In this document: one piece after another, positions 1 through 64,000 of the stretch
Layout of the letters: every line of letters begins with the position of its first letter
Position numbering within the stretch: the stretch's first letter is position 1
The notes under the pieces: model-generated
Databases searched by the model: none
Told to the model about the DNA's origin: nothing
The model's input: the letters and a program-made list of their open reading frames with translations, nothing else
Virus record (IMG/VR): IMGVR_UViG_3300029258_004576
DNA from: a virus
Reading direction: 5' to 3' (one strand)
DNA: 64,000 nt
Position numbers and translations under genes: made by a program

Positions 1-108
1 TCCAAGTGCCGTAATGAGAAAGTTGCAGGCACGGTAATAACTATTTGAATGTTCCACACTTTCGCCTCGCTGTCCCCAGAATTCAACATCAAACCTCCAG
101 CCCCAAAA

Positions 109-630
109 TTATTCTTTCTTTGTTTTTGCCAATAAAATCAGTTCAAATTTCTTCTCCAAGTGAGATTGTGTCAATTGTATGTCTTTTATAATCTCTGATA
201 TTTCTTCGATTGATTTGTGAGCAGCTACAGCTCTTTCGTTTATCGACGAATACTGCCAAATAGCCGCTCCTCCTACCGCTATGACAAAAATGAAAACTTC
301 TATCACTATCCTACGGAAAGAACTCGACCACCCTTGGACAGACTTTCGAATGGCGCTCAATTCTTCTCGCAATTCGCGTTGCTGCTCTTTGATCGAGCCT
401 ACCTGAGCTGGTTTAGGCACGTTACTAACCTTCCTCTTCGTCTCGTCTTGAGCCTTGATAGAAGCACGCTGAATTTCTCTTATGCTGTGGAGTTCCGATT
501 TGACCCACTCGATATTCGCTTTTTTTGTCAACTCATCCCACACGAGCTTATTGACATCTATCGACTCACTGATACCCGCAATACGATTTGTAACACGATT
601 TTCCTCCCCCCTCCTTCGCTTGCCAGTCAT
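109..630 (-). CDS. Hypothetical membrane protein with coiled coil
   Basis: 173 aa; AAGGAGA RBS upstream; heptad-rich segments flank one hydrophobic helix (IVIEVFIFVIAVGGAAIW). Confidence 0.6.
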   Translation of the reverse strand: MTGKRRRGEENRVTNRIAGISESIDVNKLVWDELTKKANIEWVKSELHSIREIQRASIKAQDETKRKVSNVPKPAQVGSIKEQQRELREELSAIRKSVQGWSSSFRRIVIEVFIFVIAVGGAAIWQYSSINERAVAAHKSIEEISEIIKDIQLTQSHLEKKFELILLAKTKKE

Positions 631-752
631 CGACCCTATTCTCCTTATCTAAGTTGTTCGTGATCCATAACACCACGGTATCACAAGACAACACTCTGAC
701 TAAAGCTATCGCTAGTTTTTAGGACGAAATAGCACCAACACGATGCCAAAAC

Positions 753-789
753 TTAGACATTTTTAGACATTTTTTTAGACATTAGACAT
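753..789. repeat. Four direct copies of TTAGACAT (ATGTCTAA on minus)
   Basis: Copies at 753-760, 763-770, 775-782 and 782-789; mostly T-run spacers; the last copy overlaps the stop of 782..1123. Confidence 0.75.
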
Positions 790-1123
790 TCGGCAACTGA
801 CCAATCTTTTCACTCCCCAACCACCACCAACAGAGTAACCCTCCCAAAGTGTTGGCTACCATGTCTCTCCATGACGCTCCTCCTCGAAACATGCCATCCC
901 ATACAATCTCCCACGGTATCATCATAAGCGACCACGAGATGGCTAAGGCCCAATGTCGGTTAAGCCAATTTGAAAACAACCAACATAAACCGAATACACA
1001 AAGAAAATGCGCCAGCTTATCAGGTACGACAAAATTCAAACGAGCTGGCAACCCCCACTCGTCACAACGGATCATCTCCCACCACCAAATATCGTTCTCC
1101 CACCTGAACCCCTTGTAACTCAT
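782..1123 (-). CDS. VanZ-like membrane protein
   Basis: DKLAHFLCVFGLCWLF start motif, three hydrophobic helices and DMVANTLGG, typical of the VanZ-like family. Confidence 0.65.
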   Translation of the reverse strand: MSYKGFRWENDIWWWEMIRCDEWGLPARLNFVVPDKLAHFLCVFGLCWLFSNWLNRHWALAISWSLMMIPWEIVWDGMFRGGASWRDMVANTLGGLLCWWWLGSEKIGQLPNV

Positions 1124-1638
1124 GGACTACTCCAAACTCGTTGAAAGTTACCTGTATCCTTCTCGCAAAATCGATACAACCTCTCCGGTGACGACAACTC
1201 CGGATCCCAGCCCTCTGCACCGGCCAGGTGCGATCCTTTGAAAAATCGGGCCACAAACTCAGAACAAAATTGAGATTTTGACGACCGCAAAGGATGTTTC
1301 AATTTAGCCGAAAACCACCGCTTGACGTAAATAACCAGCCCAAAAAAACCTACACCAAAATAATCGTAATCTTCCCCCAGGTATTTAGACACAGCCGCCA
1401 GACCGGCTTGTGTGTCGAACTTACAATAAAATTCAGCACAGACATCATGCCGAGCCTTCCTGGCCACGACCTTCCTCACACCGTTCTCTCTCGTTGCCTC
1501 AGCCGCCCAACGCCCTCCCCATAAATCAGAGGGATACTCGATATACACATGACTCACATGTGAACGTGTGACGTATTGAACTATACGACTCGACAACTTG
1601 GTGGGAGCTGTGAACACAATGCGGACGTCCCGTATCAT
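1120..1638 (-). CDS. Permuted papain-like NlpC/P60 enzyme (YiiX/YaeF-like)
   Basis: His motif SHVSHV precedes G-x-D-Y-D and the Cys motif FCSEFVA (permuted order). Start moved to MIRDVR at 1638, an ATGA overlap with the upstream stop. Confidence 0.75.
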   Translation of the reverse strand: MIRDVRIVFTAPTKLSSRIVQYVTRSHVSHVYIEYPSDLWGGRWAAEATRENGVRKVVARKARHDVCAEFYCKFDTQAGLAAVSKYLGEDYDYFGVGFFGLVIYVKRWFSAKLKHPLRSSKSQFCSEFVARFFKGSHLAGAEGWDPELSSPERLYRFCEKDTGNFQRVWSSP

Positions 1639-2360
1639 CCCACCCCCCTGTAAAGCGTAGCTCCCAATTCCAAACTTTTCGCCGTAGAATTGTAAACAGT
1701 CAGCTTTATTTCCCAGTGCGGCAAACATAAATATGGCTTGATTGCTGGTACTGTAAACAACTCTACACTGTCTCCAACAAGAACCACCTTATTTACAAAA
1801 ACATGAAGTGGCACCTTGAAGTCAAACAGATTGTACTTACCAGTCTGTGTCGGATTCAACGTAACAACACCTGTGCTTTTGTCGTAATTGAAAAAACCAT
1901 CCTGAGCAGTAGCCGGTATCGGTACAACCTTGGTAAAACTCACATTCTCGTTCAGCTTTTCCGATAAATTCAAGTCCCAATCGCCAGTCTGAGTAGCATT
2001 TGGGATGTACATGTTCATGCCAGCACCAATAGGATATTTGTCATAAACACCCGCACCTTCATTACTCGTACCAGCCGTAGCAGGACCAAAAAGAGCCAAG
2101 CTAACCCAATCACCAAACACCGCCCCTTTCCAAACAGCAGCCCCACCACCGAGGTAAAATTGCCTAATAAACCTGATCGTCTGAGACGCTTCCTCTGTTT
2201 CCGATGACGAAATACCGATCAAATCACCGCCGCTCTCTACACCGTTTTCCACGTCGTCATATATCCCAGTAAACTGTGTCAGGTGCCCCGACGGAAACAT
2301 GTTTGGCGCATAATACGGTCTGTTGTCTTCTCCTACCGGCGCTCTACGTAAATCAACCAC
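1635..2360 (-). CDS. Hypothetical beta-rich protein, probably virion-associated
   Basis: 241 aa, coupled overlaps at both ends, Gly/Thr/aromatic beta-strand composition. Confidence 0.6.
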   Translation of the reverse strand: MVDLRRAPVGEDNRPYYAPNMFPSGHLTQFTGIYDDVENGVESGGDLIGISSSETEEASQTIRFIRQFYLGGGAAVWKGAVFGDWVSLALFGPATAGTSNEGAGVYDKYPIGAGMNMYIPNATQTGDWDLNLSEKLNENVSFTKVVPIPATAQDGFFNYDKSTGVVTLNPTQTGKYNLFDFKVPLHVFVNKVVLVGDSVELFTVPAIKPYLCLPHWEIKLTVYNSTAKSLELGATLYRGVG

Positions 2361-3363
2361 CTATCACCTCCACCCCGTAATGAGCATACGCCCGAATGTT
2401 GTCAATGCTCGACAAATCATCCCGCACAACAAATTCCAAAACCTGCGTATCGGTGATCTCTATAGACGCCTTACCAGGCTTGACCATGAAACCAACCATC
2501 ATTTTGCCGTTATTGAAAATGAAATTCTCCTGCGGATGATACCTTCCAAATAAATCGATGTTGTCTCTAGAATTGAAACTCCACAAGATATTGTCTTCTT
2601 CCAACTCGGTATCCCGCTGTCGTAACAATAAACCATTTGTCAACGCTGTGATATTTGTAAACGTATCGTCATCCCACCCGGTCTCTACCTCTGAGATCAT
2701 CAACACCAACATCGAAATATGATAAACCGTGCTCGCATCAGGTGCCACAACTTGAAATATGTAAGGCCCTCCACCACCAGCCGGATACAAACCAAATTCG
2801 TCAAACCAAAATTGTTGCCCTGCTTCCTTTTTGTACTTTAACTCCAACTTTTGAATGTTACCACTAAGCCCAAAATCAGAAATCGGAATCACCACCTGCT
2901 GCCAAATATCAATATCATAACTCGTAATGTAAGCATCGACATCAAGCTCGCTGCCCACCCTACTATCACTCGCATTCAGCCAAGTAACCAACAACTTTGA
3001 ACCACTTGGAAACGCTTTTGTATTCAACCAAAATTTCAAGCTGTTATAACTTCCACCAACGTCGATCATGGACCCGTTATCAAACACCGTAGTGACGTCT
3101 TTACCCGCAACTCCAGAATCCCAACCATACGTGCCAGCATGTGCTGATCCTGTCGTCGCAGAACCTGTACCGCTTACCGTCCAGTAACTCCCATCACCAT
3201 CCCAAATATTCGTCACTGTCCCAACAGGAATGCCGTTTACGTTCATGGGTTCAGTACCGTTATCGGTACGCTTGAATGATTGTTGCCCAAGCCTTAAAAG
3301 ACGATCAGCCGTAAGCGGAGTGTTATCTAGAGCACGAGTAATTTTTGGTTCTGTTAATTGCAT
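2353..3363 (-). CDS. Accessory protein with a galactose-binding-like (CBM-type) jelly-roll and a shared C-terminal domain
   Basis: Central YNSLKFW...WQQVVIPISDF...FWFDEF pattern; C-terminus (ITALTNG...VRDDLSS) is paralogous to 3752..5371. Confidence 0.6.
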   Translation of the reverse strand: MQLTEPKITRALDNTPLTADRLLRLGQQSFKRTDNGTEPMNVNGIPVGTVTNIWDGDGSYWTVSGTGSATTGSAHAGTYGWDSGVAGKDVTTVFDNGSMIDVGGSYNSLKFWLNTKAFPSGSKLLVTWLNASDSRVGSELDVDAYITSYDIDIWQQVVIPISDFGLSGNIQKLELKYKKEAGQQFWFDEFGLYPAGGGGPYIFQVVAPDASTVYHISMLVLMISEVETGWDDDTFTNITALTNGLLLRQRDTELEEDNILWSFNSRDNIDLFGRYHPQENFIFNNGKMMVGFMVKPGKASIEITDTQVLEFVVRDDLSSIDNIRAYAHYGVEVIGG

Positions 3364-3755
3364 TGCCCGGTCTCCCCAACAGCAAATAATCGTCCCTTGT
3401 TCCCCTTATGAGGAATCAGTAAAACAGGAAATTTCACATTGTATTTCTCGATAATCAACTGAATACGCTCCTCTTCAATCGCACCTTCCCACACCTCGTA
3501 AAAATACATCCCAATACCGTGATCTGTCGGCCCCCCCGCAGCTACCACACCACACCGATCTGGACGCATACTCAATTCCTTAAACCCAGTGCCCTCACTC
3601 AACCAAGTGCAACGAAAAGTACGACAACTCTCGGGACGCTCTGCGTATATATTGCACCCAATGCAAATATGCTCACACGCATCGTTAGTCTTTTTATCGT
3701 ATTCAGGTACTGCCAACGACGTACAACACGCCGTGCACCCATCACAATTTCTCAT
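3354..3755 (-). CDS. YkgJ-family (CxxCxxCC) cysteine-cluster protein, copy 2
   Basis: CDGCTACC...CEHI...CNIYAERPESCRTFRCTW. Confidence 0.8.
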   Translation of the reverse strand: MRNCDGCTACCTSLAVPEYDKKTNDACEHICIGCNIYAERPESCRTFRCTWLSEGTGFKELSMRPDRCGVVAAGGPTDHGIGMYFYEVWEGAIEEERIQLIIEKYNVKFPVLLIPHKGNKGRLFAVGETGQCN

Positions 3756-5371
3756 GTGAGATAACCCTCTGCCAAAACATCAAAATTCGTAAGCGAGGAC
3801 AGATCATCCCTTACAATAATCTGAATCTTGTCCACACTCCCAGGTCGTAACGGTATCCCAGGCTCTAACAAAAAATCAGCATGAATCAAATCTTCGCCAC
3901 CTGTGTAAGCATCGACAATCAGCTGGCCACCATCACGCGCTCTCGCCAATAATTCCGAGTTGGTCTTAAACGTAAACCACTCTCTCAAGGGTTCACCTGA
4001 ATTCTCAACCTTGACAATCACTCCATTTGTCAACGCGGTAATCCCACCGAACTTGTTCAACGCCATATCAGAATCTCGTATGGAATAGATCAGCCGTGTG
4101 ACCGTAAACACTCGCGAGGCATGTTGTTCAATCCGAAATACTTGCTCAGTCGTCGATCCATCTACTGCCAAATTGACAGCACCTGTGGCTGGCGAGCCCG
4201 TCACCTCGTCAGTTGGAAAATCTAAATCAGTATTTGCTGCGCCACCTGTCACTTCTAACGTTGCAGAATCACCGATGTCTTGTGTCTCTATTACGACGTC
4301 TCCATTGTCCACATACGCATAAATATCGGTAAGCTGCGCATTCAATTCGACCACTACGTCATCTGCCGAATAATCATCCCCCGACTCACCCGATACCTCA
4401 GTACCACCATTAGCGACACCAAGCTTCAAGTTATCAGCCATATTGTCTTTGCCAGAATTAACAATGACCACCGACGAACTGCTGCCTGTCGAGCCACTAG
4501 TGACAACATATCGCCCTGGAGTCGTATCATTGTAATCGCAAGTAGCACTGCTCCCGTTCGGAACGTCGGATTGAATTTCATCTTCAATCCTTGACGCAAT
4601 ATCAGGCCCACCAACTCGATCTTTCCCAATATCAATTTCTGTTGATGCACCACCATCGATACTGACTTTCATTTTACGGCTACCACCAAGATCAACCGAT
4701 GGATCAGCACCAGACGTCGACGTACCAGCTGATTCTGCTGAAGTTGGGAAATTACAAGTCTGAGAATCTCCGTTGATGTCGATATTTAACGTTTCACCGC
4801 CAACAGCAAAAGGTGCCGTGCCTTCTGACGTCAACACCGCTGGAAGCCCAGCTGAATTAGCTTTTACTGCGCGAAATCCTCGATCAGACAAAGGCTCTAC
4901 ATCTACCAGCAAACGTCCAGCACTATTGATCGACAACGGAACAAGCTCTGCCGGTGATGGCGAGGCACGAAGCAATACACGGGCCGTACCACTAGTCCAC
5001 GATTCGGCACGCACGCGGACAGACTGAAATGCTCCACAAGCCGCCCGGAATGATCCGTTCACCAACGTGCTGATAACCAATGTAGAACCAGGAGCTGTCG
5101 GGAAACAGATCAAATCCGTCCAATCATACCCATTTATCGTGCTCTCAAAAACAATATTGCCAACCCATTCGCCAGTAATTTGAAAACCCGCAACACTCTT
5201 CCCGTTTGTCGATAACTCAATTGCAGAAATCTTCTTTATATCTCCAGATTTACTACGATCCCAAGGCCCTTCGATGGACACAGCAAGTTCTGGCCTACCT
5301 CCACCTACCGGAGTCACGCTGGCAGTGCATCCGCTTCCAGCCCCGTCTTTTATGTGCACATCAACAGGCAT
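3752..5371 (-). CDS. Accessory multi-domain protein, probably virion-associated
   Basis: 539 aa. N-terminal IKDGAGSG motif; central KVSIDGG...IASRI segment resembles the sheath IKIDGG...IAAAI insertion; C-terminal ITALTNG...VRDDLSS domain. Confidence 0.6.
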   Translation of the reverse strand: MPVDVHIKDGAGSGCTASVTPVGGGRPELAVSIEGPWDRSKSGDIKKISAIELSTNGKSVAGFQITGEWVGNIVFESTINGYDWTDLICFPTAPGSTLVISTLVNGSFRAACGAFQSVRVRAESWTSGTARVLLRASPSPAELVPLSINSAGRLLVDVEPLSDRGFRAVKANSAGLPAVLTSEGTAPFAVGGETLNIDINGDSQTCNFPTSAESAGTSTSGADPSVDLGGSRKMKVSIDGGASTEIDIGKDRVGGPDIASRIEDEIQSDVPNGSSATCDYNDTTPGRYVVTSGSTGSSSSVVIVNSGKDNMADNLKLGVANGGTEVSGESGDDYSADDVVVELNAQLTDIYAYVDNGDVVIETQDIGDSATLEVTGGAANTDLDFPTDEVTGSPATGAVNLAVDGSTTEQVFRIEQHASRVFTVTRLIYSIRDSDMALNKFGGITALTNGVIVKVENSGEPLREWFTFKTNSELLARARDGGQLIVDAYTGGEDLIHADFLLEPGIPLRPGSVDKIQIIVRDDLSSLTNFDVLAEGYLT

Positions 5372-5374
5372 TTT

Positions 5375-5953
5375 TTATTTCGACTCCTCAGCCTCAAAAA
5401 AGAAAATCGAAGCAGTAACCAAATCCCCATCTATCCCCTCTGCCGTCATGCCAAATGTATCTCCAGGCCCCAAAACCAACGCACCATCTGACTCAAAAAA
5501 CGCCGTGCCAGTGGCACCAAGACGAAATTCTGCGAATTCCTTCGCCGCTGTCAACGTCAACGAAAGATCATTTGATGAATTATCATACAAATCGGCATCT
5601 GCCGCCTTCGCTTTTTGCCGATTCAATTGCACCGCCTCTTTTTCAGTCCCCCCGCTGACTCGAACAGGATCGAAATAACTAATAACTAAGAGACCAGCCG
5701 CTGTGACCTTTGCCGCAAGACGGATGCTGTGCAAGTGTATACACTTGGCGTCATTGTTGTTCTTGATATACAACAAATTTTCTTCAGTGGAATCGGCTTG
5801 GATCGTATGCCTTGCGACAACAGAAAAGGCACCTCCGCTACGTGCTATGTCTGAAATCTCCGTGAGCGTAACAGCCGAAACCTCAAGACGATTCAACTCG
5901 TTTACTTTCGCAGTCCGACCACGACCAGTGCCATCTTCAATACGAAACCCCAT
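5375..5953 (-). CDS. Hypothetical protein, DGxGxG-leader family
   Basis: Starts MGFRIEDGTGRGRTAKVNELNRLEV; paralogous N-terminus to 5963..6562. Confidence 0.65.
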   Translation of the reverse strand: MGFRIEDGTGRGRTAKVNELNRLEVSAVTLTEISDIARSGGAFSVVARHTIQADSTEENLLYIKNNNDAKCIHLHSIRLAAKVTAAGLLVISYFDPVRVSGGTEKEAVQLNRQKAKAADADLYDNSSNDLSLTLTAAKEFAEFRLGATGTAFFESDGALVLGPGDTFGMTAEGIDGDLVTASIFFFEAEESK

Positions 5954-5962
5954 TTGTTCCTC

Positions 5963-6562
5963 CTAACCGTCTACTTCTGGATCAAACAAATATAAATACC
6001 CAGAAAAAGACATCCGGCCTGTTTCTGGCGCTTTGACGTTAACTGATAATGTCATCCCTGACCCAACGATCATCTTCCCCTCAACTAGAGATGACGTATA
6101 ACCAGGAGCTGCCTGTAATCTTCCTGCTGCTGCACCTGGCGTATGCCCAGTCATACCGCTTCCTGTTGTACCGTCCCAAACTAACAACGTCGCATCTAAT
6201 TCGTTAGTGCTCAAGGAGTTTGTATTTGCTGCTGCCCAAGCAGCAGTACCTGTTGTCGGCGCACTGTCACCAAGTATATATTCAACTTCCAAAGGTTTAT
6301 TATAGTTGGTACTTCCACCATCCCAAGCAATCATCAGTTGTTCTATTACCAAATATTTGACAGGATCTGAAAACAACATCCAAATAAGCCTACCACCAGT
6401 GGAATCTATATTTCTCCACGGTGTAGAGACCAAAAAAACTTCTCCCCTAACGCATTTCAATGCTGCATGAGGAATCGCCCTGGATTGCACCTGAAGCTCT
6501 TGACGTTGGTTGACCTTGGCGTTAAAACCTTTCCCCGAACCGTCTATAATAATACCGCTCAT
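5963..6562 (-). CDS. Hypothetical protein, DGxGxG-leader family
   Basis: Starts MSGIIIDGSGKGFNAKVNQRQELQV. Confidence 0.65.
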   Translation of the reverse strand: MSGIIIDGSGKGFNAKVNQRQELQVQSRAIPHAALKCVRGEVFLVSTPWRNIDSTGGRLIWMLFSDPVKYLVIEQLMIAWDGGSTNYNKPLEVEYILGDSAPTTGTAAWAAANTNSLSTNELDATLLVWDGTTGSGMTGHTPGAAAGRLQAAPGYTSSLVEGKMIVGSGMTLSVNVKAPETGRMSFSGYLYLFDPEVDG

Positions 6563-6771
6563 TCTTGTCCCTCCAAGTCGTTTTCGCTCACGTTCAATCC
6601 AGTGATAATTTTCAACTGGAAATTCATCTTACGCAATTCTTGTTTTATGTCTCTCAATAAACGAATCATATCAACTGACTGAATAGCGATAGACTGAACT
6701 CCAGCCTTTTCGTAAACGGTTATCTCTTCGCCGTCAGCCGTGTATAAAACCCGTGCAATTCCATCTACCAT
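6559..6771 (-). CDS. Small coiled-coil protein
   Basis: LLRDIKQELRKMNFQLKIITG heptad; overlaps both neighbours. Confidence 0.6.
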   Translation of the reverse strand: MVDGIARVLYTADGEEITVYEKAGVQSIAIQSVDMIRLLRDIKQELRKMNFQLKIITGLNVSENDLEGQE

Positions 6772-7166
6772 TACGCTTCTCCAGCCTTGAGCAGTCCGCC
6801 CCTGTTCCCCGTGTGAGAAACTAGCAAAATAGGGAACCTGAGATTGTATATTCTCATAATCGATTGGATTCTATCCTCGTCCGTTGCGCCTTTCCAGACT
6901 GAATAAAAATACACGCCCCTGCCGTGCTCCGTCGGACCAACTGCCGCTACCACACCGCATCGATCTGGACGCATACTCTCATCTTTGAATCCCGTCATTT
7001 TCGACAGCCAAGCACACTGAAAAGCACGGCAACTTTCTGGACGAGTTTCATGTATCCCGCAGCCCTCCCGGAGATGCTCGCACGGCTCATTCGTTGCCTT
7101 GTTAAACTCTGGCAAAGCAACTGACTTGCAGCACGCAGTGCATTCGCCACAGATTCTCACAGACAT
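6771..7166 (-). CDS. YkgJ-family (CxxCxxCC) cysteine-cluster protein, copy 1
   Basis: CGECTACC...CEHL...CGIHETRPESCRAFQCAW; clear paralog of 3354..3755. Confidence 0.8.
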   Translation of the reverse strand: MSVRICGECTACCKSVALPEFNKATNEPCEHLREGCGIHETRPESCRAFQCAWLSKMTGFKDESMRPDRCGVVAAVGPTEHGRGVYFYSVWKGATDEDRIQSIMRIYNLRFPILLVSHTGNRGGLLKAGEA

Positions 7167-7174
7167 TTCCTCAC

Positions 7175-7747
7175 CTACTCAATCGTTATCGTTCTCGTTC
7201 TGCTTGTCTCGAAAATACCCGAATAAGTAATCGCATCTGATACCGTCACTAATAAAGTACTGCCGTCTTCGTCGTACATTTTCCACTCAATCGTCGTCGG
7301 AGTCACACCAGACCATGTAATATTCTTCTCAACTATTTTTTCAGTTTTCCCACTATCTGTATACCAAATGATCGAAGTCGGAAAGACTGTCCCCGTAACT
7401 TCTCTGTACGCCCCACTGGTAAACCCCTCAGCCGGACCATCGTCGATGAAATGAATCAACTGTCTCAATATCCGGTGAGAGTTTTCAGTCAACCCACCAC
7501 TGCCGCTCAATAACTCAGTCAGTGTTTTCGTGCCGCTTACAACACCGTCCTCAAACGTCATGTTGTTCGAAGCATCCCTGGAAACAACCACTACCTCATC
7601 GTCCGAAGTATCATTTTGCAACAAGACACCACGAACCTCTACCCCATCTTCGTTAGGATTCATGTCATGCGGATAGACATTATCCTGAGAACCACCCCCA
7701 GAAATACTCTCTATCTTTAGTGGACGAATTCTATCCATAGACCTCAA
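7175..7747 (-). CDS. Hypothetical virion-associated protein
   Basis: 190 aa beta-rich ORF inside the operon; may start at ATG 7738. Confidence 0.55.
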   Translation of the reverse strand: MRSMDRIRPLKIESISGGGSQDNVYPHDMNPNEDGVEVRGVLLQNDTSDDEVVVVSRDASNNMTFEDGVVSGTKTLTELLSGSGGLTENSHRILRQLIHFIDDGPAEGFTSGAYREVTGTVFPTSIIWYTDSGKTEKIVEKNITWSGVTPTTIEWKMYDEDGSTLLVTVSDAITYSGIFETSRTRTITIE

Positions 7748-7778
7748 AGACGAAGCCCCGGAGAGAATTCTCCGGAGC
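7745..7778 (-). terminator. Stem-loop, weak intrinsic terminator or attenuator
   Basis: Minus strand GCTCCGGAGA-ATTC-TCTCCGGGGC (10-bp stem with one G-U pair) followed by TTCGTCTTT, just after the 7795..9657 stop. Confidence 0.55.
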
Positions 7779-7794
7779 CTGTCCTCCTAAGTTA

Positions 7795-9657
7795 CTATGC
7801 GAACCGTTTGTGCAGAATCCTCGGCATGACGAACAAAGTATTTGCATCCAGCGCAAACCCCATGACGACAACCCAGTTTCCAGCTGCCGGAACCGTAGTA
7901 GTCAATCCACCGCCCGCTGCCATGTAATACCTGTCTCCAGCTGTCGCGCCAGTAATAACATCGCAAGGGCCAAATGAAACGACGTCTACAGGATTGGTGG
8001 CCGTGATTGTCGCCTTGGCTACACCAATTGTTTCGTACTTGCTGTCGTTACTGGCATCTGCCTTGGACACAGCGTTACCATTGGTATCAACGTATACCGG
8101 GTCGCCAATGGTTACATTCTCAGTTGCCGTCAGCGAATTCTCAATCGCTTTCGCCTCGTCGACACCTGCGTGAGTATGCATCGCATCTGCATTCGACCCA
8201 TCGGTTACCGTGTCGAGATTGGCCGCTGTTACCGTCGCGCCAACTGCTGTGTCGTTGATCTTGAATGTAGAAGGAAGACCGACGACTTTGAGCCCGTCTG
8301 CGTCAACATCCAAGGTATCGGGAGTGTCGTCGATCTTGATCTGAAGACCAGTCGCCGCCTTCTCAACACCACCAGCTGCCACAACCTTGGCTTCGAGATC
8401 TCCAGACCCGTCGAAACCAACGCCTGGATTGGTAGCGCCAATGTCAATCGCGATACCATTTGCCGTTATCTCAATACCAGCCGTGGTATCCGCCTTCGCT
8501 TCGAGATCGCCGCTGCCGTCGAAACCAACACCAGGATTAGACGCAGCAATATCGATTCCGAAACCATTCGCGCCAAGCTCCATACCCGCTGTGGTGTCGG
8601 CAACACCCTGAAGATCGCCATTTCCGTCAAACCCTAGCCCTGTGTTGGCCGCTACTGAAATCTTCGCGATACCAGTGTTGACCAAAAGACCAAAGTCTCT
8701 GTCGAAGGTGACCTTACCCTTGACTCCACCACCCGATGCAGACGTCGCGTCCGGAAGAGATGCAGAACCGGACATCACGTTCCATTGCTCAGCATCATCG
8801 TCCCATCCGTAAATGGTGTCATTGTCTTCAACATAGTGAAGCTCACCAGGTGACAAGGAAGCCTGAGTCCTGCGAATACCAAAGTTGGTAGCCGCTGGAT
8901 CGGAAGTAGGAAGTGCTGTCGTCGTCTTCTTGCTGTACTGCGTTTCTTCAGTGTAATCGACGATCTGACAATTCGCCTGAGTTGTCCAGGTACCGTAAAT
9001 CTCAGAAGCTGCACCGTCGTTGTCTTCCTCTGTGATAACCACAACACCGTCAGCATCAATCGAGTCCAGATCCGTCGTGAATGTCGCACCCCAAGCACCA
9101 GAACCGTCGCCGTCAATCGCAGTAGCCAGGTTCTGCATGGTGTCTGCTACGGTAGCACCGATGGTGTACTGTACATCGCCACCTGTGCCAGCACCGTACG
9201 TCCTGGTGGTCGTGCCATCTGTCAACGTAATCGTATCGCCCGAGGCTGGATTCGTTGCGATGGTCAATGCCGAAGATGCCAACACACCTTCCGTATCGTC
9301 AACCTGATCTTCATGGAGCAACAGCTCCTTGATTGTCCCACCTGTGATAACCGCCTGCTCAAGCTGTGACAGATTCACAGCGTGATGCGACACCGTGCCG
9401 TCTGCTACGTTGGTTATCTGCTGGTTGTTCATATCTAGTTCGCTGGTGTCGATACTCAAGCCAGCTAGAGACGCGCCACTCTGACCATAGGCCAAAGCTT
9501 CTCCAGAAGCATCACCACCAGTCAAACCAGTTATTTGATTCGTCCCCATGGTAATGTTCCCGCTCATCGCGAGCCCACCAAGAGCTATGTCATCAGCGGG
9601 ATCTTGCTCTCGATGATAACCGTTACTATCACCATACAAAAATTTCCTCGTGGCCAT
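7795..9657 (-). CDS. Fibre or decoration protein with shaft repeats and a C-terminal DUF2190/cement-like domain
   Basis: ~36-aa repeats (GVGFDGSGDLEAK); C-terminal IGDPVYV...KADAS...IGVA...GDRYY...GG.LTTT...MGFA pattern. Confidence 0.6.
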   Translation of the reverse strand: MATRKFLYGDSNGYHREQDPADDIALGGLAMSGNITMGTNQITGLTGGDASGEALAYGQSGASLAGLSIDTSELDMNNQQITNVADGTVSHHAVNLSQLEQAVITGGTIKELLLHEDQVDDTEGVLASSALTIATNPASGDTITLTDGTTTRTYGAGTGGDVQYTIGATVADTMQNLATAIDGDGSGAWGATFTTDLDSIDADGVVVITEEDNDGAASEIYGTWTTQANCQIVDYTEETQYSKKTTTALPTSDPAATNFGIRRTQASLSPGELHYVEDNDTIYGWDDDAEQWNVMSGSASLPDATSASGGGVKGKVTFDRDFGLLVNTGIAKISVAANTGLGFDGNGDLQGVADTTAGMELGANGFGIDIAASNPGVGFDGSGDLEAKADTTAGIEITANGIAIDIGATNPGVGFDGSGDLEAKVVAAGGVEKAATGLQIKIDDTPDTLDVDADGLKVVGLPSTFKINDTAVGATVTAANLDTVTDGSNADAMHTHAGVDEAKAIENSLTATENVTIGDPVYVDTNGNAVSKADASNDSKYETIGVAKATITATNPVDVVSFGPCDVITGATAGDRYYMAAGGGLTTTVPAAGNWVVVMGFALDANTLFVMPRILHKRFA

Positions 9658-9711
9658 GCTTCTTTCTCCTTCTCTAAATATGCTTCTCGCATACCAGAAA
9701 TTCTACTGTTC

Positions 9712-10392
9712 TTATTTACCTCCAGTAGTGTTTTTGTCAGCTTCAGTATTAAGTTTACTATCTTTTTCCGGCTTTGTTGTATTTTCGTCTACTATTTCCT
9801 GCGGAAGTTGTTGCAAAACGCCTGTTTCGTCGTCATAGCCCCAATGGTTCATATAAATTCCATAATCTTCTTCGATCTCTCTTCTAACATTAGAGATCTT
9901 TCGCACAGATTTGCTTTGTGTCGCTTCCCATTGCTGAACAACCCCTGCCATCTCTTGCCTGAGTGCGATGATACGAGCTTCATACGCCGACCTTCGTACC
10001 TGTATTTGCAATGTCGCCTCTATGGCGCACTTCTCCAGATACATCAATTTGAAAACCCGAGCATCCTGGATAACACCTGTTGCTGCCTCGGCCAATCGTT
10101 CTAATCTCTTCTTCTCTTTGAGAGCTTCCTCTTCCGCTTTTGCTTTTTCCTCTTCCTCTTTTGCTTTTCTCTCTTTCTCTCTTTCCTCAGCTACGTTCAC
10201 CAAACCCTCACTCATAGATTTCTCATCCACGGGTTTCTCATCCACAGATTTCTCATCCACAGGCTGCTCAAAATCTAAGGCGGCATCTGTAGACTTCACA
10301 AGCTCCAAAGTCTTTCCCTTTTTCTTTTCCGCTTTCACATCCTTCATCTTGTTCTTCTTCGCTTTCGTTATGTGTTTCTTTTTCATGACCAT
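9712..10392 (-). CDS. Lys/Glu-rich coiled-coil protein
   Basis: Charged low-complexity N-terminal half and long predicted helices. Confidence 0.6.
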   Translation of the reverse strand: MVMKKKHITKAKKNKMKDVKAEKKKGKTLELVKSTDAALDFEQPVDEKSVDEKPVDEKSMSEGLVNVAEEREKERKAKEEEEKAKAEEEALKEKKRLERLAEAATGVIQDARVFKLMYLEKCAIEATLQIQVRRSAYEARIIALRQEMAGVVQQWEATQSKSVRKISNVRREIEEDYGIYMNHWGYDDETGVLQQLPQEIVDENTTKPEKDSKLNTEADKNTTGGK

Positions 10393-10405
10393 CGTTCTGC
10401 TCCTT

Positions 10406-10834
10406 CTAGCCTGAGTACCGAGTCATCGAGGCCACTCCGGACAACATCAACAGATCTTCAGCTACTGCTATCCCTATTTGTTGTGCCCAGAAATAATCCC
10501 CTGGCAATATCACCGGTACTTCATCCAATACATCTCCATCCTTGCCAACCAGAACCAACTGTCCTGGCGTCATTGCTGTAAATAAATCACATACTCCAAA
10601 CATCTGCATAACACCAACGGTAGGTGTCGATTTTGAAATTAATATACCAACGGCTGGCATCTTCGCTCGTTCCGACGGATCAGCTGTTTCAACCCTCCAC
10701 TTGCCATTTACTCGTACACCCCTGATACACATACAATTTCCCACGGCATCACCAGCAAGACATGCTACCTCAATCTTTTTAAGTAGGTAACGATTGTCCC
10801 CCCTGGCAATCGTAAGAGGGTTTAGCAATTCCAT
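10406..10834 (-). CDS. Stand-alone DUF2190/cement-like domain protein
   Basis: ADPS...PAVGIL...TPGQLVLVGKDG...QQIGIA resembles the C-terminal domain of 7795..9657. Confidence 0.5.
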   Translation of the reverse strand: MELLNPLTIARGDNRYLLKKIEVACLAGDAVGNCMCIRGVRVNGKWRVETADPSERAKMPAVGILISKSTPTVGVMQMFGVCDLFTAMTPGQLVLVGKDGDVLDEVPVILPGDYFWAQQIGIAVAEDLLMLSGVASMTRYSG

Positions 10835-10846
10835 GCATTCTCCAGT

Positions 10847-11182
10847 TCAGAAGCCAGTATTGAGAAGATTAGCTAGTCTCTCTCTCCGCCTTTCGCCGCT
10901 TGGATCACGACGAATATCTTCTAACATCCGTCGTTTGGTGTCCATCCTTGTACCAATTATTGCCTTCTCAATTCGGAAATCTGTTACCGCTTCCTGCACA
11001 TGCCTTGTCGCCTCAACCACCAAAGACGGTGCGTTCTCCCCTGGTGAATGCTCTATCTTTACACGTTTTTTACGATTCAAAATGTAAATACCACCCACTA
11101 AAATCGCGACGACAACAAGGATAATTACCCACCAAAATGTCCTCAATATATGCCATGCCATCTTGATAATTGGCATATTCAC
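10847..11182 (-). CDS. N-terminally anchored membrane protein (possible lysis accessory or spanin-like)
   Basis: One TM helix (FWWVIILVVVAILVGGIYIL) followed by an amphipathic tail; coupled to the holin-like gene. Confidence 0.5.
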   Translation of the reverse strand: MNMPIIKMAWHILRTFWWVIILVVVAILVGGIYILNRKKRVKIEHSPGENAPSLVVEATRHVQEAVTDFRIEKAIIGTRMDTKRRMLEDIRRDPSGERRRERLANLLNTGF

Positions 11183-11538
11183 CCCCCCTTGCGAATCGAT
11201 GGAACAATAGACTGTCGCTTCCTCTGTTGAGGGCTCCCCATAAGCACCTTGATTTTTTCACCCATCAACTCTCTAACGATCTCATAAGTACTCGACGATA
11301 ACGAACCAGTGACAGCACCAATAATAACTGACTGAGAAATGTTTTCCATCGGCTTTATCCCAGGAATCAACGCCAGCCCCGCTCCCACAGCTATCGGCAA
11401 AAACCGCAAGATGATCCGCCATACCTTCTTCGCCTCTATCTCATCCGGAACAGCCTGACGAATGATCCAGATAATCAATCCAGTCCCCAACAAAATCAAT
11501 ACCGTGTTCACATTGACAATCGCTTCGTAAACGCTCAT
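11179..11538 (-). CDS. Putative holin
   Basis: 119 aa with two to three TM helices and a basic C-terminal tail. Confidence 0.5.
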   Translation of the reverse strand: MSVYEAIVNVNTVLILLGTGLIIWIIRQAVPDEIEAKKVWRIILRFLPIAVGAGLALIPGIKPMENISQSVIIGAVTGSLSSSTYEIVRELMGEKIKVLMGSPQQRKRQSIVPSIRKGG

Positions 11539-11741
11539 CTCTTTTCTCCATTCTTTTGCGGAAAATCCTCCTCGTACATCGTCTCAGCTTTTTCAATTAT
11601 CGCCTCTGAAATAAGCTGTTGTACCGTCTTCCTTCTCTTCTCACCTGCCTTTTCCAAAATATCCATCAAACGTCCATGCAATACCATGGAAACAAACTTG
11701 ACGTCTTGATCATTGCCAGAAATTATTTCTCGTACACTCAT
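11535..11741 (-). CDS. Ribbon-helix-helix-like small DNA-binding protein
   Basis: VKFVSMVLHGRLMDILEKAGEKRRKTVQQLISEAI fits the strand-helix-helix pattern. Confidence 0.5.
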   Translation of the reverse strand: MSVREIISGNDQDVKFVSMVLHGRLMDILEKAGEKRRKTVQQLISEAIIEKAETMYEEDFPQKNGEKR

Positions 11742-12412
11742 TTTGAGGGCTTCCTGGTATATGCACTCGCCATGTCCAAAAAATCACTCCGACCATAAGG
11801 ATAGATACCCTGGCCAATCTGCATCACCTCGTTGAAAGCCAAGGACACACTGGCTTTTCTAACTGTTCCATCCTGAAACCAGTTTGACCGAGTAACACCC
11901 ACCTCAGTCAAGATGCAATGTACTCCACCACCCTCTGTATTCTGTGGCTGAGAAGCTACCAGGTTATACCCCATCTTCGTCCCTACAGCGTGTAACCACA
12001 AGATAGGAGGAGCTACCGCTGTTAACCCAGCATCGCCTATCTCTACATAATCGTTCGAAGCAAGCATCCTCAACCATGCAATCGCAGCATCGATGTCGAC
12101 GTTGTACTTGTCTTCCTCAACATCCTTCCCAATCTCCCCATTCATGTCCCGAGTAAAAACCGCTGTCAAACTAAACGACCGCTCACTACCACTAACCCAC
12201 TGATACATCGGTAACGGAGCCCCAGGTATACTCCGGCTTTGCCATTCTGCACTCTTGGAATCCTCTATGCTGTCGGGATAAAACTGAAGTACCCTCGCTC
12301 CACCCAAATCTTCGTCAATCTTACCTTCGTCGTCCAACGGAGCAATTATCAACTCAGCTACTTTTTTGTGTAACTTAAAGTCGCCTGAAAACGCTGAAAG
12401 CGGTCCTGCCAT
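11738..12412 (-). CDS. Baseplate tube-initiator (CIS tube / gp48-gp54-like) protein
   Basis: LQFYPDSIEDSKSAEW...IPG...YQWVSGSERSFSLTAVF motif and C-terminal RKASVSLAFNE. Confidence 0.7.
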   Translation of the reverse strand: MAGPLSAFSGDFKLHKKVAELIIAPLDDEGKIDEDLGGARVLQFYPDSIEDSKSAEWQSRSIPGAPLPMYQWVSGSERSFSLTAVFTRDMNGEIGKDVEEDKYNVDIDAAIAWLRMLASNDYVEIGDAGLTAVAPPILWLHAVGTKMGYNLVASQPQNTEGGGVHCILTEVGVTRSNWFQDGTVRKASVSLAFNEVMQIGQGIYPYGRSDFLDMASAYTRKPSK

Positions 12413-12425
12413 CTCGCCATCCTCC

Positions 12426-12695
12426 CTACCCGGTTTTGTTCAACACTGCATCTCGACGTTTTCTCTCCGCCGATACTAAAACATCGGTATAGACGTCCAT
12501 CTGTGCAGTTGCTTTTGCCAACTCCTCCTTAGCTTTATTAAAATTCTCCCCATGCTTTTGCATATCTTCAACCAGAGTCTTAAACTTGTTACCCGTCTCT
12601 CGGAATTTTTTTGCAACATTCTCCTCTACACCTGTCAATTCAATCTCACTCTCTGCAATCGTTTTCAAATAATCACGTATCTCTTTGTCGTTCAT
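12426..12695 (-). CDS. Small coiled-coil protein (possible fibre chaperone)
   Basis: 89 aa, all helical, directly downstream of a fibre gene. Confidence 0.55.
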   Translation of the reverse strand: MNDKEIRDYLKTIAESEIELTGVEENVAKKFRETGNKFKTLVEDMQKHGENFNKAKEELAKATAQMDVYTDVLVSAERKRRDAVLNKTG

Positions 12696-12707
12696 CCTAT
12701 CCTCCTT

Positions 12708-15191
12708 CTATGGTCTAAAACCTACTTGAGAAATCACCCTTATCTGACTACCCATACTACCACCATCGTCGTCTTCCACCGGAATCATAAGCATATTAAA
12801 TCCGTCAAATAAAAATTTTCCCACTTGTACCAATGATGGACTGAGTCCTTGAGCTTCCGTAGGAGCACTTATGACTTCCATATGCGTGCATGAAGGGTTT
12901 GTACCAGAAGGTACAATATATGAACTACCAACAGGGAAACTTCGAGCCAAAACATGATAAGCATAACCAGTTCCTGGATCTAAATCTTCAATACCATTGA
13001 CCCAAATCCGCTTTCCGTCATAGCCCATGTGTATTATGCCGTCCTTAAAAGTAGTTTCAAATATTTTACCCTGATTTGCTGTCCCACCTAAATGCGCTCC
13101 ATAGACTGTGTTATACACTGACCAATACAACATATCACCTGTCCAAATTAAATCATTCGTATATTCATCGGAGGCAGGTTGTGCAATTTTCACATAAGCA
13201 GTATTCAATGTAGCAATATCTATCCTATGAATTGTAAAATCTGACGTGTCATCCATCGACGCAAAATACAAATTTGTACCATCCGACTCCAAGGCACCAA
13301 TGTAATGTTCACCCAATGTCGTAATCGTCGTCTGACCTGATCTCTCTAAAAGATTTCCACCATCCGCAGCATCAAACACCGAAAGCAACGGATCTGATTC
13401 ATCGTATGTCGTCGTTATCCATGAATTAACACAAGCAACTCTCGTCGGAGTCGCCATAATAATCCTAAAAGGATGACACCGATCCAGGACACCTGAATCG
13501 AAATCTGCATCTGCTGCTGCTGCTCCAATTTGGATACCAGCCGAACCCCAACCTGATTTCAAACCCGTTATGGTCTTGTTAGCCCCGCCACATTGAAATG
13601 CAAAAACTCGATGTTCGTACTGATCAGTAACATCCATTTTTGTAGCTTGAACAAACAGCGCACCATTACCATCTGCACAGATAGAATCAAACCGCCAATC
13701 TCCAGCTGTTATAAGAGAGCCACTTATACTTGCTGTGAGCCCAGTCTCAAGAGAGTCTCCATAATAAATCGTGCCGTACATGCCGTCATCTATACCAACG
13801 GCAAAAATTCGATCTCTGCCTTCCACACACATGTAAGCCATATCAACAAGAAGTTCATGATTTGAACCCGCTGTTATTTCTCGTTTGTTACCTGTTGACC
13901 AAGCACAAGCTTTACCATGTGAGTCAACCGCCGGAACACGCCATGCGTTTTGAGATATTTCCACCTTTGTCATCTCTTTGGGAGCAGTCCCACCAGAAAT
14001 AGAAGAACATTGAAGCTGATCCCCTCGCGTCCTTCTCGCGTAAAGAAGATCCCAACCTTGGCCTTCTGCACCCAAATCATAAGTATCGTCAGTACTTGGA
14101 GTTAAACCCCCTGTGATTTCTCCTCCAATAACAATGTTAGCTATGTACAAATCCTTCCAACGATAACTAGAGTTACCAAGATCCAACGTACCATTGCTAT
14201 ACGGTACCAAATTAGTCCGAAAACCCTTCCCTGCTGCATCACTCAAATCAATGGAATTCACATATATCGTTCTCCATCGCTTTGAAGAAGCATCGCTACC
14301 AAAATCACAAAAATCATCTATTATCGGATATAAATGAGCACAACCTTTTCCAGCATCCCCCGAAGCTACTACATCCAAATAATTTAAAACATTCGCTATA
14401 CCAGTAGTCAGACTCGTTGAAAGATAAAGACTCTGCCACCTGTTGACTGCATCTCCAAGATCATAAATATCAGGCGTGACTGGGATGAGATCCCTGTCCA
14501 ATACAGGCAAAGAATCTTTGGTCAAAAAAGGATTCGTTGCTGTAGCAACCGGAGAAGCCGCATTCATCGCTCTCTTGTGATCACTAGACGGGACATTCCA
14601 TGCCTCTTCCCCTGTCAAAAAACCAAAATACTGATCGTCAGCAACGTAAGCTCCGTCCTCACGCTTGGTCGGAAAAGGTAGGGTCATCACATCTGTAGAG
14701 ATATACGAATTTATGATAGTGGTAGCACCAGCAGGCATCGTTATTTGAGCCAACATGATCGCATCGTCTGGTACGGGATCTCCACTCAACGTTACATGGT
14801 AAGTCCCAGACGTTGCAGAACTCACGCTGTATGAAACATCCGCCCAAACATTCCAAATCTCTCCACCAGCTGGTATCTCCGTATTGCCGTTGGCTGTAAA
14901 TCGACCAGCCATATTGAAACTCGGCTCAGTGTTTTCCCGCACCACTACCGCAAATCCATCCGCCCGATCCCAGTACACCAAAGTACTGTCTGGATCCTTG
15001 CCCGCTAAAATCGGATCTATTTCTAAAGCGAAATACTTGTTCGGAGTCGCTGAAGCACGAGCGATAAACCCTCGATACACACCACGAGGAATTGTAGAAT
15101 GTGCAGTGTTTACCGCCTCACTGACGTAAGGCTCCTCCCACCGAACTTTCATCTTGCTCAGACTGATACTCGCACTCTGTAGATCTGCCAT
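12708..15191 (-). CDS. Tail fibre / receptor-binding protein
   Basis: Four P-x(4-5)-Y/xDLG-x(4)-RW-x-x-LY shaft repeats followed by a long beta-rich C-terminal domain. Confidence 0.7.
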   Translation of the reverse strand: MADLQSASISLSKMKVRWEEPYVSEAVNTAHSTIPRGVYRGFIARASATPNKYFALEIDPILAGKDPDSTLVYWDRADGFAVVVRENTEPSFNMAGRFTANGNTEIPAGGEIWNVWADVSYSVSSATSGTYHVTLSGDPVPDDAIMLAQITMPAGATTIINSYISTDVMTLPFPTKREDGAYVADDQYFGFLTGEEAWNVPSSDHKRAMNAASPVATATNPFLTKDSLPVLDRDLIPVTPDIYDLGDAVNRWQSLYLSTSLTTGIANVLNYLDVVASGDAGKGCAHLYPIIDDFCDFGSDASSKRWRTIYVNSIDLSDAAGKGFRTNLVPYSNGTLDLGNSSYRWKDLYIANIVIGGEITGGLTPSTDDTYDLGAEGQGWDLLYARRTRGDQLQCSSISGGTAPKEMTKVEISQNAWRVPAVDSHGKACAWSTGNKREITAGSNHELLVDMAYMCVEGRDRIFAVGIDDGMYGTIYYGDSLETGLTASISGSLITAGDWRFDSICADGNGALFVQATKMDVTDQYEHRVFAFQCGGANKTITGLKSGWGSAGIQIGAAAADADFDSGVLDRCHPFRIIMATPTRVACVNSWITTTYDESDPLLSVFDAADGGNLLERSGQTTITTLGEHYIGALESDGTNLYFASMDDTSDFTIHRIDIATLNTAYVKIAQPASDEYTNDLIWTGDMLYWSVYNTVYGAHLGGTANQGKIFETTFKDGIIHMGYDGKRIWVNGIEDLDPGTGYAYHVLARSFPVGSSYIVPSGTNPSCTHMEVISAPTEAQGLSPSLVQVGKFLFDGFNMLMIPVEDDDGGSMGSQIRVISQVGFRP

Positions 15192-15201
15192 GTCCTACTC
15201 C

Positions 15202-16413
15202 TTAGATTACCATATCAACAGTATGCTCGATCTCTACCGAACCTGTCTTTCGCTCTTTGTCAAAAGTGAAATAAGCTATCAATACGTCGTTATCATCAAA
15301 AACACCCCCCTCGAAATAGAAAGGAGTGCCGCCATAAGTCAAAGCCCTTCCGTCATCTATTCCCTCAACCAACTGCAACTTGATATGACAACGAATCGTT
15401 CCGTAACCAGTACCTCGGAATTCTATATAATTATCTGCATCCGCCCCAAACAACTTGGTAAACGTATAAAACTCTGGATTGCCATCCGCTGCCACACCAG
15501 ACAACGTCCCGTCTACCGTGGCATCCGGTATCGGCTCACTGACCTCGATATAAGTATTGCCACCCACCTCTGTCGCAGCCACAAAAGTGTACAACCCATC
15601 GTTCCCTGTCGAACCGTCGATCTTTATCTTTGGTACACCGGCAAATGAAGCAGCAAATAGTCCGGCTACGTAGAATTCTTTGCTCCCCTGATCTACCCCT
15701 GTGACAGCATGTTCTTTCGAAGACTCCAAATCAGTATACGCCAACCCACCAGCTGCGCTCTTTGCCCGATCACGATATTTAAAACGTACCCTAACAATGT
15801 TCCCCGCTAATACGTTTGAGGTGAACTCAGCCGTCAGCTCACCCGACTTATAGTTAATCGTACCCGAACCATCACCTGTCAGTGCACCCGTCCCTGTGGT
15901 GTCTGTGAGCGACTGTACGACCACAAACGCTGGCGTGACCTCCTCCACAACAAGAGGAAAATGCATCGCATCAGACGTCGGTCCAGCTGCTACAGGGCGA
16001 TGATCAACATACAACTCTCCATCAGCCGCAGCACTCGGTATCGTCTCCTCGACTACCAGCCTGGTGTTACCACCAACTTCCGTTGCACCACCAACTGCAA
16101 TCGTGTATATGCCATCATTCGAAGTGGAACCCTCTACTTTGATCCTCGCATAATCAGGAAAGAAACTCGCGTGCTCCCCTGCTATCTGAAAATAATTGGA
16201 ACCCAAATCAACAACAATGATAGAAAAATCATCACCAGATATTGTCCAGGGATATGACTTCACACCTCCAGCTGCACTTGCATCAATAACCTCTGTCGTC
16301 TCACCAGACAGAAGGAAACCACCCTCACCCAACTTGAAATACGAAATCCGAGCCCGAAGTATTTCTACCATCTCGTCTCGACCAACAGTTGTGAACACCA
16401 CACTCCCGCTCAT
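15202..16413 (-). CDS. Baseplate fibre-attachment protein (DUF3751 / P2 gpH N-terminal-like) with inserted domains
   Basis: FTTVGRDEM...YFKLGEGG and EGGVFDDNDVLIAY...K flank a duplicated GST.NDG.YT...ATEVGGNT unit. Confidence 0.6.
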   Translation of the reverse strand: MSGSVVFTTVGRDEMVEILRARISYFKLGEGGFLLSGETTEVIDASAAGGVKSYPWTISGDDFSIIVVDLGSNYFQIAGEHASFFPDYARIKVEGSTSNDGIYTIAVGGATEVGGNTRLVVEETIPSAAADGELYVDHRPVAAGPTSDAMHFPLVVEEVTPAFVVVQSLTDTTGTGALTGDGSGTINYKSGELTAEFTSNVLAGNIVRVRFKYRDRAKSAAGGLAYTDLESSKEHAVTGVDQGSKEFYVAGLFAASFAGVPKIKIDGSTGNDGLYTFVAATEVGGNTYIEVSEPIPDATVDGTLSGVAADGNPEFYTFTKLFGADADNYIEFRGTGYGTIRCHIKLQLVEGIDDGRALTYGGTPFYFEGGVFDDNDVLIAYFTFDKERKTGSVEIEHTVDMVI

Positions 16414-16429
16414 TTGCTAATCTCCTTAT

Positions 16430-16978
16430 CTACCATGACGTGTCATCCAATAATGGCCGAAGTCCAACACTGTCAACCGGATATGCATCAGCAGCATTTA
16501 AGTCAAAACGATACCCTATGGACATCGTGAAAGATTCAGAAATCAAAATGCTCTTTATCTCTACATGGATCGGTAAGATGTCTCTTCTGATCTTCTCAAA
16601 CAAACGACTCCAGGCATCTGCAATCGTGTATTCGCTCGACCCAGAAATGCTGGCAGGAGTAATATCCAACCGAATGTAATGAGTCTTGCACGCACCACAA
16701 TCATCCGCACATCCACCCTCTACCGGAGTGTAATCAGCTTTTACCGGAGTACCACTGGTAGGCAACGTCCCAGAAAAATCAAAACTCACATGTCCATAAT
16801 CGTAATCAACTCTCCCCGCACCATCACCTGTTAACAACCCTGCACCATCGTCAACAAGAGTCTTGTCATTTATCCCATCCAAAGCTGTGATAATCACAGA
16901 CCCTGGCTTGACTGGCCAACATGCCAGACGTCCTTGTATCGAATAAGATGTGACTCCAAAACTCCAATAAAAAGACAT
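16430..16978 (-). CDS. Baseplate protein resembling the C-terminal half of a tail protein I
   Basis: Shared PVKPGSV...DDGAGLLTGDGAGRVDY domain, then CKTHYIRLDI...DILPIHVE. Confidence 0.55.
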   Translation of the reverse strand: MSFYWSFGVTSYSIQGRLACWPVKPGSVIITALDGINDKTLVDDGAGLLTGDGAGRVDYDYGHVSFDFSGTLPTSGTPVKADYTPVEGGCADDCGACKTHYIRLDITPASISGSSEYTIADAWSRLFEKIRRDILPIHVEIKSILISESFTMSIGYRFDLNAADAYPVDSVGLRPLLDDTSW

Positions 16979-16988
16979 CTATTTGTCC

Positions 16989-17423
16989 TCACCATTCAAT
17001 GACAGTTTCCTTCGTCGCTTCCTCACCGTATTCGTCATACGCAGTTACCCTCACCCTGATCTCTTGCTCCGCTGGCCAGTTGCTAGTTTTGTGGATGCAC
17101 ACCCCGAACTCTTGAGGATCGCCTTGCTGTGGATCGATCTTACTGTATGACCCATTATACGGAGCTACAAAAACTCCATTGGCAAAAGCATCCGCATACA
17201 ACACCCCGCTGTCCTCGCTAACTTCTATCAACAAACCAGAACCGCTTTCCCACTGCACAGCACTCGAAAAACAATAAAGAGAAAAACGGATAACTACTTC
17301 ATAAATCAATATGCCAGTAGCTCCATCAGAAGGTGTAGATTCAAAAAACCGAGGCTCGTATTCCGATATTGCCTGTCCATAAGCATATCGTCCAAAACCT
17401 ACACACCCGAAACCTCCACCCAT
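16989..17423 (-). CDS. Ig-like virion protein
   Basis: PRFFESTPSDGATG...VIRF Ig-like start; N-terminal GFG-x3-FG motif shared with 23842..24318. Confidence 0.55.
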   Translation of the reverse strand: MGGGFGCVGFGRYAYGQAISEYEPRFFESTPSDGATGILIYEVVIRFSLYCFSSAVQWESGSGLLIEVSEDSGVLYADAFANGVFVAPYNGSYSKIDPQQGDPQEFGVCIHKTSNWPAEQEIRVRVTAYDEYGEEATKETVIEW

Positions 17424-17425
17424 GA

Positions 17426-20128
17426 CTACAACCTCTCTACTTTCATTCGAGAATATACCTCAACCACTGACCAATCTGATGCAAGCCCCATCCCAACATC
17501 TGCCATTGTTACTTCACATCGATGTTGAAGCTTGTAAGTCTTACTGGATGACTCAGCTGTCAAATCTACAACGTAGTCGCCCTTACTAGTAGTTGATGAC
17601 TTTGGACTAGTGGTATTTGAATACGCTGATTCACCTATGTGTTCATCTGCTGTATCTGTCACATTGTACAACTTCGCCTTGTGCCTGGACGTCAAATACC
17701 CTGGACAACAATATGACACTAGATATTTATACCCCGGTGACAACGTTACCTGATTCGAACTTAACGTAATACCTGTAGCTGAAACAACTGTTGTATTCAA
17801 CGTCCGATCTTGCCACGATCCAGAAGTGAACGTGCCACCGTGTGTACCAGCTGCTTTCTGATCCTCGAATATAGCTACTTTTCGCTCTTCAACTACTGCT
17901 GCCATTGGGTCGATTACAACAACCTTTGTCCCAACACCAAAACCATTCGCAACGGAACTCAAACTCATTCCGCTCAAGTCAGTAACAGAACCACTGACTT
18001 TTATTATTGATCTTGCCGTAACTTCAGGTGTACCTGCTGTAGCTTGCAAAGTATGCGTCGTTCTCGCCCAAAACTCACCATCTATAACAGCCAACTCTAC
18101 TTTGAGATGAGCCTTTTCGCTGGCTTTCGTGTTGCACATCAACGAATTCGATGCAGTATTAGACGACGCTGTCGACCCATTACCCCATAAATACGTAGCT
18201 CTGTAATTTGAATCAGTAGTATCGCTGTTCACATATATTCTAATGTCCGCAAAAGATGCACTTCCATTAATATGATCGAGATACATCACCGCTCGTGTCA
18301 CACCAGCCAACCCAGTAACACTAATACTATTCGTAGCAGATGATATTTCAGTTTCGAAAAGCTTATTCGACCCGCCTGCTGGCAAATTGCCAAGCTGTAC
18401 TTTTTTCTTGTTATTCGAATCGGCACTATCCTCTATTAAAACCAAATCGCCACTAACAGGAGTCGTTTTCTCAGTGATCGCATTTATCTCAGCCGCAATA
18501 TTGTCATGAATCGCATCAGCATCTGATCCCGTTGGGAGGTTGCCTACTTGAACCCGCTTCTTGTTGTTGGAATCAGCACTGTCCTCAATCAAAAGAAGAT
18601 CACCACTTACAGGTGTCGCTTTCTCAGTAACAGCTGAAATCTCAGATGCAACATTATCATGAATAGCATCAGCATCTGATCCCGTTGGGAGGTTGCCTAC
18701 CTGAACTCTCTTCTTGTTATTCGAATCGGCACTGTCCTCAATCAAAAGAAGATCACCACTTACAGGTGTCGCTTTCTCAGTGACTGCACTTATTTCAGAT
18801 GCCACGTTGTCGTGAATAGCATCAGCATCTGATCCTGTCGGTAATGTTCCAATGGTTACTCGCTTCTTGTTGTTTGAATCAGCGCTGTCTTCTATCAACA
18901 GCATGTCTGCACTAACGGGTACTGGCTTTGCGCTTATTGCTGAAATTTCAGATGCGACGTTATCGTGAATCGCATCTGAATCCGTGCTTGGAAGATTGCC
19001 TACTTGAACACGCTTTTTTACATGAGACGCTTCACTGTCTTCAACCAAAACCAAATCTGCACTTACAGGTACTGGCTTTGCGCTTACAGCTAAAATCTCA
19101 CCAGCGACGTTGTCATGAATCGCATCTGAATCTGAAACCGGAAGATTTCCAATTTGTGCTCGCTTTTTGTTATTCGAATCGGCACTGTCCTCAATCAAAA
19201 CCAAATCAGCACTGACGGGTGCTGGCTTCTCAGTAATCGCTGAAATCTCAGCTGCAACGTTGTCGTGAATGGCATCCACGTCTGCCCCTGTTGGCAAATT
19301 ACCAATTTCGACCATCTTCTTAGCATTGCCAGCAGCACTATCCTCAATCAGAAGCATATCAGCACTTACAGGCGTTGCTTTCTCAGTAATTGCTGAAATC
19401 TCCGCTGCGACATTGTCATGAATGGCATCTGCATCACCAGGCAAGTTGCCTACCTGAACCCGCTTCTTGTTGTTGGAATCAGCACTGTCCTCAATCAAAA
19501 GAAGATCACCACTTACAGGTGTCGCCTTCTCAGTAACAGCTGAAATCTCAGATGCGACGTTGTCATGAATGGCATCAGTATCTGATCCTGTTGGAAGATT
19601 ACCTACTTGAACCCGCTTCTTGTTGTTCGAGTCAGCACTGTCCTCAATCAAAAGAAGATCACCACTTACAGGTGTCGCTTTCTCAGTAACAGCTGAAATC
19701 TCAGATGCAACATTATCATGAATAGCATCCGGATCTGTCCCACTTCCACCAGGAAGATTGCCTACTTGAACCCGCTTCTTATTGTTCGAGTCAGCACTAT
19801 CCTCAATCAAAAGAAGATCACCACTTACAGGTGTCGCTTTCTCGGTAACAGCTGAAATCTCAGATGCAACATTGTTATGAATAACCTCTGAATCATATGC
19901 CAACCCTTCGCCATCCCATTTGATTTTGCCACTGTGATTATAAAGCTTGCCAGTAGTGGTCGAGGGCGGACTAGAAACCAACAACAACTCCAGTGAATCA
20001 GGGTGCACCGTACAAACATAATCAGCTGTTACCGATGCATCTGGCCGAAACTTGATTGAAGCACTGATAAAATCAAAAGTGCCAGACTTCCAATTGATCT
20101 GATTTCTTGCTGTTGAAAGAGGCGGCAT
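17426..20128 (-). CDS. Long fibre protein with ten ~50-aa tandem repeats
   Basis: Repeat DAIHDNVASEISAVTEKATPVSGDLLLIEDSADSNNKKRVQVGNLP; two beta-rich C-terminal domains. Confidence 0.75.
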   Translation of the reverse strand: MPPLSTARNQINWKSGTFDFISASIKFRPDASVTADYVCTVHPDSLELLLVSSPPSTTTGKLYNHSGKIKWDGEGLAYDSEVIHNNVASEISAVTEKATPVSGDLLLIEDSADSNNKKRVQVGNLPGGSGTDPDAIHDNVASEISAVTEKATPVSGDLLLIEDSADSNNKKRVQVGNLPTGSDTDAIHDNVASEISAVTEKATPVSGDLLLIEDSADSNNKKRVQVGNLPGDADAIHDNVAAEISAITEKATPVSADMLLIEDSAAGNAKKMVEIGNLPTGADVDAIHDNVAAEISAITEKPAPVSADLVLIEDSADSNNKKRAQIGNLPVSDSDAIHDNVAGEILAVSAKPVPVSADLVLVEDSEASHVKKRVQVGNLPSTDSDAIHDNVASEISAISAKPVPVSADMLLIEDSADSNNKKRVTIGTLPTGSDADAIHDNVASEISAVTEKATPVSGDLLLIEDSADSNNKKRVQVGNLPTGSDADAIHDNVASEISAVTEKATPVSGDLLLIEDSADSNNKKRVQVGNLPTGSDADAIHDNIAAEINAITEKTTPVSGDLVLIEDSADSNNKKKVQLGNLPAGGSNKLFETEISSATNSISVTGLAGVTRAVMYLDHINGSASFADIRIYVNSDTTDSNYRATYLWGNGSTASSNTASNSLMCNTKASEKAHLKVELAVIDGEFWARTTHTLQATAGTPEVTARSIIKVSGSVTDLSGMSLSSVANGFGVGTKVVVIDPMAAVVEERKVAIFEDQKAAGTHGGTFTSGSWQDRTLNTTVVSATGITLSSNQVTLSPGYKYLVSYCCPGYLTSRHKAKLYNVTDTADEHIGESAYSNTTSPKSSTTSKGDYVVDLTAESSSKTYKLQHRCEVTMADVGMGLASDWSVVEVYSRMKVERL
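18380..19888 (-). repeat. Coding tandem repeat, 10 units of ~150 bp
   Basis: Units counted in the translation; several are near-identical at DNA level. Confidence 0.9.
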
Positions 20129-20138
20129 TTTTCACTCC

Positions 20139-21263
20139 TTACTCAGTCCAAAAATTTTCTTTGATACTTTGAGCTGTCGCCTTTTCAAAAGCTGTCTCAA
20201 TCGTATCCCCACCTTCTACAAAAGTATCAACAAAATTGTCTTTGCGATAAGAGACGTCATACGCACAAGGAAGGTTCTTCCAGTCTATACCATACATTAC
20301 CGCATGAGCAATTGCATCCTGACGATACTTCTTACCGTCCTGACAATCCTCACAAAATCTCTTGGCAACTTGCAAACCTGTTCGAACACAAACCCATGCC
20401 GTCAACCTCTCCGCCAACACAGTCTCTGGATCTTTGGCAAAACTTTCCAACGCACCAAAATCTTGTTCTTTCAACTTGCTGTATACATACTCAGCATTCT
20501 CTCTCAACCCATCATCCCATTCCGGACTGCTACGTTTCAACTTTGGATTTATCAACTTAACCGCTTTCTTGAAATCGCCTTCTTCAAGAAAATAATTTAC
20601 CTCATCTAAAACCTTCTTGGGATCATCCAATAATTCGTTGTACCTCACAAAATGCACAGGAACACTCGGGTGATCTTTCATCCATTGAGCAGCTGCTAAC
20701 GTCACTTGTAAAAACATCTGCGTGTTGTTTACAATTATCCCCTTGAACAAATCTTGCTTTTGTTTGTTTTTTAAATCAATCACATCAAGTTTTCTCTTAA
20801 GCCTCTCCTGACTTTTGGCCACACTGCCAGGATCTCTCAACATAAAAACAACCTTCTTAATATATCTTGCATCAGAGCGAGCTAGCCCCTGTGAAACAAT
20901 CTTACACACCGGAGACTTCTTCTTGCGCAACAATTCATCCAAAACCTTGGCCCTTCCACGAGCCCAGCGAATTCCTTGAGTCGTATACATACATTCCCAA
21001 AACCCATTAGGATTCATGTCTTTTGTCTGCTCAAGCCATTCGAAATCTTCCTGCTCATTCGACTTGACAGTATATAATCTCCACGCATGACGTGCATCTT
21101 CAGGTTTTGCATTCAATATTTCACGTCTTTTTTGCTGTGGAAATTTCTCTCCAAATATCCGCTCCTTTCCAAGTGCCTCACGTAACAACAACATCATTAA
21201 ACTAGTTCCACTCCTAGGACACCCACTAACCGCTATGACTCCACCATTTGTTTTATCTGACAT
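20139..21263 (-). CDS. Sulfotransferase-family protein (P-loop fold) with a Cys-containing C-terminal extension
   Basis: 5'-PSB loop SGCPRSGTSLMM, 3'-PB FMLRDP...KS, VRYNELLDDP. Start MSDKTN chosen from the TAAGGAGAG RBS. Confidence 0.8.
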   Translation of the reverse strand: MSDKTNGGVIAVSGCPRSGTSLMMLLLREALGKERIFGEKFPQQKRREILNAKPEDARHAWRLYTVKSNEQEDFEWLEQTKDMNPNGFWECMYTTQGIRWARGRAKVLDELLRKKKSPVCKIVSQGLARSDARYIKKVVFMLRDPGSVAKSQERLKRKLDVIDLKNKQKQDLFKGIIVNNTQMFLQVTLAAAQWMKDHPSVPVHFVRYNELLDDPKKVLDEVNYFLEEGDFKKAVKLINPKLKRSSPEWDDGLRENAEYVYSKLKEQDFGALESFAKDPETVLAERLTAWVCVRTGLQVAKRFCEDCQDGKKYRQDAIAHAVMYGIDWKNLPCAYDVSYRKDNFVDTFVEGGDTIETAFEKATAQSIKENFWTE

Positions 21264-21274
21264 CTTTTCTCTCC

Positions 21275-22177
21275 TTAGTAGTTTCCCCACAAACCTGCTG
21301 GATCACCGCTGAACCTTTCCCATTGAAATGTTACTTCAGTGGGACCGGAGCCTATCACAACCGTTCTATCCAACATGGTATCACGAAGTAATCCATTTAT
21401 TCCCGTTGGAGGAGCACCCGAAGAAGCGGTAGTCGTCGTAACTGCGGTCGAGGTGCTTCTCATCCCCCAATAAAATTGAAATTTACTAGAATAAGTATAG
21501 TTAGCTGAAGTAGCATATCTCGCAATCGCATCAAGATAAAGATAGCTTGTATTAGTCGTATCATAAATTGAAAAATGCTCTTTGTTCTTCCTATATGTAC
21601 TATACAAAGGCGAATAATTGTTAATCTCATAACCAGATGGTACCACCGTGTGAATACCCTCTGTCATGCCGCACCACGATTCAGCAGGTTCCATCCCTGA
21701 ACTAATTTGCACTGTCAAACGAGGTGGATAGCCTCTACCTTCTTTAATCGAACAGAACATCGTCAGCCTGATTTCCCAATGCCAATCGTAAGTTTTACCT
21801 GTTTCCCCCCTGTACTCCAAATACAAATCATTATTACCAACGCCCTGCTTGAACGAAGCTTCGCACACCGGAGTAGCTGGTCCTGAGATCAGGGTAACGT
21901 TTGTTGCTCCTATTTGATCGAAATTATTTCGAGCTGTCCAATCCTCTTTTGGTTTGCCCCAATCATATACTGACTCCAATTGCCAACAATATGAATCATC
22001 CAAATCGTCTGGGTTGTTGGCCAAAACACGAACCGATGCCCTGACAACTCCTGGACTGAACAACCCACTGAGCGGATCTCCCCACACGTCCATGTCTAAC
22101 TTTGAACTTTGTGAAAAACCATTAGTAGTTTGAATAGCCCTGGTTGTTACATATTCAAAAACGCTTTTATCCTGCAT
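21275..22177 (-). CDS. Hypothetical fibre-associated protein
   Basis: 300 aa beta-rich ORF with an RBS, lying between fibre genes. Confidence 0.55.
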   Translation of the reverse strand: MQDKSVFEYVTTRAIQTTNGFSQSSKLDMDVWGDPLSGLFSPGVVRASVRVLANNPDDLDDSYCWQLESVYDWGKPKEDWTARNNFDQIGATNVTLISGPATPVCEASFKQGVGNNDLYLEYRGETGKTYDWHWEIRLTMFCSIKEGRGYPPRLTVQISSGMEPAESWCGMTEGIHTVVPSGYEINNYSPLYSTYRKNKEHFSIYDTTNTSYLYLDAIARYATSANYTYSSKFQFYWGMRSTSTAVTTTTASSGAPPTGINGLLRDTMLDRTVVIGSGPTEVTFQWERFSGDPAGLWGNY

Positions 22178-22188
22178 CAGAAGTCTCC

Positions 22189-23832
22189 TTACAGATAGGA
22201 CGCATTTAACAATTGAGCACGAAAAGCACCCTGGAAACCTACTACCTTATCGGCGGCTAATGTATGCGTTCTTCCTATAATCGTGAACGTTTCATAATCG
22301 TCATCTGTTTCAAAAAGAATATGCCAATCCTTTGTAAGAGTCTCCCCTTCTTGACAAACAGTTGTGACCTTTGTTTCCAGCATCACTATGTGCCCCTGAT
22401 CGTTATAGAATGTGAAACTAATATCCCACACCTTTATTTTGGGCTCACTATATGTCTCACCAGACTGAATCGCATTTATTCTCGCTGTCCCCGACAAAAG
22501 ACAACCCCGTGGCATCACAAAACCACCATCATATTGCGTCCCCTCGGGAGAAAGATGAGTTGACGAAGAACTATTCGGAACTATTCCAAAAAGAGTGCAA
22601 CTGAAAATATCCTGAGCTTGGCCTCTGACGTTATCGATCTTTTTTAAACTGTTAACGAAAACACCAGGCCATGTTTTCGTGGTAGCTTCCCTATCGTATT
22701 CGTCGAGCACTGCCTGAAGCGTCACCGCAGAAACATCTATATTTCCGCCAAAAACAGTCTTACCAGCATTAACAAATTGCTCAGGAAGATTCCCCAACTC
22801 TATTTTCTTCTTATTGTTCGAATCCGCACTATCTTCGATAATCATCAAGTCTGCGTTTACAGGTGTCGCTTTCGCCGCTATCGCATTTATTTCACCAGCG
22901 ACGTTGTCATGAATCGCATCTGCGTCTGTACCTAAAAGGTTTCCAACCTGTACCTTCTTCTTGGCATTCGAAGCAGCACTATCCTCGATTAAAACCAGAT
23001 CTGCACTGACGGGTATTGCTTTTTCTGCAACTGCGTTTATCTCACCATCAACGTTGTCGTGGATAGCATCTGTGTCTGTACTCGGAAGGTTTCCAACCTG
23101 TACCTTCTTCTTGGCATTCGAAGCAGCACTATCCTCGATTAAAACCAGATCTGCACTGACGGGTATTGCTTTTTCTGCAACTGCGTTTATCTCACCATCA
23201 ACGTTGTCGTGGATAGCATCTGCATCTGTACCTAAAAGATTTCCAACCTGTACCTTCTTCTTGGCATTTGCCGCTGCGCTGTCTTCGATTAAAACCAGAT
23301 CTGCACTGACGGGTGTCGCCTTTTCAGTAATCGCATTTATCTCACCATTCACATTGTCGTGAATCGCATCTTCATCTGTGCCAGTAGAGACGTCATCAAC
23401 TTTCTGAAAAAAAACATTCATCTTCTCTTCGCTACCCCTGGCACCATCGTAAGGAAATTGCGAATTATCATGTTTTACTTCGTTCAATGCAGGTAAACAA
23501 TATCCGGTTTTTTCTAAAGGTACTCCAAAGAACCATGTCGTCCTAGACTCTGAAATAGTCCCTTCATTCACCGTCAACCTGATCAGATAACTCCCTCTTG
23601 TGTTTATCTCAAAATCGCAAGTATGAGTCGTGTCGTTGTTAATCGTAACAGACGCACCGAACGGCATACTGACCATCTCCCACAAGTAGGTCGTCTCAGC
23701 CTTGTTCAAAGCTTCGCATTCAACTTTTTCACTCGCGACCGAATACAGATCAATGTCTCGCCTCGCACGATCCCACTCTGCATACGGAGTACCTGGAGGC
23801 TGGTTGATACGAAAAGTTGAAAGAGTTGACAT
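22189..23832 (-). CDS. Fibre protein with a PKD/Ig-like N-terminus and four ~50-aa repeats
   Basis: TYLWEMVSMP...GSYLIRLTV (PKD-like); same DAIHDNV repeat as 17426..20128. Confidence 0.7.
   Translation of the reverse strand: MSTLSTFRINQPPGTPYAEWDRARRDIDLYSVASEKVECEALNKAETTYLWEMVSMPFGASVTINNDTTHTCDFEINTRGSYLIRLTVNEGTISESRTTWFFGVPLEKTGYCLPALNEVKHDNSQFPYDGARGSEEKMNVFFQKVDDVSTGTDEDAIHDNVNGEINAITEKATPVSADLVLIEDSAAANAKKKVQVGNLLGTDADAIHDNVDGEINAVAEKAIPVSADLVLIEDSAASNAKKKVQVGNLPSTDTDAIHDNVDGEINAVAEKAIPVSADLVLIEDSAASNAKKKVQVGNLLGTDADAIHDNVAGEINAIAAKATPVNADLMIIEDSADSNNKKKIELGNLPEQFVNAGKTVFGGNIDVSAVTLQAVLDEYDREATTKTWPGVFVNSLKKIDNVRGQAQDIFSCTLFGIVPNSSSSTHLSPEGTQYDGGFVMPRGCLLSGTARINAIQSGETYSEPKIKVWDISFTFYNDQGHIVMLETKVTTVCQEGETLTKDWHILFETDDDYETFTIIGRTHTLAADKVVGFQGAFRAQLLNASYL
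22785..23370 (-). repeat. Coding tandem repeat, 4 units of ~150 bp
   Basis: Same repeat family as 18380..19888. Confidence 0.9.
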
Positions 23833-23841
23833 ATTATTCTC

Positions 23842-24318
23842 CTACGGAATAGTAGCGATTGTTTCTTCGCTCACATTTGGCTCAGATGTTGTGTAAATTG
23901 TTCCATTCGTCCAAATGTCATACACCTCCACATCAAACCCGTGAATAGCACACAACACCTTGTAAGCATCCGTCGTGCCCTTTATTAAACGCCATCGTCC
24001 AGCAATTTCAATCTTCATCCGCTGATATTCTTCCGGCTCGTCCAGATCAGGGATTATTCCAAAGTTGCCAGCAATATAACGCAATAAATCTTTTCGTGCT
24101 GTCCTTGGATCGATGACGTAATCATGAGACTTGTAAACCAAAAATTTCAGACTATTTATAGGAGGTATCATACATTTTACGAACTTCTCGTACCATCCCC
24201 CTGCATCCAGATCTTCCTGCTTCTTCTCTTCGGGCAACTCCTCCCACAATACCTGATAAGCCCAATCAGCATGACCAAAAGGATCTACTCCAAACTTATC
24301 TTTTCCAAACCCACTCAT
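23842..24318 (-). CDS. Phage tail protein I-like baseplate wedge (N-terminal domain)
   Basis: LLRYIAGNFG...YQRMKI...WRLIKGTTDAYK pattern typical of P2 gpI-like proteins. Confidence 0.7.
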   Translation of the reverse strand: MSGFGKDKFGVDPFGHADWAYQVLWEELPEEKKQEDLDAGGWYEKFVKCMIPPINSLKFLVYKSHDYVIDPRTARKDLLRYIAGNFGIIPDLDEPEEYQRMKIEIAGRWRLIKGTTDAYKVLCAIHGFDVEVYDIWTNGTIYTTSEPNVSEETIATIP

Positions 24319-24323
24319 TTATC

Positions 24324-25127
24324 TCACTCCCCGAATGTTTCCTCGTTACTATCTCTCACCCTAATCCGAAAACTGTAAGTGTCACTCGATGCTGACGAAT
24401 TGACAACTTTGACCCACAAACTCCCCCTGTTGATAAGCTCGATAAAAAACACACTGCGCTCGTAAAACGGAGCTGTTGTCACATCGATCCCCGTGCTGCT
24501 GTACAGCAACTCCCCCGTCCCCGATGGATCGTCGTCATACACATAAATAGCCGTATCATCAGATGCCGGTACCGCACTCGATAATTCTATCGCTTGCACC
24601 TCGCCTTTCAAAATCGTATGAACATCTATCTCTCTGACCCACTCACCCCCTCCAGACGCCACCACACCCGTGCTCAGGGTATCATCGAATATACCCGTCG
24701 GAGGACCTTGCCACGGACGCATGATGAGTTGAGAGCCCTCCCTGATCGCAACCAATACACTGTTCCGTTGGTTGGTCCCCGTCATGGGGGTAGAAGTGGT
24801 TTGCAAGACAGCATCGTAATTGCTGGACAGAGGACGAGTAATATCGATATACGCCGTCTCCCCATCATTCAACGTAACACTCGACGCCAAAATCCTCACC
24901 CTGCCACCCGAAAGTGTGCTTTTCACATACAAATTCTCAGTCCACGTCAAAGTATTAGCAGAAGCATCCAAAGAAACACTCCCACCTCCAGACAGCACAA
25001 GGTATGCATTCTCAATCGATGCCCATACGTCCGAATCCTGCTGATTTATCAAAGCTACGAAAATAGCCCACCAGTCTTTTTGTTCCTCTGTCGGATATTC
25101 CCAAAGCATCCTGCTTGTACTCGGCAT
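24324..25127 (-). CDS. Hypothetical baseplate-region protein
   Basis: 267 aa between the wedge genes, in operon context. Confidence 0.55.
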   Translation of the reverse strand: MPSTSRMLWEYPTEEQKDWWAIFVALINQQDSDVWASIENAYLVLSGGGSVSLDASANTLTWTENLYVKSTLSGGRVRILASSVTLNDGETAYIDITRPLSSNYDAVLQTTSTPMTGTNQRNSVLVAIREGSQLIMRPWQGPPTGIFDDTLSTGVVASGGGEWVREIDVHTILKGEVQAIELSSAVPASDDTAIYVYDDDPSGTGELLYSSTGIDVTTAPFYERSVFFIELINRGSLWVKVVNSSASSDTYSFRIRVRDSNEETFGE

Positions 25128-25130
25128 TTT

Positions 25131-27866
25131 TTACTCCTCAATCTGTGTGACAGTTACAGACCATTTTGTCACAACTTCATGCTCACCAACGAACAGATTA
25201 CCATTGCTGTCAACACTCGGAGGAGTACCTGTGTTCGCTGGGTTATTATAAGCAGTATCCTCAATCGTATTGTTGCTGTATGCCACCCCATCTATCCCAT
25301 CGACAGCATCATAATACTCACTCCTCAACAAAGGCTGCTCGTAATCCCGACCCTTGAACATCGTATCGATAGCCGCCAACACCAACGCTCTAACCGTTTG
25401 AAAAATGAACAAAGGCTCCAGCTTGATTTTGATGTCGAGCTTAACCTTTACCAAGTAATAATCTCCACTCACCACACTGTTCTGAACCGACCGGATCTTC
25501 CGCTCGTCCAAGTAGGTTTTCAAATCTTGCTTCAAAGCCAACGTTGGTGCTGTATAAAACCCGTTGGCATCCAACGCTAGACACGACACCCGCACAACAT
25601 TCGCCTTGCAATCTCCAGAATAAATCGTGTCGATATAGGTTTCCAACTCATCTATATCATTCTGCATCTGGGTAGGTACTCCACCTGCATCGTCAGACAA
25701 TGTCTGGGTCGATGTAGCCTCGGTGTCTATGTCGTCACAATCTGAATCAATCTTGGTCATATATCCATCAGAAGCCGTGGCGTAACCATCAATCGTGTCA
25801 CCATGTGTAGAGAAATTACCTACGTTTGTCTTGGCAGTTGCTGAATCAACCAAAGCGTCATCCAGTATGCTTTGAATACTCGTTGCCTGATACTGGTATG
25901 TCGTAATAATCGAGACACCATATTTGCCTGATATTCCTTCAGGTGCATTGGTGAATGTCACTGAAATTCCACCCGTTGCCCAGGTGATCGAACCCGTTAT
26001 TCCAGTTCCGCTAATCGCCCCAGTCGGTGTCGCTGTATCCGAATAACCGACGATAGCCGCTCCGTACACATCTACCAATAACGACGTACCGTAAATCCGT
26101 GGACCACTGTACTCAATAGTGGTGGTACTGACATACTTCAGAATCTGCCGATATTCTCCACCAATCCGAATCATTTTACCTACATCGGTACTTGCAAATA
26201 CCGGAGCAGCTGTAGCTATCAACCTGCCAGGCGTCGTATCACAGTCTCCATCCGTCGCAGATTTGGACGCATTCAAATCCAAAGCAAAAACCGTCAAGGA
26301 ACCTTCCCTGATCGGTTTCATCGCCAACGTCTTGGTAAAAGGACCAACCGTTACTCCATCACCCTGACCAACAATCTCCTGATACGACATGAACTCCAGC
26401 TGGGTTTTTGCCTGATCTATATGATCATCACAATCGTCGATATTACCCTCTACCGTTGTCACCTCTGTATCTATGAGATCTGTCGTCGTCCGGATGTTGG
26501 TGTTTGCCGTGTTGGCCGCATCAGTTTGATTCCGGATAGTATCCGCTGTCGCTACATCGCCCGTGATCGCCTTGATGTCATCCTGGTTTGTCCGAATGCC
26601 GGTAAGATACCCGCTCAACGTCGTTCTGTCCGCCGTAATGGCATCCATCAACGTCTGCATCTCCAAATCCTGGCTCACACCACGGATAATCAACGCGTTG
26701 GCCTTAGCCACAGCCCCGGAGACAGACGTAAACTGCCCAGCTAGGGTTTGATAGTCCCCCTCGGTAACCAGCCTCTCAGCCGCCAGGAAGTACCTTGGGG
26801 CCTCTGCCTTGATTTCTTCGTCCGTTGCCGGTGGGGCTCCACCAGACGCTGGATCAGGATTGGTTACAGTCACAGGTATCTGTTGATAGTTTACGATCAC
26901 TGGCGTGATGTTCTCTGTTACTGTCCCAGATGTCGCCAATGCTCCATCATTTCCCCTGGTAGCAACGTAGCTCACTCGGATTTCAACCCCGGATGGAGGC
27001 ATCTTGCCTACCACGCCGTTGCCAAACCGAATTTGAGGAGGAGATGTCAAATAAAGTATCTCATACGACTCGTCATCGGAATAAGGTAGAAAATCCACCT
27101 CAGACCACTCAACCAAATCCACAGTCAAATACGTCTTGAACTGAGCAAGATACTGACCATCGGGAACCAGCGATAACTCGTATACCTGATTTGGCGTACC
27201 GTCTGAAACAAAGACCTCCGTGAACGTCTGCCCCTGAAACATCCCTATCGTTTTGGTCGTATCCCCAGCGGGTATTACCTGCTCTGTAGCCAACTCGAAA
27301 ATCAGATCGTTCGGACCCTTGACTTGATGCTCAGCCTTGATAGGCACATCAAACGAATATCCCCCTGTTGGTGCACTCGACAAAGTAAAAACCACATCCA
27401 CAGATGCAGAAACAGAAGGTGGTGGCTTGTATCCAAGGTATCGAGCCAGCCGAGCAATATTTCCACTCACCCTGGCCAACTCCATGTACCAGTCGTCAAC
27501 CTCCCGATCCATGTACCAACTCAACTGGTCAAAAGCCGCTGCAACATACTCAGCTATCATCATAGCCGGTTCACTCGACATGAAATCGTTAAAACTATCC
27601 CCCCATCGCTCCCTGATGTACGCAACAATCTCGTCTAAAAACGTCTGGTAATCTTTGGCTGAATACAACGACCGAGTCAGCGTTATCTCTCTCCTCATAT
27701 CGTCTCGAACAGCCGCACCTTCTGCCATCTCTACCCAATTCGGATAAGACGGATCTGTCGTAACAACAGTCTGAATATAGAGCTTGTCTAAGGTGAGATC
27801 ATAATACCTGTCCCATTGCTCCGATCCTGTCGGTGCCGTCGTATACTCTGGTACTGCTAATATCAT
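25131..27866 (-). CDS. gp6: Baseplate wedge subunit (T4 gp6 / P2 gpJ-like) with a large insertion
   Basis: AKDYQTF...NDFMSSEP.MM, LGYKP, QIRFGNGVVG, ASGGAPP...IK..AP, VTEGDY motifs. Confidence 0.85.
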   Translation of the reverse strand: MILAVPEYTTAPTGSEQWDRYYDLTLDKLYIQTVVTTDPSYPNWVEMAEGAAVRDDMRREITLTRSLYSAKDYQTFLDEIVAYIRERWGDSFNDFMSSEPAMMIAEYVAAAFDQLSWYMDREVDDWYMELARVSGNIARLARYLGYKPPPSVSASVDVVFTLSSAPTGGYSFDVPIKAEHQVKGPNDLIFELATEQVIPAGDTTKTIGMFQGQTFTEVFVSDGTPNQVYELSLVPDGQYLAQFKTYLTVDLVEWSEVDFLPYSDDESYEILYLTSPPQIRFGNGVVGKMPPSGVEIRVSYVATRGNDGALATSGTVTENITPVIVNYQQIPVTVTNPDPASGGAPPATDEEIKAEAPRYFLAAERLVTEGDYQTLAGQFTSVSGAVAKANALIIRGVSQDLEMQTLMDAITADRTTLSGYLTGIRTNQDDIKAITGDVATADTIRNQTDAANTANTNIRTTTDLIDTEVTTVEGNIDDCDDHIDQAKTQLEFMSYQEIVGQGDGVTVGPFTKTLAMKPIREGSLTVFALDLNASKSATDGDCDTTPGRLIATAAPVFASTDVGKMIRIGGEYRQILKYVSTTTIEYSGPRIYGTSLLVDVYGAAIVGYSDTATPTGAISGTGITGSITWATGGISVTFTNAPEGISGKYGVSIITTYQYQATSIQSILDDALVDSATAKTNVGNFSTHGDTIDGYATASDGYMTKIDSDCDDIDTEATSTQTLSDDAGGVPTQMQNDIDELETYIDTIYSGDCKANVVRVSCLALDANGFYTAPTLALKQDLKTYLDERKIRSVQNSVVSGDYYLVKVKLDIKIKLEPLFIFQTVRALVLAAIDTMFKGRDYEQPLLRSEYYDAVDGIDGVAYSNNTIEDTAYNNPANTGTPPSVDSNGNLFVGEHEVVTKWSVTVTQIEE

Positions 27867-27877
27867 GTCCTATCCTT

Positions 27878-28243
27878 TTACAACGCTGGTGCCGAGATAG
27901 ACGTCGAGCTAATCGCCCCTTTATATTCATATGTCACTGTTATGGTCACAGGATCAGTATCCTTTTCGCTTTCCTCGACGTCAATGTTTAGTACCTTGAC
28001 AACTGGTAAATGTTGCTTCAAAGCAATCGATATTTCACGCTTGGCCAATGACTGCAACAAAATACCCTTATTCTCAAAAACAAGCTTCATCACCTCGCTT
28101 CCGAAAGACAAATTCATCTTTCGCTCTCCAAGCGCAGTGAAAATAATATCCGTTATCGCCTGATCCATTACATCAGAACCCTCAATAAACGTTGGAAAAA
28201 CCTTCCAAGGCCACGAAACTCCTACTACTCCAGAAATCGACAT
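27878..28243 (-). CDS. gp25: Baseplate wedge gp25/GPW-like protein
   Basis: IIFTALGERKMNLSFGSEV motif. Confidence 0.85.
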   Translation of the reverse strand: MSISGVVGVSWPWKVFPTFIEGSDVMDQAITDIIFTALGERKMNLSFGSEVMKLVFENKGILLQSLAKREISIALKQHLPVVKVLNIDVEESEKDTDPVTITVTYEYKGAISSTSISAPAL

Positions 28244-28252
28244 CGTTCCCTC

Positions 28253-28753
28253 CTAGGTCACCTTTGCAGGTGGTGGTGGACCAGCAGGAGGAGGAGGCGT
28301 AGTGAATGTCACCAATACCGTCTTCGTCGCTGCATCCAAAGCCGAAGCTATTATCTGCCCAATACTGTCCTCCATGTTTTGAACATTGGATAGACCAGCT
28401 GTGATCGCAGGTATTACCGCCGCTGCCCCAGGCATCACAGTAACCATACCCATTATTGGACCACCAGAAAACTGTACAGGAGGCATCAGCCAGTACGATT
28501 GTATCGCCGCAGAAAAGGCTTGAGCTACCATCGCAGCCTGGCCGTTCGACGATGACAATGCCCCCGCCAAAATACCCTCCATCCTCGTCTTCTCTGTCGT
28601 GGTAAATATCGGCAATGCCGCCCCTGCCATTGCCTCTTTGCAATACGTATCGTACTCCTGAGCAATCTTGGAAGCTGCCAACGCACCATTGTCCGGCTGA
28701 TCCTTGAATACCCCCGCCAAACCCTTGGCCAATGTTGCAACATTCAATGGCAT
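28253..28753 (-). CDS. Hypothetical spike-region protein
   Basis: 166 aa Ala-rich, ending in a Pro-rich tail; lies between the spike and gp25 genes. Confidence 0.6.
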   Translation of the reverse strand: MPLNVATLAKGLAGVFKDQPDNGALAASKIAQEYDTYCKEAMAGAALPIFTTTEKTRMEGILAGALSSSNGQAAMVAQAFSAAIQSYWLMPPVQFSGGPIMGMVTVMPGAAAVIPAITAGLSNVQNMEDSIGQIIASALDAATKTVLVTFTTPPPPAGPPPPAKVT

Positions 28754-28757
28754 GACA

Positions 28758-29129
28758 TCAATCCAATGGGCACGTCGGAAGAGCAGGTGCTTCCGGTGGG
28801 CTCGGTAGGCTCGGTGGGCTCGGCAACGCCGGTAACCCAGGGAGACTCACTGATGGAAACGATGGAGCCGCTGTCGCCCCTGGTATCGCAAAACTCGGTG
28901 GGCTCGGCAAACTCGGAGCACTTGGCAAACTCGGAGCGCTCGGCAATGCCGGTAACCCAGGTAAACTCACTGATGGAAACGATGGAGCTACTGTTGCCCC
29001 TGGTACCGCAAAACTCGGTGGGCTCGGCAAACTCGGTGGGCTCGGTGGGCTCGGTGGGCTCGGCAACGCCGGTAACCCAGGAAGACTCACTGATGGAAAT
29101 TCTATTTCTGTAAATGCACATTTGCTCAT
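28758..29129 (-). CDS. Pro/Ser-rich repeat protein bounded by Cys (MSKC...CPLD)
   Basis: ATGA overlap with the spike stop; three FPSVSLPGLPALPS units. Confidence 0.6.
   Translation of the reverse strand: MSKCAFTEIEFPSVSLPGLPALPSPPSPPSPPSLPSPPSFAVPGATVAPSFPSVSLPGLPALPSAPSLPSAPSLPSPPSFAIPGATAAPSFPSVSLPGLPALPSPPSLPSPPEAPALPTCPLD
28790..29100. repeat. 120-bp tandem repeat (x2.5-3) with nested 9-bp ctcggtggg units
   Basis: cggcaa(c/t)gccggtaacccag at 28821, 28941 and 29061, an exact 120-bp period. Confidence 0.9.
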
Positions 29130-30064
29130 TGCATCTTCAGCTTGTCTGTCAGTACTACCTGATCAGAAGGTGCAGTATGAGGAGCAGCTGGTGGACCACT
29201 AGGACCAACCCCTGTTGGATGAGTATGAGTATTCAACCAGGGAACAAACGTACTGTTCCACCATGCCATGAATGACGTCCCCTTTACCGCACTGTCTGTC
29301 GCTACATCTCCTATCTCAACCCCTCCTGTTTTTAAGTTAATACCTTGGGCATTTACGATAAACGAATCCGTACCAATTATTTGAACAACCCCCTCTGCCA
29401 ACGTCATAGCATTCCCACTTTGATCCACTATCTGCACACCGTCAGCATCCTGGATAAAAGAATTGCCATGCTTGTCTGTTAGAATGTTCGCCTCTTCCCC
29501 CTCGGTAGTTCGCAATTCCAAAAAGGATCCAACATGAGTTGCAATCTGAACTCCACCTTCATTTGTAAATGCTAAGAACGTGTATTTTGGAGAGTTTGGA
29601 TCACTCTTATCTACCCAGATCAACTTAACCGTCAGATCATCCGGATTGTCGTCTAACGTGAACTCATGCCCAGCCGCTGTTTTGAAAATACGCCGAGTAG
29701 GCTTCCCATCGGTGTAAGCTCCCTCGGGCACAAAATTATCACTACCGTCAACCTTGGGCCAATACCCACCTGAATATCGAGGGTAAGATGGATTGCCGTT
29801 CCTAAACGTCACACTTACGGGATCTCCAATATCAGGTACCCAAAACGTCCCCTTATCTCTACCACCCATGGGCAAACTAGGCCACGCCCACGAACCAATG
29901 GGAGCATTCCCAGCTACGTTTGGCACCCTCACCTGGATACGTCCTTGCTCCTCGGGATCTTCGTTGTTCGTGCAAGTCCCATCGTAAACAGAATAGTACA
30001 ACCCAAAATATTCCAAGCCGTACTTGAGCATGTTTCCAAAAAATCTTTGAAATAAATAACTCAT
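29126..30064 (-). CDS. Baseplate spike (gp5/VgrG/gpV-like OB-fold)
   Basis: DPEEQGRIQVRVP...WAWP...FWVPDIGDPVSVTFRNGNPSYP; C-terminal THTH metal-binding tip motif. Confidence 0.85.
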   Translation of the reverse strand: MSYLFQRFFGNMLKYGLEYFGLYYSVYDGTCTNNEDPEEQGRIQVRVPNVAGNAPIGSWAWPSLPMGGRDKGTFWVPDIGDPVSVTFRNGNPSYPRYSGGYWPKVDGSDNFVPEGAYTDGKPTRRIFKTAAGHEFTLDDNPDDLTVKLIWVDKSDPNSPKYTFLAFTNEGGVQIATHVGSFLELRTTEGEEANILTDKHGNSFIQDADGVQIVDQSGNAMTLAEGVVQIIGTDSFIVNAQGINLKTGGVEIGDVATDSAVKGTSFMAWWNSTFVPWLNTHTHPTGVGPSGPPAAPHTAPSDQVVLTDKLKMQ

Positions 30065-30066
30065 GC

Positions 30067-31425
30067 TTATTCCGGTTTCTTGGTATCAGTCAACAATGCA
30101 TCAAACCACTTGTCCACAACAGGCTCTACATGTTTTTCAACCGTCGCAGCAAAAGGATCAAGATCTCTGTTGACACTCGGAAAACCTCTTCCAAATGCCT
30201 GGCAATCCATCTCCCCCCCACTGCTATCTAGCTTGATACTGATTTTGTTCAACATGTACGTTCCGGAAAAATAATCGCCTATTCCCTGAAGCCTGACAAA
30301 CATGCCAGGAATCAAATTGGGTACAGCAAAACAACTAAACCCAGCCGAAATACCATGATCTTCCGCTGTCGATTCTCTCACCCCAGATAATATCCCATCG
30401 ATAAAACCTTTCGTCTCCTTGCCGTTCAAGGGTAGACACATAATCCTACCCCCCTCATCGCCAGCAGAATCGACTTTGATTGTTGCCTTAGTCTTCACAT
30501 CCCCCATCTTCTGAGGAGGCTTACCGTCGACATCTGGCGGTGCAGCAACAGTTTCCTTGGACGTAAAAGCAGCAACTTGAGCTGTCTTGTCCGTCGATAC
30601 ACTCGGATCCTTCTCCACTTCAGGATCATCGTTTGGACCATAAGCCAATGTATTCGTCCCCTGAAACTGTCGAATAAAAAGAGCACCCATCGACTCGGGA
30701 TCGAAAGACGTCATTGGAAAAATATTGTTCCAAATGTCAATCTTTCCATACATTTGAAACGTTGCATTCACATCCGGATAACCAGGTAACGGAGCTGCTG
30801 CATCAACAAAATACAAAAACTGATTGCGAGAAATCATCCGAATCCCAAATTTTTCAGACTCCTGAAGCAAAAATTGCATATCAGTCCGTCCACCTTGCAC
30901 CATGGACGTCTGTGGTTCATCAACCATCGACTTCACGTTTTTGCTCAACTCTCCAAATTCAACCTTCAGCCCATATCTCTCTGCTATCTCTGTCGCTACC
31001 TCTCGAAATGTCCGAGGAGACTCCTCAGATGCCCAACTCCTGACCCTCTCTACCCGATCTGCATTCCAAGCCAATGTCGTTGCAGGAATCGTTATCGAAA
31101 TCTCCTCACCAAACGATACTTCCGGCATTTGCATGAAACCATAATACCAATCAGATATGGCCCCAGGCATATCAGAATAACCCCACCTTACCCCTAACGT
31201 GTTGCCCAACCTGAGCCATTCATTATCTTTCGAAATCAATTCAATCGCTTTTTCATAAGGAGGAGCAAGTGTTATGCTGATATTTAAATTCGCACCTCTC
31301 TCCAAATCAATCGATACACTCTCCAAATAAGGCAAGGTCTCTTCACCTTTTATTTTCAGATCTGTAAACCTGCCAGTCGCTGGATTAGAAATCCGACCAT
31401 CGATAAATAAACTCCTGAAAGACAC
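30067..31425 (-). CDS. Baseplate hub (gp27 / P2 gpD-like)
   Basis: VRWGY, IAERYGL, QGGRTDMQFL and PNLIPGMFVRLQGIGDYFSGTY motifs. Confidence 0.8.
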   Translation of the reverse strand: MSFRSLFIDGRISNPATGRFTDLKIKGEETLPYLESVSIDLERGANLNISITLAPPYEKAIELISKDNEWLRLGNTLGVRWGYSDMPGAISDWYYGFMQMPEVSFGEEISITIPATTLAWNADRVERVRSWASEESPRTFREVATEIAERYGLKVEFGELSKNVKSMVDEPQTSMVQGGRTDMQFLLQESEKFGIRMISRNQFLYFVDAAAPLPGYPDVNATFQMYGKIDIWNNIFPMTSFDPESMGALFIRQFQGTNTLAYGPNDDPEVEKDPSVSTDKTAQVAAFTSKETVAAPPDVDGKPPQKMGDVKTKATIKVDSAGDEGGRIMCLPLNGKETKGFIDGILSGVRESTAEDHGISAGFSCFAVPNLIPGMFVRLQGIGDYFSGTYMLNKISIKLDSSGGEMDCQAFGRGFPSVNRDLDPFAATVEKHVEPVVDKWFDALLTDTKKPE

Positions 31426-31754
31426 TAGAACAAACTCTTTCTCACCAAAGACGCCCTCGGTACTACCGCCGTATGGCCAGTAACCAAATCATCCGGCAAC
31501 AATCGATAGTTGTTCCTGTGCGCCAATACCCACCACCAATCATCACGTTTGTATTTTTTTCTCGAAATTATATCCGACCGATCTGATTCGTCGATCACAT
31601 GATATTCGTCAGAAATATCCGGCTCTATCGTCGGCAAATCAGGTCGGGTCCAAAACTCGATACCATCGACTACCAGCAAATCTGAATGAACCAACCGAGA
31701 ACTACCTTTTCTTATCACTACTGGCATACTAAACCCCGCTTCCCATCGCTCCAT
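31425..31754 (-). CDS. LysM-like / gp53-like baseplate wedge protein
   Basis: YHVIDESDRSDIISRKKY...WWVLAHRN...DLVTGHTAVVP. Confidence 0.75.
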   Translation of the reverse strand: MERWEAGFSMPVVIRKGSSRLVHSDLLVVDGIEFWTRPDLPTIEPDISDEYHVIDESDRSDIISRKKYKRDDWWWVLAHRNNYRLLPDDLVTGHTAVVPRASLVRKSLF

Positions 31755-34700
31755 TCACTTCATGCTTGCGTATGTTTTTAGAAACCTTCTTGCCGTCTAA
31801 CTCCGCAGTTACATACAAATCAATAGGACTATTCTTCATCGCCTCTACAGCTGATTGTAAGATTTCCGTCTTCTTAATCATCTCAGCTTGCTGACTCTTT
31901 ACTACTGCCACCATGTCTTTGACGGTTTCCTCTGTTGCCCCACCTTGTTTTCTACGCCTTCGCCCACGTCCTTTTTTCGATTCTTTTTCAACCTCTGCCA
32001 CTTCCTCTTCTACTTGTGTTTTCGCTGCTTCTCTCTTCTTGGCATCTTCATTCGCTTTTTTGGTCTTAGCCAAACCTTCATCTATGCCAGCCAAATCCCT
32101 ATTTAAATCATCCATGTTCTTTCGAACACTTTCTCTCTGTTTCATCTCGCCAGCTGTATAAGCACCTTTGATCAAAAACGCCTTAGCAACTGCATTGGCC
32201 GCTGCTTCTGTCTGCTCTTTCTGAGCTGCTAATCTCTCAGTCGCTCGTGATTCCTCTCGCTCTTCAGCCTGTTTTTCAAAACTCTTTGCTTCTTTCTTCT
32301 GAAGCTTCTTCAACCCCTCTTCGCCACCAACCTCCTCTTTGAACTTCTTAAAACTAGAAGCAAATTCAGACATCGACTCCGTGCGAGCTATTGGCGGTAA
32401 ACTCTCTATGATCCTGGCAATAACGTCCCGTACTTTGAACATACCCAGCTCAATACCCTGCCTCATTCTCAAAAAAATACGCTGAAAACCAGTAACAAAT
32501 GTATCAAACGTACCCTCCAAATGAGTGACAACATTAACCCACATACTCTTTAGTGATTTACCAACGTAAGAAGCAGAAGCCTTTATAAACTCCCAACCAG
32601 CTGCTACTATATTCTTAAACGTATCCCAACTTATCCCCATGCCATCAACCAATGAATTGAAGCCATGAAAAACATGAGCAAAAAACTTCTCAGCACTTGC
32701 CACCATGTCAAAATAAAACTCATCAAACCCGTCAGCTGATAAGCCCAGCGCTTTCCCAATCATGCTTGGTAATCCAAACAACGCTGCATCAATCGTCGAC
32801 ATGACACCCTTGAACGCCTCTTTGCCAGCCATCGAAGTCTTGGCAAATTCGGGTATCAAATCATCTGCCATAACATCGCCAATACTCTTCATCCGTTTTT
32901 CTACTTGCTGCATCCCCTCCATGACGCCCATAAAGATCCCAGCGCCGCCAATCATTTTCCCCATGCCTTTGATGCTTTTGAACATATTACGGAATCCACC
33001 CGTAAACACCTTTCGAAACTTTCCAGAAAAAACCAACAACCCCGTCAACGATACCGTTACGATAGATGCAAGCTTTTTCATCGATTCGCCAATTGATTTC
33101 GCATCAAAAACAGAAGCCCATATCCCCTTGAATGCACCCAGTACGATACCTTTCAACATCTTGGCCACACCCAGAAACGCATCGCTCATCCCAGCTTTTT
33201 GAGCCCCGTCAACCCCACCATCTGTACCCCCGAAAAGCGCAGTAAAAATACCACCAACCGACGCAACTGCCTTGCCAATAAGTTTAAAAGTAATCTTGGC
33301 AAACGACTCCCAGTCTACCTTGGATAGAAGTTTCCCAAGTCCACCTGCTACAGCAACAAAGACCTCACCAACTTTAGTAAAAATCTTCTCAAAAGGAATC
33401 TTGTCGAAGAACTTACCAATCTTATCAAACACCTTGCCGCTTTTTAAGTTATCCAAAAACCCATTGAATTGTTCTTTGATCTTGTTGATCTTTTCTTGAG
33501 TCTTCTTGGGCAACTTATCAAACAACTTCGAAAAATTATCTCCAAACGAAGAAATCTGCTCCCAAGCTTTTTCTGGACCATCTGTCAAAAGCTTGAACAC
33601 GCCAAACAATAGACCACCACCCAGCGCCATCTTGCCAATACTGCCAAACGTGAGCCCCATGGAGCCCATGGCTGTGAGCATCGGTATCGCTGACGACGTA
33701 ATACCCCCAAGCAATGGAGCCAAGCCACTGAGACCAGGTATGAGCGCTGTGAGCCCCACACGCTTGACAGCAAGCATCCTCCTCGTCAGCTCACCCAAAG
33801 GACCGTCATCCCCAGCTAATGTAGAAACAACCTGAAATGTATCCTTGAAACCAGATTGCATCTGCTTCTTCCAGGTACCTACCTCTTTCCTACTCAACCC
33901 AAACAACTTGGCCTTCATCGATTCCATCATACGATCCCAAGACTCGCCAACCGTAATGGAAGACTTCCAATGTTCGTCTGCTGTCTTCTTAAACAACCCC
34001 TTCGAGCCCTTGAGCGCATCCGGTATTTTCGCCATCGCCTCTTGCGCTTTATCCCAATTTCCCTTCATGGCAAACGCGACGTCCGGACCCAACGCTTCAC
34101 TCATCACTCCACTCAACCGCTGGAATGCAATCCCTGTCTGCCCACCTTGCTTCTCTGCTTCCGCAGACATCGCACGAAGAGTATCCATGAATTTCAATGG
34201 ATCACCTGACGACATCAGCTCGAACATCTTGTTTACATCACCACCTGTTTCCATGAGCCCCTTGGCCATATCTCCAAACTCACCACCCATCCCACGAAAC
34301 ATGTTGATGATATTTTTTCGCTCTCCGGCAATCGTCGTAAACATCGAGCGAGAAAGTTCTAATGCCTCTTGTGGCGCAAGCCCCAAAGCTTCCTTCAACC
34401 CACCACCCAGTTGAACAATAGACAACGTCATATTGTCGATCTCTTCAGGACTCAAAGTCTTTCCAAAATCCGCCAACTCCGCATTCAAAGATTCCAAAAT
34501 AGCTGGCCATGATTGGATGGCATCCTTACCCATGTTGAACACTTTACCCGATGCCACAATCTTATCAGCCAACCCCCCCACAGCTTCTTCCGTATACCCA
34601 AACCCCTTGACCAGATTACCCATTACCTGAGCAAGCTGCTCCCCCTGAATATCGTAAACAGAGGTGACCTTGATCAAACCCTTGACCGTCCCCGTCAACC

Positions 34701-35169
34701 CAGACGTCCCCAATACCTTATTCAGATCGAGACCTTGTTTGCGAAAGACCACCCAGTCTCGTGCTGCCCCCTCCATATCCTCGCCCATGCCAAACGCAGC
34801 ACTACCGATCTTTTTCCGGGCGTTCGCCATCTCCTTCTCTGTGATGTTCATCCCAGCCGTAAGTGCCGAAAAGGATTTATTGAACCCTGTATACATCGAC
34901 GAATAGGCATGATCCAATTCCGGACTCATCGCTTTGTCAATCATCGAGCCCATCGCCATGGAGATGGCACCAAACGCCTTGCCACCCCTTTGACCAAGCT
35001 TGCCCAATCCGTCTGCTAACGTACGACCAAATTTAGGCCCCACATCGCTAACTCGCTTCAAATCATCCCATAAACTAGAAACAGCATTCCCGATGCCTTC
35101 GACAGCTTTCTTAGCACCATCGTCGAAAACCTCGAAACCGAACCCTAATCCACCAAAATTCAGCGGCAT
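31729..35169 (-). CDS. Tail tape measure protein
   Basis: 1146 aa, helical and Gly/Ala/Lys-rich, follows the tube and chaperone genes; ends with YVTAELDGKKVS. Confidence 0.85.
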   Translation of the reverse strand: MPLNFGGLGFGFEVFDDGAKKAVEGIGNAVSSLWDDLKRVSDVGPKFGRTLADGLGKLGQRGGKAFGAISMAMGSMIDKAMSPELDHAYSSMYTGFNKSFSALTAGMNITEKEMANARKKIGSAAFGMGEDMEGAARDWVVFRKQGLDLNKVLGTSGLTGTVKGLIKVTSVYDIQGEQLAQVMGNLVKGFGYTEEAVGGLADKIVASGKVFNMGKDAIQSWPAILESLNAELADFGKTLSPEEIDNMTLSIVQLGGGLKEALGLAPQEALELSRSMFTTIAGERKNIINMFRGMGGEFGDMAKGLMETGGDVNKMFELMSSGDPLKFMDTLRAMSAEAEKQGGQTGIAFQRLSGVMSEALGPDVAFAMKGNWDKAQEAMAKIPDALKGSKGLFKKTADEHWKSSITVGESWDRMMESMKAKLFGLSRKEVGTWKKQMQSGFKDTFQVVSTLAGDDGPLGELTRRMLAVKRVGLTALIPGLSGLAPLLGGITSSAIPMLTAMGSMGLTFGSIGKMALGGGLLFGVFKLLTDGPEKAWEQISSFGDNFSKLFDKLPKKTQEKINKIKEQFNGFLDNLKSGKVFDKIGKFFDKIPFEKIFTKVGEVFVAVAGGLGKLLSKVDWESFAKITFKLIGKAVASVGGIFTALFGGTDGGVDGAQKAGMSDAFLGVAKMLKGIVLGAFKGIWASVFDAKSIGESMKKLASIVTVSLTGLLVFSGKFRKVFTGGFRNMFKSIKGMGKMIGGAGIFMGVMEGMQQVEKRMKSIGDVMADDLIPEFAKTSMAGKEAFKGVMSTIDAALFGLPSMIGKALGLSADGFDEFYFDMVASAEKFFAHVFHGFNSLVDGMGISWDTFKNIVAAGWEFIKASASYVGKSLKSMWVNVVTHLEGTFDTFVTGFQRIFLRMRQGIELGMFKVRDVIARIIESLPPIARTESMSEFASSFKKFKEEVGGEEGLKKLQKKEAKSFEKQAEEREESRATERLAAQKEQTEAAANAVAKAFLIKGAYTAGEMKQRESVRKNMDDLNRDLAGIDEGLAKTKKANEDAKKREAAKTQVEEEVAEVEKESKKGRGRRRRKQGGATEETVKDMVAVVKSQQAEMIKKTEILQSAVEAMKNSPIDLYVTAELDGKKVSKNIRKHEVNGAMGSGV

Positions 35170-35561
35170 TACAACTCCTCAGCTCCTAGTTTCCTAGCAA
35201 TAAGCCAAATGAAAAAGTTCGAACCTGAAAGCAAGAAACCATCCCACAAAAAGAACAAATCATACGCACACTGCATATACTCAGTTATAAACCCTCCCTG
35301 TAGCAATGACAAACAAACGCCTACCCAGAACCCCATGCACGCATGGCACCGAACAAGCCTTCCTAAATACTCATATCGAAACAGGGTAAAACGTTTCAAT
35401 ACACTGTAAGGGACAGTATCGTCATTGTCTCTTGAAACAATATGTTCGAACTTCTTGTCAGAAACACCAGAAACCAATGTCCGAAACCATAAAAAAACAT
35501 GAAGAAAAGTCAACGCATTGGTCACAGAAAACCCTATGAGCAAAAATAAAAAAAGCGACAT
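35169..35561 (-). CDS. DUF1360-like membrane protein
   Basis: LGRLVRCHACMGFWVG motif and TM helices; start ATG 35561 overlaps an upstream mini-ORF stop (TAATG). Confidence 0.6.
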   Translation of the reverse strand: MSLFLFLLIGFSVTNALTFLHVFLWFRTLVSGVSDKKFEHIVSRDNDDTVPYSVLKRFTLFRYEYLGRLVRCHACMGFWVGVCLSLLQGGFITEYMQCAYDLFFLWDGFLLSGSNFFIWLIARKLGAEEL

Positions 35562-35637
35562 TAGCAACCCTTTTTACAATGTCTAACCCTCGGTAACATC
35601 CATCGTTTTCTCATATCGCACCTCTCCTGTTTTTTTA

Positions 35638-35796
35638 TTAACTCGCTTGCAATATATAATCTTCATGCGCTTTGATCGCACGATAACGACGAGAAGACGG
35701 CATAGCCATGATGCTCTCATAAGGTAAGTGCAATTCGCTCATCAAATAAAATACCTCGTCTTCTAATCGCTCGACTCGACAAAAGGGGAGAAAAAC
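35638..35796 (-). other. Probable -1 programmed frameshift extension of the tail assembly chaperone (G-T type)
   Basis: Canonical X XXY YYZ heptamer C-CCT-TTT at 35787-35781 (also G-TTT-TTC at 35796-35790). The -1 frame reads RLEDEVFYLMSELHLPYESIMAMPSSRRYRAIK... to TAA at 35640-35638. Confidence 0.7.
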
Positions 35797-36569
35797 TGAG
35801 CACCCCCTATCTCCAATGTCGTCATGAATTCATGACCACAATTCCTGCACACACACTCGAAATCTGTCTCTATTCCGCCCTCTGAATCAAATTGTCTTCG
35901 TATCTCTTGCCGCTCTACTGCCGACAGACGTTTAAGCGATTCTTTGATCTTTTTATAGTCAGTCTCTTCGTTGAAACTTTTCACTCTGATCAGCAAAGCA
36001 TTTGTCGCTCGCTCTCTCGCATTCTTTATCTTGCCACTCTGTAATTCCATCTCACCTGTCATCATCTCCCATGTAACCTTGTTCTGCCTGCTAGTTGTGA
36101 ACTCTCTCACGTTTGCAAGCGGATCACCCTTTACCGGCAATCCAACAAAATCACTGAGATTCAAAATGGCAGTCCAGGTATACGGTTTTCCCTCATCATT
36201 AGTGCACTCTGGACATCTGACTCTTTGCCTAATCTCACTACCTACCGTTGCTTCCCTGATCCGGAAAATTGCCACCATCAAATCCGACATAAGCAATTGC
36301 CCAGATATTCTTTTCAACCGTTTTGAATCTATGATGGAATGACCATCTCCATCAGATAACGACACCAAGCAATTTCCCACCAAATCATGCATCCGTTTAC
36401 TGAACGACACATTATCGTTGGCAATAATATCCTCCTCGTAGCCTGTCATCTCTCTAACTTCCGCACGATTCAACACGAAAGTCTCCCCTTCGTCGGCTAA
36501 CAAAAAACCACGAGGCAACGTAAACTCTTTAACAGGAACTTTCGCATCCTCAATATTCGTCCTATCCAT
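35763..36569 (-). CDS. Tail assembly / baseplate hub chaperone (T4 gp26-like)
   Basis: VREMTGYEEDII, CPEC and CRNCGHE motifs; lies between the tube and tape measure genes. Confidence 0.75.
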   Translation of the reverse strand: MDRTNIEDAKVPVKEFTLPRGFLLADEGETFVLNRAEVREMTGYEEDIIANDNVSFSKRMHDLVGNCLVSLSDGDGHSIIDSKRLKRISGQLLMSDLMVAIFRIREATVGSEIRQRVRCPECTNDEGKPYTWTAILNLSDFVGLPVKGDPLANVREFTTSRQNKVTWEMMTGEMELQSGKIKNARERATNALLIRVKSFNEETDYKKIKESLKRLSAVERQEIRRQFDSEGGIETDFECVCRNCGHEFMTTLEIGGAQFFSPFVESSD

Positions 36570-36765
36570 GTTCTTCTACCTTTCTCGTTTGTTCATCCCT
36601 TAGATGCATACCTACAAGTTGTCGAATAATATCACTCACTGTCCGTCCATCATACATAGCCAATTCCTTCAACTCCGAATGCTGACGTTTCGTCAACCAC
36701 ATGCTTAAACGCACCTTTCCAGTCGACGAAAATCCTTTTTCCTCATCCGATCCATCTTGTCCCAT
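36562..36765 (-). CDS. Ribbon-helix-helix (CopG-like) regulator
   Basis: KVRLSMWLTKRQHSELKELAMYDGRTVSDIIRQLV; start MGQDG chosen from the GGGAGGT RBS. Confidence 0.7.
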   Translation of the reverse strand: MGQDGSDEEKGFSSTGKVRLSMWLTKRQHSELKELAMYDGRTVSDIIRQLVGMHLRDEQTRKVEEHG

Positions 36766-36844
36766 CGTACACCTCCCTGACGTATGATAGGAGTATATTA
36801 GCCACACAATGGGCAAATCAAGGAATCACTCGTTTTTTTTTCGA

Positions 36845-37039
36845 TTAAACTCTTGGAGGATTTGGAGGACTGAACTCTTTGGAAAAACGCTTGGCTATCC
36901 GCTTCTTTTTCTTTCTCAACATGTCAACCACACCAGACAACGTTGCTGGAAACCGCTTACGAACTACCGCAAAAGGTTTTACAATAGGTGGCACAGCCGC
37001 ACTCGTCGTGATTTCATCAAACCGCTCATGATCTTCCAT
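36845..37039 (-). CDS. Small basic peptide
   Basis: 64 aa with GAGGTG RBS; FDE-ITTSAAVP start and Lys/Arg-rich tail. Confidence 0.5.
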   Translation of the reverse strand: MEDHERFDEITTSAAVPPIVKPFAVVRKRFPATLSGVVDMLRKKKKRIAKRFSKEFSPPNPPRV

Positions 37040-37049
37040 GACGACACCT

Positions 37050-37760
37050 CTATCCAGCTAAGGAAAATTCCTCAAAATGACTGAACACAATCTCCAACTC
37101 TTCGATGCTCACTGCTGTCGCACTCGCGTCAAAATCACTCCCCGGCTTGTACCGAGTTGGTAAACAATCAAACAGCATATACACCTTGCCAGGAATCGAC
37201 GTGATGCCCACATCGACCATGCCGTTTGTCCAAGCAGCTAACTGATCAGTAAGAGCTGCCACACCAGCCGCTGGAAGCAACGCAGCACCCTTCACTGCAT
37301 CCACCCCTGAGCCCTTGTTCATGCTCTCTACCAAGCCTTCTGGAGAGATCCCTGTACCATGCATGATCAGCATGTTCCGGCGCTTACCAGGCACAGGAGG
37401 AAGCCCCTGCAACGCTACCGCACCAGCAAGATCTGCCAAAAAACTCGTCACACCATAAGAAGAATCTGTATTGTTCCCATTGAGACAAGCCACCGTCCAT
37501 CGCCAAAAATCGCTATTGAACGGAGTAACCCCCTTTTGCAACGTAATGCTATTCATACTGGCCTTGCCCAATACATGATGAATAAAATTACTCGTCCCCT
37601 CACGAATCTCTTCACTCTCTATCGACATCTCGGGCATCGTGATCGAAGAAAATCCAGCTGTGGGAAACAATACAAAAGGAGGTACCGAGAACGACCAATC
37701 TACGTCAAGTAAATGGAATTCGTGAACTCGCAGCTCGTCACTGAGCATACCTCGTGGCAT
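37050..37760 (-). CDS. Tail tube protein 2 (T4 gp19 family) with hydrophobic insertion
   Basis: GFSSITMPEMSIE.EEIREG...ITLQKGV...FWRW and YKPGSDFDASATAVSIEELEI. Confidence 0.85.
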   Translation of the reverse strand: MPRGMLSDELRVHEFHLLDVDWSFSVPPFVLFPTAGFSSITMPEMSIESEEIREGTSNFIHHVLGKASMNSITLQKGVTPFNSDFWRWTVACLNGNNTDSSYGVTSFLADLAGAVALQGLPPVPGKRRNMLIMHGTGISPEGLVESMNKGSGVDAVKGAALLPAAGVAALTDQLAAWTNGMVDVGITSIPGKVYMLFDCLPTRYKPGSDFDASATAVSIEELEIVFSHFEEFSLAG

Positions 37761-37774
37761 GAATTACCTATCTG

Positions 37775-38284
37775 CTAGGGATTAGGAGCATCCAGTTCTA
37801 CAGACTCAACCGCACATGTGATCTCTTGGACGTTTATGTCCGAAGCACTGGCATCCAAGTCACCCATCAGCTTGACACTCTGCGGGATACAGTTCCTCAT
37901 AATGATCGACCTTGCTGGTTCCTCACTATCAGCATCGCCCCATCCATCGCCCTCTTGATTGTACAAACTGACCGTGAAATCAGTCCTGAACGGCTTTTTG
38001 TTCAGATACTTGTTCACCGCCCAATCATAGAACGTTGTGTCCCCAAGGAGTATCCCCCTGGTCATGGTGCAATCTTCCCACGTTGGCACACCGATGAATT
38101 TCTTTGTGTACTTTTTGTTCCCAACCCGATGTTCGGCTTGCTCGAATGTCAGATTCGGTGTCGTGATGGTATTGAAACCAGCTACCGGCTCCTCATTCTC
38201 GAACACCCCAGCGCCATCGTTGGCTTCGAAAACCCGAAACCTAAAACTCTGAAGTTGGTCTTCTGCAACTGCTCTTGGTGGCAT
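37775..38284 (-). CDS. gp19: Tail tube protein 1 (T4 gp19 family)
   Basis: DQLQSFRFRV, GFNTITTP, TMTRGI...FYDW and DLDASASDINVQEITCAVE. Confidence 0.9.
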   Translation of the reverse strand: MPPRAVAEDQLQSFRFRVFEANDGAGVFENEEPVAGFNTITTPNLTFEQAEHRVGNKKYTKKFIGVPTWEDCTMTRGILLGDTTFYDWAVNKYLNKKPFRTDFTVSLYNQEGDGWGDADSEEPARSIIMRNCIPQSVKLMGDLDASASDINVQEITCAVESVELDAPNP

Positions 38285-38318
38285 CTTATCTATCCTCCCT
38301 GCGCTACGTCACGCATAG

Positions 38319-38504
38319 CTACACGCTTTTTAAACTCAATGACTTTCCCTGCCATTCACAAGGAACAACACCACAGGCTCGCAGAACATTGCGTACAGTC
38401 GTATCCGACACATCAAACTGTTTGACCAATTCACGCGTCGGAACACCGTCGCAATAGAGCTTGACCAGCTCCTCGTTCTGCAAGACTGTAAGTGCCTTTT
38501 TCAT
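38319..38504 (-). CDS. Short helix-turn-helix ORF, possibly a homing-endonuclease remnant
   Basis: LYCDGVPTRELVKQFDVSDTTVRNVLRACGV fits an HTH; only 61 aa. Confidence 0.5.
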   Translation of the reverse strand: MKKALTVLQNEELVKLYCDGVPTRELVKQFDVSDTTVRNVLRACGVVPCEWQGKSLSLKSV

Positions 38505-38551
38505 ACCCGAAACCTCAAATGTTAAATCAACAATAAATCACGTAACTATGC

Positions 38552-40696
38552 TTAACTATTGTTGATTTTTTGTTGGAATCTCAAACGAACGAATTCTCCA
38601 GGCTTATTTGGAGCAATGTAGTAATCAGCTGTGATCAACCCAGCATCTATCGCGCTCTGTGGATTGTTGTCACTATCACATTTGATAAACCACGCCTCAG
38701 AAGGGGTCGCACCAGCCAGGTAATTGTCTTCAAAAATGTTGTTAAAGAAGCCATTTCCTTGAGTAATGATCCTCTTCCACAGCCCTGGCCCGTTGTTCTC
38801 AAACGGAATCCAAAACGATGCATTGTAAATGCTCTGCTCGCAGAACATGAACAACCTACGCACAGGAACGTAAACCCACTCGGCATCCCTGGACAGCGTT
38901 CTCGTACCCCATACCGCCCGTCCTGTTTGTGGAGATGACGCCAACGGATTGATCCTCGCTGGATACAGCAAGTCTCGATCTCCCTTGTTCAGAACCCTCT
39001 CGATACCCACTGCGCCGTTGATTTTCCCATCCACGAGCCCAGCTGGAGCCTTGCCCACATTGCGATTGGTATCCGTTCTCGAAAAGACGCCCGCAACAAA
39101 ACCATCCGGTGGAACGGTAACACTCCGACCATCGTTGGTGATTGGATCGTAAATCTTGACCCAAGGGTAATAGAACCCAGCGTATGACGTATTGAAAGCA
39201 GCCGTGTTACGGACATACTTGATCGCATCAGCTGGAGCCACGCCAATCGATGAAGTCAACAGAACAAAAACGTTCATCCTGTTTTCAGCATACGAGATGC
39301 AGTCATTACTAACCGTCAAATCTCCGGCGAAATCAGGCATCGAAAGATTCAAGATCTCCTCTATGTCGTCAAACGCATAGATTCCTTCTTTGTCCGCCTG
39401 CAACGCTGGATCCGAGACGTCGCCACGAGTCAGAGGGCCAGTCCCATCTGCACCACTGGTAAGCTGGCTGCACACCTCAGAGCTGACTGCCTCTTGGTAA
39501 TACGTCGCCAGGACTTGAACTCCATCCGCTGGAGCAACAGCGTAGGTGATCGTGTAAGCACCGGTTGTGTAGTTGATGGTACCAGACGTCACGCCTGTTC
39601 CTGTGAGATTCCCACTTCCGTCATCCGTGGCAGTTATCGCAGCCGCAACTATCGACAACGTACTGAAATGAACAACAGGATCTCTCAGCGTACCTGAAAA
39701 AGTCACCTCTGCTGCATCGCCTTCTCCCAGCCATTCGGCCAGCTTTTGATTGGCAACCAGACCATGAGGAATTCCGTACGCTGCTCCCGCTGTAACCTCG
39801 CAGAAATCAGTATCCTCGTTCACGACATCAGATATGAAATGCTCATCTGTGTCGTCGTCCATCACAACCGCTTCGAAGGATTCCAGATCTTCCCAATCAG
39901 CCGCTCCTACCGCTGACTCCTCCTGTGTCGTGACGTCAAACTTCGTGAACCCACCGTATGTATCCTGATAATCGTTGTTACCAGCGATGCACATCCTGAG
40001 CTGATTGTAGTAAGCACCCTTCCAAGGGGAAGCCAATGTCCACTCAACAGCCGCCTTACCCGCGTACGAGTACGTCTTGCTGGCAGAAACATCCAACCCA
40101 AGTATCTCCGCAGTGGCATCGTCCGACGTTGCTTCTTCAAACAAGATCGTGCCAGTCCCCGGAGTGTCGTGAGTTATTTCCATGCGGTTATTGGCACCGA
40201 CCGAACATGATATTCCTGCCACCGCATCGATAGCCGCTGCTATCTCCGTGGGGGTCGTCGCTGATGGAGTAGCACCAACACAATCTACCTGCACTGCCGC
40301 CCCTCCATCGATCTTTATGGCGATGTCGGTAACAGTACTGAGATCCACCGTCGCAGCCAACGTACGACCGTAGAATGCCGCTGCAACAGCAGCACTACTG
40401 AAAGGTGCAGCATTGGAGCCAACAACAGCGTCAGAGGGAACAACCCTCGACACATATGCTCTCGCTCCCTGGTTCTGAAAAAACGCAGCCATCACGAACG
40501 GAATATAACTATTCCGCCAATATGTGCCGAACTTCTCAACAAACGCGTCAAAACCCGAAATGAGAATCGGCTCGTTCTCCGGACCCTTTCGAAGCCATCC
40601 GCATGTTGCATAAGTCGATGTCGACACACCAGCAATAGCCCCGGCGCTCGCTGACCTCTCCTGCCTAAATAGTCCAGGACTTAGGTACTCACCCAT
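38552..40696 (-). CDS. gp18: Contractile tail sheath protein
   Basis: EYLSPGLF, FFQNQGARAYVSRV, YYPWVKI, VPPDGFVAGVF, KAPAG, VWGTRTLS...YVPVRRL, P.KPGEFV. Confidence 0.97.
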   Translation of the reverse strand: MGEYLSPGLFRQERSASAGAIAGVSTSTYATCGWLRKGPENEPILISGFDAFVEKFGTYWRNSYIPFVMAAFFQNQGARAYVSRVVPSDAVVGSNAAPFSSAAVAAAFYGRTLAATVDLSTVTDIAIKIDGGAAVQVDCVGATPSATTPTEIAAAIDAVAGISCSVGANNRMEITHDTPGTGTILFEEATSDDATAEILGLDVSASKTYSYAGKAAVEWTLASPWKGAYYNQLRMCIAGNNDYQDTYGGFTKFDVTTQEESAVGAADWEDLESFEAVVMDDDTDEHFISDVVNEDTDFCEVTAGAAYGIPHGLVANQKLAEWLGEGDAAEVTFSGTLRDPVVHFSTLSIVAAAITATDDGSGNLTGTGVTSGTINYTTGAYTITYAVAPADGVQVLATYYQEAVSSEVCSQLTSGADGTGPLTRGDVSDPALQADKEGIYAFDDIEEILNLSMPDFAGDLTVSNDCISYAENRMNVFVLLTSSIGVAPADAIKYVRNTAAFNTSYAGFYYPWVKIYDPITNDGRSVTVPPDGFVAGVFSRTDTNRNVGKAPAGLVDGKINGAVGIERVLNKGDRDLLYPARINPLASSPQTGRAVWGTRTLSRDAEWVYVPVRRLFMFCEQSIYNASFWIPFENNGPGLWKRIITQGNGFFNNIFEDNYLAGATPSEAWFIKCDSDNNPQSAIDAGLITADYYIAPNKPGEFVRLRFQQKINNS

Positions 40697-40726
40697 TTGT
40701 TCGTCCTCCCTTTCTCAAGCTCCGGG

Positions 40727-41170
40727 TTATTCTCCCGTAATGCCTTTTTTGTTCTTCGTCTTACTTCCGATAGAACGTTTTTTCTTATCTTTCCCTTTGG
40801 CAGACTCTTTATCGTCCTTGGAATCAATATCTTTTGATTCCACCATTTTAGACGAACTTGTCAATGTATCGTCTACTTTTTCAACTTTGGACATGTCTGC
40901 TTCAAGTTCAACTTTCGGCTCATCTTTTGGTTGAACAATAGGTTCAACCTTTGACTCCAACTTATCTTTCGGAGGTGCCTTGTCTTCCACTGGGATAACA
41001 ATAACCTCCTCGATAAATTCCAGCTGACCCATCCTCACCTTCGTCAACAAATCAGGAGAATTCAGATCGTCCCCATCAACATTGAAGTAACCTTTTGCCC
41101 CAACTGAAATACTCCCGGATTTCAGACCAACAGACAAAGGCCCTTTGATTTTGTTCCTGTACCGTTTCAT
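40727..41170 (-). CDS. Hypothetical protein with charged low-complexity tail
   Basis: Start MKRYR chosen from the GAGGTGGAG RBS. Confidence 0.6.
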   Translation of the reverse strand: MKRYRNKIKGPLSVGLKSGSISVGAKGYFNVDGDDLNSPDLLTKVRMGQLEFIEEVIVIPVEDKAPPKDKLESKVEPIVQPKDEPKVELEADMSKVEKVDDTLTSSSKMVESKDIDSKDDKESAKGKDKKKRSIGSKTKNKKGITGE

Positions 41171-41183
41171 GACTCCACCTCTC

Positions 41184-41927
41184 TCATGATAGATCTTCTT
41201 TATCATGTACAGACAAGTCAGGCTCAGATGTCACCGCCTGCGTAACTGCTGGATCTTCCAAGTCTAATTCCGCCTGTACCCTCAATGATAACGCAAAAAT
41301 AATAATCCTATCTCTAATATCTGCTGCGACACTAACGTCGCTCGGCCCCTCTCCAAATACCCAATATTTCCGCTCTCTCCCCAAAGAATCATCTACCCTC
41401 AATTTCCCATGAGGAATGAAAATCTTCATGCAATGATGCAACAATATGTGAGCCTTCGTTCGCGCTCCTTTACCAGCCGCTTCTGCCGTCAGAGTATATG
41501 GTATGTCGTAAGGCGTACTGCCCTCTTGCGACTCATACTTCGCATACCCAGTTAACGTCCGATTTCTGTACTGCACATTGATTGGACTATACCCCGGAGC
41601 TGGTCTGCGATATTTGTAATGCTTGCTCATCCAACGTTCTAACGCTGGGCTCGGATCTTCACGTCGCAACCGAATACAAGGTAAAGTATATCGCTGTACA
41701 GCACTCGATGGATTGCCGTATATCAACGGAATGCCAGGCATTGGCTGACCTACCTCACTGGCATCCCCGTAAAACTCTGTAAACAACGGAGGATTCACCC
41801 CAGGAACCTTCGTCAAAGGCAAATAAAAACGTTGACCTATATCAACACAACCCAGCGTCCTCACCATACCCATATCAAACTCTCGAAGGAAGACGTCACC
41901 AATCTGCTTGTTCCGGATCATCGACAT
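41184..41927 (-). CDS. Putative tail terminator (gp15 / Afp16-like)
   Basis: Position upstream of the sheath; TLPCIRL and PYDIPYTL...LSLRVQAEL pattern. Confidence 0.55.
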   Translation of the reverse strand: MSMIRNKQIGDVFLREFDMGMVRTLGCVDIGQRFYLPLTKVPGVNPPLFTEFYGDASEVGQPMPGIPLIYGNPSSAVQRYTLPCIRLRREDPSPALERWMSKHYKYRRPAPGYSPINVQYRNRTLTGYAKYESQEGSTPYDIPYTLTAEAAGKGARTKAHILLHHCMKIFIPHGKLRVDDSLGRERKYWVFGEGPSDVSVAADIRDRIIIFALSLRVQAELDLEDPAVTQAVTSEPDLSVHDKEDLS

Positions 41928-42745
41928 TAGCCACCTACCCGTTTTTGAAATTCTCCAGCCTCTGCCATGAAATCCTTTACCTTCATTTTATCGTTGTCTG
42001 CATCCTTTGCAAAAGTATGATCTCGGAACAAATCATCATGCAACGCCTTCCGTATTGTATCGTCTTTCTCGATAACACGGATAACATTCGCATGAACCCA
42101 TTTGGCCGCTGGTTTCCAATGTGCTTTCGACTCCATGTTTATTCCAAACTCAGCTCGTATAGCCAAGGACATGAAATCTGGCATCGACTCCAACTGATCC
42201 GCAGAAGTCTCCTCGTCAATCACGGTACCCCAACTGATCCCATAACGTCTGAATATATGTCGATTTCTACTGATTAAATTCAGTACGTTCCTTTTCGCCC
42301 AAGCAACCTCATCCTCCGTCACTATGCGATGTACAATACTCACATCGTTTTTAGGTACACCATGAGGCACCATACTCAACGGCCAAGGATTACCGTGGGA
42401 CAACAAAGCCACAACATCAGATGTCATCTCCCCCTGGCTTGGATGAAAGTAGACTACCGTCTTACTCTCAAGACCCTCTCGTGCTTCTCCAAGCTTGATC
42501 TTGGTCCTGTCAGATACCACGGCAAAAACATTCACATCCTTGGTACCTATCAATTCAACAACTTTTAAAGTTTTCAAATACTGAACAAACTCATCATCTG
42601 TAGGAGCGGTCTCTTTCAACCTCTCCAAAAACGCCTCTGCAAGATCTCTGCTAATTCGCCTTCTGACGTATTGCACACGCCGATCATAGCCCCCCAATAA
42701 ATGAATCAACTGCTTCCACGGGCCAGACGTTTTAACCTTAAACAA
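41927..42745 (-). CDS. Putative neck / tail completion protein
   Basis: Operon position; AEFGI...AHWKPA C-terminal motif. Confidence 0.45.
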   Translation of the reverse strand: MFKVKTSGPWKQLIHLLGGYDRRVQYVRRRISRDLAEAFLERLKETAPTDDEFVQYLKTLKVVELIGTKDVNVFAVVSDRTKIKLGEAREGLESKTVVYFHPSQGEMTSDVVALLSHGNPWPLSMVPHGVPKNDVSIVHRIVTEDEVAWAKRNVLNLISRNRHIFRRYGISWGTVIDEETSADQLESMPDFMSLAIRAEFGINMESKAHWKPAAKWVHANVIRVIEKDDTIRKALHDDLFRDHTFAKDADNDKMKVKDFMAEAGEFQKRVGG

Positions 42746-42746
42746 A

Positions 42747-43157
42747 CTACGCTCCCATTATACCAAATATGATGTTGGCATTACCAGATGCTCCAGCCGG
42801 AGTGACGTACACATGATCAAAGTCACCCTCCAGATACAACACCCCCGGTTTTTCCTCTGCATCAGCATCGGATATAGGCTTGACAGTTATCCCCGTGTCC
42901 CCCGTCAATGCCAGCTTGACCAATATTTCTGTGTCCGTCTCAATATACAACACCCGCCCAGCAGCTATCTCCTGATTCGACATCAAATCCTTGTCTGTTG
43001 TCGGAATAGGAATGACCAATTTCGACAACCCCGCTTCGTTCAACGCCGCCACCGCGTTAAATTTGGTTTCCCGATCACCTCTGCGAAACACCAAAATCTG
43101 TCCGCTCGCATCTTGAGCAGCTTGTAATCGAACTTGTCTGGTCATATAGATCGTCAC
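42747..43157 (-). CDS. Hypothetical structural protein
   Basis: 136 aa, beta-rich, coupled to its neighbours. Confidence 0.55.
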   Translation of the reverse strand: MTIYMTRQVRLQAAQDASGQILVFRRGDRETKFNAVAALNEAGLSKLVIPIPTTDKDLMSNQEIAAGRVLYIETDTEILVKLALTGDTGITVKPISDADAEEKPGVLYLEGDFDHVYVTPAGASGNANIIFGIMGA

Positions 43158-43561
43158 TATCTCGCCTCATACTTTCTCGATTCCAACCCCTTGCCAGGAA
43201 GGAATACAATCTTCTCTCCAGCCTCGCGCACAGCAAGCTGCTTCACCTCGTTTTCAAAACAATGGTTACAACAACCTATCTTCTGCGCTCCACCCACCTT
43301 GGCCACCAAAACCTTTTCAGGCTTCGACTTCCCACAGATGTAGCAGTACTTATCCAAATACCCTTTCAGTGGTCCTTCATACTCATCGAAATCGTCTCCA
43401 CTCACCGGACTCCCACACGTCCCTGTAGCATCGCAAACTTGATCCCCCTCAACATCCACCAAGCCCATATCCTCACCTCGATACCACCTCTCACACATCC
43501 TACAAATAAATGCGACGTTCTTAATCTCTGCCTCTATCATTCTCTTTGGATCCAACATCAA
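43157..43561 (-). CDS. Cys-rich zinc-binding protein
   Basis: CRMC, CDATGTC, CYIC and CCNHC. Confidence 0.65.
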   Translation of the reverse strand: MMLDPKRMIEAEIKNVAFICRMCERWYRGEDMGLVDVEGDQVCDATGTCGSPVSGDDFDEYEGPLKGYLDKYCYICGKSKPEKVLVAKVGGAQKIGCCNHCFENEVKQLAVREAGEKIVFLPGKGLESRKYEAR

Positions 43562-43592
43562 TTATCCCCTGTCCTATCTGAAATTTGACACC

Positions 43593-44357
43593 TCAACCAC
43601 CTGTCAACGAACTAGTTTCTACACCCGCCTTGGCCAACTTGTTCAAATGAGCCAGCGCTTGCCGGTAATTTCGAAAACTCTTTCCACCAATTTCATTATC
43701 CTGACTGTCATAATATCCAACAACATACTCACCCCGCTCAAAATCACCCCGCCCCCCTGGTCCCGTGGAAAAAGGACCATCTAACTCAGCAAATGAAATA
43801 ATTTTGCCCTTGGACTTAGGCTTCGACTCATGAAGATCGTTTGTCGATTCACTCATGGATTTTATCCCCTTGGCAATACTCTTCGCCAACACACTTGCCA
43901 ACGGCAACAACCTCTCAAATTGCACATCGTCTTTCAGATCAACCCACAGTTGAGGCCAATCTGACTTAAGCATGGACACTTTGGCTTTTCCGTATTTGCC
44001 AAACTTCCCCTCAACCTTTCCCATCCCTTCATAGGCACCATCCATCACATATATCGAGTAATCACGATCTGAGATAGGAGTTTGTAACTGCACAGAAAAA
44101 TTGCTTTTACCATTGGGAAATTCTTGAACCGATACATGAAATGGATAGCGCTTTCCACCGATAGTCAAAATCATCGGAGTCAAACCCCACGCATTTGTCG
44201 GTAAAACGTCACTGACCTTGATATTGTCCTTCTTGAATTGCTTCACCATCAAACCAGCCATACGTTTACTGGCACCCACAGGATCCTTGCCAGAAACCTT
44301 CTTGGCGTACTCCTCCGAAAGCGCTGACAACCGACTATTCACTTTAGACAAATTCAT
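43593..44357 (-). CDS. Putative internal head cargo protein (two modules)
   Basis: Basic orphan with LSE-E near the N-terminus and an internal NDLHE-S site. Confidence 0.55.
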   Translation of the reverse strand: MNLSKVNSRLSALSEEYAKKVSGKDPVGASKRMAGLMVKQFKKDNIKVSDVLPTNAWGLTPMILTIGGKRYPFHVSVQEFPNGKSNFSVQLQTPISDRDYSIYVMDGAYEGMGKVEGKFGKYGKAKVSMLKSDWPQLWVDLKDDVQFERLLPLASVLAKSIAKGIKSMSESTNDLHESKPKSKGKIISFAELDGPFSTGPGGRGDFERGEYVVGYYDSQDNEIGGKSFRNYRQALAHLNKLAKAGVETSSLTGG

Positions 44358-44366
44358 GCAATTCTC

Positions 44367-44831
44367 CTAAATCAGCTTGAACATCTCACGCCGAATTTTC
44401 GACGCTTCTGCCCTGATTCCATATCGTTTGATTCTCGATGTCTGCCGTTGCCAAACATGCTCGTTCCTCGGCATGTACAACTTCTTCACCCACTTTTTGC
44501 CAAGCTTCACAGCTTCCCTCGGAGTTAAATCTGGATTGGCATGCATCAAAGACACTAAGATCATCGACAAAATCCAGTCGTCCATGTTGTCAAATTCCGT
44601 GATAACCTTCTTATCTTCACCTGGCAGAGCTGGGACTGGTTGTTCTGTGCCATCGTCACGCCCCTTCATCGCCCCGTCAACGCCCGAATACCCTCTCCCT
44701 TTGTACCCGGACTTGTCAGCCCTCTTCGGCCTACGTGGGCCTTCCTGGCGACCCCTGATTACGGGTTTCTTCCTCTCCGTAAACACAGACCCAAGCATAT
44801 CCAAAGCTTTTTCGCGTTTTTCCATTACCAC
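44367..44831 (-). CDS. Hypothetical basic protein
   Basis: 154 aa with RBS; VFTE-R and ITE-F candidate cleavage sites. Confidence 0.55.
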   Translation of the reverse strand: MVMEKREKALDMLGSVFTERKKPVIRGRQEGPRRPKRADKSGYKGRGYSGVDGAMKGRDDGTEQPVPALPGEDKKVITEFDNMDDWILSMILVSLMHANPDLTPREAVKLGKKWVKKLYMPRNEHVWQRQTSRIKRYGIRAEASKIRREMFKLI

Positions 44832-45295
44832 AATCCTTCAGGTGGCCCCTTGGTTCGACGTGTTACATCAAATTTGACCAAAGAATTTTCCGTAGAGTCA
44901 CTAATGTAACCCTCCTCCTTGTGAGCTTCCGTTACGTCGTAATACTGGTCCGTCCATACCTTTATGATGTCTCCAGGTCGCAAAATACGAAGATCTCTGC
45001 TCGCCAGATCTGCTCGTGCTATGGAAATCTCAGACAACCTGTCTACCCGGAAACCTTCCTCCCCTGTCAACGAAGACCGATCTGGAGCCTTGAAAAACAC
45101 AGGACATTCTATTCCCTCTACCCCCTGTGCATTCTTCTTATAAACCGTAGTAATCTCCTCATCCCACAGCACATCTCTCGTGCTCTCCATTGACTCAAAC
45201 TGATAGATGACCGCAGTAGTGCCCGCCAACTTGTTGACTTCTTGAGCCACACTATCAAACAGGCACTTGTCGCAATCACCTATCAAAGTTCCCAT
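44825..45295 (-). CDS. Head completion / neck protein (T4 gp14-like)
   Basis: EVNKLAGTTAVIY...LWDEE, GEEGF, LRPGDII...YYDV pattern. Confidence 0.65.
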   Translation of the reverse strand: MGTLIGDCDKCLFDSVAQEVNKLAGTTAVIYQFESMESTRDVLWDEEITTVYKKNAQGVEGIECPVFFKAPDRSSLTGEEGFRVDRLSEISIARADLASRDLRILRPGDIIKVWTDQYYDVTEAHKEEGYISDSTENSLVKFDVTRRTKGPPEGLW

Positions 45296-45304
45296 GTCGG
45301 CTCC

Positions 45305-45802
45305 CTACCCCAACTTCCTTGCCGGACGTTTTGTTTTTGTCGAAATACGCGTGATCTTCGTTACATAATGATCAGCAACATATTTCGACAACCAATCCCT
45401 CGCAACCTTCTTCACCTCGCGCACCGTCTTGGCATAAGCACTAAACATGTTTTTCTGTGAATTCTGACGATCAAAAACTACCAACGATATTGGACTTCCC
45501 TTTGGCGCAAAAGCACTACCAAAGTGAGAATAAAAATTGATGAAAATATCTTGTTCTTTTCCATCACGATGAACTAACCGGATAACACTCCACTGCTCGC
45601 CAGCATTTTTTCCTTTGGTCCAAGTTAAAATTTTTGAAACAGCTGATTTTACATCAGATATATGGTGTGTTTTCCTATCTCTGTAATCTTGACGTCTGGA
45701 ATGAAACGTACGCCCAACAGCTTTGGACAACAGCGGTATATCAATATCCATCGATTTTCCAGCTTCGGATAAATACTCGCGTTTCCTCAAGTTAACCATC
45801 AC
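45305..45802 (-). CDS. Putative internal head cargo protein with LRxRxYLxE leader
   Basis: Starts MVNLRKREYLSE-A. Confidence 0.7.
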   Translation of the reverse strand: MMVNLRKREYLSEAGKSMDIDIPLLSKAVGRTFHSRRQDYRDRKTHHISDVKSAVSKILTWTKGKNAGEQWSVIRLVHRDGKEQDIFINFYSHFGSAFAPKGSPISLVVFDRQNSQKNMFSAYAKTVREVKKVARDWLSKYVADHYVTKITRISTKTKRPARKLG

Positions 45803-45822
45803 ACCTCCCTTATCAACAACGA

Positions 45823-46101
45823 CTAATACGCCCTGTATTTCATAATCAAATCTACAATTTTCCCAGAAAAAGCTTCGGTATTCATGAGTCTTTCAATATT
45901 AGCCAAAACCAAACTACTCGTGCTCATATTTACATTGTTGGCCAATAATGCTCTACGCATTCCACCTCTCGCAGCAACAAGAAGCATATTAGCAACAGCT
46001 TCAACACGATCCTCTGTATCAGCATCCGGAGATAAATTAACTTGATACTGTTTGATCCCGCCAGATTCTTCCAGTTTATTTCCCCAAATCGATTTACTCA
46101 T
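45823..46101 (-). CDS. Small orphan in the cargo cluster
   Basis: MSKSIWGNKLEE-S: L-x-E within the first 12 residues. Confidence 0.55.
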   Translation of the reverse strand: MSKSIWGNKLEESGGIKQYQVNLSPDADTEDRVEAVANMLLVAARGGMRRALLANNVNMSTSSLVLANIERLMNTEAFSGKIVDLIMKYRAY

Positions 46102-46109
46102 AGTATCTC

Positions 46110-46616
46110 CTAACCGGCTCCCATAGCCTTGTTTTTGAGCTGCTGCTGACGTTGTGCCTGTCTCTTCTGGATGCCCATAATGTAATTGTAAGCCTTCTCC
46201 TTCTTTTTGAGAACACTGTTAGGCTCACTTGTATGCTTCCTGTTTCGCTTCTTGCCCTTGCCGGTCAAGCTGAAACCACCACTGGGCTGACCTTGAGCAT
46301 ACTTGTGCTTCTTCAACATATACTGAGCAATCAACTGACCGCCCTTTGCAGCACCACGAAAACTCGACCCATCCTTCCTCAATTTTTGAAAAATAGCCCT
46401 GACTGCATGTTTGTAAAACACACTCTGCTTGGAAGGACGAGGTGTATGAGCGGCCACCGTCTGACGTCTGTTACGCTGTGCCTTCTGGTAAGGAGTCAAC
46501 TTCGACTTTCGCGCTTCTTCCAGATACTCCACCTCAACCAGCTCGTTCGTCAAGAACTCCAACATGGCCAGCGATTCAGTAAGCGAAAATCTCATCCCAC
46601 TACTACCTCCGATCAT
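46110..46616 (-). CDS. Basic orphan with acidic propeptide
   Basis: VEVEYLEE-ARKSK followed by a highly basic domain; similar to 55015..55440 (KH.Y/F...T.KGK). Confidence 0.65.
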   Translation of the reverse strand: MIGGSSGMRFSLTESLAMLEFLTNELVEVEYLEEARKSKLTPYQKAQRNRRQTVAAHTPRPSKQSVFYKHAVRAIFQKLRKDGSSFRGAAKGGQLIAQYMLKKHKYAQGQPSGGFSLTGKGKKRNRKHTSEPNSVLKKKEKAYNYIMGIQKRQAQRQQQLKNKAMGAG

Positions 46617-47355
46617 TCAACTCACGCATGACCCATTTGGTTATAAGCCTGTCACCCGCCGTGGCACCAAACAGCTTTTCTACTTTGTCGTTTTTCCCAT
46701 CTTTGCCAATTATAATCTGGACATGCTCTCGTGTAGCGCCAGTTCTAGAATTAGGCTTAACCTTGTGATCCATTTTTATAACAAAAGGACCCACCCCTTT
46801 CATCTCTCCAGCCATCTCGATACTACCGTCTTTTTTCAAAACCTTGGACAATACCGAATACACCTTCTTAGCCATCCGACCCTCGATGTAGTCAAACATC
46901 TCCTTCGCATACTTCCAACGATCCGCTCCCCACTCCATCTCGTGCTTCCATGTAGACATGTTCAACTCGAACAAACTCTTCTCCCCAAAAGAAACATCAT
47001 CAATATCACTCCCTGTTTCCACCACATATCCACGATCACGCAAGGAGACACTCTCAGCAACCGTATGAGCATCGTAACCATACCAATGCCCAACTATCCA
47101 AGGATCTACCTTTATACGTACATCCCAACCCTTGTTTATCTCACGCCGTTGTCTGGGTGTAAGATCGTTCAGGAACTGAGTAGCAGGTCCACCCTCTTGG
47201 AAAAACACATTCAAATCACTGCCACCACCATTCTCCCTGCGTACATCAGAAAATGCCTTTGCATATTTCTTACTCACTGGAGAAGCGATAATATTTCCCA
47301 TGGCATCTGTTTTGATGTCGACATTGATTTTCCTTGGCATCCTCATCGGCTTCAC
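46603..47355 (-). CDS. Two-module cargo protein with an internal leader motif
   Basis: Internal VAE-SVSLRDRGYVVE-T at 47017..47043 separates two segments. Confidence 0.65.
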   Translation of the reverse strand: MKPMRMPRKINVDIKTDAMGNIIASPVSKKYAKAFSDVRRENGGGSDLNVFFQEGGPATQFLNDLTPRQRREINKGWDVRIKVDPWIVGHWYGYDAHTVAESVSLRDRGYVVETGSDIDDVSFGEKSLFELNMSTWKHEMEWGADRWKYAKEMFDYIEGRMAKKVYSVLSKVLKKDGSIEMAGEMKGVGPFVIKMDHKVKPNSRTGATREHVQIIIGKDGKNDKVEKLFGATAGDRLITKWVMRELNDRR

Positions 47356-47363
47356 CTCTCCCT

Positions 47364-47969
47364 CTAGTAATACTTATTAGATCTTTCGTTCTTACCTTTG
47401 GGAGTTACTGAAGTAGCCCCAGCTTTGTTCATCTTCATGTATCCCCTTTTAACCAAATTCAAGATCTCATCCTTTGTAACTCGATGACGCTCGAAAAGTT
47501 CCTTCTTGTAGAAAGACTTGTAACAAGCCATCGCAAGGATCTCCCTCTCTCGCTCTGTGACGTCATTCCCACCTGGCAACAAAGGAGCTAACGAATCAGG
47601 ATGAACGTAGATAGATGCAAACACCCCCCTGCCACCTACCTCCCCTGTGATGATTGCACCATTGGCAGCAATTCTCACAGGCTTACGCTGGTGATCTACC
47701 GGCTTTTTCTCAAACGGATTCGGCCCTCCCCATGAACCATACTGAATATCCGACATCTGACCCGTTTTTAGATTTACAGCCATCGCAAACCCACGACTTC
47801 CTTCGAACGATGGTGGACCAATAGTCGTCTCTGTTGCAGAGTAAACACGCACATCTCTTCGTCTGTAGCCAACTTTTTTCAACGCCTTCTGCAAGGCACT
47901 GGGCAACTCATTGAGCCCAACATGAATCTCCTTCGATTCTGTGATGTATCCTCGATGCCTGAGTGTCAT
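47364..47969 (-). CDS. Putative internal head cargo protein; C-terminal winged-helix-like region
   Basis: Starts MTLRHRGYITE-S after an AGGAGG RBS. Confidence 0.7.
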   Translation of the reverse strand: MTLRHRGYITESKEIHVGLNELPSALQKALKKVGYRRRDVRVYSATETTIGPPSFEGSRGFAMAVNLKTGQMSDIQYGSWGGPNPFEKKPVDHQRKPVRIAANGAIITGEVGGRGVFASIYVHPDSLAPLLPGGNDVTEREREILAMACYKSFYKKELFERHRVTKDEILNLVKRGYMKMNKAGATSVTPKGKNERSNKYY

Positions 47970-47978
47970 AATTGCCTC

Positions 47979-48416
47979 CTATATCTTACTGATTCTCGTT
48001 GGTTTAAATTTTATAGCTTTCTTGAGCAACCACTTTTTAGCAACTGCCTTCGCCTGTCTCTCAGTGTGAAATATACCAAGGTCTTCACCAGAATTTGGAA
48101 CACCAGGGTTGTAAACATCTATTACAAAATTTGGCTTATTGGCAACAGGCTCAATATCCTTCTCTCTGATCTGAAGAATATAATCCACACTATTATAATC
48201 CCGTGGGCCTTTTCGGCCCTCTCGCTCCCAATGAATAGCCGCTGTCAAATTAAAAAAAGCATCTCCGTAAGAACTCCACACCAATGCCTTTGATATGGCC
48301 CTCTCTACGTCTGATACCCAAGCTCCTTTTGTCTTCCTGGCCACTCCAGAATCAAAACTGCCAACAATTATCGGCTTCCCGCCCTCGACCAAGTAACCAC
48401 GTTTCCTGAGTCTCAT
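47979..48416 (-). CDS. Putative internal head cargo protein
   Basis: Starts MRLRKRGYLVE-G. Confidence 0.7.
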   Translation of the reverse strand: MRLRKRGYLVEGGKPIIVGSFDSGVARKTKGAWVSDVERAISKALVWSSYGDAFFNLTAAIHWEREGRKGPRDYNSVDYILQIREKDIEPVANKPNFVIDVYNPGVPNSGEDLGIFHTERQAKAVAKKWLLKKAIKFKPTRISKI

Positions 48417-48431
48417 GTGACCTCTTTTTAA

Positions 48432-51400
48432 TCAGAGCCTGATATACAACCCCGTCTCTTTTTCAAACATATCCTTGAGCATGTCAGCATACACCATGGT
48501 GTATCTCTTCAACTTCTTGAAACCCTTTTTGCCAACTCGACCAAACTGCACATCGTACAAGTCCATGGAAGTGAGAGTAATTTTTACGTAGTTCGGTTTA
48601 CTCCTCAACCTGTTGGGGAATTGAAAAACCAAAGACTTTCCATTGTCGTCAGAGTAAATATGCTTCGCACCGATCATCATTCTCAAACGATTACCACCAC
48701 CCAACTGTTGCAAGATGATGTCAGCCGGAGCCTCTGTCAGATACTCACGCTGTCGAAACCTGGACCCATCCGACTCTTCCATTTCTGCATCACAAGAATC
48801 CCCTAACAAACTGTCTCGAAGCTTTTTAATCACATTCACTTCTTTCAGCTCGACGTCTTCATGTTTCTCATACTTCTCTATCCATTTATATTTTGACTTT
48901 TTATATTTTGTCCCTGCAATATATTGCATCTCCCCATTCCGACGATGATCCCTCACTCGATAATAAACCTTTCCATCCAAACCATCACTGGTTCCAACAT
49001 ACTCATACTTCCCGCTCTCAAGCCCAGTTTTTAACTCTTTATCAGAAACAGGAGAAATCGATTCCTCCAGCTCAACGTCTTCTATATCCTCGGAAAAAAC
49101 AGCCTTAGCACCAACCATCTTGGCAACCTTCTTAGCTGTCTCTTTTGTAAAATTCCAATAAACAGGATGATGCATAACGTTGCTACCTTTTTTAGATAAC
49201 TCACCAGTCATAATATCAATAGCACGTCCACCTACCAGAAACCGTACAGGAATCCCGTTTTTAACAGTTTCTTTTCGCAACTCAACAACCTGACTTGAAG
49301 TAAGTTTCCCCTCATCCAACTCGACGCTTTCTTCACGTTTTGCCAGGTTAGCCTGATCCCAACCTCGAAGCCATACTGACAACAGAGCTTTGGCTCCAGC
49401 ACCAGGCTTCATACCCTTGATCATCCCCATCAAGGTTTTGTCTCTCGCTGGTATCCTTTTCTTACCACTTAAAAAAGCAGCTTTGCCCAGACCTAAAATT
49501 TCTCTTTCGTTATCACTTAATTTAATCTCATCCAGCTCGACGTCTTCATAAGCATGGGCCTTGGCATATGCCAGAAGCTCTTTTTTGATCATGCCCTTAA
49601 CCACTTTTTCAGCACCTGAAGGAGCATTGTCGGATTTCATATTGAAAGCTACGACATCATGAACAGTGTCATAAATAACTTTGCCAGTAGCCAGTTGCTC
49701 TTTGGTTTTCAAACTGTCAACTTTCACATCGTAAGTCACTGTCTTGAACATCTGTCTGCCCACAGTCCCCGTGACCACTATATCCTTGGCACTGCCTGTC
49801 CCTTTTATTTTGAACTTCTTTGGGAAAACAGGACGTTCTATGCCACCCTCGTGCATCTCGATGTCTTCAGTTGATTTAAACACTTTCGGCAACCTTCCTT
49901 TGTTGTCTTGAATAACCTTTTTCACCTTTTTGAAATAATTCCCAAAATGCTTGACGATCTGATCGGGAGTACCCTTCTTTTTCCTCCAACCAAACTTCAC
50001 ACTACCAAAAGCATAGTGCGATCCAGGATCGGGCTTCACCATCAGCTTGCCCCCCGTCGCAATATTTGCCTCCAATTTATCAGCCAATGTGTCGTCTTCG
50101 TTTACCCCGTAAATTATAATCTTATGTAACGCAGGATCGTTCATCATGATCCCGTTCGACCATTTGCTTTTGTCTTTCTCTAATGCCGTAACAAGGTAGA
50201 TATGCTTACGACCCAAACTTGATCTCACCTCACACACCAACACATACCCAGGCGGCATACTCTTTTCAATCTCTGTCTTGATTCGCTTGGCCAGCTTCTG
50301 CGCTTCTCCAGATGGATTACTTGACTTCGAATGACCCAGTATGTTGTACACACCAGCCTCATCTAGCTCGACATCTTCATCAGCTTTTTCACCAACCGGG
50401 ATACCAAGAGGTCCCTTGCCTCTTCCACGAGCGAGCCCTTTACCTTTGCCCTTTGACTTTGTTTTCTTTCCAGGGGTATCACAACCCTCGCTCTTGTCGT
50501 CCAGCTCGATGTTATCGCCAGCTTGGCCACCTAGTAATTCATTCCGCATCTCTCGTATCAAACTGGACGTCCCCATGCCTGTCTCCTTTTTGTCAACATC
50601 CTCCAGATACTTACCTGTTTTCAGTTTACTGATAATAGTATTCGCTTTGTTCGCAGTCATGCTGCCTCGGACACTCCGCAAAGTATTCAATCTCTCTTTG
50701 TACTCCGCTTCATTTTCAGAACGTATCAACATCATAACAAGACCATCGGACTGCCCAAAGGTGATCAGCGATGCCAACATCTTTGGTCCCAACTTGTCTA
50801 TCCAAGGAATTTGCTTCAACAAGTTTACAAGCTGTGGACGACTCATACCAATGTGCTCATGCCCCAAAGGTTTCCCCTCATCCAGCTCGACGTCTTCTCT
50901 CAACTTCTTTGCTTTTGCCAATGCTGATTTCAAAACTGGCAACGCATAATGAGCAGTAGCACCTATCTCATTAAGCCTGTTCATTGCGTGACCACCACAC
51001 TTTTCACATGTCACCCAAGTTCCCTGACCAAAACCACCTGCCTCTGCTTTCCATCCTTGGATAGACTTACAATGACAAGGTTTTTGTTTCCCCTCATCCA
51101 GCTCGACGTCTTCTCTCAGTTTTTTAATAGCTGCATCAATCGCACTCTGCTTATCTGTGCCAAGAGAAATAATCTTCAGCTTTTTCCAACTACCCGATTC
51201 GCTGTCTTTCTCGTCCCTTACATTCTCCTTGTCATAGTCCCCAAACACAACTTCCCAAGGAGACGTCTTGGATGCCTTGCCAGCCAGCACGTAATACCTT
51301 TTGCCTTCGGTGATCTCCACATCCTCATCAAAGCCCATGAGAGCCTTGACATCCTTCTCCACAGCCTTTTTCGTACGACCGAATGTCGTCTCCCATGTCC

Positions 51401-51614
51401 CATCTTTTCTGTACACCTTGGCCATCCACGGCCCTCTTCCGGGGAGATCTGTCTTCTCTATTTCGTACTTCACGTACCGCTTTTTCGCCTCGTCCAACTC
51501 GACATCTTCTGTCGCAGTTTTGTTAGGATCAACCCCCTCGGTAAGTGCCTGCATATCTTTGCCCAAAATGACATCGCGCATTTGTGATAATTCAGTGGAC
51601 TGCATCAACCTCAT
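48432..51614 (-). CDS. Putative protease-processed polyprotein of internal head proteins (~11 modules)
   Basis: Ten EDVE[LIM]xE-type linkers ending at residues 42, 103, 174, 246, 419, 589, 696, 768, 851 and 925, plus FRQREYLTE at 961. Confidence 0.75.
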   Translation of the reverse strand: MRLMQSTELSQMRDVILGKDMQALTEGVDPNKTATEDVELDEAKKRYVKYEIEKTDLPGRGPWMAKVYRKDGTWETTFGRTKKAVEKDVKALMGFDEDVEITEGKRYYVLAGKASKTSPWEVVFGDYDKENVRDEKDSESGSWKKLKIISLGTDKQSAIDAAIKKLREDVELDEGKQKPCHCKSIQGWKAEAGGFGQGTWVTCEKCGGHAMNRLNEIGATAHYALPVLKSALAKAKKLREDVELDEGKPLGHEHIGMSRPQLVNLLKQIPWIDKLGPKMLASLITFGQSDGLVMMLIRSENEAEYKERLNTLRSVRGSMTANKANTIISKLKTGKYLEDVDKKETGMGTSSLIREMRNELLGGQAGDNIELDDKSEGCDTPGKKTKSKGKGKGLARGRGKGPLGIPVGEKADEDVELDEAGVYNILGHSKSSNPSGEAQKLAKRIKTEIEKSMPPGYVLVCEVRSSLGRKHIYLVTALEKDKSKWSNGIMMNDPALHKIIIYGVNEDDTLADKLEANIATGGKLMVKPDPGSHYAFGSVKFGWRKKKGTPDQIVKHFGNYFKKVKKVIQDNKGRLPKVFKSTEDIEMHEGGIERPVFPKKFKIKGTGSAKDIVVTGTVGRQMFKTVTYDVKVDSLKTKEQLATGKVIYDTVHDVVAFNMKSDNAPSGAEKVVKGMIKKELLAYAKAHAYEDVELDEIKLSDNEREILGLGKAAFLSGKKRIPARDKTLMGMIKGMKPGAGAKALLSVWLRGWDQANLAKREESVELDEGKLTSSQVVELRKETVKNGIPVRFLVGGRAIDIMTGELSKKGSNVMHHPVYWNFTKETAKKVAKMVGAKAVFSEDIEDVELEESISPVSDKELKTGLESGKYEYVGTSDGLDGKVYYRVRDHRRNGEMQYIAGTKYKKSKYKWIEKYEKHEDVELKEVNVIKKLRDSLLGDSCDAEMEESDGSRFRQREYLTEAPADIILQQLGGGNRLRMMIGAKHIYSDDNGKSLVFQFPNRLRSKPNYVKITLTSMDLYDVQFGRVGKKGFKKLKRYTMVYADMLKDMFEKETGLYIRL

Positions 51615-51660
51615 TTTTCAAATCTCCTTTGTTCGGACATCAGCACTATCCGATTGATTC

Positions 51661-52374
51661 CTATCTCTTTATGAAATACCGAACCTTGTCATTTTTTCTA
51701 GTTAACGCAAACACTCCCTTGATAGACTTCCACAGACCCTCCTCCTGATTTTCATCAGGATACCTGTGACCATTAAGTCTTTTTAAAACTTCCTCAAACA
51801 TGTTCGCTTTCTCATATCCAAATTTATCCTGAACATCTCGGTACGAACGCATACTAAATGCCTTCTTCCAATCAGCCCCGGTCAGTTTGTGATAGCCCGA
51901 ATCATAATAACCAAGTGTAAGCCAGTATCTCTCAAGAATAGACAACTCACCCTTCCCCAGTTGGCCCCACTTCAACTTAACCCAAACCTCAACAGACGGT
52001 CCAAATCTACCCTTAATAACCGACCCTAAACCACGACCACCATAAATACTAAAAGATGTTTTTTCGTAGGGAATACTAGGATTAGAAACAGCAGGTTCAG
52101 CCCGTAAGAAAATCTTCTCCGCCTTGAACGGTTTAAGACTGTTAGGATCCAGTGCATATCGTACCAAATGTTTACGAGCAACAAGTTGAGGATCAAACCA
52201 ATTACGAGGATCTGATTCATCCAACCAGCTTGTCGTTACAAGTGCTACTTTCCCATCCCAAAAAGAAAATCTAAGACCACTCGGATCTGACACCTCGGTT
52301 TTTGGCAAAAACTTAGGCAAAACCTTACCGGTTGCCTTCTCCTCGGTCAGATACCTACGTCGTCTCAAGTTCAT
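51661..52374 (-). CDS. Putative internal head cargo protein
   Basis: Starts MNLRRRRYLTE-E. Confidence 0.7.
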   Translation of the reverse strand: MNLRRRRYLTEEKATGKVLPKFLPKTEVSDPSGLRFSFWDGKVALVTTSWLDESDPRNWFDPQLVARKHLVRYALDPNSLKPFKAEKIFLRAEPAVSNPSIPYEKTSFSIYGGRGLGSVIKGRFGPSVEVWVKLKWGQLGKGELSILERYWLTLGYYDSGYHKLTGADWKKAFSMRSYRDVQDKFGYEKANMFEEVLKRLNGHRYPDENQEEGLWKSIKGVFALTRKNDKVRYFIKR

Positions 52375-52790
52375 TTTTCCGATCTCCTTTTCATCTCAGC
52401 CTTCAATGGATAGAAAAACTTTCGCAACCATTTGAGCACCGTCTTGTCAACGTTCGCCAACGTCACTTTCCACGACTGCCCATCTGTATAGCCATCTCGG
52501 CTCCACAGATTCGTCTTGACAACCACCTCTCCACCACCCTGTCCCCAAACTTCCATCTCCCAGTCAAACATCTGCCTACCAGAACTCGGCCAAGATCCAG
52601 TCAACGTCCACCCGTTCGGCCTCTTATCCTGGCTGACAAGAGACCGCTCAAACTCTGGAGTAGAATGGAAAAACTTCTCCAGCACGAGCCCCACCCTGTC
52701 ATGCTTACCTCGGCCATCTTTGCCAGGGGTGATAAAAGATCTCCTGGCCTCTCGAAGTACGCAAATAGAACTGGTGAGTGAAAACGTCAC
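52371..52790 (-). CDS. Orphan in the cargo cluster
   Basis: VLRE-A near the N-terminus; GTG start 1 nt after the upstream stop. Confidence 0.55.
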   Translation of the reverse strand: MTFSLTSSICVLREARRSFITPGKDGRGKHDRVGLVLEKFFHSTPEFERSLVSQDKRPNGWTLTGSWPSSGRQMFDWEMEVWGQGGGEVVVKTNLWSRDGYTDGQSWKVTLANVDKTVLKWLRKFFYPLKAEMKRRSEK

Positions 52791-52791
52791 T

Positions 52792-53910
52792 TTACATTCT
52801 GCTCGACAATTCTTTCACCATCTTACCAATGGCAAGCTTTGGACTTGCACTACCCGTAATCGACTCTCGTACCACAATCTCCCCTTTTGCATTTGGAACT
52901 CTCATTTTGAGAACAAAACGAATCTCATCACCATAATGATCCACATGAAATTGCCACGATATTGACAAGTCAGACGAGTTTGTTCCTTCCCCTACTACAA
53001 GAACATGACCATGCCCCATATAGTTTTTCCCAAGCACATCAGCATATGCCTTCTTGGGTATCAACCTGATAAACTCTTCCGCAATGCTCTTATTATAAGG
53101 CGCAATCGCCTTCTCCAACAAAGAACCCTTTGCCCCACCGCCTCCATGCGTCGTCCAGGATTTTCCCTCTTCAAAATACCTACGCTGTCTCAATTTACTC
53201 ATGTCAACTTCTTCTTTCTTAAGCTTCCCCCTCCACGCTTGAGATGGCTTCGTCATGAAATACTGTTTCAATATAATGTCCGCCATATCTCGGCCACTTA
53301 CCCTCAGCAATATGGCGTAAAACCACAACGGAGCATTCTCTGGAATCCGACGAATACCCTTCGCTAAACGAGGTTCTACTTTGCCAACATTTCGAAGCCA
53401 CATCTGAAATGCTTTTTTGGGATTCTTGGCTATTACGTCCTGTGCATCAGCCATGTTGTCCTTGCCCCAAATTATCGGCAACTTATCCCTCGGAATTTTA
53501 TTAATAATCTCCCTCTGACTCTTGAATAAAAATTGCTCAGGATTTTCTATACCTGTCTCCTGCTTGAACCAGTTCAAAATATTGGAGCTTATCTTGAAAG
53601 CTCCAGGTCGAGACGTCCTATCCTCGCCACCCATCGCCAAGCCAGCTGCTACCTTCTGACGCTCGCCCAAGTATTCTCTTCTTCTCAGCTTACTCATTCC
53701 AAATCCCTCGCTTTCTGGTAATTTTGGAACCTTGGCCATGGAGTAGGGTAACTTCGATCTCATGGGCTTACGAGGTTTGATTTTTTTTCGCTGCATCAAC
53801 CGGCTGACCTTCAATCTTTTCTTCGTCAAAGGATCCATTCCAAACGAATCAACATCGTTGTCATCACCAGCTAACTGCTCTACCAACTCAACTATCGATT
53901 CGTCGATCAT
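52792..53910 (-). CDS. Three-module cargo protein with two internal leaders
   Basis: Internal MSKLRRREYLGE-R (ATG 53697) and MSKLRQRRYFEE-G (ATG 53202). Confidence 0.7.
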   Translation of the reverse strand: MIDESIVELVEQLAGDDNDVDSFGMDPLTKKRLKVSRLMQRKKIKPRKPMRSKLPYSMAKVPKLPESEGFGMSKLRRREYLGERQKVAAGLAMGGEDRTSRPGAFKISSNILNWFKQETGIENPEQFLFKSQREIINKIPRDKLPIIWGKDNMADAQDVIAKNPKKAFQMWLRNVGKVEPRLAKGIRRIPENAPLWFYAILLRVSGRDMADIILKQYFMTKPSQAWRGKLKKEEVDMSKLRQRRYFEEGKSWTTHGGGGAKGSLLEKAIAPYNKSIAEEFIRLIPKKAYADVLGKNYMGHGHVLVVGEGTNSSDLSISWQFHVDHYGDEIRFVLKMRVPNAKGEIVVRESITGSASPKLAIGKMVKELSSRM

Positions 53911-53913
53911 GAC

Positions 53914-54561
53914 TCAATCCATCGCACAAAAATAGTGAGTATCGATACCCGCTTTTCGCAACGCTCCACTGACTTCAGAAAACGTCATGCGCTCCAATTT
54001 CCTTCGATTCTTCCTTGCCCACTCATGAAATTTCTTGATCGCTGTAACCTTTCCTCGGGTTGGAGCAATAAGAGTCGGCTCATTATTCCTGTCAACATTA
54101 TCTCTTACCGAAAAATGATCACTGTCCGCATTCACACTGATATACGGAGTGTTGATAACGATAGGTTTAAACCCAGGAGCGGCCACCCTGACGCCTTTGT
54201 ACTGATGTTTCTCTATCTTTGGTGACCCGAGCACCCCCAGCCTGTCCGCCTCGCTCACGATGCCCTCAGCCATCTTCAGAGCCATCTTGTAACTCTTGGC
54301 TCGGTGAACCACTTTGGCAAACTGCTCTATCAACCTCAGAATCTTCGAATCCCTTACGTAATCAATGTCATACAAGGCAAATTCATCAACCATTTTCCCC
54401 CGCTTGCCAGCGTTGGCAAGATCGGTCACACGAATCGACCCACCAAATCGATGAATACGAAAACGATCTGTCTCGATTGTTTGACCTATCGCCAACCCTT
54501 CTTCAATTGAAAACAATCCGACAACAGAACCCAAATACTCGTTAATTTCAGACAGCCTCAT
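53914..54561 (-). CDS. Orphan, paralog of 54582..54998
   Basis: Start MRLSEINEYLG chosen from the AGGAGAGG RBS; SIEE-G precedes the domain. Confidence 0.65.
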   Translation of the reverse strand: MRLSEINEYLGSVVGLFSIEEGLAIGQTIETDRFRIHRFGGSIRVTDLANAGKRGKMVDEFALYDIDYVRDSKILRLIEQFAKVVHRAKSYKMALKMAEGIVSEADRLGVLGSPKIEKHQYKGVRVAAPGFKPIVINTPYISVNADSDHFSVRDNVDRNNEPTLIAPTRGKVTAIKKFHEWARKNRRKLERMTFSEVSGALRKAGIDTHYFCAMD

Positions 54562-54581
54562 ATCACCTCTCCTGACTCTTT

Positions 54582-54998
54582 TTATTTCGCCTTGGGATTC
54601 TTGAACTTTGTTATCCTCAGTTTCAAAGGCTCTACCCAACCATCAGGATCCCCACCCTCTCTCTTGCGAGCTATCTTCTCAGTTGTCGACACAAGCCCCT
54701 TGGCCATACTCAACACATCGCGATAACTACTCGACTTCTTTGCACGAGAAAGAAATTTGTCTAGATGTTTACTGATCTCTGGATCGTCAGCATATGACAA
54801 ATTGTAAACCAGAAATCTTCCCACCGTTTCTCCTGGTTGTTTGTTAGATATATCCGTCACAAGAAAGTCATCCTTGTACATGTTGATTCTCACAGCAGGC
54901 GTCTCATACTGCCGATGACCTCCAAGAACCATCCTGCCAGGAAGCATCATTCTCTCAGCAATGTGTCCCAAATATTCATTGACTTCACAAAGTTTCAT
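54582..54998 (-). CDS. Orphan, paralog of 53914..54561
   Basis: Start MKLCEVNEYLG chosen from the GAGGAG RBS; HIAE-R precedes the domain. Confidence 0.65.
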   Translation of the reverse strand: MKLCEVNEYLGHIAERMMLPGRMVLGGHRQYETPAVRINMYKDDFLVTDISNKQPGETVGRFLVYNLSYADDPEISKHLDKFLSRAKKSSSYRDVLSMAKGLVSTTEKIARKREGGDPDGWVEPLKLRITKFKNPKAK

Positions 54999-55014
54999 AA
55001 CCCGAACTCCTCTT

Positions 55015-55440
55015 TTATCCCCTGGCCTTTGCCAGCATTCGCTCGTAATCACTGACCTTGTCGCTATGCCCCTTCTGAGCAGCCTTCGACTTGCCAGACG
55101 TCTTGCCTTTTTTCGTAGGCACTTGTGATTTCAATCGAAGAAAACCGTGCTTCTGAAGTTGAGCAGTACACACAGCAAAACCCTTGGAAAGTGCTGCCCT
55201 CACTTTGCCCTGATCAGACGAATCCCCCTTGAGTTCCCGCTTCACCACAGCACGTACACACCTCTTTAGTTGAGGTGGCGTCTGCTTGCGTTCCTCAAAA
55301 ATATCTGACAGCCGCACAAACCCTTTATTGTCGTTATACAAACGCCCCATTCGATGCATCGCCGGATTCAAACGTCTCCCCTTAGTTTTAATCAACGTTG
55401 GATATGGATGCATCCACAATTGCCATTCTTCTAAACGCAT
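55015..55440 (-). CDS. Basic orphan (CV...CTAQLQKHG)
   Basis: IFEE-RKQ precedes a basic domain similar to 46110..46616; start uncertain. Confidence 0.6.
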   Translation of the reverse strand: MRLEEWQLWMHPYPTLIKTKGRRLNPAMHRMGRLYNDNKGFVRLSDIFEERKQTPPQLKRCVRAVVKRELKGDSSDQGKVRAALSKGFAVCTAQLQKHGFLRLKSQVPTKKGKTSGKSKAAQKGHSDKVSDYERMLAKARG

Positions 55441-55470
55441 ATCATCCCTCTTGATCGGTTGTTCTCACTA

Positions 55471-55713
55471 TCAATACCCTCGAACCTTCTGCCAAAAAGT
55501 CTCCTTGGTATCGATGGAATTAGACACCTTGAGAATATCTTCTCCAAACTTTTTCAACATCCTCTTAAGCTCTACCTTTTTGTCGGGAGCATTTATCAAT
55601 TTAGGTACCAATTTCTTGACCCTCTTCAACAACACATCCGCAGAATATTCAACGCCCATCACCGTGATAGCCTCTGACAATTCTGTGTAACTTCGTCTTC
55701 TTAAATCCTTCAT
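55471..55713 (-). CDS. Small cargo-like protein with variant leader
   Basis: Starts MKDLRRRSYTELSE-A. Confidence 0.65.
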   Translation of the reverse strand: MKDLRRRSYTELSEAITVMGVEYSADVLLKRVKKLVPKLINAPDKKVELKRMLKKFGEDILKVSNSIDTKETFWQKVRGY

Positions 55714-55721
55714 ATTCTCCC

Positions 55722-56486
55722 CTACGAAACCAACGGCAACACAGGTCCTTGAAAGTCGAGAATCTTCTCTTCCAACTTCTCTTTGTCGTCTCTGGATTCC
55801 TGGATTAACGCCTCGCCATCCAACGTCCTATCCCCACCAGCAGATGGTAATCCACTAGTATACTTCCCCCTGATTCGGCCCAATGTATACTTGGCTTCTG
55901 CCAACGCCCACTCTCTAATCAACCATAGATGTCGAGGATCGTAATGCTCCAATTTGATGTCCTTGGGATCTACTCGATACAAATACACCGCTGTACCAGC
56001 CTCCCTCGGAGGTGGCATCACCCTAAGTAATCGAATATCTGGCTCTGCCAAGTTGTCGTAATAAAACTCCCAATCACACTCAGCCGATAAATACCTCGCA
56101 TCTGACTCCAGCGTTTGAAGCGTCTGCACTATCGTCGTCTGTGGATATTGAGATCCCCACATCATGCCACCACCATAAGGAATTCCCTGTATGTCCAAAA
56201 AACCAGGATACAAAACACCAAAATCAATCCCAGCCACCCGACTGGGAAACCACACCTTCACCACCTTGTCTATCCCCGGCGTAACAGCCGACAAATCATA
56301 CTCGGTTTGATCAGCAATCAGTGTAAGCGTTGCCTCTTTGTGAAGACCGACGAAAGCGTTGTACCACTCCTTTGCATCGTCCATACATTGTGATAGTTGA
56401 CGATCCGTTAATTCAACCTTGACACCACAATCGTCATCCTGTCCCAGCTTTCTCCGTGCCCATACTCGAAATTCCTGAATCTTCAT
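55722..56486 (-). CDS. gp13: Neck / head-tail adaptor (T4 gp13-like)
   Basis: RRKLG...VKVELTDRQLSQCMDDA and EWALAEAKYTLGRIRGKY...LPSAGG...LDGEALIQES. Confidence 0.85.
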   Translation of the reverse strand: MKIQEFRVWARRKLGQDDDCGVKVELTDRQLSQCMDDAKEWYNAFVGLHKEATLTLIADQTEYDLSAVTPGIDKVVKVWFPSRVAGIDFGVLYPGFLDIQGIPYGGGMMWGSQYPQTTIVQTLQTLESDARYLSAECDWEFYYDNLAEPDIRLLRVMPPPREAGTAVYLYRVDPKDIKLEHYDPRHLWLIREWALAEAKYTLGRIRGKYTSGLPSAGGDRTLDGEALIQESRDDKEKLEEKILDFQGPVLPLVS

Positions 56487-57115
56487 CTCAAGTAGCCCCT
56501 CTGTCTCAAGTGACCAAAAGACTCTTGCCTTTCTACATCACCACCTGGCTCCATACCCACATCAGGCGCAAGGGCTGGCACCACAGCCTTCTTTTTCTTC
56601 TGCTTATGCTTGGGTATCACCTTGTTCTTCAGAGCGCAGTGTGTGCACAGTGCGCCATCGATACACGGCTCCTTCGAACCATCTATGACCTTCCCACACT
56701 GGTCACACTTACATTGACCAACTGGGTTTTTCTCCTTGGGAACAACAACCTTGTCCTTCTCTTTAAAATTGTCACTCTTCGGAGCAGACACCTTCTCTTT
56801 CGGAACAGACTCCTTCTCTTTCGGAGCAACCTTTTTCTTCTTTTGCGCTTCATCACCTGACGACTTGGTAGCCTCCAACTTGGCCAGCTCTTTACGCACA
56901 GAAGGACGTCTCAACCTGTTTTTCAGCTCCCTCGCTGCCGCTACAAGTTGTTCGAGATCTCGGCTCTCACACGCAAGGGAAATCTTGGAAACAGCCGTAC
57001 CGAAACTACTCCACCTCTCCTCCTCTATCTTCACCCTGCGATCATTCTCCACCAACTGATCTCGCATATCCTTGAGTATCTTGACACTGCCTCCCAAATC
57101 TCCCAGCCGTGGCAT
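56483..57115 (-). CDS. Hypothetical protein, Lys-rich, with a Cys4 zinc ribbon
   Basis: CDQC...CTHC; ends HLRQRGYLR-stop. Confidence 0.6.
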   Translation of the reverse strand: MPRLGDLGGSVKILKDMRDQLVENDRRVKIEEERWSSFGTAVSKISLACESRDLEQLVAAARELKNRLRRPSVRKELAKLEATKSSGDEAQKKKKVAPKEKESVPKEKVSAPKSDNFKEKDKVVVPKEKNPVGQCKCDQCGKVIDGSKEPCIDGALCTHCALKNKVIPKHKQKKKKAVVPALAPDVGMEPGGDVERQESFGHLRQRGYLR

Positions 57116-57718
57116 CTATTCCTCCTCGTCCACCGATTTCAATAAATCTATGGCCTTAGTTCGAAGCCGTCCAAAGAAGGATGGCGCTATGCCCATTCTC
57201 CTCAAACTCGAATTGCTTGCTTCAGATAAACCCTTCAGCGTCATCTTTTTTTCGATCACGCTACCCGCATTCACCTCCGTTATTCCCGGAAAAACATCTA
57301 TCAATTCCTGGATAGAATATGCCTCTCCAATCGGAGGTGACTCCTTCTTCAAGCTCTTTTTGACTTCCTCTTCCAACGGCAACGGAGCTGGCGGTTTAGG
57401 TTTCTCCTTCTTGATCATCTCCGGACGTGGCTTCATGTCACCTTCGTTGGTCACATCAAACTGACTCGACATCACAACACCAAGATGCTTCGGTGGCTTG
57501 CTATGACGTTCCTTGGAAAACTCCTCTACCTGCCCCTTCTCTTCACCCTTGAGCTTATTGAACTCCACCTTGACAAGCTTTACGGGCTTCCCAGGGAAAG
57601 TGGTAGGATCGGCAAATATATCGAACTCCTCCCCGCATACTACCGTCGTATCATCGAGCAGCTTGCCCTGAATGGTGATGTTGCCCTTGATCTCTGGATT
57701 TTTCTTATAGAACTCCAT
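57116..57718 (-). CDS. Hypothetical protein with a C-terminal helix-hairpin-helix-like region
   Basis: Start MEFYKK chosen from the AGGAGGG RBS; FPGITEVNAG...LRRMGI pattern. Confidence 0.55.
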   Translation of the reverse strand: MEFYKKNPEIKGNITIQGKLLDDTTVVCGEEFDIFADPTTFPGKPVKLVKVEFNKLKGEEKGQVEEFSKERHSKPPKHLGVVMSSQFDVTNEGDMKPRPEMIKKEKPKPPAPLPLEEEVKKSLKKESPPIGEAYSIQELIDVFPGITEVNAGSVIEKKMTLKGLSEASNSSLRRMGIAPSFFGRLRTKAIDLLKSVDEEE

Positions 57719-57726
57719 GTTCCCTC

Positions 57727-58206
57727 CTACAGATTTTTTAGCTTGATCGCCTTGAACCATTCCTCATCATTTTTCCCCAACGCCTCCATCGCATCTATCT
57801 GCCAATCAGGAGGAGAATATCGAAAAGTCCTTGGACTTCGCCGTTTTTTCAAATGTCCAGCAAGCTGAACTCTGTACATCTCTGTCGCCTTTTTTATCAA
57901 CCACTGGTTTCCCGCCGTCCACCAATCTGTCTTCCCCTCCATCATGTTATCTGCCAACTCAATCGCCTCAACCTTCCCCTTATGCTTCTCGAAATACGCC
58001 CGGATTTCCGACTGCTCGTCCGAATCAAGCTTTCCAAATAACTTATTGTCTTTCCCCTTGCTCATCCCAAGAATGTCCACCACTTTTCTTCTTCTTTTGC
58101 CCGGTAAGTTATCCCACCATGACGTCACACTCTTGGACTCAGCAAGACTCTCTTTTCTACCCAGTACAACTTCTCTCAGAACTTCACGAATTTCCCTCTG
58201 TAACAT
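57727..58206 (-). CDS. Two-module orphan with candidate cleavage sites
   Basis: TAAGGAG RBS; LAE-S and MME-G sites; N-terminal REVLREVVLG helix. Confidence 0.6.
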   Translation of the reverse strand: MLQREIREVLREVVLGRKESLAESKSVTSWWDNLPGKRRRKVVDILGMSKGKDNKLFGKLDSDEQSEIRAYFEKHKGKVEAIELADNMMEGKTDWWTAGNQWLIKKATEMYRVQLAGHLKKRRSPRTFRYSPPDWQIDAMEALGKNDEEWFKAIKLKNL

Positions 58207-58249
58207 AGTCCTCTCCTTACGTTACTGCTCTAAATCTGAAAACAAAGCC

Positions 58250-58342
58250 TGTAAAAAAAAACAAAAGAAAGACAAAAAAAAGCGGAGAAACATTCCTTAA
58301 AAGATGTCCGGGGTGAGTATCTTTCGCAGAATGTTTCTCCGC
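58250..58342 (-). terminator. Long intrinsic terminator after the capsid genes
   Basis: Perfect 14-bp inverted repeat (58282-58295 and 58329-58342), inner AAAGAT/ATCTTT pairing, followed on the minus strand by long U-runs. Confidence 0.8.
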
Positions 58343-58379
58343 ACGTATCCACATACTAGGAACTCCTGTGCGACAAATA

Positions 58380-58940
58380 TTACGCGGTAAATGTCACATC
58401 GTGTATTGAGCTTGAATCGACGATATATCCTGTGCCGACAATCCACGCCTTGAGATAAACCGTCTCATCCTCCGCGTCATCCACGGAACATGAAAATTCC
58501 CCAGCTGCATCCGGAGTACATTTGACGAGATTCGTCCCAGTTCCCGAATCAATCGTGCCAGTGACCGCTGTGCTCAACTGACCAGTCACAGCTGGTGTCT
58601 GACAATCTTCATCGTCAAACACACCCATGTACATCTGAGGTGCTACATTCGCAGCCGCCCCAGCCTCGGTCAAAATGTCGAATCCTACCGCTGCCAACGT
58701 TGCAGCACCACCAGCGGGATCAGCAGGAGACTTCATTACACACACTACCGGTGCACGATCATCTCCCTCAATCTCGACGTTCACTGCCACATCGTCATCC
58801 TGTACGCCTAACTGAAAAACAGCTTCCGTCACAGAACGACCAAGCATCTCGTGTTGTGACCCTGGCTCAACCGTCGTCCCATCTACACAGGACACTCTCT
58901 CGCCAGTGGTTGGTCTTTTGTTGATGACTGTTATTTTCAT
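58380..58940 (-). CDS. Putative capsid decoration or accessory protein
   Basis: Directly downstream of the MCP, with a GGAG RBS; beta-rich. Confidence 0.55.
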   Translation of the reverse strand: MKITVINKRPTTGERVSCVDGTTVEPGSQHEMLGRSVTEAVFQLGVQDDDVAVNVEIEGDDRAPVVCVMKSPADPAGGAATLAAVGFDILTEAGAAANVAPQMYMGVFDDEDCQTPAVTGQLSTAVTGTIDSGTGTNLVKCTPDAAGEFSCSVDDAEDETVYLKAWIVGTGYIVDSSSIHDVTFTA

Positions 58941-58972
58941 ATCTCACTCCTGTTTCGACTCAATCAAAACCT

Positions 58973-59017
58973 GAAACAAGAGACCATGAAATATTTCTAC
59001 CTCATGATCTCTGTCTC
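58973..59017 (-). promoter_or_regulatory. Stem-loop immediately downstream of the MCP stop
   Basis: Minus strand GAGACA-GAGATCATGA / TCATGGTCTC-T-TGTTTC, a ~16-bp stem with G-U pairs and one bulge. Confidence 0.6.
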
Positions 59018-59030
59018 AAGATCCTCGCTG

Positions 59031-60524
59031 CTATGGCAAGTTGGTTACCGTGATGATACCGAAGAACTTGTTGTTCACAAGCTTCTTCGCATACCTCGTC
59101 CTCATGCCCTTACGAATCGTGAAGTCTGCTGGGTCGAGGAAAGCAGCCGTCATCTCCAGTGGCACGTACGGCGCATATACCAGACCCGAATCGGTGAAGA
59201 GTGATCCCTTCAATCCAACCAGGATTTTCCCAGACGGGAAGTAAGGATCGATGATCACAGTCCACTTGTTCTGCAAGTAGCCCATGGGATACACACCGTA
59301 CCCAGTTGGAGCCTGCGGGAGAGCAAATGCTTGACGTCCTGTCACGCCCTTACCCTGCGGGATATTTGGAAGCTGGTCAAACACCCTCACGAGGTCGCCA
59401 TGGGTTGCCAACGCACCAAAGATGGGTTGGACACTGGGTCCAATAACCAGGAAGTTTCCTGGCCCTCTGTGGGTCGCTGTGTTGATGCCTCCGGAAACCT
59501 TCTCGATCACGGTCATGATGTTGCGGAAATGATCCGCCTGATTGCGACCAGGGGGTACCGCTGCATCGAAGGTGTCGGTGTTGGTAGTCCCAGAAGCATA
59601 CGCCCGGTTGATCAGCTCGCGATCAATCCCCAGCGCGATCTCAGACGCCACTCCTTGGGTCAGCTCGGGCTCAATATCCATATTGAGCACTGCCCGCATG
59701 TCGTCAGCAGCTTCACTACTCCACATCACCTTGAGCTTACGGCTGTAAGCTTTGATGGCTTCCAGTTGGATGTCGATGTTGACTTGAGGTACGTTCGCAG
59801 CCACTCCCTCCATCGAGTAGTAGTAGTTGGCGATCACGGTGGTTACATCCTCGTCAAAGGTGATGTCATAAACACCAGTTGCCAAAGTGATCGTCGAAGG
59901 TGCCCCGATGTCACCAGCCAACGTGCCAGAACCGTCTGCGTCGTAGATCCTCTTCTCAGATCCATCGCTCACAGCTGTCGCCAGGAATTCTATCCCTACC
60001 TGACCCAGACCGTACGCCTTGACCGCGCTCCAATCCGTGGTGCCAGTGAAGTTGTCCCCAGGGCCAGCACCAATCGTCTCAGCTGCGACGTACTCCGAGG
60101 AGTAGTTCGGATCGAAGTTGTCGATCATGTCGTCGCCAGCGGTGATGGTACCCTTGGTGGTGCCATACTTGTAATCCCAATAGAAGATACCTCCAATGGG
60201 AGAATTCATCGGCTGAATCGAGAACAGACCGTTTGCAATCAAGTTCGACCACACCTTGCGGATGACGGGGAATACAAACTTGACGAGATCGGGGATGTTC
60301 GAAGCGAGTGTGCTCTCAGAGAGATACTTCTGCTTCAACGTCCCCAGATGATTCATCTGGTTCTCGTACAAACACGCCATGCATCGACGGGTCCAGCTGT
60401 CGTCAATCTCCTCCAACATTCCAGCCCATTTGGCCTGGAGCGCCACGTTGACATCTTCGTCCAGGATCGTTCCCACGCTGTTCTCTTTTGCATCGCTGTT
60501 CAAAAAATCTCTTGCTTCATTCAT
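59031..60524 (-). CDS. gp23: Major capsid protein (T4 gp23 family)
   Basis: FPVIRKV...SIQPMNSPIGGIFYWDY, SRKLKVMWSSEAADD, EIALGIDRE, GLVYAPYVPL...KGMRTRY; predicted propeptide ends YLSE70. Confidence 0.97.
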   Translation of the reverse strand: MNEARDFLNSDAKENSVGTILDEDVNVALQAKWAGMLEEIDDSWTRRCMACLYENQMNHLGTLKQKYLSESTLASNIPDLVKFVFPVIRKVWSNLIANGLFSIQPMNSPIGGIFYWDYKYGTTKGTITAGDDMIDNFDPNYSSEYVAAETIGAGPGDNFTGTTDWSAVKAYGLGQVGIEFLATAVSDGSEKRIYDADGSGTLAGDIGAPSTITLATGVYDITFDEDVTTVIANYYYSMEGVAANVPQVNIDIQLEAIKAYSRKLKVMWSSEAADDMRAVLNMDIEPELTQGVASEIALGIDRELINRAYASGTTNTDTFDAAVPPGRNQADHFRNIMTVIEKVSGGINTATHRGPGNFLVIGPSVQPIFGALATHGDLVRVFDQLPNIPQGKGVTGRQAFALPQAPTGYGVYPMGYLQNKWTVIIDPYFPSGKILVGLKGSLFTDSGLVYAPYVPLEMTAAFLDPADFTIRKGMRTRYAKKLVNNKFFGIITVTNLP

Positions 60525-60581
60525 TTTTCTTCGTCCTTCCAGAATTTTAGTTCACAGATACCTCTTATTCAGAAGCCCCTG

Positions 60582-62126
60582 TTAATTCCCAGTTTTCCTC
60601 TCAGCAGAAATTCCTGACCGTTTCTGCAACTCCGACATCGGAACGCCCATGACCGTGACGTCTTCTTCTATCGACACCCTTAGATCATCGTCACTATCCA
60701 AATGCCTTGGCCTGCTACTGATTATCTGACTTCGAATTTCCTCGAACTCTCTCGATGGAGGGTTGTCAGCCTTGAACGATTCGACCAGCTTGTCCACACC
60801 CTCTTTGTTGCTCGGTTGCACCGAATCAATGTGCTCGCGCAACCTCGAAGCCTGTGGACTACCTGATATTTTCCGCTCAATGTAAGCCCGAATACCAAAT
60901 TGCTTGCTAATGGCCAAAGCTTTATCTCGTTGTTCCGTAACGAGATTAACCTTCTTCTCCAACTGAGCAATCCTGTCTTCAAACTCCTCTTTGACATCGT
61001 CTCCCTCGGCAAGAGCAGTAGATATTTCTTCTACCCTGCCTGCAAGATCGTCAAGTGTCTCAAAGTCTGTGACATCACCCAACATCTCGATAATCTGATC
61101 AGCTCGCTCATTGTCCCTAAGCTCTCGCTCCAGGTGCAGATGATAGCCAAATTCCTTGGCAATAACAGACAGCTCCTCAGCTTCCTGCCTTACCTCAGCT
61201 ATCTCCTCGTCCTGCTCGGCAATCTTGCGCTCTAATTCCTGATTGTGAGCCTTGAGTTTTGTCACTTCGTGATTCGTGTCTTCCGACAAAATGAAGGGAG
61301 TCACGATCCTCTTGATCTCCTCCAAGGCAAGGGATGAGCCTGCCACTTCGGGATCCTCTAGCAATTGGCCACGAGCCACTTCAACAGCTTCCTCCCGGAT
61401 GGATTCTCCCTCTGACCGAAGCCGTTCTTCAAATTCCTCGCGCAATGCCTCCCGCGCATGGGTCCGTGCATCTGACTCAATCTCTTTCGTCAGTTCCTCT
61501 ACCAGCTCGGGGTGTTCTTCTTTTAATTTTCCCAGATCCATCATCTCTGTATTCTCCTTATGCTCCACCACAAAATCAGGGTGGGCACCAGCGTTTGCCG
61601 GATCAGCTACGATGTCCCAGGTGACCAACTTGTAGTCCTCCTGGACGACATCATTCCCTTTGTTGTCAGTAGCCGTTGTTCCAAAACCTCGACTACTCAC
61701 ACCCAATTTGCCACCTGCTTTCGCAATCGCAAGGGCCTGATCTCCGTTGACGGTGCCAGGGATGAACTCAATCACACCTTTTATTTCACCGTCCTCTGCG
61801 ATAGCCGCCTCGGTCACAAAATGACTCACACGAGCAAGTTTTGTCTTCCCGTCTCCGGGATGATCCAACTCACCAAACACCTTGCGACCTTGCATATCCT
61901 CACTCAAACGATTGATTTCTCTCACCATGAGTTTACGAGGATAAAGACGTTTATTCGCTGTAGCCTGATCCGTTAGCCCTAACCTGCCCTTGAGGTATGG
62001 ACGCTTGCCTTCGCCTTCACCTTCATGCAAATCTTCGGGTGAAAACTCCAACACAACAACGTCTTCAAGGAGATCCTTCCCCTCGGGGATTTCAACTTCT
62101 TGGATCTGGAGTACTTTTCTCTTCAT
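60582..62126 (-). CDS. gp21: Prohead maturation protease (T4 gp21 family) fused to a C-terminal scaffold
   Basis: N.RLYP, GELDHP (His), GVSSRGFG (Ser), WDIVADPA (Asp), then ~320 aa of acidic coiled coil. Confidence 0.92.
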   Translation of the reverse strand: MKRKVLQIQEVEIPEGKDLLEDVVVLEFSPEDLHEGEGEGKRPYLKGRLGLTDQATANKRLYPRKLMVREINRLSEDMQGRKVFGELDHPGDGKTKLARVSHFVTEAAIAEDGEIKGVIEFIPGTVNGDQALAIAKAGGKLGVSSRGFGTTATDNKGNDVVQEDYKLVTWDIVADPANAGAHPDFVVEHKENTEMMDLGKLKEEHPELVEELTKEIESDARTHAREALREEFEERLRSEGESIREEAVEVARGQLLEDPEVAGSSLALEEIKRIVTPFILSEDTNHEVTKLKAHNQELERKIAEQDEEIAEVRQEAEELSVIAKEFGYHLHLERELRDNERADQIIEMLGDVTDFETLDDLAGRVEEISTALAEGDDVKEEFEDRIAQLEKKVNLVTEQRDKALAISKQFGIRAYIERKISGSPQASRLREHIDSVQPSNKEGVDKLVESFKADNPPSREFEEIRSQIISSRPRHLDSDDDLRVSIEEDVTVMGVPMSELQKRSGISAERKTGN

Positions 62127-62151
62127 TTACTTTTTGGTTCCCAGCTACCCT

Positions 62152-63297
62152 CTAGCCAGCTGCCCGCTTGCCAGCCCGCTTGCCAGTACTCTTCCTCTTC
62201 GCTTTGCCCTTGGCATACTTCAGAGCCTGACCAGGTGCTACCTTGCCACCCTTGACTTGAGCCAAATACCCAAGAAGAGCTTCCTTATTCTTTACATCTT
62301 TTCGCATCGCTATCTGCTTCTTTGCAGCACCTTTGCCATGCGCCATTGCCCAAGCTGACTTGCCAGCTTTGGTGACCGTACCCTTTGGATTCAGCATCTT
62401 ACGCTTTTTCAAAGGTGGTCGACGCTCTTGAAGATACATGTTTTCCCGTATCCCCTCAGCCGCCTCGTGAAAAGGATTGCCTACACCTTCCTCGAAGTCT
62501 TCCTCTTCCTCTTCATCCTCGAAGTCGTCTTCATCCTCGAAGTCGTCCTCTTCTTCCTCTTCGTCGTCCTCTTCGAGCAGACCATACTCCTCCCACAGAT
62601 CTCCGACATGCTCCATGGCGTCAGCCAATGTGGCTTCCAACATTTCGTCTTCGTCCATATCGAGCACTCCGCCCATGTCTTCCATCTGCTTGAGAATCGC
62701 TTCTGCATTCAAAGAGAGTTCAAGAATCTTAGAAGCCGCTTCATTGTCCTCATCCATCACCTTTATCGCTGCCATCTCACCCAGGTCAGCAATATGGTTG
62801 AAAGCTTCCACGAACTCGTCAAAACGAGATACAGGATCTCGCTCGATGGATTCTGCCAGCACACCCAGCTCGTCCATCAGCCCCTCGTGCATCGAAGAAA
62901 ACCCGTCGACGTCCACATCAGACACCACACGACGAGTTCTCGCACCACCCTTGGACATACTGGCCAGTTTTTTCTGACGACGTTTGTAAGCACCTGTCTT
63001 GCGCTTCTGCTTCATCGCCCTCTTGATTTTTTGCTTATTCCGTTTGTAAGCCTGTCTGGCCTTCTGTCTCGACTTCGCAGTCCCCTTCTTGAGCCGAACA
63101 ACCCGCTCGTCCAGCTCTTCAGAATCCTCGTCGTCTACCATGTCGCTCAGGTAGACATCTCCCTCGAAGTCATCTTCCGATTCCTCCTCCTCAAAACCCG
63201 CCTCTTCCTGTTCACATACCACGTCCAGTGACTCACGGATTTCCTTGGAAGAAAGACCCATGCTTTGGAAGTCTTCTTCGAGTCGTCGTACTCTCAT
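62152..63297 (-). CDS. Prohead core protein (gp67/gp68-like acidic and basic blocks)
   Basis: Alternating poly-E/D and K/R blocks; ELDE-R and YLQE-R precede the basic blocks. Confidence 0.6.
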   Translation of the reverse strand: MRVRRLEEDFQSMGLSSKEIRESLDVVCEQEEAGFEEEESEDDFEGDVYLSDMVDDEDSEELDERVVRLKKGTAKSRQKARQAYKRNKQKIKRAMKQKRKTGAYKRRQKKLASMSKGGARTRRVVSDVDVDGFSSMHEGLMDELGVLAESIERDPVSRFDEFVEAFNHIADLGEMAAIKVMDEDNEAASKILELSLNAEAILKQMEDMGGVLDMDEDEMLEATLADAMEHVGDLWEEYGLLEEDDEEEEEDDFEDEDDFEDEEEEEDFEEGVGNPFHEAAEGIRENMYLQERRPPLKKRKMLNPKGTVTKAGKSAWAMAHGKGAAKKQIAMRKDVKNKEALLGYLAQVKGGKVAPGQALKYAKGKAKRKSTGKRAGKRAAG

Positions 63298-63318
63298 TTC
63301 GTCCTCCTCTGAATTTGT

Positions 63319-64000
63319 TTACTGTTTAAATTGAGCTGCTATTTTACGAACAAAACGACCGCCCAATTCCAACTCTTTGTATACCTTTGCTACTTCGTCA
63401 TGAACCAAAACCGAACAATCAACACAGTTTCCATGACTCTCCAGCACTGCCTCTGAAACAAAATTAGCAATCTCGGATAAATGGTCAATATAATCTGAAG
63501 TAAACGACTCAAACTGAGACATCACCTCATCTCGCTCATCATCTCTCATGTCCAAGGTCTGTTGCTGGTAATCTTCGTAAGCGATCTTTACTTGGTTTAA
63601 TCTCCGGAACAAACGTTGCTCCAAAACCATCAAACCCTCTATTACCTGCTTCAGAATATCATCCCCAACATCGTCTGCCTCAAGCATTTCCCCAAATACA
63701 GGCATGTCAATCTTGAGATCCCCAAACTCTGCATCCCAAGCAAACGAGCTGATATTCTCTTTGTTTTGTGCTAGACGATCTCTCCAAACCTTGCCACCTG
63801 ACAACAATACAGAAAGAGCCTGTTGCGTCTTCTCAAGCAATGATTCCTTATGAGACTTGCGCAAATTGATAACACCACGCAACCCTTCAGACAGAGAACC
63901 ACCTTGAAAAAATCCCTCGACCCCCTTGGTCACAACATCAGACTCGCTCAACACCTCGACGTCCAAAGGCTCCGGATGCTTCAGCTCAACCAAGCCGTCC
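63319..64000 (-). CDS. Hypothetical helical head-assembly protein, probably 5'-truncated by the window
   Basis: Reading frame is open to the window edge; VLSE-S and LSE-G sites. Confidence 0.55.
   Translation of the reverse strand, partial: DGLVELKHPEPLDVEVLSESDVVTKGVEGFFQGGSLSEGLRGVINLRKSHKESLLEKTQQALSVLLSGGKVWRDRLAQNKENISSFAWDAEFGDLKIDMPVFGEMLEADDVGDDILKQVIEGLMVLEQRLFRRLNQVKIAYEDYQQQTLDMRDDERDEVMSQFESFTSDYIDHLSEIANFVSEAVLESHGNCVDCSVLVHDEVAKVYKELELGGRFVRKIAAQFKQ

Follow-up and report, generated by a model that had tools for sequence, protein, structure and literature searches.

An LRxRxYLxE leader as a probable capsid-targeting propeptide in one clade of uncultured T4-like myoviruses

An 11-residue tag, M-x-LRxRxYLxE, recurs on otherwise unrelated proteins in one clade of uncultured T4-like myoviruses, and we conclude that this peptide, more generally M-x-L-R-x-R-x-Y-[LIVF]-x-E, is probably a two-part capsid-targeting propeptide. 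In T4 the internal proteins IPI-III, encoded at a hypervariable locus, have a common capsid-targeting sequence (CTS) of ~10 residues, MKTYQEFIAE, that is removed by gp21. The tag described here most likely represents a new form of this T4-type signal, which directs a protein into the head and is then cut off. A new targeting signal had been proposed in the original prediction, and that description suits a portable, protein-level leader that ends in hydrophobic-x-Glu and occurs in a phage encoding an S77 protease; the principle, already known from the T4 CTS, is not new, and it is the peptide that differs.

We infer docking, packaging, cleavage and injection of the tagged proteins along the following lines. 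The L-R-x-R-x-Y element would dock on a component of the prohead core, for instance a core protein, the fused protease and scaffold or the inner face of the shell, and the tagged protein would be incorporated into the prohead. The last three residues, hydrophobic-x-Glu, would form a cleavage site for the phage's own S77 prohead protease, which would cut after the Glu, whether the tag begins the protein or separates two fused cassettes, with the mature protein retained in the head. The mature cargo would then probably enter the host together with the DNA.

Conservation of the motif as a peptide

The pattern [LF]R.R.Y[LIVF].E has eight full matches in the window, the 64-kb stretch of DNA analysed here, all of them on the minus (coding) strand, and a six-frame regular-expression scan of the window found no further full match beyond these eight sites. 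They are the eight listed in the original prediction, each recovered in a minus-strand coding frame; it had also placed four of them just after gene starts and two after an internal Met-Ser-Lys, as is the case. All features given below with window coordinates lie on the minus strand. In the four start copies one or two residues separate the motif from the Met (MT-L, MR-L, MN-L and MVN-L): LRHRGYITE (47937-47963) follows MT in a 201-aa gene (47364-47969), LRKRGYLVE (48384-48410) follows MR in a 145-aa gene (47979-48416), LRRRRYLTE (52342-52368) follows MN in a 237-aa gene (51661-52374), and LRKREYLSE (45764-45790) begins about three residues past the ATG of a 165-aa gene (45305-45802). The two copies preceded by internal M-S-K both belong to ORF 52792-53910, where LRRREYLGE (53662-53688) precedes cassette 1 and LRQRRYFEE (53167-53193) heads cassette 2. 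The remaining two are internal and lack any Met (VS-L and SR-F), namely LRDRGYVVE (47017-47043) at residue 105 of a 250-aa ORF (46603-47355) and FRQREYLTE (48732-48758) at residues 953-961 of a 1060-aa polyprotein (48432-51614). Such Met-less copies, among them SS-L in the relative L023, cannot be starts and must therefore act post-translationally. A variant that had likewise been predicted, LRRRSY-TELSE, is found at 55672-55704 at the start of an 80-aa gene (55471-55713), with two extra residues before L-S-E.

The full genome (142,254 bp) contains 11 full matches, every one in a coding frame, and its non-coding frames contain none; chance would supply about 0.01 per genome on the basis of composition, or 0.0145 according to 2000 residue shuffles. 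Four related viral contigs add 22 copies (8, 7, 6 and 1 per record), on the coding strand throughout, and a control pattern gave 0 matches in whole-record scans of the same four relatives. Among the resulting 33 non-redundant copies from five phage records, the L, R, R, Y and E residues are invariant even under a looser pattern, including the Glu of position 9, and position 7 is L in 26 copies, I in 4, V in 2 and F in 1. A Met lies at most four residues upstream in 28 of the 33, and the consensus reads M-[NSKT]-L-R-[RK]-R-[GST]-Y-L-x-E. The codons for Leu, Arg, Tyr and Glu differ synonymously among copies, so the motif is conserved as protein, with selection acting on the peptide, and a DNA repeat as its source is ruled out.

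A common N-terminus could also be a functionless relic of descent, or of recombination at the gene start that carried along the ribosome-binding site and first codons. One relative does have three tandem leaders with common upstream DNA around the ribosome-binding site, and in the window a weak paralogy (26% identity) links the cargo genes 45305-45802 and 47979-48416. Such an origin is nonetheless extremely improbable, given that residues stay invariant while codons vary, that Met-less copies stand inside ORFs, that a C-terminal copy exists (see below), and that the motif is kept between phages in which the proteins flanking its loci are only 54-75% identical. Moreover, BLASTP connects only a few of the roughly 30 tagged bodies, so that about 24 families unrelated by BLASTP remain. 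The earlier description of the island as made up of unrelated genes is nevertheless overstated in view of the one paralogue pair and of the approximately one third of the island that is a conserved core, in which several motif-less genes are present in all relatives.

A variable island beside the adaptor gene

The 10-kb island is inserted between a head-tail adaptor/neck gene at its upstream border (55722-56486; SU10_adaptor, phrog_211 Ad2), whose product also matches proteins annotated as neck protein, and a conserved 156-aa gene at its downstream border (44825-45295). These had been called gp13-like and gp14-like, respectively. The first name agrees with the neck and Ad2 families that the adaptor matches; the second is overstated, as the 156-aa product has no match among phage records and only a sub-threshold hit to Pfam Phage_attach. 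In distant relatives the two border genes are directly adjacent, and neither island nor motif is present. In the window and the four closer relatives the islands have the leader in common and mostly different bodies, and the expectation of a swappable gene set between the two border genes is thus borne out. A short, self-sufficient tag would allow cargo genes to be exchanged, fused and re-tagged freely, and such exchange would give rise to the variable island beside the adaptor gene and, upstream of the head genes, to another variable locus.

Enrichment solely in head-cargo loci, as originally expected, is an overstatement: 8 of the 11 copies lie in the island. The other three (genome positions 22006, 22341 and 102556) are outside the window and adjoin non-structural-looking genes, and the tail module of relatives encodes one leader-tagged protein; both observations count against the capsid-targeting reading.

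Exchange of leaders at the terminal Glu

In five families, the first homologous residues follow the leader Glu closely, as expected if the Glu marks a processing or domain boundary, and the leader slot in relatives of these families is occupied by another leader or by none. In cassette 1 of ORF 52792-53910, which is 58% identical to L033:3820-4527, homology starts at the Glu itself, the junction being MSKLRRREYLGE/RQK in the window and MGIIVE/RQK in the L033 homologue. The domain after FRQREYLTE corresponds to free-standing proteins in phiM12 and KVP40 whose Met aligns a few residues from the predicted cut. A 92-aa protein (45823-46101) carries a different leader, MSKSIWGNKLEE, its L023 homologue carries MNSLRNRGYLEE, and homology between the two begins after the Glu. 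Homologues of the cargo with a predicted ADP-ribosyltransferase (ART) fold bear LRxRxYLxE, MNVGAAILAE, the T4-CTS-like MKSFKQHITE (in another phage) or no leader, all in the same register. A small basic protein encoded after the tail-tube genes (36845-37039) begins MEDHERFDE/ITTSAAVPP in the window, versus MSLRKRSYLGE/MTTSG and MGLRKRAYLAE/ITTSG in two relatives, which by alignment is a leader swap on one predicted mature protein. Downstream cassettes, too, are exchanged at the leader junction, and the L023 homologue of the 51661-52374 product is placed behind an internal leader.

The position of the island between putative neck genes, the tagged protein encoded after the tail-tube genes and a C-terminal copy on a protein encoded just before the adaptor would also fit a tag that directs proteins elsewhere, be it to a neck, portal or tail assembly site, a chaperone, a Tyr- or Arg-modifying enzyme, or export. 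We consider this very unlikely. Both the Glu, which ends the tag without exception, and the T4-CTS-like leader that takes its place in exact register in a homologue implicate the head protease. A search for enzymes co-occurring with the tag yielded none; the genome's sulfotransferase is missing from the motif-bearing fragments of relatives, a weak argument as those records are incomplete. With regard to export, a Tat signal peptide was rejected because polar or charged residues follow the motif in all copies, with no h-region, and a Sec signal because no hydrophobic stretch follows the arginines.

The prohead protease and its predicted sites

The head protease to which a capsid-targeting propeptide would be exposed is encoded at 60582-62126, where a Peptidase_S77 domain of the T4 gp21 family (residues about 32-195) is fused to a coiled-coil, scaffold-like tail. 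It scores 45.9 bits against PF03420 (cut-off 27) and keeps the catalytic His (GELDHP) and Ser (GVSSRG) in an alignment to T4 gp21 (PDB 5JBL). A predicted maturation site, LKQKYLSE(70)/S (60315-60338), is found in the gp23-like major capsid protein (59031-60524), and relatives have basic-x-basic-(Y/F/A)-L-x-E at about residue 70. This is approximately the place at which T4 gp23 is cut, maturation of which removes 65 residues (PMC9026906). Similarity between the leader and the capsid-protein site is confined to P4-P1, the basic residues of the latter standing in another register, so a common mode of recognition is at most a possibility. The capsid-protein site and ten acidic EDVELDE-type linkers, further predicted sites of the same phage, have only hydrophobic-x-E in common. 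A conserved basic 168-aa protein (46110-46616) has a putative N-terminal propeptide of about 34 residues ending in YLEE, or of 27 residues if counted from the second Met (MRFSL); the propeptides of its homologues end in YLVE, LLDE or VLSE, and conservation begins past the Glu.

From these sites one might argue that the motif is simply an extended cleavage site of the prohead protease with no targeting role, and that the cargo reaches the head by other means or is cut late in the cytoplasm, for instance for timed activation, and left unpackaged. The motif and the predicted capsid-protein site do both end in Y-L-x-E, internal copies act like linkers between cassettes, and some tagged genes are outside structural modules. 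Cleavage by itself is nevertheless an unlikely explanation: the other predicted sites of this protease (the EDVELDE-type linkers, MGIIVE and MEDHERFDE) need hydrophobic-x-E only, so it does not account for the invariance of L, R, R and Y, and proteases of the T4 family become active only once the prohead that encloses them has been assembled (PMC9026906).

The LRxRxY core and a possible docking role

A further argument against a cleavage-only role comes from the core LRQRGY (56492-56509), which forms the extreme C-terminus of a 210-aa zinc-ribbon protein of the head module (56483-57115). Seven relatives have LRxRxY in the same place. The scissile Glu is absent from this copy in the window and in six of the seven relatives (the exception ends YLRER), and a C-terminal core without a cleavable Glu speaks for docking as a function distinct from cleavage. 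When position 10 of the T4 CTS is Asp, cleavage is blocked and the protein is still incorporated into proheads. In the T4 CTS, residues 4 and 7 serve targeting while residues 8 and 10 serve processing (PMC9026906), a division that the layout of LRxRxY followed by hydrophobic-x-E matches.

A putative second leader class, M-x-[LI]-x-[KE]-[VAI]-N-x-x-L...L-x-E, is unrelated to LRxRxY and resembles the capsid protein's own N-terminus. A bolder reading, which we regard as doubtful, is that LRxRxY is a self-contained docking peptide for one prohead-core receptor, used in three ways (as a cleavable N-terminal tag, internally between fused cassettes, and as a permanent C-terminal tag), and that with the second class it makes up a two-channel sorting code for loading, placement in the head and release. 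If so, the injected effectors would form an arsenal that evolves fast through cassette exchange where tag and body meet.

As a capsid-targeting propeptide, the tag resembles the T4 CTS in being an N-terminal leader of about ten residues on otherwise unrelated proteins, ending in hydrophobic-x-Glu, in a genome with a gp21-family protease, and in being kept while the set of tagged proteins varies among relatives. LRxRxYLxE and MKTYQEFIAE have no sequence similarity except for the Met at the start and hydrophobic-x-E at the end, which counts against the capsid-targeting reading, and the two are analogues from different peptide families: the leader here is basic with invariant L, R, R, Y and E, whereas the T4 CTS is acidic or aromatic. 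About 11 proteins per genome are tagged here, compared with three in T4. Unlike in T4, the tag also occurs internally between fused cassettes and, in an uncleavable form, at a C-terminus, and the tagged genes lie in a 10-kb island between putative neck genes.

In giant phages the propeptide cleavage motif is S/A/G-x-E. Ejection-protein propeptides of phiKZ, 201phi2-1 and SPN3US are cut by a gp21-related protease, and the likeness to the present clade is that a T4-related prohead protease processes numerous proteins of the head interior after Glu, as is predicted here; in these papers the propeptides are described as protease substrates and not as one short common tag (PMC5694885, PMC7411985, PMC10052503).

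Tagged cargo

The function of most cargo bodies was not recognisable in the searches made; across the clade, some cargo shows traces suggestive of ART, HExxH peptidase and ParB-like domains. The tagged protein at genome 22335-22784 (149 residues) has a predicted ART fold, an assignment that rests on weak scores (PF18760 E = 0.023 with 15.9 bits, below the cut-off of 31.2; atlas 0.93) and weak structure matches (Z 5-7.5). One cargo protein has an AlphaFold model in which leader residues 1-12 have pLDDT <50, consistent with disorder, and the confidently modelled body has a predicted ART fold.

T4 Alt is a head-packaged ADP-ribosyltransferase that is trimmed by gp21 and injected (PMC9026906, PMC5512222). 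The 22335-22784 product is like Alt in its predicted fold and in a short putative N-terminal propeptide ending L-x-E, and differs in size (149 residues versus about 680); its scores, though weak, place it nearer the ART-PolyVal / AcrIF11-like group than Alt, and it is a single domain and not polyvalent.

Polyvalent proteins, encoded by late genes, combine disparate small domains in one polypeptide, and their delivery together with the DNA has been predicted (Iyer et al. 2017, PMC5512222). Cargo of this clade similarly joins disparate small domains among late genes and would likewise be delivered. Unlike in polyvalent proteins, the modules here are parted by predicted protease sites (EDVELDE-type linkers and LRxRxYLxE), and most of them are encoded by small stand-alone genes that each carry a tag of their own.

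Motif, coding context and statistics

When all six frames of the window were scanned for the pattern [LF]R.R.Y[LIVF].E, the full matches were exactly the eight leader sites of the original prediction, all on the minus strand. The predicted variant LRRRSY-TELSE likewise heads the gene at 55471-55713, and an LRQRGY core forms the last residues of ORF 56483-57115. All genes in the window run on the minus strand, GC skew is negative throughout, and the window corresponds to the reverse strand of 36106-100105 in a single 142,254-bp virus record. Genome-wide the full motif occurs 11 times, every copy in the coding frame of the coding strand; amino-acid composition predicts 0.01 copies, and 2000 shuffles of the proteome's residues predict 0.0145. 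The motif had been expected only in head-cargo loci; eight of these 11 lie in the island (45305-55713), but three fall beyond the window (genome 22006, 22341 and 102556, coding strand).

In seven copies the motif begins 0-2 residues after a plausible start Met that has a ribosome-binding site; in three the preceding Met is in frame but internal to a longer ORF (two M-S-K in the 372-aa ORF 52792-53910 and M-S at genome 102550); and two intra-ORF copies, VS-L and SR-F, have no Met ahead. The motif's Leu is encoded by TTG, CTC, CTG or TTA, its Arg residues by AGA, AGG, CGA, CGT or CGC, its Tyr by TAT or TAC and its Glu by GAA or GAG, depending on the copy. This synonymous variation indicates that the peptide, rather than any DNA or RNA element, is under selection and, together with the copies inside ORFs, rules out a DNA-level repeat or regulatory element. 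That the motif is a relic of shared gene starts is highly improbable, being contradicted by the codon variation, by the internal and C-terminal copies and by conservation in diverged phages. A Tat signal was rejected because there is no hydrophobic region.

Genome setting and island borders

A T4-type head module sits upstream of the island and includes, by family match, a Peptidase_S77 (gp21) family protease with a fused coiled-coil tail (60582-62126, minus strand) and a gp23-family major capsid protein (59031-60524, minus strand). In an alignment with 5JBL, the structure of T4 gp21, the protease has His (in GELDHP) and Ser (in GVSSRG) where the crystallised protein has Ala. No phage record exceeds about 32% identity to the capsid protein, megablast of the island gave no cultured close relatives, and a scan of the genome contigs gave no prophage or host clue. 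In the related contig L023 the protease-scaffold gene (3314-6076) encodes 920 aa, compared with 514-527 aa in the window and in a second relative, L025; the surplus may represent an intein or an additional domain.

The island had been placed between gp13-like and gp14-like genes. One border is indeed an adaptor/neck protein (55722-56486, minus strand), which matches SU10_adaptor and phrog_211 Ad2 and phage records annotated as neck protein. The other is a conserved 156-aa flank gene (44825-45295, minus strand) for which the database search gave no match, and its gp14-like name therefore denotes position only.

The leader is conserved and the cargo is phage-specific

Four related viral contigs were found with a codon-fixed DNA pattern of the motif, which gave two relatives in 21 matches, the remainder by chance, and then with alignments of both border proteins. 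In the adaptor or flank protein these contigs share 54-71% identity with the window, and short metagenome fragments reach 75%. The metagenome scan returned largely the known related contigs plus four short fragments, and a search with the adaptor as a single protein returned only one distant T4-like contig, which is without the island. All four relatives have the motif between the same pair of border genes, and scans of their whole records gave 8, 7, 6 and 1 matches, on the coding strand only, with none for a control pattern. The 33 non-redundant copies pooled from the five records yield the consensus M-[NSKT]-L-R-[RK]-R-[GST]-Y-L-x-E-[GAS], with a Met no more than four residues upstream in 28; a looser pattern that accepted K, F or W in place of the invariant residues gave no extra matches on the coding strands.

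All-against-all BLASTP linked few pairs among the ~30 tagged bodies, leaving about 24 families, and thus the leader is conserved and the cargo is phage-specific. In distant relatives (adaptor 26-33% identical) the adaptor and flank genes adjoin, with island and motif both absent; the island is a clade-specific insertion. The original picture of unrelated, swappable genes agrees with the number of families but overlooks several members that recur in all close relatives: the EWQLWMHPYP family, the basic protein at 46110-46616, a paralogous pair (53914-54639 and 54582-55052) and a protein in two pieces (52792-53910 and 52371-52790), all on the minus strand.

The two-piece protein is a single gene in L033 (4722-5363), another of the relatives, and in L025 (13042-13479); its N-terminal part has D-E-N-D-x-D..G-M-D and its C-terminal part TPGK..GKHD. 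In both the window and L023 (12612-13562, 13906-14322) the N-terminal part reads in frame into tagged cassettes and the C-terminal part is an ORF of its own, a layout that looks like cassette insertion into the gene. Three tandem leader genes in L033 (5320-5365, 5690-5737 and 6030-6079; L011 743-1502) share the ribosome-binding-site DNA GGCCAAGGAG.AA.CAA.ATGAC, which suggests local duplication or recombination at gene starts.

The terminal Glu as a probable processing boundary

Five independent comparisons between natural sequences mark the leader's Glu as a predicted processing boundary. The C-terminal 99 residues of ORF 48432-51614 (1060 aa), directly after FRQREYLTE, belong to the phrog_9437 family (E = 2.5e-23); phiM12, KVP40 and numerous other phages encode this family as a free-standing protein of ~100 residues, whose start Met aligns no more than a few residues from the predicted cut. 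Homologues of the 149-aa protein (genome 22335-22784) in other metagenomic phages start with M[ST]LR.R.YL.E, MNVGAAILAE or MKSFKQHITE, or consist of the body without a leader, with the Glu in register. The 92-aa gene 45823-46101 starts MSKSIWGNKLEE and a relative's homologue MNSLRNRGYLEE, and similarity runs from after the Glu. Cassette 1 of the 372-aa ORF, the segment behind an internal leader, is 58% identical to a relative's protein in a match that begins at the Glu (MSKLRRREYLGE|RQK vs MGIIVE|RQK) and ends at the next in-frame leader, beyond which the cassettes of the two phages differ. Finally, a small basic protein after the tail-tube genes reads MEDHERFDE|ITTSAAVPP in the window and MSLRKRSYLGE|MTTSG and MGLRKRAYLAE|ITTSG in two relatives. 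The hydrophobic-x-Glu is retained in all alternative leaders of these comparisons.

MKSFKQHITE resembles the T4 capsid targeting sequence (CTS) MKTYQEFIAE (PMC8442874) at positions 1, 2, 4, 8 and 10; its fourth residue is aromatic and it ends in I-x-E, features that matter for targeting and processing of the T4 sequence (PMC9026906). The capsid protein has a predicted site at LKQKYLSE(70)|S, which in relatives takes the form basic-x-basic-(Y/F/A)-L-x-E, and T4 gp23 loses a 65-residue propeptide at a comparable position (PMC9026906). In the AlphaFold model of the 149-aa protein, leader residues 1-12 have pLDDT below 50 and the body averages about 88.

The small basic ORF of the window (36845-37039; 64 aa, very basic) is unlisted; it is kept even in the distant relatives L030 (19054-19230) and L035 (19707-19910), and its short N-terminal extension is lineage-specific.

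LRxRxY as probably more than a cleavage site

The motif might be a pure cleavage signal, but we consider this unlikely, as it leaves the invariant upstream residues unexplained. Other predicted cleavage sites in the phage have only the last three leader residues in common, and the alternative leaders of the five comparisons differ from one another throughout the rest. The 1060-aa ORF contains ten acidic EDVELDE-type linkers, ~60-170 residues apart, and a relative's 427-aa ORF (L033 6858-8141) has two identical linkers with different domains around them. The capsid-protein site resembles the leader at P4-P1 only, with its basic residues in a different register. Single segments of the 1060-aa ORF match PHROG families of small free-standing proteins.

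Also unexplained by a pure cleavage signal are the C-terminal copies of LRxRxY. The zinc-ribbon protein 56483-57115, encoded just before the adaptor gene, carries the core at its extreme C-terminus (56492-56509), ending LRQRGYLR-stop in the window and LRRRSYSL, LRSRGYLRER, LRRRGYIQG, LRRRSY, LRRRKYLK, LRRRKYKG and similar in seven relatives, only one of which (LRSRGYLRER) has a Glu in a cleavable position. The core is thus kept where nothing could be cut off, which points to another role, binding being the simplest reading of these sequences. The two parts of the leader would then mirror the T4 CTS, in which residues 4 and 7 serve targeting and residues 8 and 10 processing, and in which Asp at position 10 blocks cutting while packaging continues (PMC9026906). 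Zinc-ribbon homologues ending in LRxRxY were seen in L023, L033, L034, L025, L044, L046 and L048, and this protein is the sole conserved, non-cargo bearer of the core.

It is still less likely that the tag is addressed to some other partner. The relatives' fragments, which are incomplete records, encode no homologue of the sole candidate enzyme, a sulfotransferase (20139-21290), and thus do not support a link to the tag through Tyr modification.

Cargo identities and a second cargo locus

Searches of the cargo bodies against PHROGs and Pfam detected no family for most and otherwise gave sub-threshold hints; PHROG matches on pieces of the polyprotein were limited to phrog_9437, phrog_19203 and phrog_21515, and an atlas search with a 201-aa cargo gave no usable lead. 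For the 149-aa protein, a match to ART-PolyVal is sub-threshold (E = 0.023), language-model neighbours bear ART-PolyVal or AcrIF11-type domains (0.93), and the top structural matches are all ADP-ribosyltransferase folds (Z 5-7.5, best Foldseek E 3e-3), among them a cyanophage pre-ejectosome protein, MbcT, the diphtheria-toxin catalytic domain, RES, PARPs, ParT and AcrIF11. Given these modest scores, the ADP-ribosyltransferase fold is probable and the corresponding activity putative. A tagged protein of this predicted fold recalls Alt of T4, which is an ADP-ribosyltransferase that gp21 trims and that enters the host by injection (PMC9026906, PMC5512222).

The 149-aa protein is encoded together with a 106-aa protein at genome 22003-22784 (L038), and the equivalent locus of a relative (G001:C1:11441-12360, L049) encodes a 73-aa protein alongside one of 233 aa that contains HEMVH. 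The leader is present on all four proteins, and in both phages the locus precedes the same conserved gene, directly in the relative and by about 1.6 kb in the window's genome. Variable cargo is thus encoded at a second site too, upstream of the head genes.

The EWQLWMHPYP protein has 141 residues in the window (55015-55440) and about 370 in L023 (10795-11925) and L025 (10542-11645), where an extra C-terminal domain has a DGHHR motif. This domain calls to mind the ParB-like nucleases packaged in heads that PMC5512222 discusses, but a Pfam search with it was blank.

Proposed mechanism and implications

We infer that L-R-x-R-x-Y would dock the tagged protein onto the assembling prohead core and that the S77 protease would cut behind the Glu once the shell is assembled, releasing the mature protein within the head and, in fused ORFs, parting the cassettes; packaged in this way, the mature proteins may exit with the DNA. 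The leader as a whole is probably such a targeting propeptide, and the chances of injection appear to us about evenly balanced.

T-even phages have diverse, fast-changing proteins inside the head, whose one common feature is a conserved capsid targeting sequence (PMC3012670, PMC9026906). The leader described here differs in being basic, with invariant R, R and Y, and has no similarity to MKTYQEFIAE. New are the peptide itself and its three topologies of use, the documented leader swaps, one of them to a T4-like CTS, and the 10-kb insertion between neck genes with its EDVELDE-linked polyproteins. If our reading is correct, the CTS principle is no T-even peculiarity but arose anew, or diverged until it was no longer recognisable, in distant gp23/gp21-type phages, where docking and cutting parts are split more clearly than in T4. 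The injected proteins of the clade would be readable from sequence, one regular expression listing the whole DNA-delivered set of about 11 proteins per genome, a set that differs in every relative and whose members would be the foremost candidates for roles in anti-defence and host takeover. The gain would be a readable list of probable injected proteins from an unexplored clade together with clean test constructs, since the natural swaps on one family (LRxRxYLxE, MKSFKQHITE, MNVGAAILAE or none) come ready-made. The T4 CTS is already used to put foreign proteins into capsids, and a short orthogonal tag could serve to load others.

A second N-terminal leader

A second leader of ~20 residues, unrelated to the first (M-x-[LI]-x-[KE]-[VAI]-N-x-x-L...[LIV]-x-E), begins about 15 further genes within and after the island, on the coding strand only. 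Examples lie at 54561 (MRLSEINEYLG...), 54998 (MKLCEVNEYLG...), 44357 (MNLSKVNSRLSALSEE) and 58206 (MLQREIREVL...SLAE) in the window, at 17465, 17755, 18379 and 18744 in L023, at 5672, 13146, 13648 and 14004 in L034, a further relative, and at 11888 and 12539 in L025. This leader is like the N-terminus of the capsid protein (M-x-EARDFL) and may be another head-loading signal.

Follow-up and report, generated by a model that had tools for sequence, protein, structure and literature searches.

The window, a 64,000-nucleotide stretch of viral DNA (IMG/VR record IMGVR_UViG_3300029258_004576), encodes a polyprotein of 1060 residues (P0001) that is divided by a recurring acidic linker (Table 1). Searching this ORF with the pattern [ED][EDS][IV]E[LIM]x[ED] returns ten matches, ending at E42, E103, E174, E246, E419, E589, E696, E768, E851 and E925, the same glutamates at which an earlier note on this DNA had placed ten copies of EDVE[L/I/M]xE. 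By chance, the motif appears 0.009 times on average and once at most (20,000 shuffles of the polyprotein). Neither the other 68 ORFs of the window nor, across the 142-kb phage genome, the other 884 stop-to-stop frames of 60 aa or more contain it. The residues following the motif Glu are, in order, A, G, G, G, A, G, I, G, S and V, and an A follows E961. The two further junction-like sites claimed in the note, DNIELDD (residues 367-373) and FRQREYLTE961, are both present, and the L/I-x-E-type junction pattern occurs at 11 sites of the polyprotein.

The segments between the linkers display no mutual similarity by BLASTP (E<1e-4), in agreement with their reported dissimilarity. They had also been described as basic, which holds for most (pI 8.2-9.9) but not for residues 1-42 (pI 4.2), 104-174 (5.5) and 926-961 (4.7), which are acidic. 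No Pfam family exceeds the threshold for the whole polyprotein or for any single module, and no peptidase domain is found within the ORF by Pfam or PHROGs. Readings based on 2A-like separation or internal initiation were rejected, the modules having neither start codons nor ribosome-binding sites and no NPGP-type motif being present. The T4 late promoter TATAAATA shows no enrichment and is missing upstream of the polyprotein gene.

The prohead protease of the window combines an S77 domain (Pfam Peptidase_S77, 6e-12) with a coiled-coil tail. Aligned with T4 gp21 (5JBL), its His (GELDHP) and Ser (SSRG) motifs match, and the enzyme looks intact; its gene and that of the polyprotein share one head module. 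The earlier note correctly recognized a gp21-like gene, but the interval it cited, 60582..61600, corresponds mostly to the coiled-coil C-terminal half. A conserved, linker-like QEVEIPE followed by GK (62082-62102) is located at the N-terminal of the protease. The capsid protein carries a candidate maturation site, L-K-x-K-x-L-S/T-E70 followed by S/A (60315-60338), which is kept in 4 relatives. A full-length alignment with T4 gp23 begins at residue 82, an N-terminal profile found nothing, and LYE54 and LSE70 are both candidates for the maturation site.

The junction preceding module L is of the same type as the leader of the island genes. The polyprotein N-terminus, MRLMQSTELSQMRDVILGKDMQALTE, has no LRxRxYLxE leader and carries the motif MRDxLLG, which is also N-terminal in P0005, P0006 and P0008 and recurs as a second motif at the junctions of polyproteins. 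In L002, L003, L007 and the P0005 contig, the genes next to the polyprotein include those for a T4-type portal, an S77 protease and a Gp23 capsid. In the window and in L008, its gene is situated between the capsid and the neck/sheath genes; in L002, L003 and L007, it is flanked by the portal gene and by an intein-bearing gene that may be the terminase.

Table 1 Features of the locus and modules of the polyprotein, listed from N- to C-terminal within the ORF.
Feature	Residues	Coordinates	Strand	Characteristics
Polyprotein ORF P0001	1060 aa	48432..51614	(-)	Shine-Dalgarno AAAGGAG 7 nt before ATG
Acidic N-terminal piece	1-42	51489..51614	(-)	MRDVILG (51561-51581); LTE26; first linker EDVELDE (51489-51509)
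Module A	43-103	51306..51488	(-)	closes with EDVEITE (51306-51326)
Module B	104-174	51093..51305	(-)	W..VFGDYD; closes with EDVELDE (51093-51113)
Module C	175-246	50877..51092	(-)	Cys-rich; closes with EDVELDE (50877-50897)
Modules D and E	247-419	50358..50876	(-)	closes with EDVELDE (50358-50378)
Module F	420-589	49848..50357	(-)	W.NGIMMND; closes with EDIEMHE (49848-49868); matches phrog_21515
Module G	590-696	49527..49847	(-)	closes with EDVELDE (49527-49547)
Module H	697-768	49311..49526	(-)	closes with ESVELDE (49311-49331)
Module I	769-851	49062..49310	(-)	closes with EDVELEE (49062-49082)
Module J	852-925	48840..49061	(-)	closes with EDVELKE (48840-48860)
Acidic spacer K	926-961	48732..48839	(-)	LRDSLLG (48801-48821); leader-type junction FRQREYLTE961 (48732-48758)
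Module L	962-1060	48435..48731	(-)	QQLGG..RMMIGAK; matches phrog_9437
Gene island		45305..53910	(-)	products starting with or containing the leader L-R-x-R-x-Y-[LI]-x-E
gp23-type major capsid protein		59031..60524	(-)	Pfam Gp23, 2e-60
Prohead protease with coiled-coil tail	514 aa	60582..62126	(-)	S77 domain, aa 34-194 (61545-62027)

Independence of the modules

The polyprotein is a string of independent, exchangeable modules, as supported by the recurrence of its segments, in shuffled order, in at least 10 other metagenomic polyproteins, where the alignments end at the linkers. When the segments that linkers delimit in 8 polyproteins are compared by all-against-all BLAST, common modules appear in differing order, aligned over whole segments, and an exhaustive homologue search with the modules yields 3255 representatives (E<=1e-3). 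For each of modules B, E, F, H, I and L, the homologues are distributed in a pattern of their own. Four of these (F, H, I and L) are also known as separate phage proteins of module size, with F, I and L found both stand-alone and embedded, and the matching PHROG profiles are module-sized. The phage reaches a depth of about 100x in sediment and seawater samples. In the public DNA runs searched for strain variants with modules lost or gained, the sequence is identical. Run X6 seemed to contain joints and loose ends at linkers, but these come from short low-depth contigs that share little beyond the linker and were discarded.

The individual modules differ in their distribution. Homologues of module B were seen only within other polyproteins (P0005, P0028, P0039, P0014 and P0003), module G has a partial match within P0005, and module H matches phrog_19203 (a 61-aa profile) together with modules of P0003, P0005, P0006 and P0013. 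Homologues of modules A, C and K were not found, and a word-based search returned no stand-alone homologues of B and C. The domain of module F is N-terminal in 49 of 64 representative matches, exemplified by P0017 (153 aa), which begins at the same point as the module. Module I is found on its own in proteins of 90-140 aa and also forms part of proteins as long as 2427 aa. Module L is embedded in many other polyproteins and forms stand-alone small genes in KVP40 and phiN3; because these lie outside the head modules, among small genes of unknown function, the modules do not require a capsid route. Module D (residues 247-373) ends with MRNELLG...DNIELDD, a site with Asp at P1 that is perhaps left uncut; in the T4 capsid targeting sequence (CTS), Asp blocked processing (PMC9026906). 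Module E (residues 374-419) is a basic Gly/Arg/Lys piece (C-x-TPG...GRGKGPLGIP) present in 1-3 copies in relatives. The piece formed by residues 1-42 may be a propeptide or a targeting piece.

Modules L and F, the two modules taken into AF2 folding, are each predicted as a compact alpha/beta domain when folded alone (pLDDT 90.2 and 89.0, respectively), with low confidence in the module F model confined to the ends adjoining the linkers. The structural neighbours of both models are stand-alone proteins of the same size, and profile comparison shows L and F to be unrelated to each other. The best fold matches of modules in the PDB reach Z 6.6-6.8, within the noise range, and yielded no function; Pfam, PHROGs, PDB profiles, ESM Atlas, Foldseek against the PDB and VIA-align return only uncharacterised families or Z<7. 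A composite alignment of the polyprotein with 73 module fragments was dropped, most fragments having been misplaced by MAFFT.

The linker as peptide and as DNA

The logo of 59 linkers reads E-D-V-E-L-x-E followed by A/G, with Leu at P3 in 53, Glu at P1 in 56, Ala or Gly at P1' in 44, and P2 free. T4 gp21 cleaves after Glu within L/I-x-E (PMC9026906), and at the sequence level the fit of the linker to T4-type prohead-protease sites (P3 Leu, P1 Glu, small P1') is supported. The P3 Leu and final Glu codons exhibit synonymous variation at background frequency; the retention of both residues while their codons vary would be expected of a peptide signal under selection. In distant homologues, an [LIVM]-x-E junction accompanies module L in 26 of 62 cases against a background of 13.8% (p=5e-8) and module I in 8 of 18 (p=0.003). 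In P0030, P0062 and P0020, the same modules follow the leader in place of the linker.

Across phages, codons 1-4 of the linker (GAAGACGTCGAG, 12 nt) are conserved in their nucleotide sequence. These four codons are biased (Fisher p=4e-8, 4e-4, 3e-16 and 1e-4), being fixed against the usage of their own genes in five phages. On either side of module C lie 40-nt direct repeats with 93% identity (50870-50909 and 51086-51125). Avoidance of GACGTC was rejected as the cause of the codon pattern, since the hexamer is not avoided and has 85 copies in the genome. As far as the sequences go, this conservation of the first four codons and the recurrence of MRDxLLG at junctions are new; both were overlooked by the earlier note.

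Because seven residues with fixed codons exceed the known need of a gp21-type protease, linker conservation has at least one other cause, and it could in principle be wholly non-proteolytic. The linkers may provide short homologies for the gain, loss and swap of modules, which would be the probable cause of the 12-nt conservation. A tentative suggestion, which we would hold only loosely, is that the linker is dual-coded, its peptide forming a prohead-protease cut site and its DNA a shared short homology for module exchange within and between phages.

Proposed processing route and its alternatives

On balance, the ORF probably encodes a cargo polyprotein that a divergent T4-like myovirus expresses late, with modules freed by the S77 protease in the prohead and ejected with the DNA. 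The precursor would be taken into the prohead, where the S77 protease, encoded about 9 kb upstream, would cut behind the closing Glu of every linker as well as after the leader-type site YLTE961. The freed small basic proteins would then stay associated with the DNA and accompany it into the host in the manner of T4 internal proteins. About 11 products is a reasonable count, made up of 10-11 modules together with two acidic peptides. Cleavage, packaging, ejection and any anti-defence role are all inferences. Counting against this reading are the polyprotein N-terminus, which is without the leader of the neighbouring genes, and the stand-alone module L genes of KVP40 and phiN3, which lie away from head modules.

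The linker codons fixed against their own genes' usage and the repeats bracketing module C would also suit an uncut polyvalent 'beads-on-a-string' protein, its linker acting as a DNA recombination joint, perhaps as an acidic spacer, and its single chain being packaged or cytoplasmic; packaging without processing is known for polyvalent proteins, the N4 virion RNA polymerase among them (PMC5512222). Such a chain is nevertheless unlikely. P3 Leu and P1 Glu are fixed despite their varying codons, P2 is free and P1' is A/G in 75% of linkers, as would be expected of a peptide signal rather than a DNA signal. Moreover, the unrelated sequences before the same modules in distant phages still end in [LIVM]-x-E, and the linker is replaceable by a leader with the same ending.

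Cutting might also serve a structural end, the product being an accessory core, scaffold or DNA-condensing protein whose pieces act mainly as charge-neutralising internal proteins or T4-core-like peptides and not as host effectors. The basic character of most modules, the Gly/Arg/Lys-rich module E and the placement of the gene in the head-to-neck region are compatible with this role, and the core proteins of T4 are cut into pieces at numerous L/I-x-E sites (PMC9026906). However, the modules are globular and share no relationship, their shuffling among close relatives is rapid, and several possess stand-alone homologues outside head modules, unexpected for a structural core, making this role distinctly improbable. 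Processing outside the capsid by a host or unrecognised phage protease, with compact expression of many small late proteins from one message, appears very improbable indeed, given that the linker obeys the S77-type rule, that no other peptidase domain was found in the polyprotein or its ten scanned neighbour genes, and that an S77 protease accompanies the polyprotein in every relative with enough flanking DNA, four in all. Nothing direct favours it; it is considered only because targeting to the prohead is itself a prediction and the polyprotein N-terminus is without the leader of its neighbours.

Relation to known systems and implications

Two known systems come closest: the internal proteins of T4, which bear capsid-targeting sequences, and the polyvalent proteins described by Aravind and colleagues. 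A module-linker architecture within one ORF is not described in the literature searched, as the earlier note had suggested. As with T4 IPI, IPII, IPIII and Alt, from which gp21 removes the CTS, the setting comprises a T4-type head module, an S77 protease and a gp23-type capsid. The cargo is likewise small, mostly basic and poorly conserved, the predicted sites end in L/I-x-E ahead of a small residue, and neighbouring genes share a short N-terminal leader with the same ending. In T4, however, each cargo has a separate gene and one N-terminal 10-residue signal, whereas here about 11 predicted cargos are fused in one ORF by a repeated internal 7-residue linker. In contrast to MKTYQEFIAE of T4, this linker is acidic, and packaging of the products in heads is a prediction. 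T4 gp22-like scaffold or core proteins are long acidic coiled coils degraded to peptides; here, most modules are basic and two are predicted to be compact alpha/beta domains.

The polyvalent proteins of phages and conjugative elements (Iyer, Burroughs, Anand, de Souza and Aravind 2017, PMC5512222) contain two to fifteen unrelated domains per polypeptide, with solo versions elsewhere, and their genes lie near virion or packaging genes; both properties are found here. Predicted delivery with the DNA and extensive mosaicism are further similarities. Their domains, by contrast, are larger and enzymatic, with release attributed to an embedded zincin-like metallopeptidase or assemblin-like domain. 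Here, no peptidase is embedded, and the uniform linker seems to fit, in cis, a prohead protease acting in trans. The signature domains (metallopeptidase, ADP-ribosyltransferase, SNF2, methylase, LPD families and others) are not found in the polyprotein; LPD11 or RelA/SpoT domains occur only in distant proteins sharing module L.

Head proteins of phiKZ and SPN3US have propeptides that are multiply cleaved at S/A-x-E by the gp175 and gp245 proteases (PMC10052503, PMC9026906). They resemble the polyprotein in carrying several protease motifs per protein, with cutting after Glu (predicted here), and are ejected head proteins. Their extra sites, however, dice a disposable propeptide to give one mature protein, whereas each interval here is a separate folded module. 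Eukaryotic RNA virus polyproteins similarly derive many proteins from one translation product with repeated viral-protease sites (predicted here), but the proteases and domains are unrelated, and in this dsDNA phage cutting would occur inside the procapsid.

In conclusion, judged from its genes, this uncultured marine T4-like phage probably uses one gene to deliver many small capsid-packed proteins. Should prohead cleavage of the linkers occur, that gene would load the head with about ten small proteins in fixed equal amounts, ready at DNA entry, thereby extending the idea of the T4 internal proteins from single tagged genes to a modular polyprotein. The linker would then also offer a portable processing signal for engineering phage heads with several cargo proteins. 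Thousands of representatives match the modules, and this large pool of small proteins of unknown function would provide candidate first-minute effectors. The nucleotide conservation of the linker raises a testable idea on the reshuffling of cargo sets. Were the linker dual-coded, it would constitute an integron-like shuffling system for capsid-delivered proteins, with other phage lineages using the same modules in junction 'dialects' (candidates being [LIVM]-x-E, K-x-A-[SNGA] and x-[KD]-GG) matched to their own proteases.

Modular organisation of the polyprotein

The polyprotein of the window, P0001, is preceded by an AAAGGAG ribosome-binding site 7 nt ahead of its ATG. Its linker, an EDVELDE-like heptapeptide ([ED][EDS][IV]E[LIM]x[ED]), is present in ten copies whose final residues are E42, E103, E174, E246, E419, E589, E696, E768, E851 and E925. 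In 20,000 shuffles of P0001 the pattern averages 0.009 matches with a maximum of 1, and it is absent from all other ORFs of the window and from the other stop-to-stop frames of at least 60 aa across the 142-kb virus record that includes the window. These ten copies, together with the junction-like sites DNIELDD (367-373) and FRQREYLTE961, reproduce what an earlier note had described, and its observation is confirmed. The intervals, 36-173 aa long, share no similarity among themselves when all pieces are compared, in agreement with that note; its description of them as basic holds for the majority (pI 8.2-9.9) and fails for the first 42 residues and residues 104-174 and 926-961, which are acidic.

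Features of the window and of related contigs
Feature	Sequence	Coordinates	Strand	Remarks
Polyprotein ORF, P0001	window	48432-51614	minus	1060 aa
Direct repeats flanking module C	window	50870-50909, 51086-51125		40 nt; 93% identical; 216 nt apart
MRDxLLG copies	window	51561-51581, 50529-50549, 48801-48821	minus	consensus IRxMRDELLG in relatives
gp23-type major capsid protein	window	59031-60524	minus	Pfam Gp23, 2e-60; upstream of polyprotein gene
Prohead protease	window	60582-62126	minus	514 aa; N-terminal 200 residues Peptidase_S77, remainder coiled coil; upstream of polyprotein gene
Prohead protease with scaffold-like tail	L003	21636-24398		920 aa
Acidic/basic-block protein	window	62152-63297	minus	381 aa
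Leader-bearing region	window	45305-53910	minus	
Leader-bearing regions	genome G000:C1	21988-22320, 22317-22781, 102511-103128		
ORF with two internal leaders	window	52792-53910		372 aa
ORF with one internal leader	window	46603-47355		
Intein-split genes	L002	6963-9989, 14191-17004		
Intein-split genes	L003	6894-9989, 16582-19329		
Intein-split gene	L007	4989-7814		

A word-based search for long relatives recovers proteins of 500-1660 aa with the same linker (P0003, P0005, P0006, P0007, P0008 and P0013); P0014 and P0028 also belong to this set. When eight polyproteins are split at their linkers into modules (A to L in P0001) and every piece is compared with every other, the alignments cover the pieces from first to last residue, ending at the linker, and the module order is shuffled, running B..F..H in the window versus H..F..B in P0003. 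An exhaustive profile-free search yields 3255 representatives at E<=1e-3, of which 588 reach E<=1e-10. In most cases module F (420-589) is a solo protein of 140-180 aa; one relative, P0017 (153 aa), begins exactly where the module does. Both solo and embedded forms, the latter in proteins of up to 2427 aa, exist for modules I (769-851) and L (962-1060). PHROG profiles of 151, 61 and 98 positions cover F, H and L, respectively, over nearly their full length. The end of module L is the natural C-terminus of its solo relatives in Vibrio phage KVP40 and Sinorhizobium phage phiN3, where the gene lies outside the head module among small genes of unknown function. Homologues were not found for modules A, C and K, nor for module B outside polyproteins.

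Predicted as single modules from 50-54 homologues each, L and F form compact alpha/beta domains (pLDDT 90.2 and pTM 0.82 for L; 89.0 and 0.83 for F), with low confidence confined to the linker-adjacent ends of F; the structures nearest to theirs belong to uncharacterised proteins of equal size. Because the modules behave as independent units, L and F folding alone in these models, a single fold integrated across the linkers, which the earlier note had named as a refutation, is not supported. P0001 is almost certainly a modular polyprotein.

Linkers and leaders as candidate prohead-protease sites

Across 59 linkers from 11 proteins, the logo reads E(56) D(50) V(53) E(51) L(53) x E(56), followed by A or G in 44 and often by K or R. 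T4 gp21 requires Leu at P3, a free P2, Glu at P1 and a small P1' (PMC9026906), and the linker has this same pattern. The gp21-like gene reported earlier in the window does encode a Peptidase_S77 domain (the prohead-protease family of T4 gp21), whose alignment to T4 gp21 (PDB 5JBL) takes in GELDHP and SSRG, the His and Ser positions. At its N-terminus the protease carries a conserved (I/L/V)QEV(E/Q)(I/V)PE followed by G(K/T), a near-match to the linker at the position of the candidate N-terminal site of T4 gp21 itself.

A second junction type is the leader, L-R-x-R-x-Y-[LI]-x-E, which begins six neighbouring genes, lies internally in two others and makes up the final junction in P0001; a conserved L-K-x-K/R-x-L-S/T-E70 followed by S/A in the capsid protein is similar to it. 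P0030 consists of the leader and module F, P0062 of a homologue of the 46603-47355 product, the leader and module I, and P0020 of another piece, the leader and module L. In P0004 and P0015, MRELIERIASLKE takes the place of the window's EDVELDE ahead of module F. Leader and linker are, by these arrangements, interchangeable. Among distant homologues beyond the EDVELDE clade, [LIVM]-x-E is enriched directly upstream of modules L (26/62 junctions vs 13.8% background, p=5e-8), I (8/18 vs 15.4%, p=0.003) and F (5/15 vs 13.1%, p=0.04). At the level of sequence, this shows that the junctions carry what a T4-type protease would need and that evolution handles these junctions as equivalents of N-terminal leaders. 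The S77 protease probably cuts the linkers inside the prohead; ejection of the products and action in the host would, by analogy, be plausible, a more tentative reading.

On the genome's coding strand, the broader L-R-x-R-x-Y-[LIVF]-x-E has twelve copies, mostly directly after a start codon, and the ORFs with internal leaders look like smaller polyproteins using the leader as linker. In large proteins of other phages (P0009-P0012, P0019, P0096, P0110 and others), modules I and L follow different recurring junctions, x-[KDE]-G-G (e.g. FAKGGE, MADGGE) and K-x-A-[SNGA], which may be dialects fitted to other proteases; P0010 contains LPD11 and P0011 RelA_SpoT. A further element, (I/L)R-x-(M/L)R-D-E-L-L-G, is present three times in P0001 (aa 12-18, 356-362 and 932-938), each copy followed 8-20 residues on by [LM]-x-[ED]. 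Copies are likewise found N-terminally in P0005, P0006 and P0008, C-terminally in P0005 and P0008, and ahead of every copy of the basic module C-K-T-P-G...G-R-G-L-A-x-G-K-G-R-G-P-L-G-I-P (CKTPG...GRGLARGRGKGPLGIP). The element may serve as a helix for targeting, or else as another kind of linker.

Conservation of the linker as DNA

Codons were compared for 34 linkers in five polyprotein genes of five phages (the window and contigs L002, L003, L007 and L008), with the same genes outside the linkers as background. The first four codons are almost always GAA GAC GTC GAG, contrary to the genes' codon usage: GAA in 29/34 (Fisher p 4e-8), GAC in 25/34 (4e-4), GTC in 31 of the 33 Val codons (3e-16) and GAG in 32/34 (1e-4). 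The Leu codon varies (TTG, CTG, CTA), and the last two acidic codons are free, codons 6 and 7 being as in the background (p 0.12 and 0.46). This synonymous variation, set against the biased codons 1-4, therefore indicates protein-level selection on L-x-E. GAAGACGTCGAG, judging from codon choice, is conserved as nucleotides, and 8 of its 12 genome occurrences with at most one mismatch lie inside the P0001 gene.

Public assembly graphs break exactly at the repeats flanking module C (175-246). The module-C unitig has a k-mer depth 6-8% below its flanks in two public runs (97.7 vs 104-108; 87.9 vs 92-96), which could reflect a minority without the module or a short-unitig effect; no strain differing from P0001 by a module was found in the public runs. 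Linker DNA and module-C repeats would offer short homologies enabling module gain, loss and exchange.

Head-gene setting and known systems

All genes of the window lie on the minus strand. The best isolate phages share only about 30% identity with the capsid protein, and the lineage is therefore a distant T4-like one. A further tie between linker and head protease is that every relative with sufficient flanking sequence (L002, L003, L007 and the P0005 contig) has the polyprotein gene clustered with those for a T4-type portal, an S77 protease and a Gp23 capsid protein; L008 is arranged as in the window, directly upstream of neck and sheath genes. Inteins with HNH or LAGLIDADG domains split the portal gene and a large gene upstream of the polyprotein in relatives, the latter (MJ0330_N domain) possibly a terminase. 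A long coiled-coil, scaffold-like tail is fused to the protease in the window and L003, whereas protease and scaffold are separate genes in T4. In the 381-aa product, blocks of extreme acidity alternate with extremely basic ones, and ELDE-R and MYLQE-R sites are present; it resembles the precursor of a core or internal protein. The same sequence occurs in sediment and seawater metagenomes: five runs (X1-X5) drawn from four studies (labels sediment, 2018, and seawater, 2021) contain 98-99% of the words sampled from the P0001 gene, and they may or may not be independent samples; two of them (X1, X3), compared along the gene, have zero differing letters.

Literature searches found neither EDVELDE in this sense nor a multi-cargo head polyprotein, in line with the earlier note. 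The closest concepts include T4 internal proteins with a capsid targeting sequence and the propeptides of phiKZ and SPN3US, which are cut at several sites. For polyvalent proteins, another such concept, the proposal is that embedded domains of metallopeptidase or assemblin-like type bring about release (PMC5512222); repeated cis linkers, as in P0001, are not mentioned there. This reading of P0001 directs attention to many small, uncharacterised proteins of phages as candidates for delivered effectors.

Follow-up and report, generated by a model that had tools for sequence, protein, structure and literature searches.

Introduction

The CTS of bacteriophage T4 is the textbook route by which a phage loads proteins into its head. 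This capsid-targeting leader of 10 residues is common to unrelated internal proteins, its front part being responsible for targeting and its residues 8 and 10 directing processing (PMC9026906, PMC3012670, PMC5694885). Lengths of 10–20 residues are given for the T4 CTS, and gp21 cuts after Glu at L/I-X-E (PMC9026906, PMC5694885). Engineered fusions of T4 IPIII with foreign proteins were packed into the head and processed (Mullaney and Black, reviewed in PMC9026906). Head and ejection proteins are cleaved at multiple sites in the giant phages phiKZ, 201phi2-1 and SPN3US, where a diverged gp21 homologue cuts many head proteins at short motifs, after Glu, and a propeptide can hold several cut sites. 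Besides, phages and conjugative elements encode polyvalent proteins, in which enzyme domains can be recognised and a metallopeptidase of their own is often included (Iyer et al., 2017, PMC5512222).

A related arrangement is found around a 372-aa open reading frame (ORF372) of an uncultured virus. As with the T4 CTS, which is removed by gp21 from IPI, IPII, IPIII and Alt, a short leader stands in front of unrelated small proteins of variable cargo (PMC9026906, PMC3012670, PMC5694885). The T4 leader has a targeting front, processing residues at P3 and P1 and an L/I-x-Glu end, and the ORF372 tag likewise ends in hydrophobic-x-Glu. Like T4, this phage has genes for a protease of the gp21 family and a capsid protein of the gp23 family. 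Its tag is basic and aromatic (LRxRxYLxE), a sequence that we take to be unlike the T4 CTS, and it is also found inside ORFs between modules, a position that is not described for the T4 CTS and for which we know of no T4 precedent. The cargos match no PHROG or Pfam family, and no sequence homology to IPI, IPII, IPIII or Alt was found for them in these two collections. In view of this lack of homology, ORF372 is considered an analogue of the CTS proteins and not a member.

The proteins described below, in which a carrier is followed by a tag and a cargo, resemble the T4 IPIII fusions in having a leader carrier and an in-frame cargo; these fusions were man-made, whereas the present forms are natural and recurrent, with several cargos per carrier. 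The giant-phage proteins differ by their S/A/G-x-E motif, their long propeptides and the absence of a shared 12-residue tag between independent modules. Like ORF372, polyvalent proteins gather, in one polypeptide encoded among virion genes and thought to be delivered together with the DNA, unrelated domains that also occur alone. Unlike theirs, the ORF372 modules are small, have no Pfam domain, give weak fold matches (best Z 6.2) and appear to be joined by head-protease sites. What is new here is the comparative evidence of split versus fused states, together with the carrier, tag and cargo layout. From these data, we propose with a probability of roughly 70% that ORF372 encodes a mini-polyprotein of capsid cargo that is cleaved at its tags.

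Genome setting of ORF372

The window analysed is a stretch of 64,000 nucleotides corresponding to the reverse strand of bases 36106–100105 of a 142,254-base IMG/VR virus record, whose completeness is estimated at 86%. All genes of the window are carried by its minus strand, including ORF372, which runs from an ATG at 53910 to a TAA at 52792. Upstream of it, a gene located at 59031–60524 encodes a gp23-type major capsid protein (PF07068 at 2e-60). Since this protein is only about 30% identical to that of any GenBank phage, the virus belongs to a deep, uncultured T4-like lineage. No match to ORF372 was obtained by tblastn against 50,697 GenBank phage records, and its three modules (A, B and C) appear to be carried by no cultured phage. 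PHROG and Pfam searches with ORF372 and its parts matched no family, and a pattern search of IMG/VR with ORF372 returned zero relatives. Exhaustive searching of 1.84 billion cluster representatives with HMMER gave 101 proteins, the relatives coming from an all-against-all search of representatives and from capsid-protein loci; a word-indexed homologue search with module C alone as query gave no matches. An assembly artefact was ruled out as the source of the fusion, which is real, because the exact 372-aa protein is encoded by 12 contigs from several independent sequencing runs.

Table 1. Coordinates of ORF372, its parts and related features in the window.
Feature	Position	Strand	Remarks
Whole ORF	52792..53910	-	372 aa + stop, probable precursor of three modules
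N-terminal leader of another type, residues 1-11, MIDESIVELVE, L-V-E before Q12 (probable)	53878..53910	-	inferred
Module A, residues 12-71	53698..53877	-	acidic GDDNDVDxFGMD stretch, then very basic stretch
Shine-Dalgarno-like core GAGGG	53705..53709	-	8 nt before ATG 53697
Internal tag 1, residues 72-83, MSKLRRREYLGE; predicted cut E83/R84	53662..53697	-	pLDDT ~47-58
Module B, residues 84-236, all-helical domain, start RQK	53203..53661	-	model and ~90 clusters
Internal tag 2, residues 237-248, MSKLRQRRYFEE; predicted cut E248/G249	53167..53202	-	no SD core upstream
Module C, residues 249-372, helix + five-strand sheet + helix	52795..53166	-	model of C alone
Neighbouring tag-headed gene	51661..52374	-	starts MNLRRRRYLTE
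Second carrier + tag + cargo protein, 250 aa, internal tag 47017-47043	46603..47355	-	P0104-P0108
1060-aa polyprotein, last module after internal tag 48732-48758	48432..51614	-	phrog_9437
KQKYLSE, capsid protein residues 64-70, probable propeptide cut before S71	60315..60335	-	cut inferred
Prohead protease, T4 gp21 type, coiled-coil C-terminal extension of ~320 aa	60582..62126	-	PF03420 6e-12, phrog_207

Module anatomy and structure models

ORF372 contains two complete copies of a 12-residue tag, M-S-K-L-R-x-R-x-Y-[LF]-x-E, which join its modules (Table 1). The initial annotation had noticed two in-frame ATGs in this ORF, at 53697 and 53202, the first being preceded by GAGGG; both were found to open a copy of the tag and the GAGGG is present. 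Residues 1–11 are probably a leader too. This is supported by P0097, in which module A starts with MNLRQRGYVFE followed by Q, i.e., an LR-type tag placed exactly at the position of MIDESIVELVE. The LVEQ/LEEL pattern is retained across the module A homologues.

In the AlphaFold2 model of the whole ORF (pTM 0.44), both joints were of low confidence and module A of low to moderate confidence; the helical core of module B (residues ~120–215) reached pLDDT values of 94–98. Since MAFFT with all modules together (alignments A1 and A2) misplaced the C homologues onto the columns of B, module C was aligned (A4) and folded separately. Modelled alone, it gave a pLDDT of 82 and a pTM of 0.78, its 12 tag residues (1–12) staying below a pLDDT of 50. 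According to these models, the tag and the joints are disordered, and B and C are confidently predicted as separate domains. Fold searches with the full model and with module C, by Foldseek against the PDB, by VIA-align wide (best Z 6.2) and in the ESM Atlas (TM ≤0.44), returned weak and mutually unrelated matches, none of them extending across two modules.

Split and fused states in relatives

Each third of ORF372 was recovered as a stand-alone gene in relatives: module A as a 69-aa gene in L003–L005, module C as a 136-aa gene in L002, and module B after short leaders. Solo ORFs of module A measure 53–84 aa, the 69-aa genes lying at the syntenic place. In L003, the same gene order is observed from the capsid protein through the neck adaptor to the spot of ORF372. 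There, the 69-aa gene ends just at the expected start of the tag and is immediately followed by a homologue of the window gene 52371–52790. The solo gene of module C in L002 (P0012) starts with MSTLRKRSYLEE and lies directly upstream of another homologue of this gene; further solo copies of module C are P0075 and P0098. Module B was found in about 90 protein clusters; in half of these it is N-terminal, after a short leader, and in the other half it is an internal part of larger proteins, the longest having 2118 aa. The smallest proteins made of a leader and B are about 160–190 aa long.

Besides these solo genes, ten diverged proteins consist of module A, then the full tag, then differing cargo, the tag motif being kept at the joint in all ten. 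The cargo is B in P0001, P0002 and P0004, C in P0069, and another one in P0065, P0070, P0076, P0080, P0081 and P0094. This layout is old and conserved. In P0003 and P0007, module B precedes an internal tag and other cargos. P0002 terminates at KLRKED, 2–3 residues short of the start of tag 2 in the window, and its TGA stop shares bases with the ATG of the tag-headed gene that follows. At the B–C joint, the window reads GTTGACATG and L006 reads TTGATG, in which a TGA stop and the following ATG overlap. A possible fusion of the frames by small indels is suggested by this comparison, which is an illustration only because the downstream genes differ. As a whole, these data show that ORF372 is made of three independently occurring and independently folding modules joined by two complete tags. 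The alternative in which the parts always occur fused and fold as one domain is not what was found, the modules being split in relatives and C being predicted to fold alone.

Downstream of the variable A/B/C slot, all relatives seen have the same fixed neighbour, a homologue of the gene 52371–52790 (minus strand). This gene and its homologues have a third conserved N-terminal stretch, ending in L-x-E: CVLRE/ARRSFITPG in the window, DLLRE/RRAFITPG in L007 and DLLNE/YKTFVTPG in L003.

Distribution of the tag in the record

The tag motif [LF]RxRxY[LIVF]xE opens at least seven further ORFs of the 142-kb record. A loose version of the pattern gave 12 matches on the coding strand of the record, 11 of which are clear copies, whereas 50 base shuffles averaged 1.8 matches and never exceeded 5. 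Seven to eight copies begin at residue 2–4 of an ORF. The 7–8 ORFs starting with M-x(0-2)-LRxRxY[LIVF]xE have unrelated bodies, and the same holds in relatives L007, L008 and L016. Four copies are internal, two in ORF372, one in ORF 46603–47355 and one in the 1060-aa ORF. Every copy in the window terminates with Y-[LIVF]-x-E. Since the copies use differing synonymous codons, it is the peptide that is conserved and selected, and not a DNA repeat. An LR-type tag also opens three ORFs outside the window, at C1:22006, 22341 and 102556 of the genome (MLRYRTYLAE, MSLRRREYLDE and MSLRRRQYLAE), hence the tagged genes extend beyond the 10-kb island.

Two variants were observed in addition. An 80-aa ORF (55471–55713, minus strand) starts with MKDLRRRSYTELSE, a variant tag in which the Glu is shifted. 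A Cys-rich 210-aa ORF (56483–57115, minus strand) ends with LRQRGYLR (last 8 codons at ~56486–56509), which is tag-like without the Glu, and its TGA overlaps the ATG of a gp13-like adaptor gene. This tag-like C-terminus is retained in L007 as LRRRRYLR and may be an uncleaved docking motif.

The internal leaders noticed earlier in ORF 46603–47355 and at the end of the polyprotein were confirmed as LRDRGYVVE and FRQREYLTE, respectively. In P0105–P0108, the N-terminal half of ORF 46603–47355 and the tag are followed by four different cargos, two of which also occur as modules in the polyprotein of the window; the C-terminal half exists alone as P0104. The last module of the 1060-aa ORF (phrog_9437) is a solo gene in L007 and L008, where it starts with MSLRRRAYLSE. 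Thus, in this polyprotein of the same island, the last module follows an LR-type tag as in ORF372, whereas the remaining joints are of the EDVELDE type (ten linkers) and those of ORF372 are full start-of-gene tags with Met. In relatives, long polyproteins have repeated linkers of their own, of the [LIV]-D-E type, e.g., five EDVDDLDE in P0038, which indicates that the polyprotein habit is widespread in the group.

A second type of leader, M-[RK]-L-x-E-[IV]-N-E-Y-L-G, was seen in the paralogous genes 53914–54639 and 54582–55052 (minus strand), which probably start at the internal ATGs 54561 and 54998. In P0016, module B stands behind such a leader, with MNLSERNEYLKGIAGELTE before RQK, and in L007 MSLEHINEVLRGAVGELTE precedes AQK.

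Internal starts and origin of the fusion

The presence of complete gene starts within ORF372 raises the possibility of nested genes, with translation starting at ATG 53697 and/or 53202 too and yielding tag-B-C and tag-C, each headed by a normal tag and perhaps as the main products, the long ORF being the by-product of a lost stop. Both joints keep Met-Ser-Lys as in solo genes, e.g., MSKLRQRGY in L002. A Shine-Dalgarno core (GGAG, GAGG or AGGA, 5–17 nt upstream of ATG) precedes 57% of the ORF starts against just 11% of the internal in-frame ATGs, and ATG 53697 has one in the GAGGG located 8 nt upstream. Moreover, 8 of 19 internal joints have a Met no further than four residues upstream of the tag, whereas 13% would be expected (binomial tail 0.0015, with the relatedness of joints uncorrected). 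On the other hand, ATG 53202 has no such core, half of the ten relatives with an A-cargo joint have no Met there although the full tag is kept, and in the second carrier family none of the four internal tags has a Met, nor do two internal tags in the window. Since the full tag persists at joints without Met, it acts there as a peptide. Nested genes are therefore considered unlikely as the explanation of ORF372. Internal initiation is possible, mainly at the first joint, the internal starts not being conserved in relatives, and nested starts and cleavage can coexist.

The Met residues near internal tags fit with fossils of former start codons and would support an origin by gene fusion. It was proposed in the initial annotation that formerly separate leader-tagged genes were fused by stop-codon loss. 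The fusion is supported by the solo modules and by the excess of Met; stop-codon loss as the sole route is not, cargo exchange by recombination inside the tag being as likely a route as repeated stop-codon loss. Indeed, recombination within the conserved tag would keep the reading frame and swap cargos between solo and fused contexts, so that repeated stop-codon loss would be unnecessary. Tentatively, and with chances somewhat short of even, the tag may be a standard in-frame joint at which recombination or the loss of a stop moves cargo among the states of solo gene, carrier passenger and polyprotein bead, since every cassette starts with the same peptide ending in a protease site. Module A and the N-terminal half of ORF 46603–47355 would then be dedicated carriers, and ORF372 an intermediate caught between a tagged operon and a processed polyprotein.

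Predicted cut-site signature and head protease

Among 52 homologues of module B, P1 is Glu in 49 and P3 is L, I or V in 47, while P2 varies. The site follows an N-terminal leader of 6–26 aa in 26 of them and is internal in the other 26. The leader sequence varies by lineage and the mature RQK start is kept, which is what a lineage-specific cleavable targeting propeptide predicts. Both the P3/P1 signature and the leader lengths match the L/I-X-E rule of T4 gp21 and the length of the T4 CTS. The Glu before B could partly belong to the domain itself.

The tagged genes belong to the block of head and neck genes, and the corresponding protease gene is located about 7 kb from ORF372. Its product gave a match to 5JBL, the structure of T4 gp21, at an E-value of 1e-9 and retains both catalytic residues, His89 (GELDHP) and Ser145 (VSSRG). 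The capsid protein has a site similar to the tag end, KQKYLSE before S71, at its probable propeptide cut. There, six relatives of 69–76% identity keep the pattern [LMI]K-x-[RKQH]-x-L-x-E with [SA]TL after it; an alternative cut site is LYE before N55. The alignment with T4 gp23 begins at residue 82 only and does not extend to the propeptide. The complex predicted between residues 25–200 of the protease and the A–B joint (60–100) scored 0.02, which carries no weight for or against cleavage.

The same motifs could instead be binding or linker elements (for DNA, scaffold or chaperone) of an uncut three-domain protein of 42 kDa. The conservation at internal joints of the whole tag, beyond hydrophobic-x-Glu, would be consistent with this, as would the Glu-less ending of the 210-aa ORF kept in L007, which suggests that binding is separable from cutting. 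Yet the modules recombine freely and occur solo in relatives, the tags are disordered in the models, a matching protease gene lies nearby, and Glu at P1 with L/I/V at P3 stands before B in about 90% of the homologues, whatever the leader, which makes an uncut protein very improbable. Recognition of the tag by a modifying enzyme such as a radical-SAM maturase, in place of a role as capsid signal, is scarcely credible, as no radical-SAM gene was found in the 142-kb record (86% complete), the tagged genes lie within the head-neck block and the tag ends in a gp21 motif.

Proposed processing of ORF372 and its implications

The tag is best read as a propeptide of the T4 type for capsid targeting and protease cleavage, so that proteolysis would undo the fusion. 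Since the tag is kept at each joint, the product is most likely cut into three by the head protease. ORF372 joins units that are independent elsewhere and contains repeated predicted protease sites, i.e., two tags and the N-terminal LVE, which is the make-up of a polyprotein. The precursor would be a late product that enters the prohead core by means of one or more of its tags, the basic and aromatic tag front docking it there by analogy with the T4 CTS. The gp21-type protease would then cut after E83 and E248, and probably after E11, freeing A as a basic peptide of ~8 kDa, B as a helical protein of ~19 kDa and C as an alpha/beta protein of ~14 kDa. These products would stay inside the head until infection and exit together with the DNA. 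Any role of the modules in anti-defence or take-over is only an analogy with the T4 internal proteins. Under such processing, the fusion of two tag-headed genes would be nearly neutral because the cut restores separate products. This low cost would explain the occurrence of split, fused and long-polyprotein cargos in relatives.

Several points go against cleavage. If the cut fell after Glu only, the upstream product would retain the 12 tag residues at its C-terminus. A short motif suffices for T4 gp21, yet the whole tag is conserved at the internal joints, which hints at another role or at internal initiation. The ATG is retained at both joints, with a good Shine-Dalgarno core at the first one. 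Finally, the adjacent 1060-aa polyprotein uses a different linker, EDVELDE.

With cleavage at the tags as the preferred reading, the locus suggests that the CTS principle was extended in uncultured T4-like phages by an inter-module tag and several cargos per precursor. It also gives a view, at the level of sequence, of how polyproteins can arise from neighbouring genes and split again, the different states being found in different relatives. The tag together with the hydrophobic-x-Glu rule would predict the set of injected proteins of such phages from their sequence, and would supply phage engineering with a natural model for packaging several cargos.

Further observations on the head protease and its neighbour

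A very acidic protein is encoded at 62152–63297 (minus strand). Its C-terminal piece is basic and follows another Y-L-x-E site, ENMYLQE before RRPP. The protein is a candidate core or scaffold protein and possibly a docking partner of the basic tags. The coiled-coil tail of ~320 aa of the protease is conserved in relatives, and the gene 60582–62126 possibly encodes a protease-scaffold fusion; in T4, genes 21 and 22 are separate. In the protease of one relative, whose capsid protein is 76% identical (L016:7207–9969, plus strand), an insertion of ~400 aa is found directly after the catalytic His-Pro, with GELDHP followed by C...GN and then S. This insertion looks like an intein with a homing-endonuclease part, the Pfam match to Intein_splicing being weak (E 0.05).
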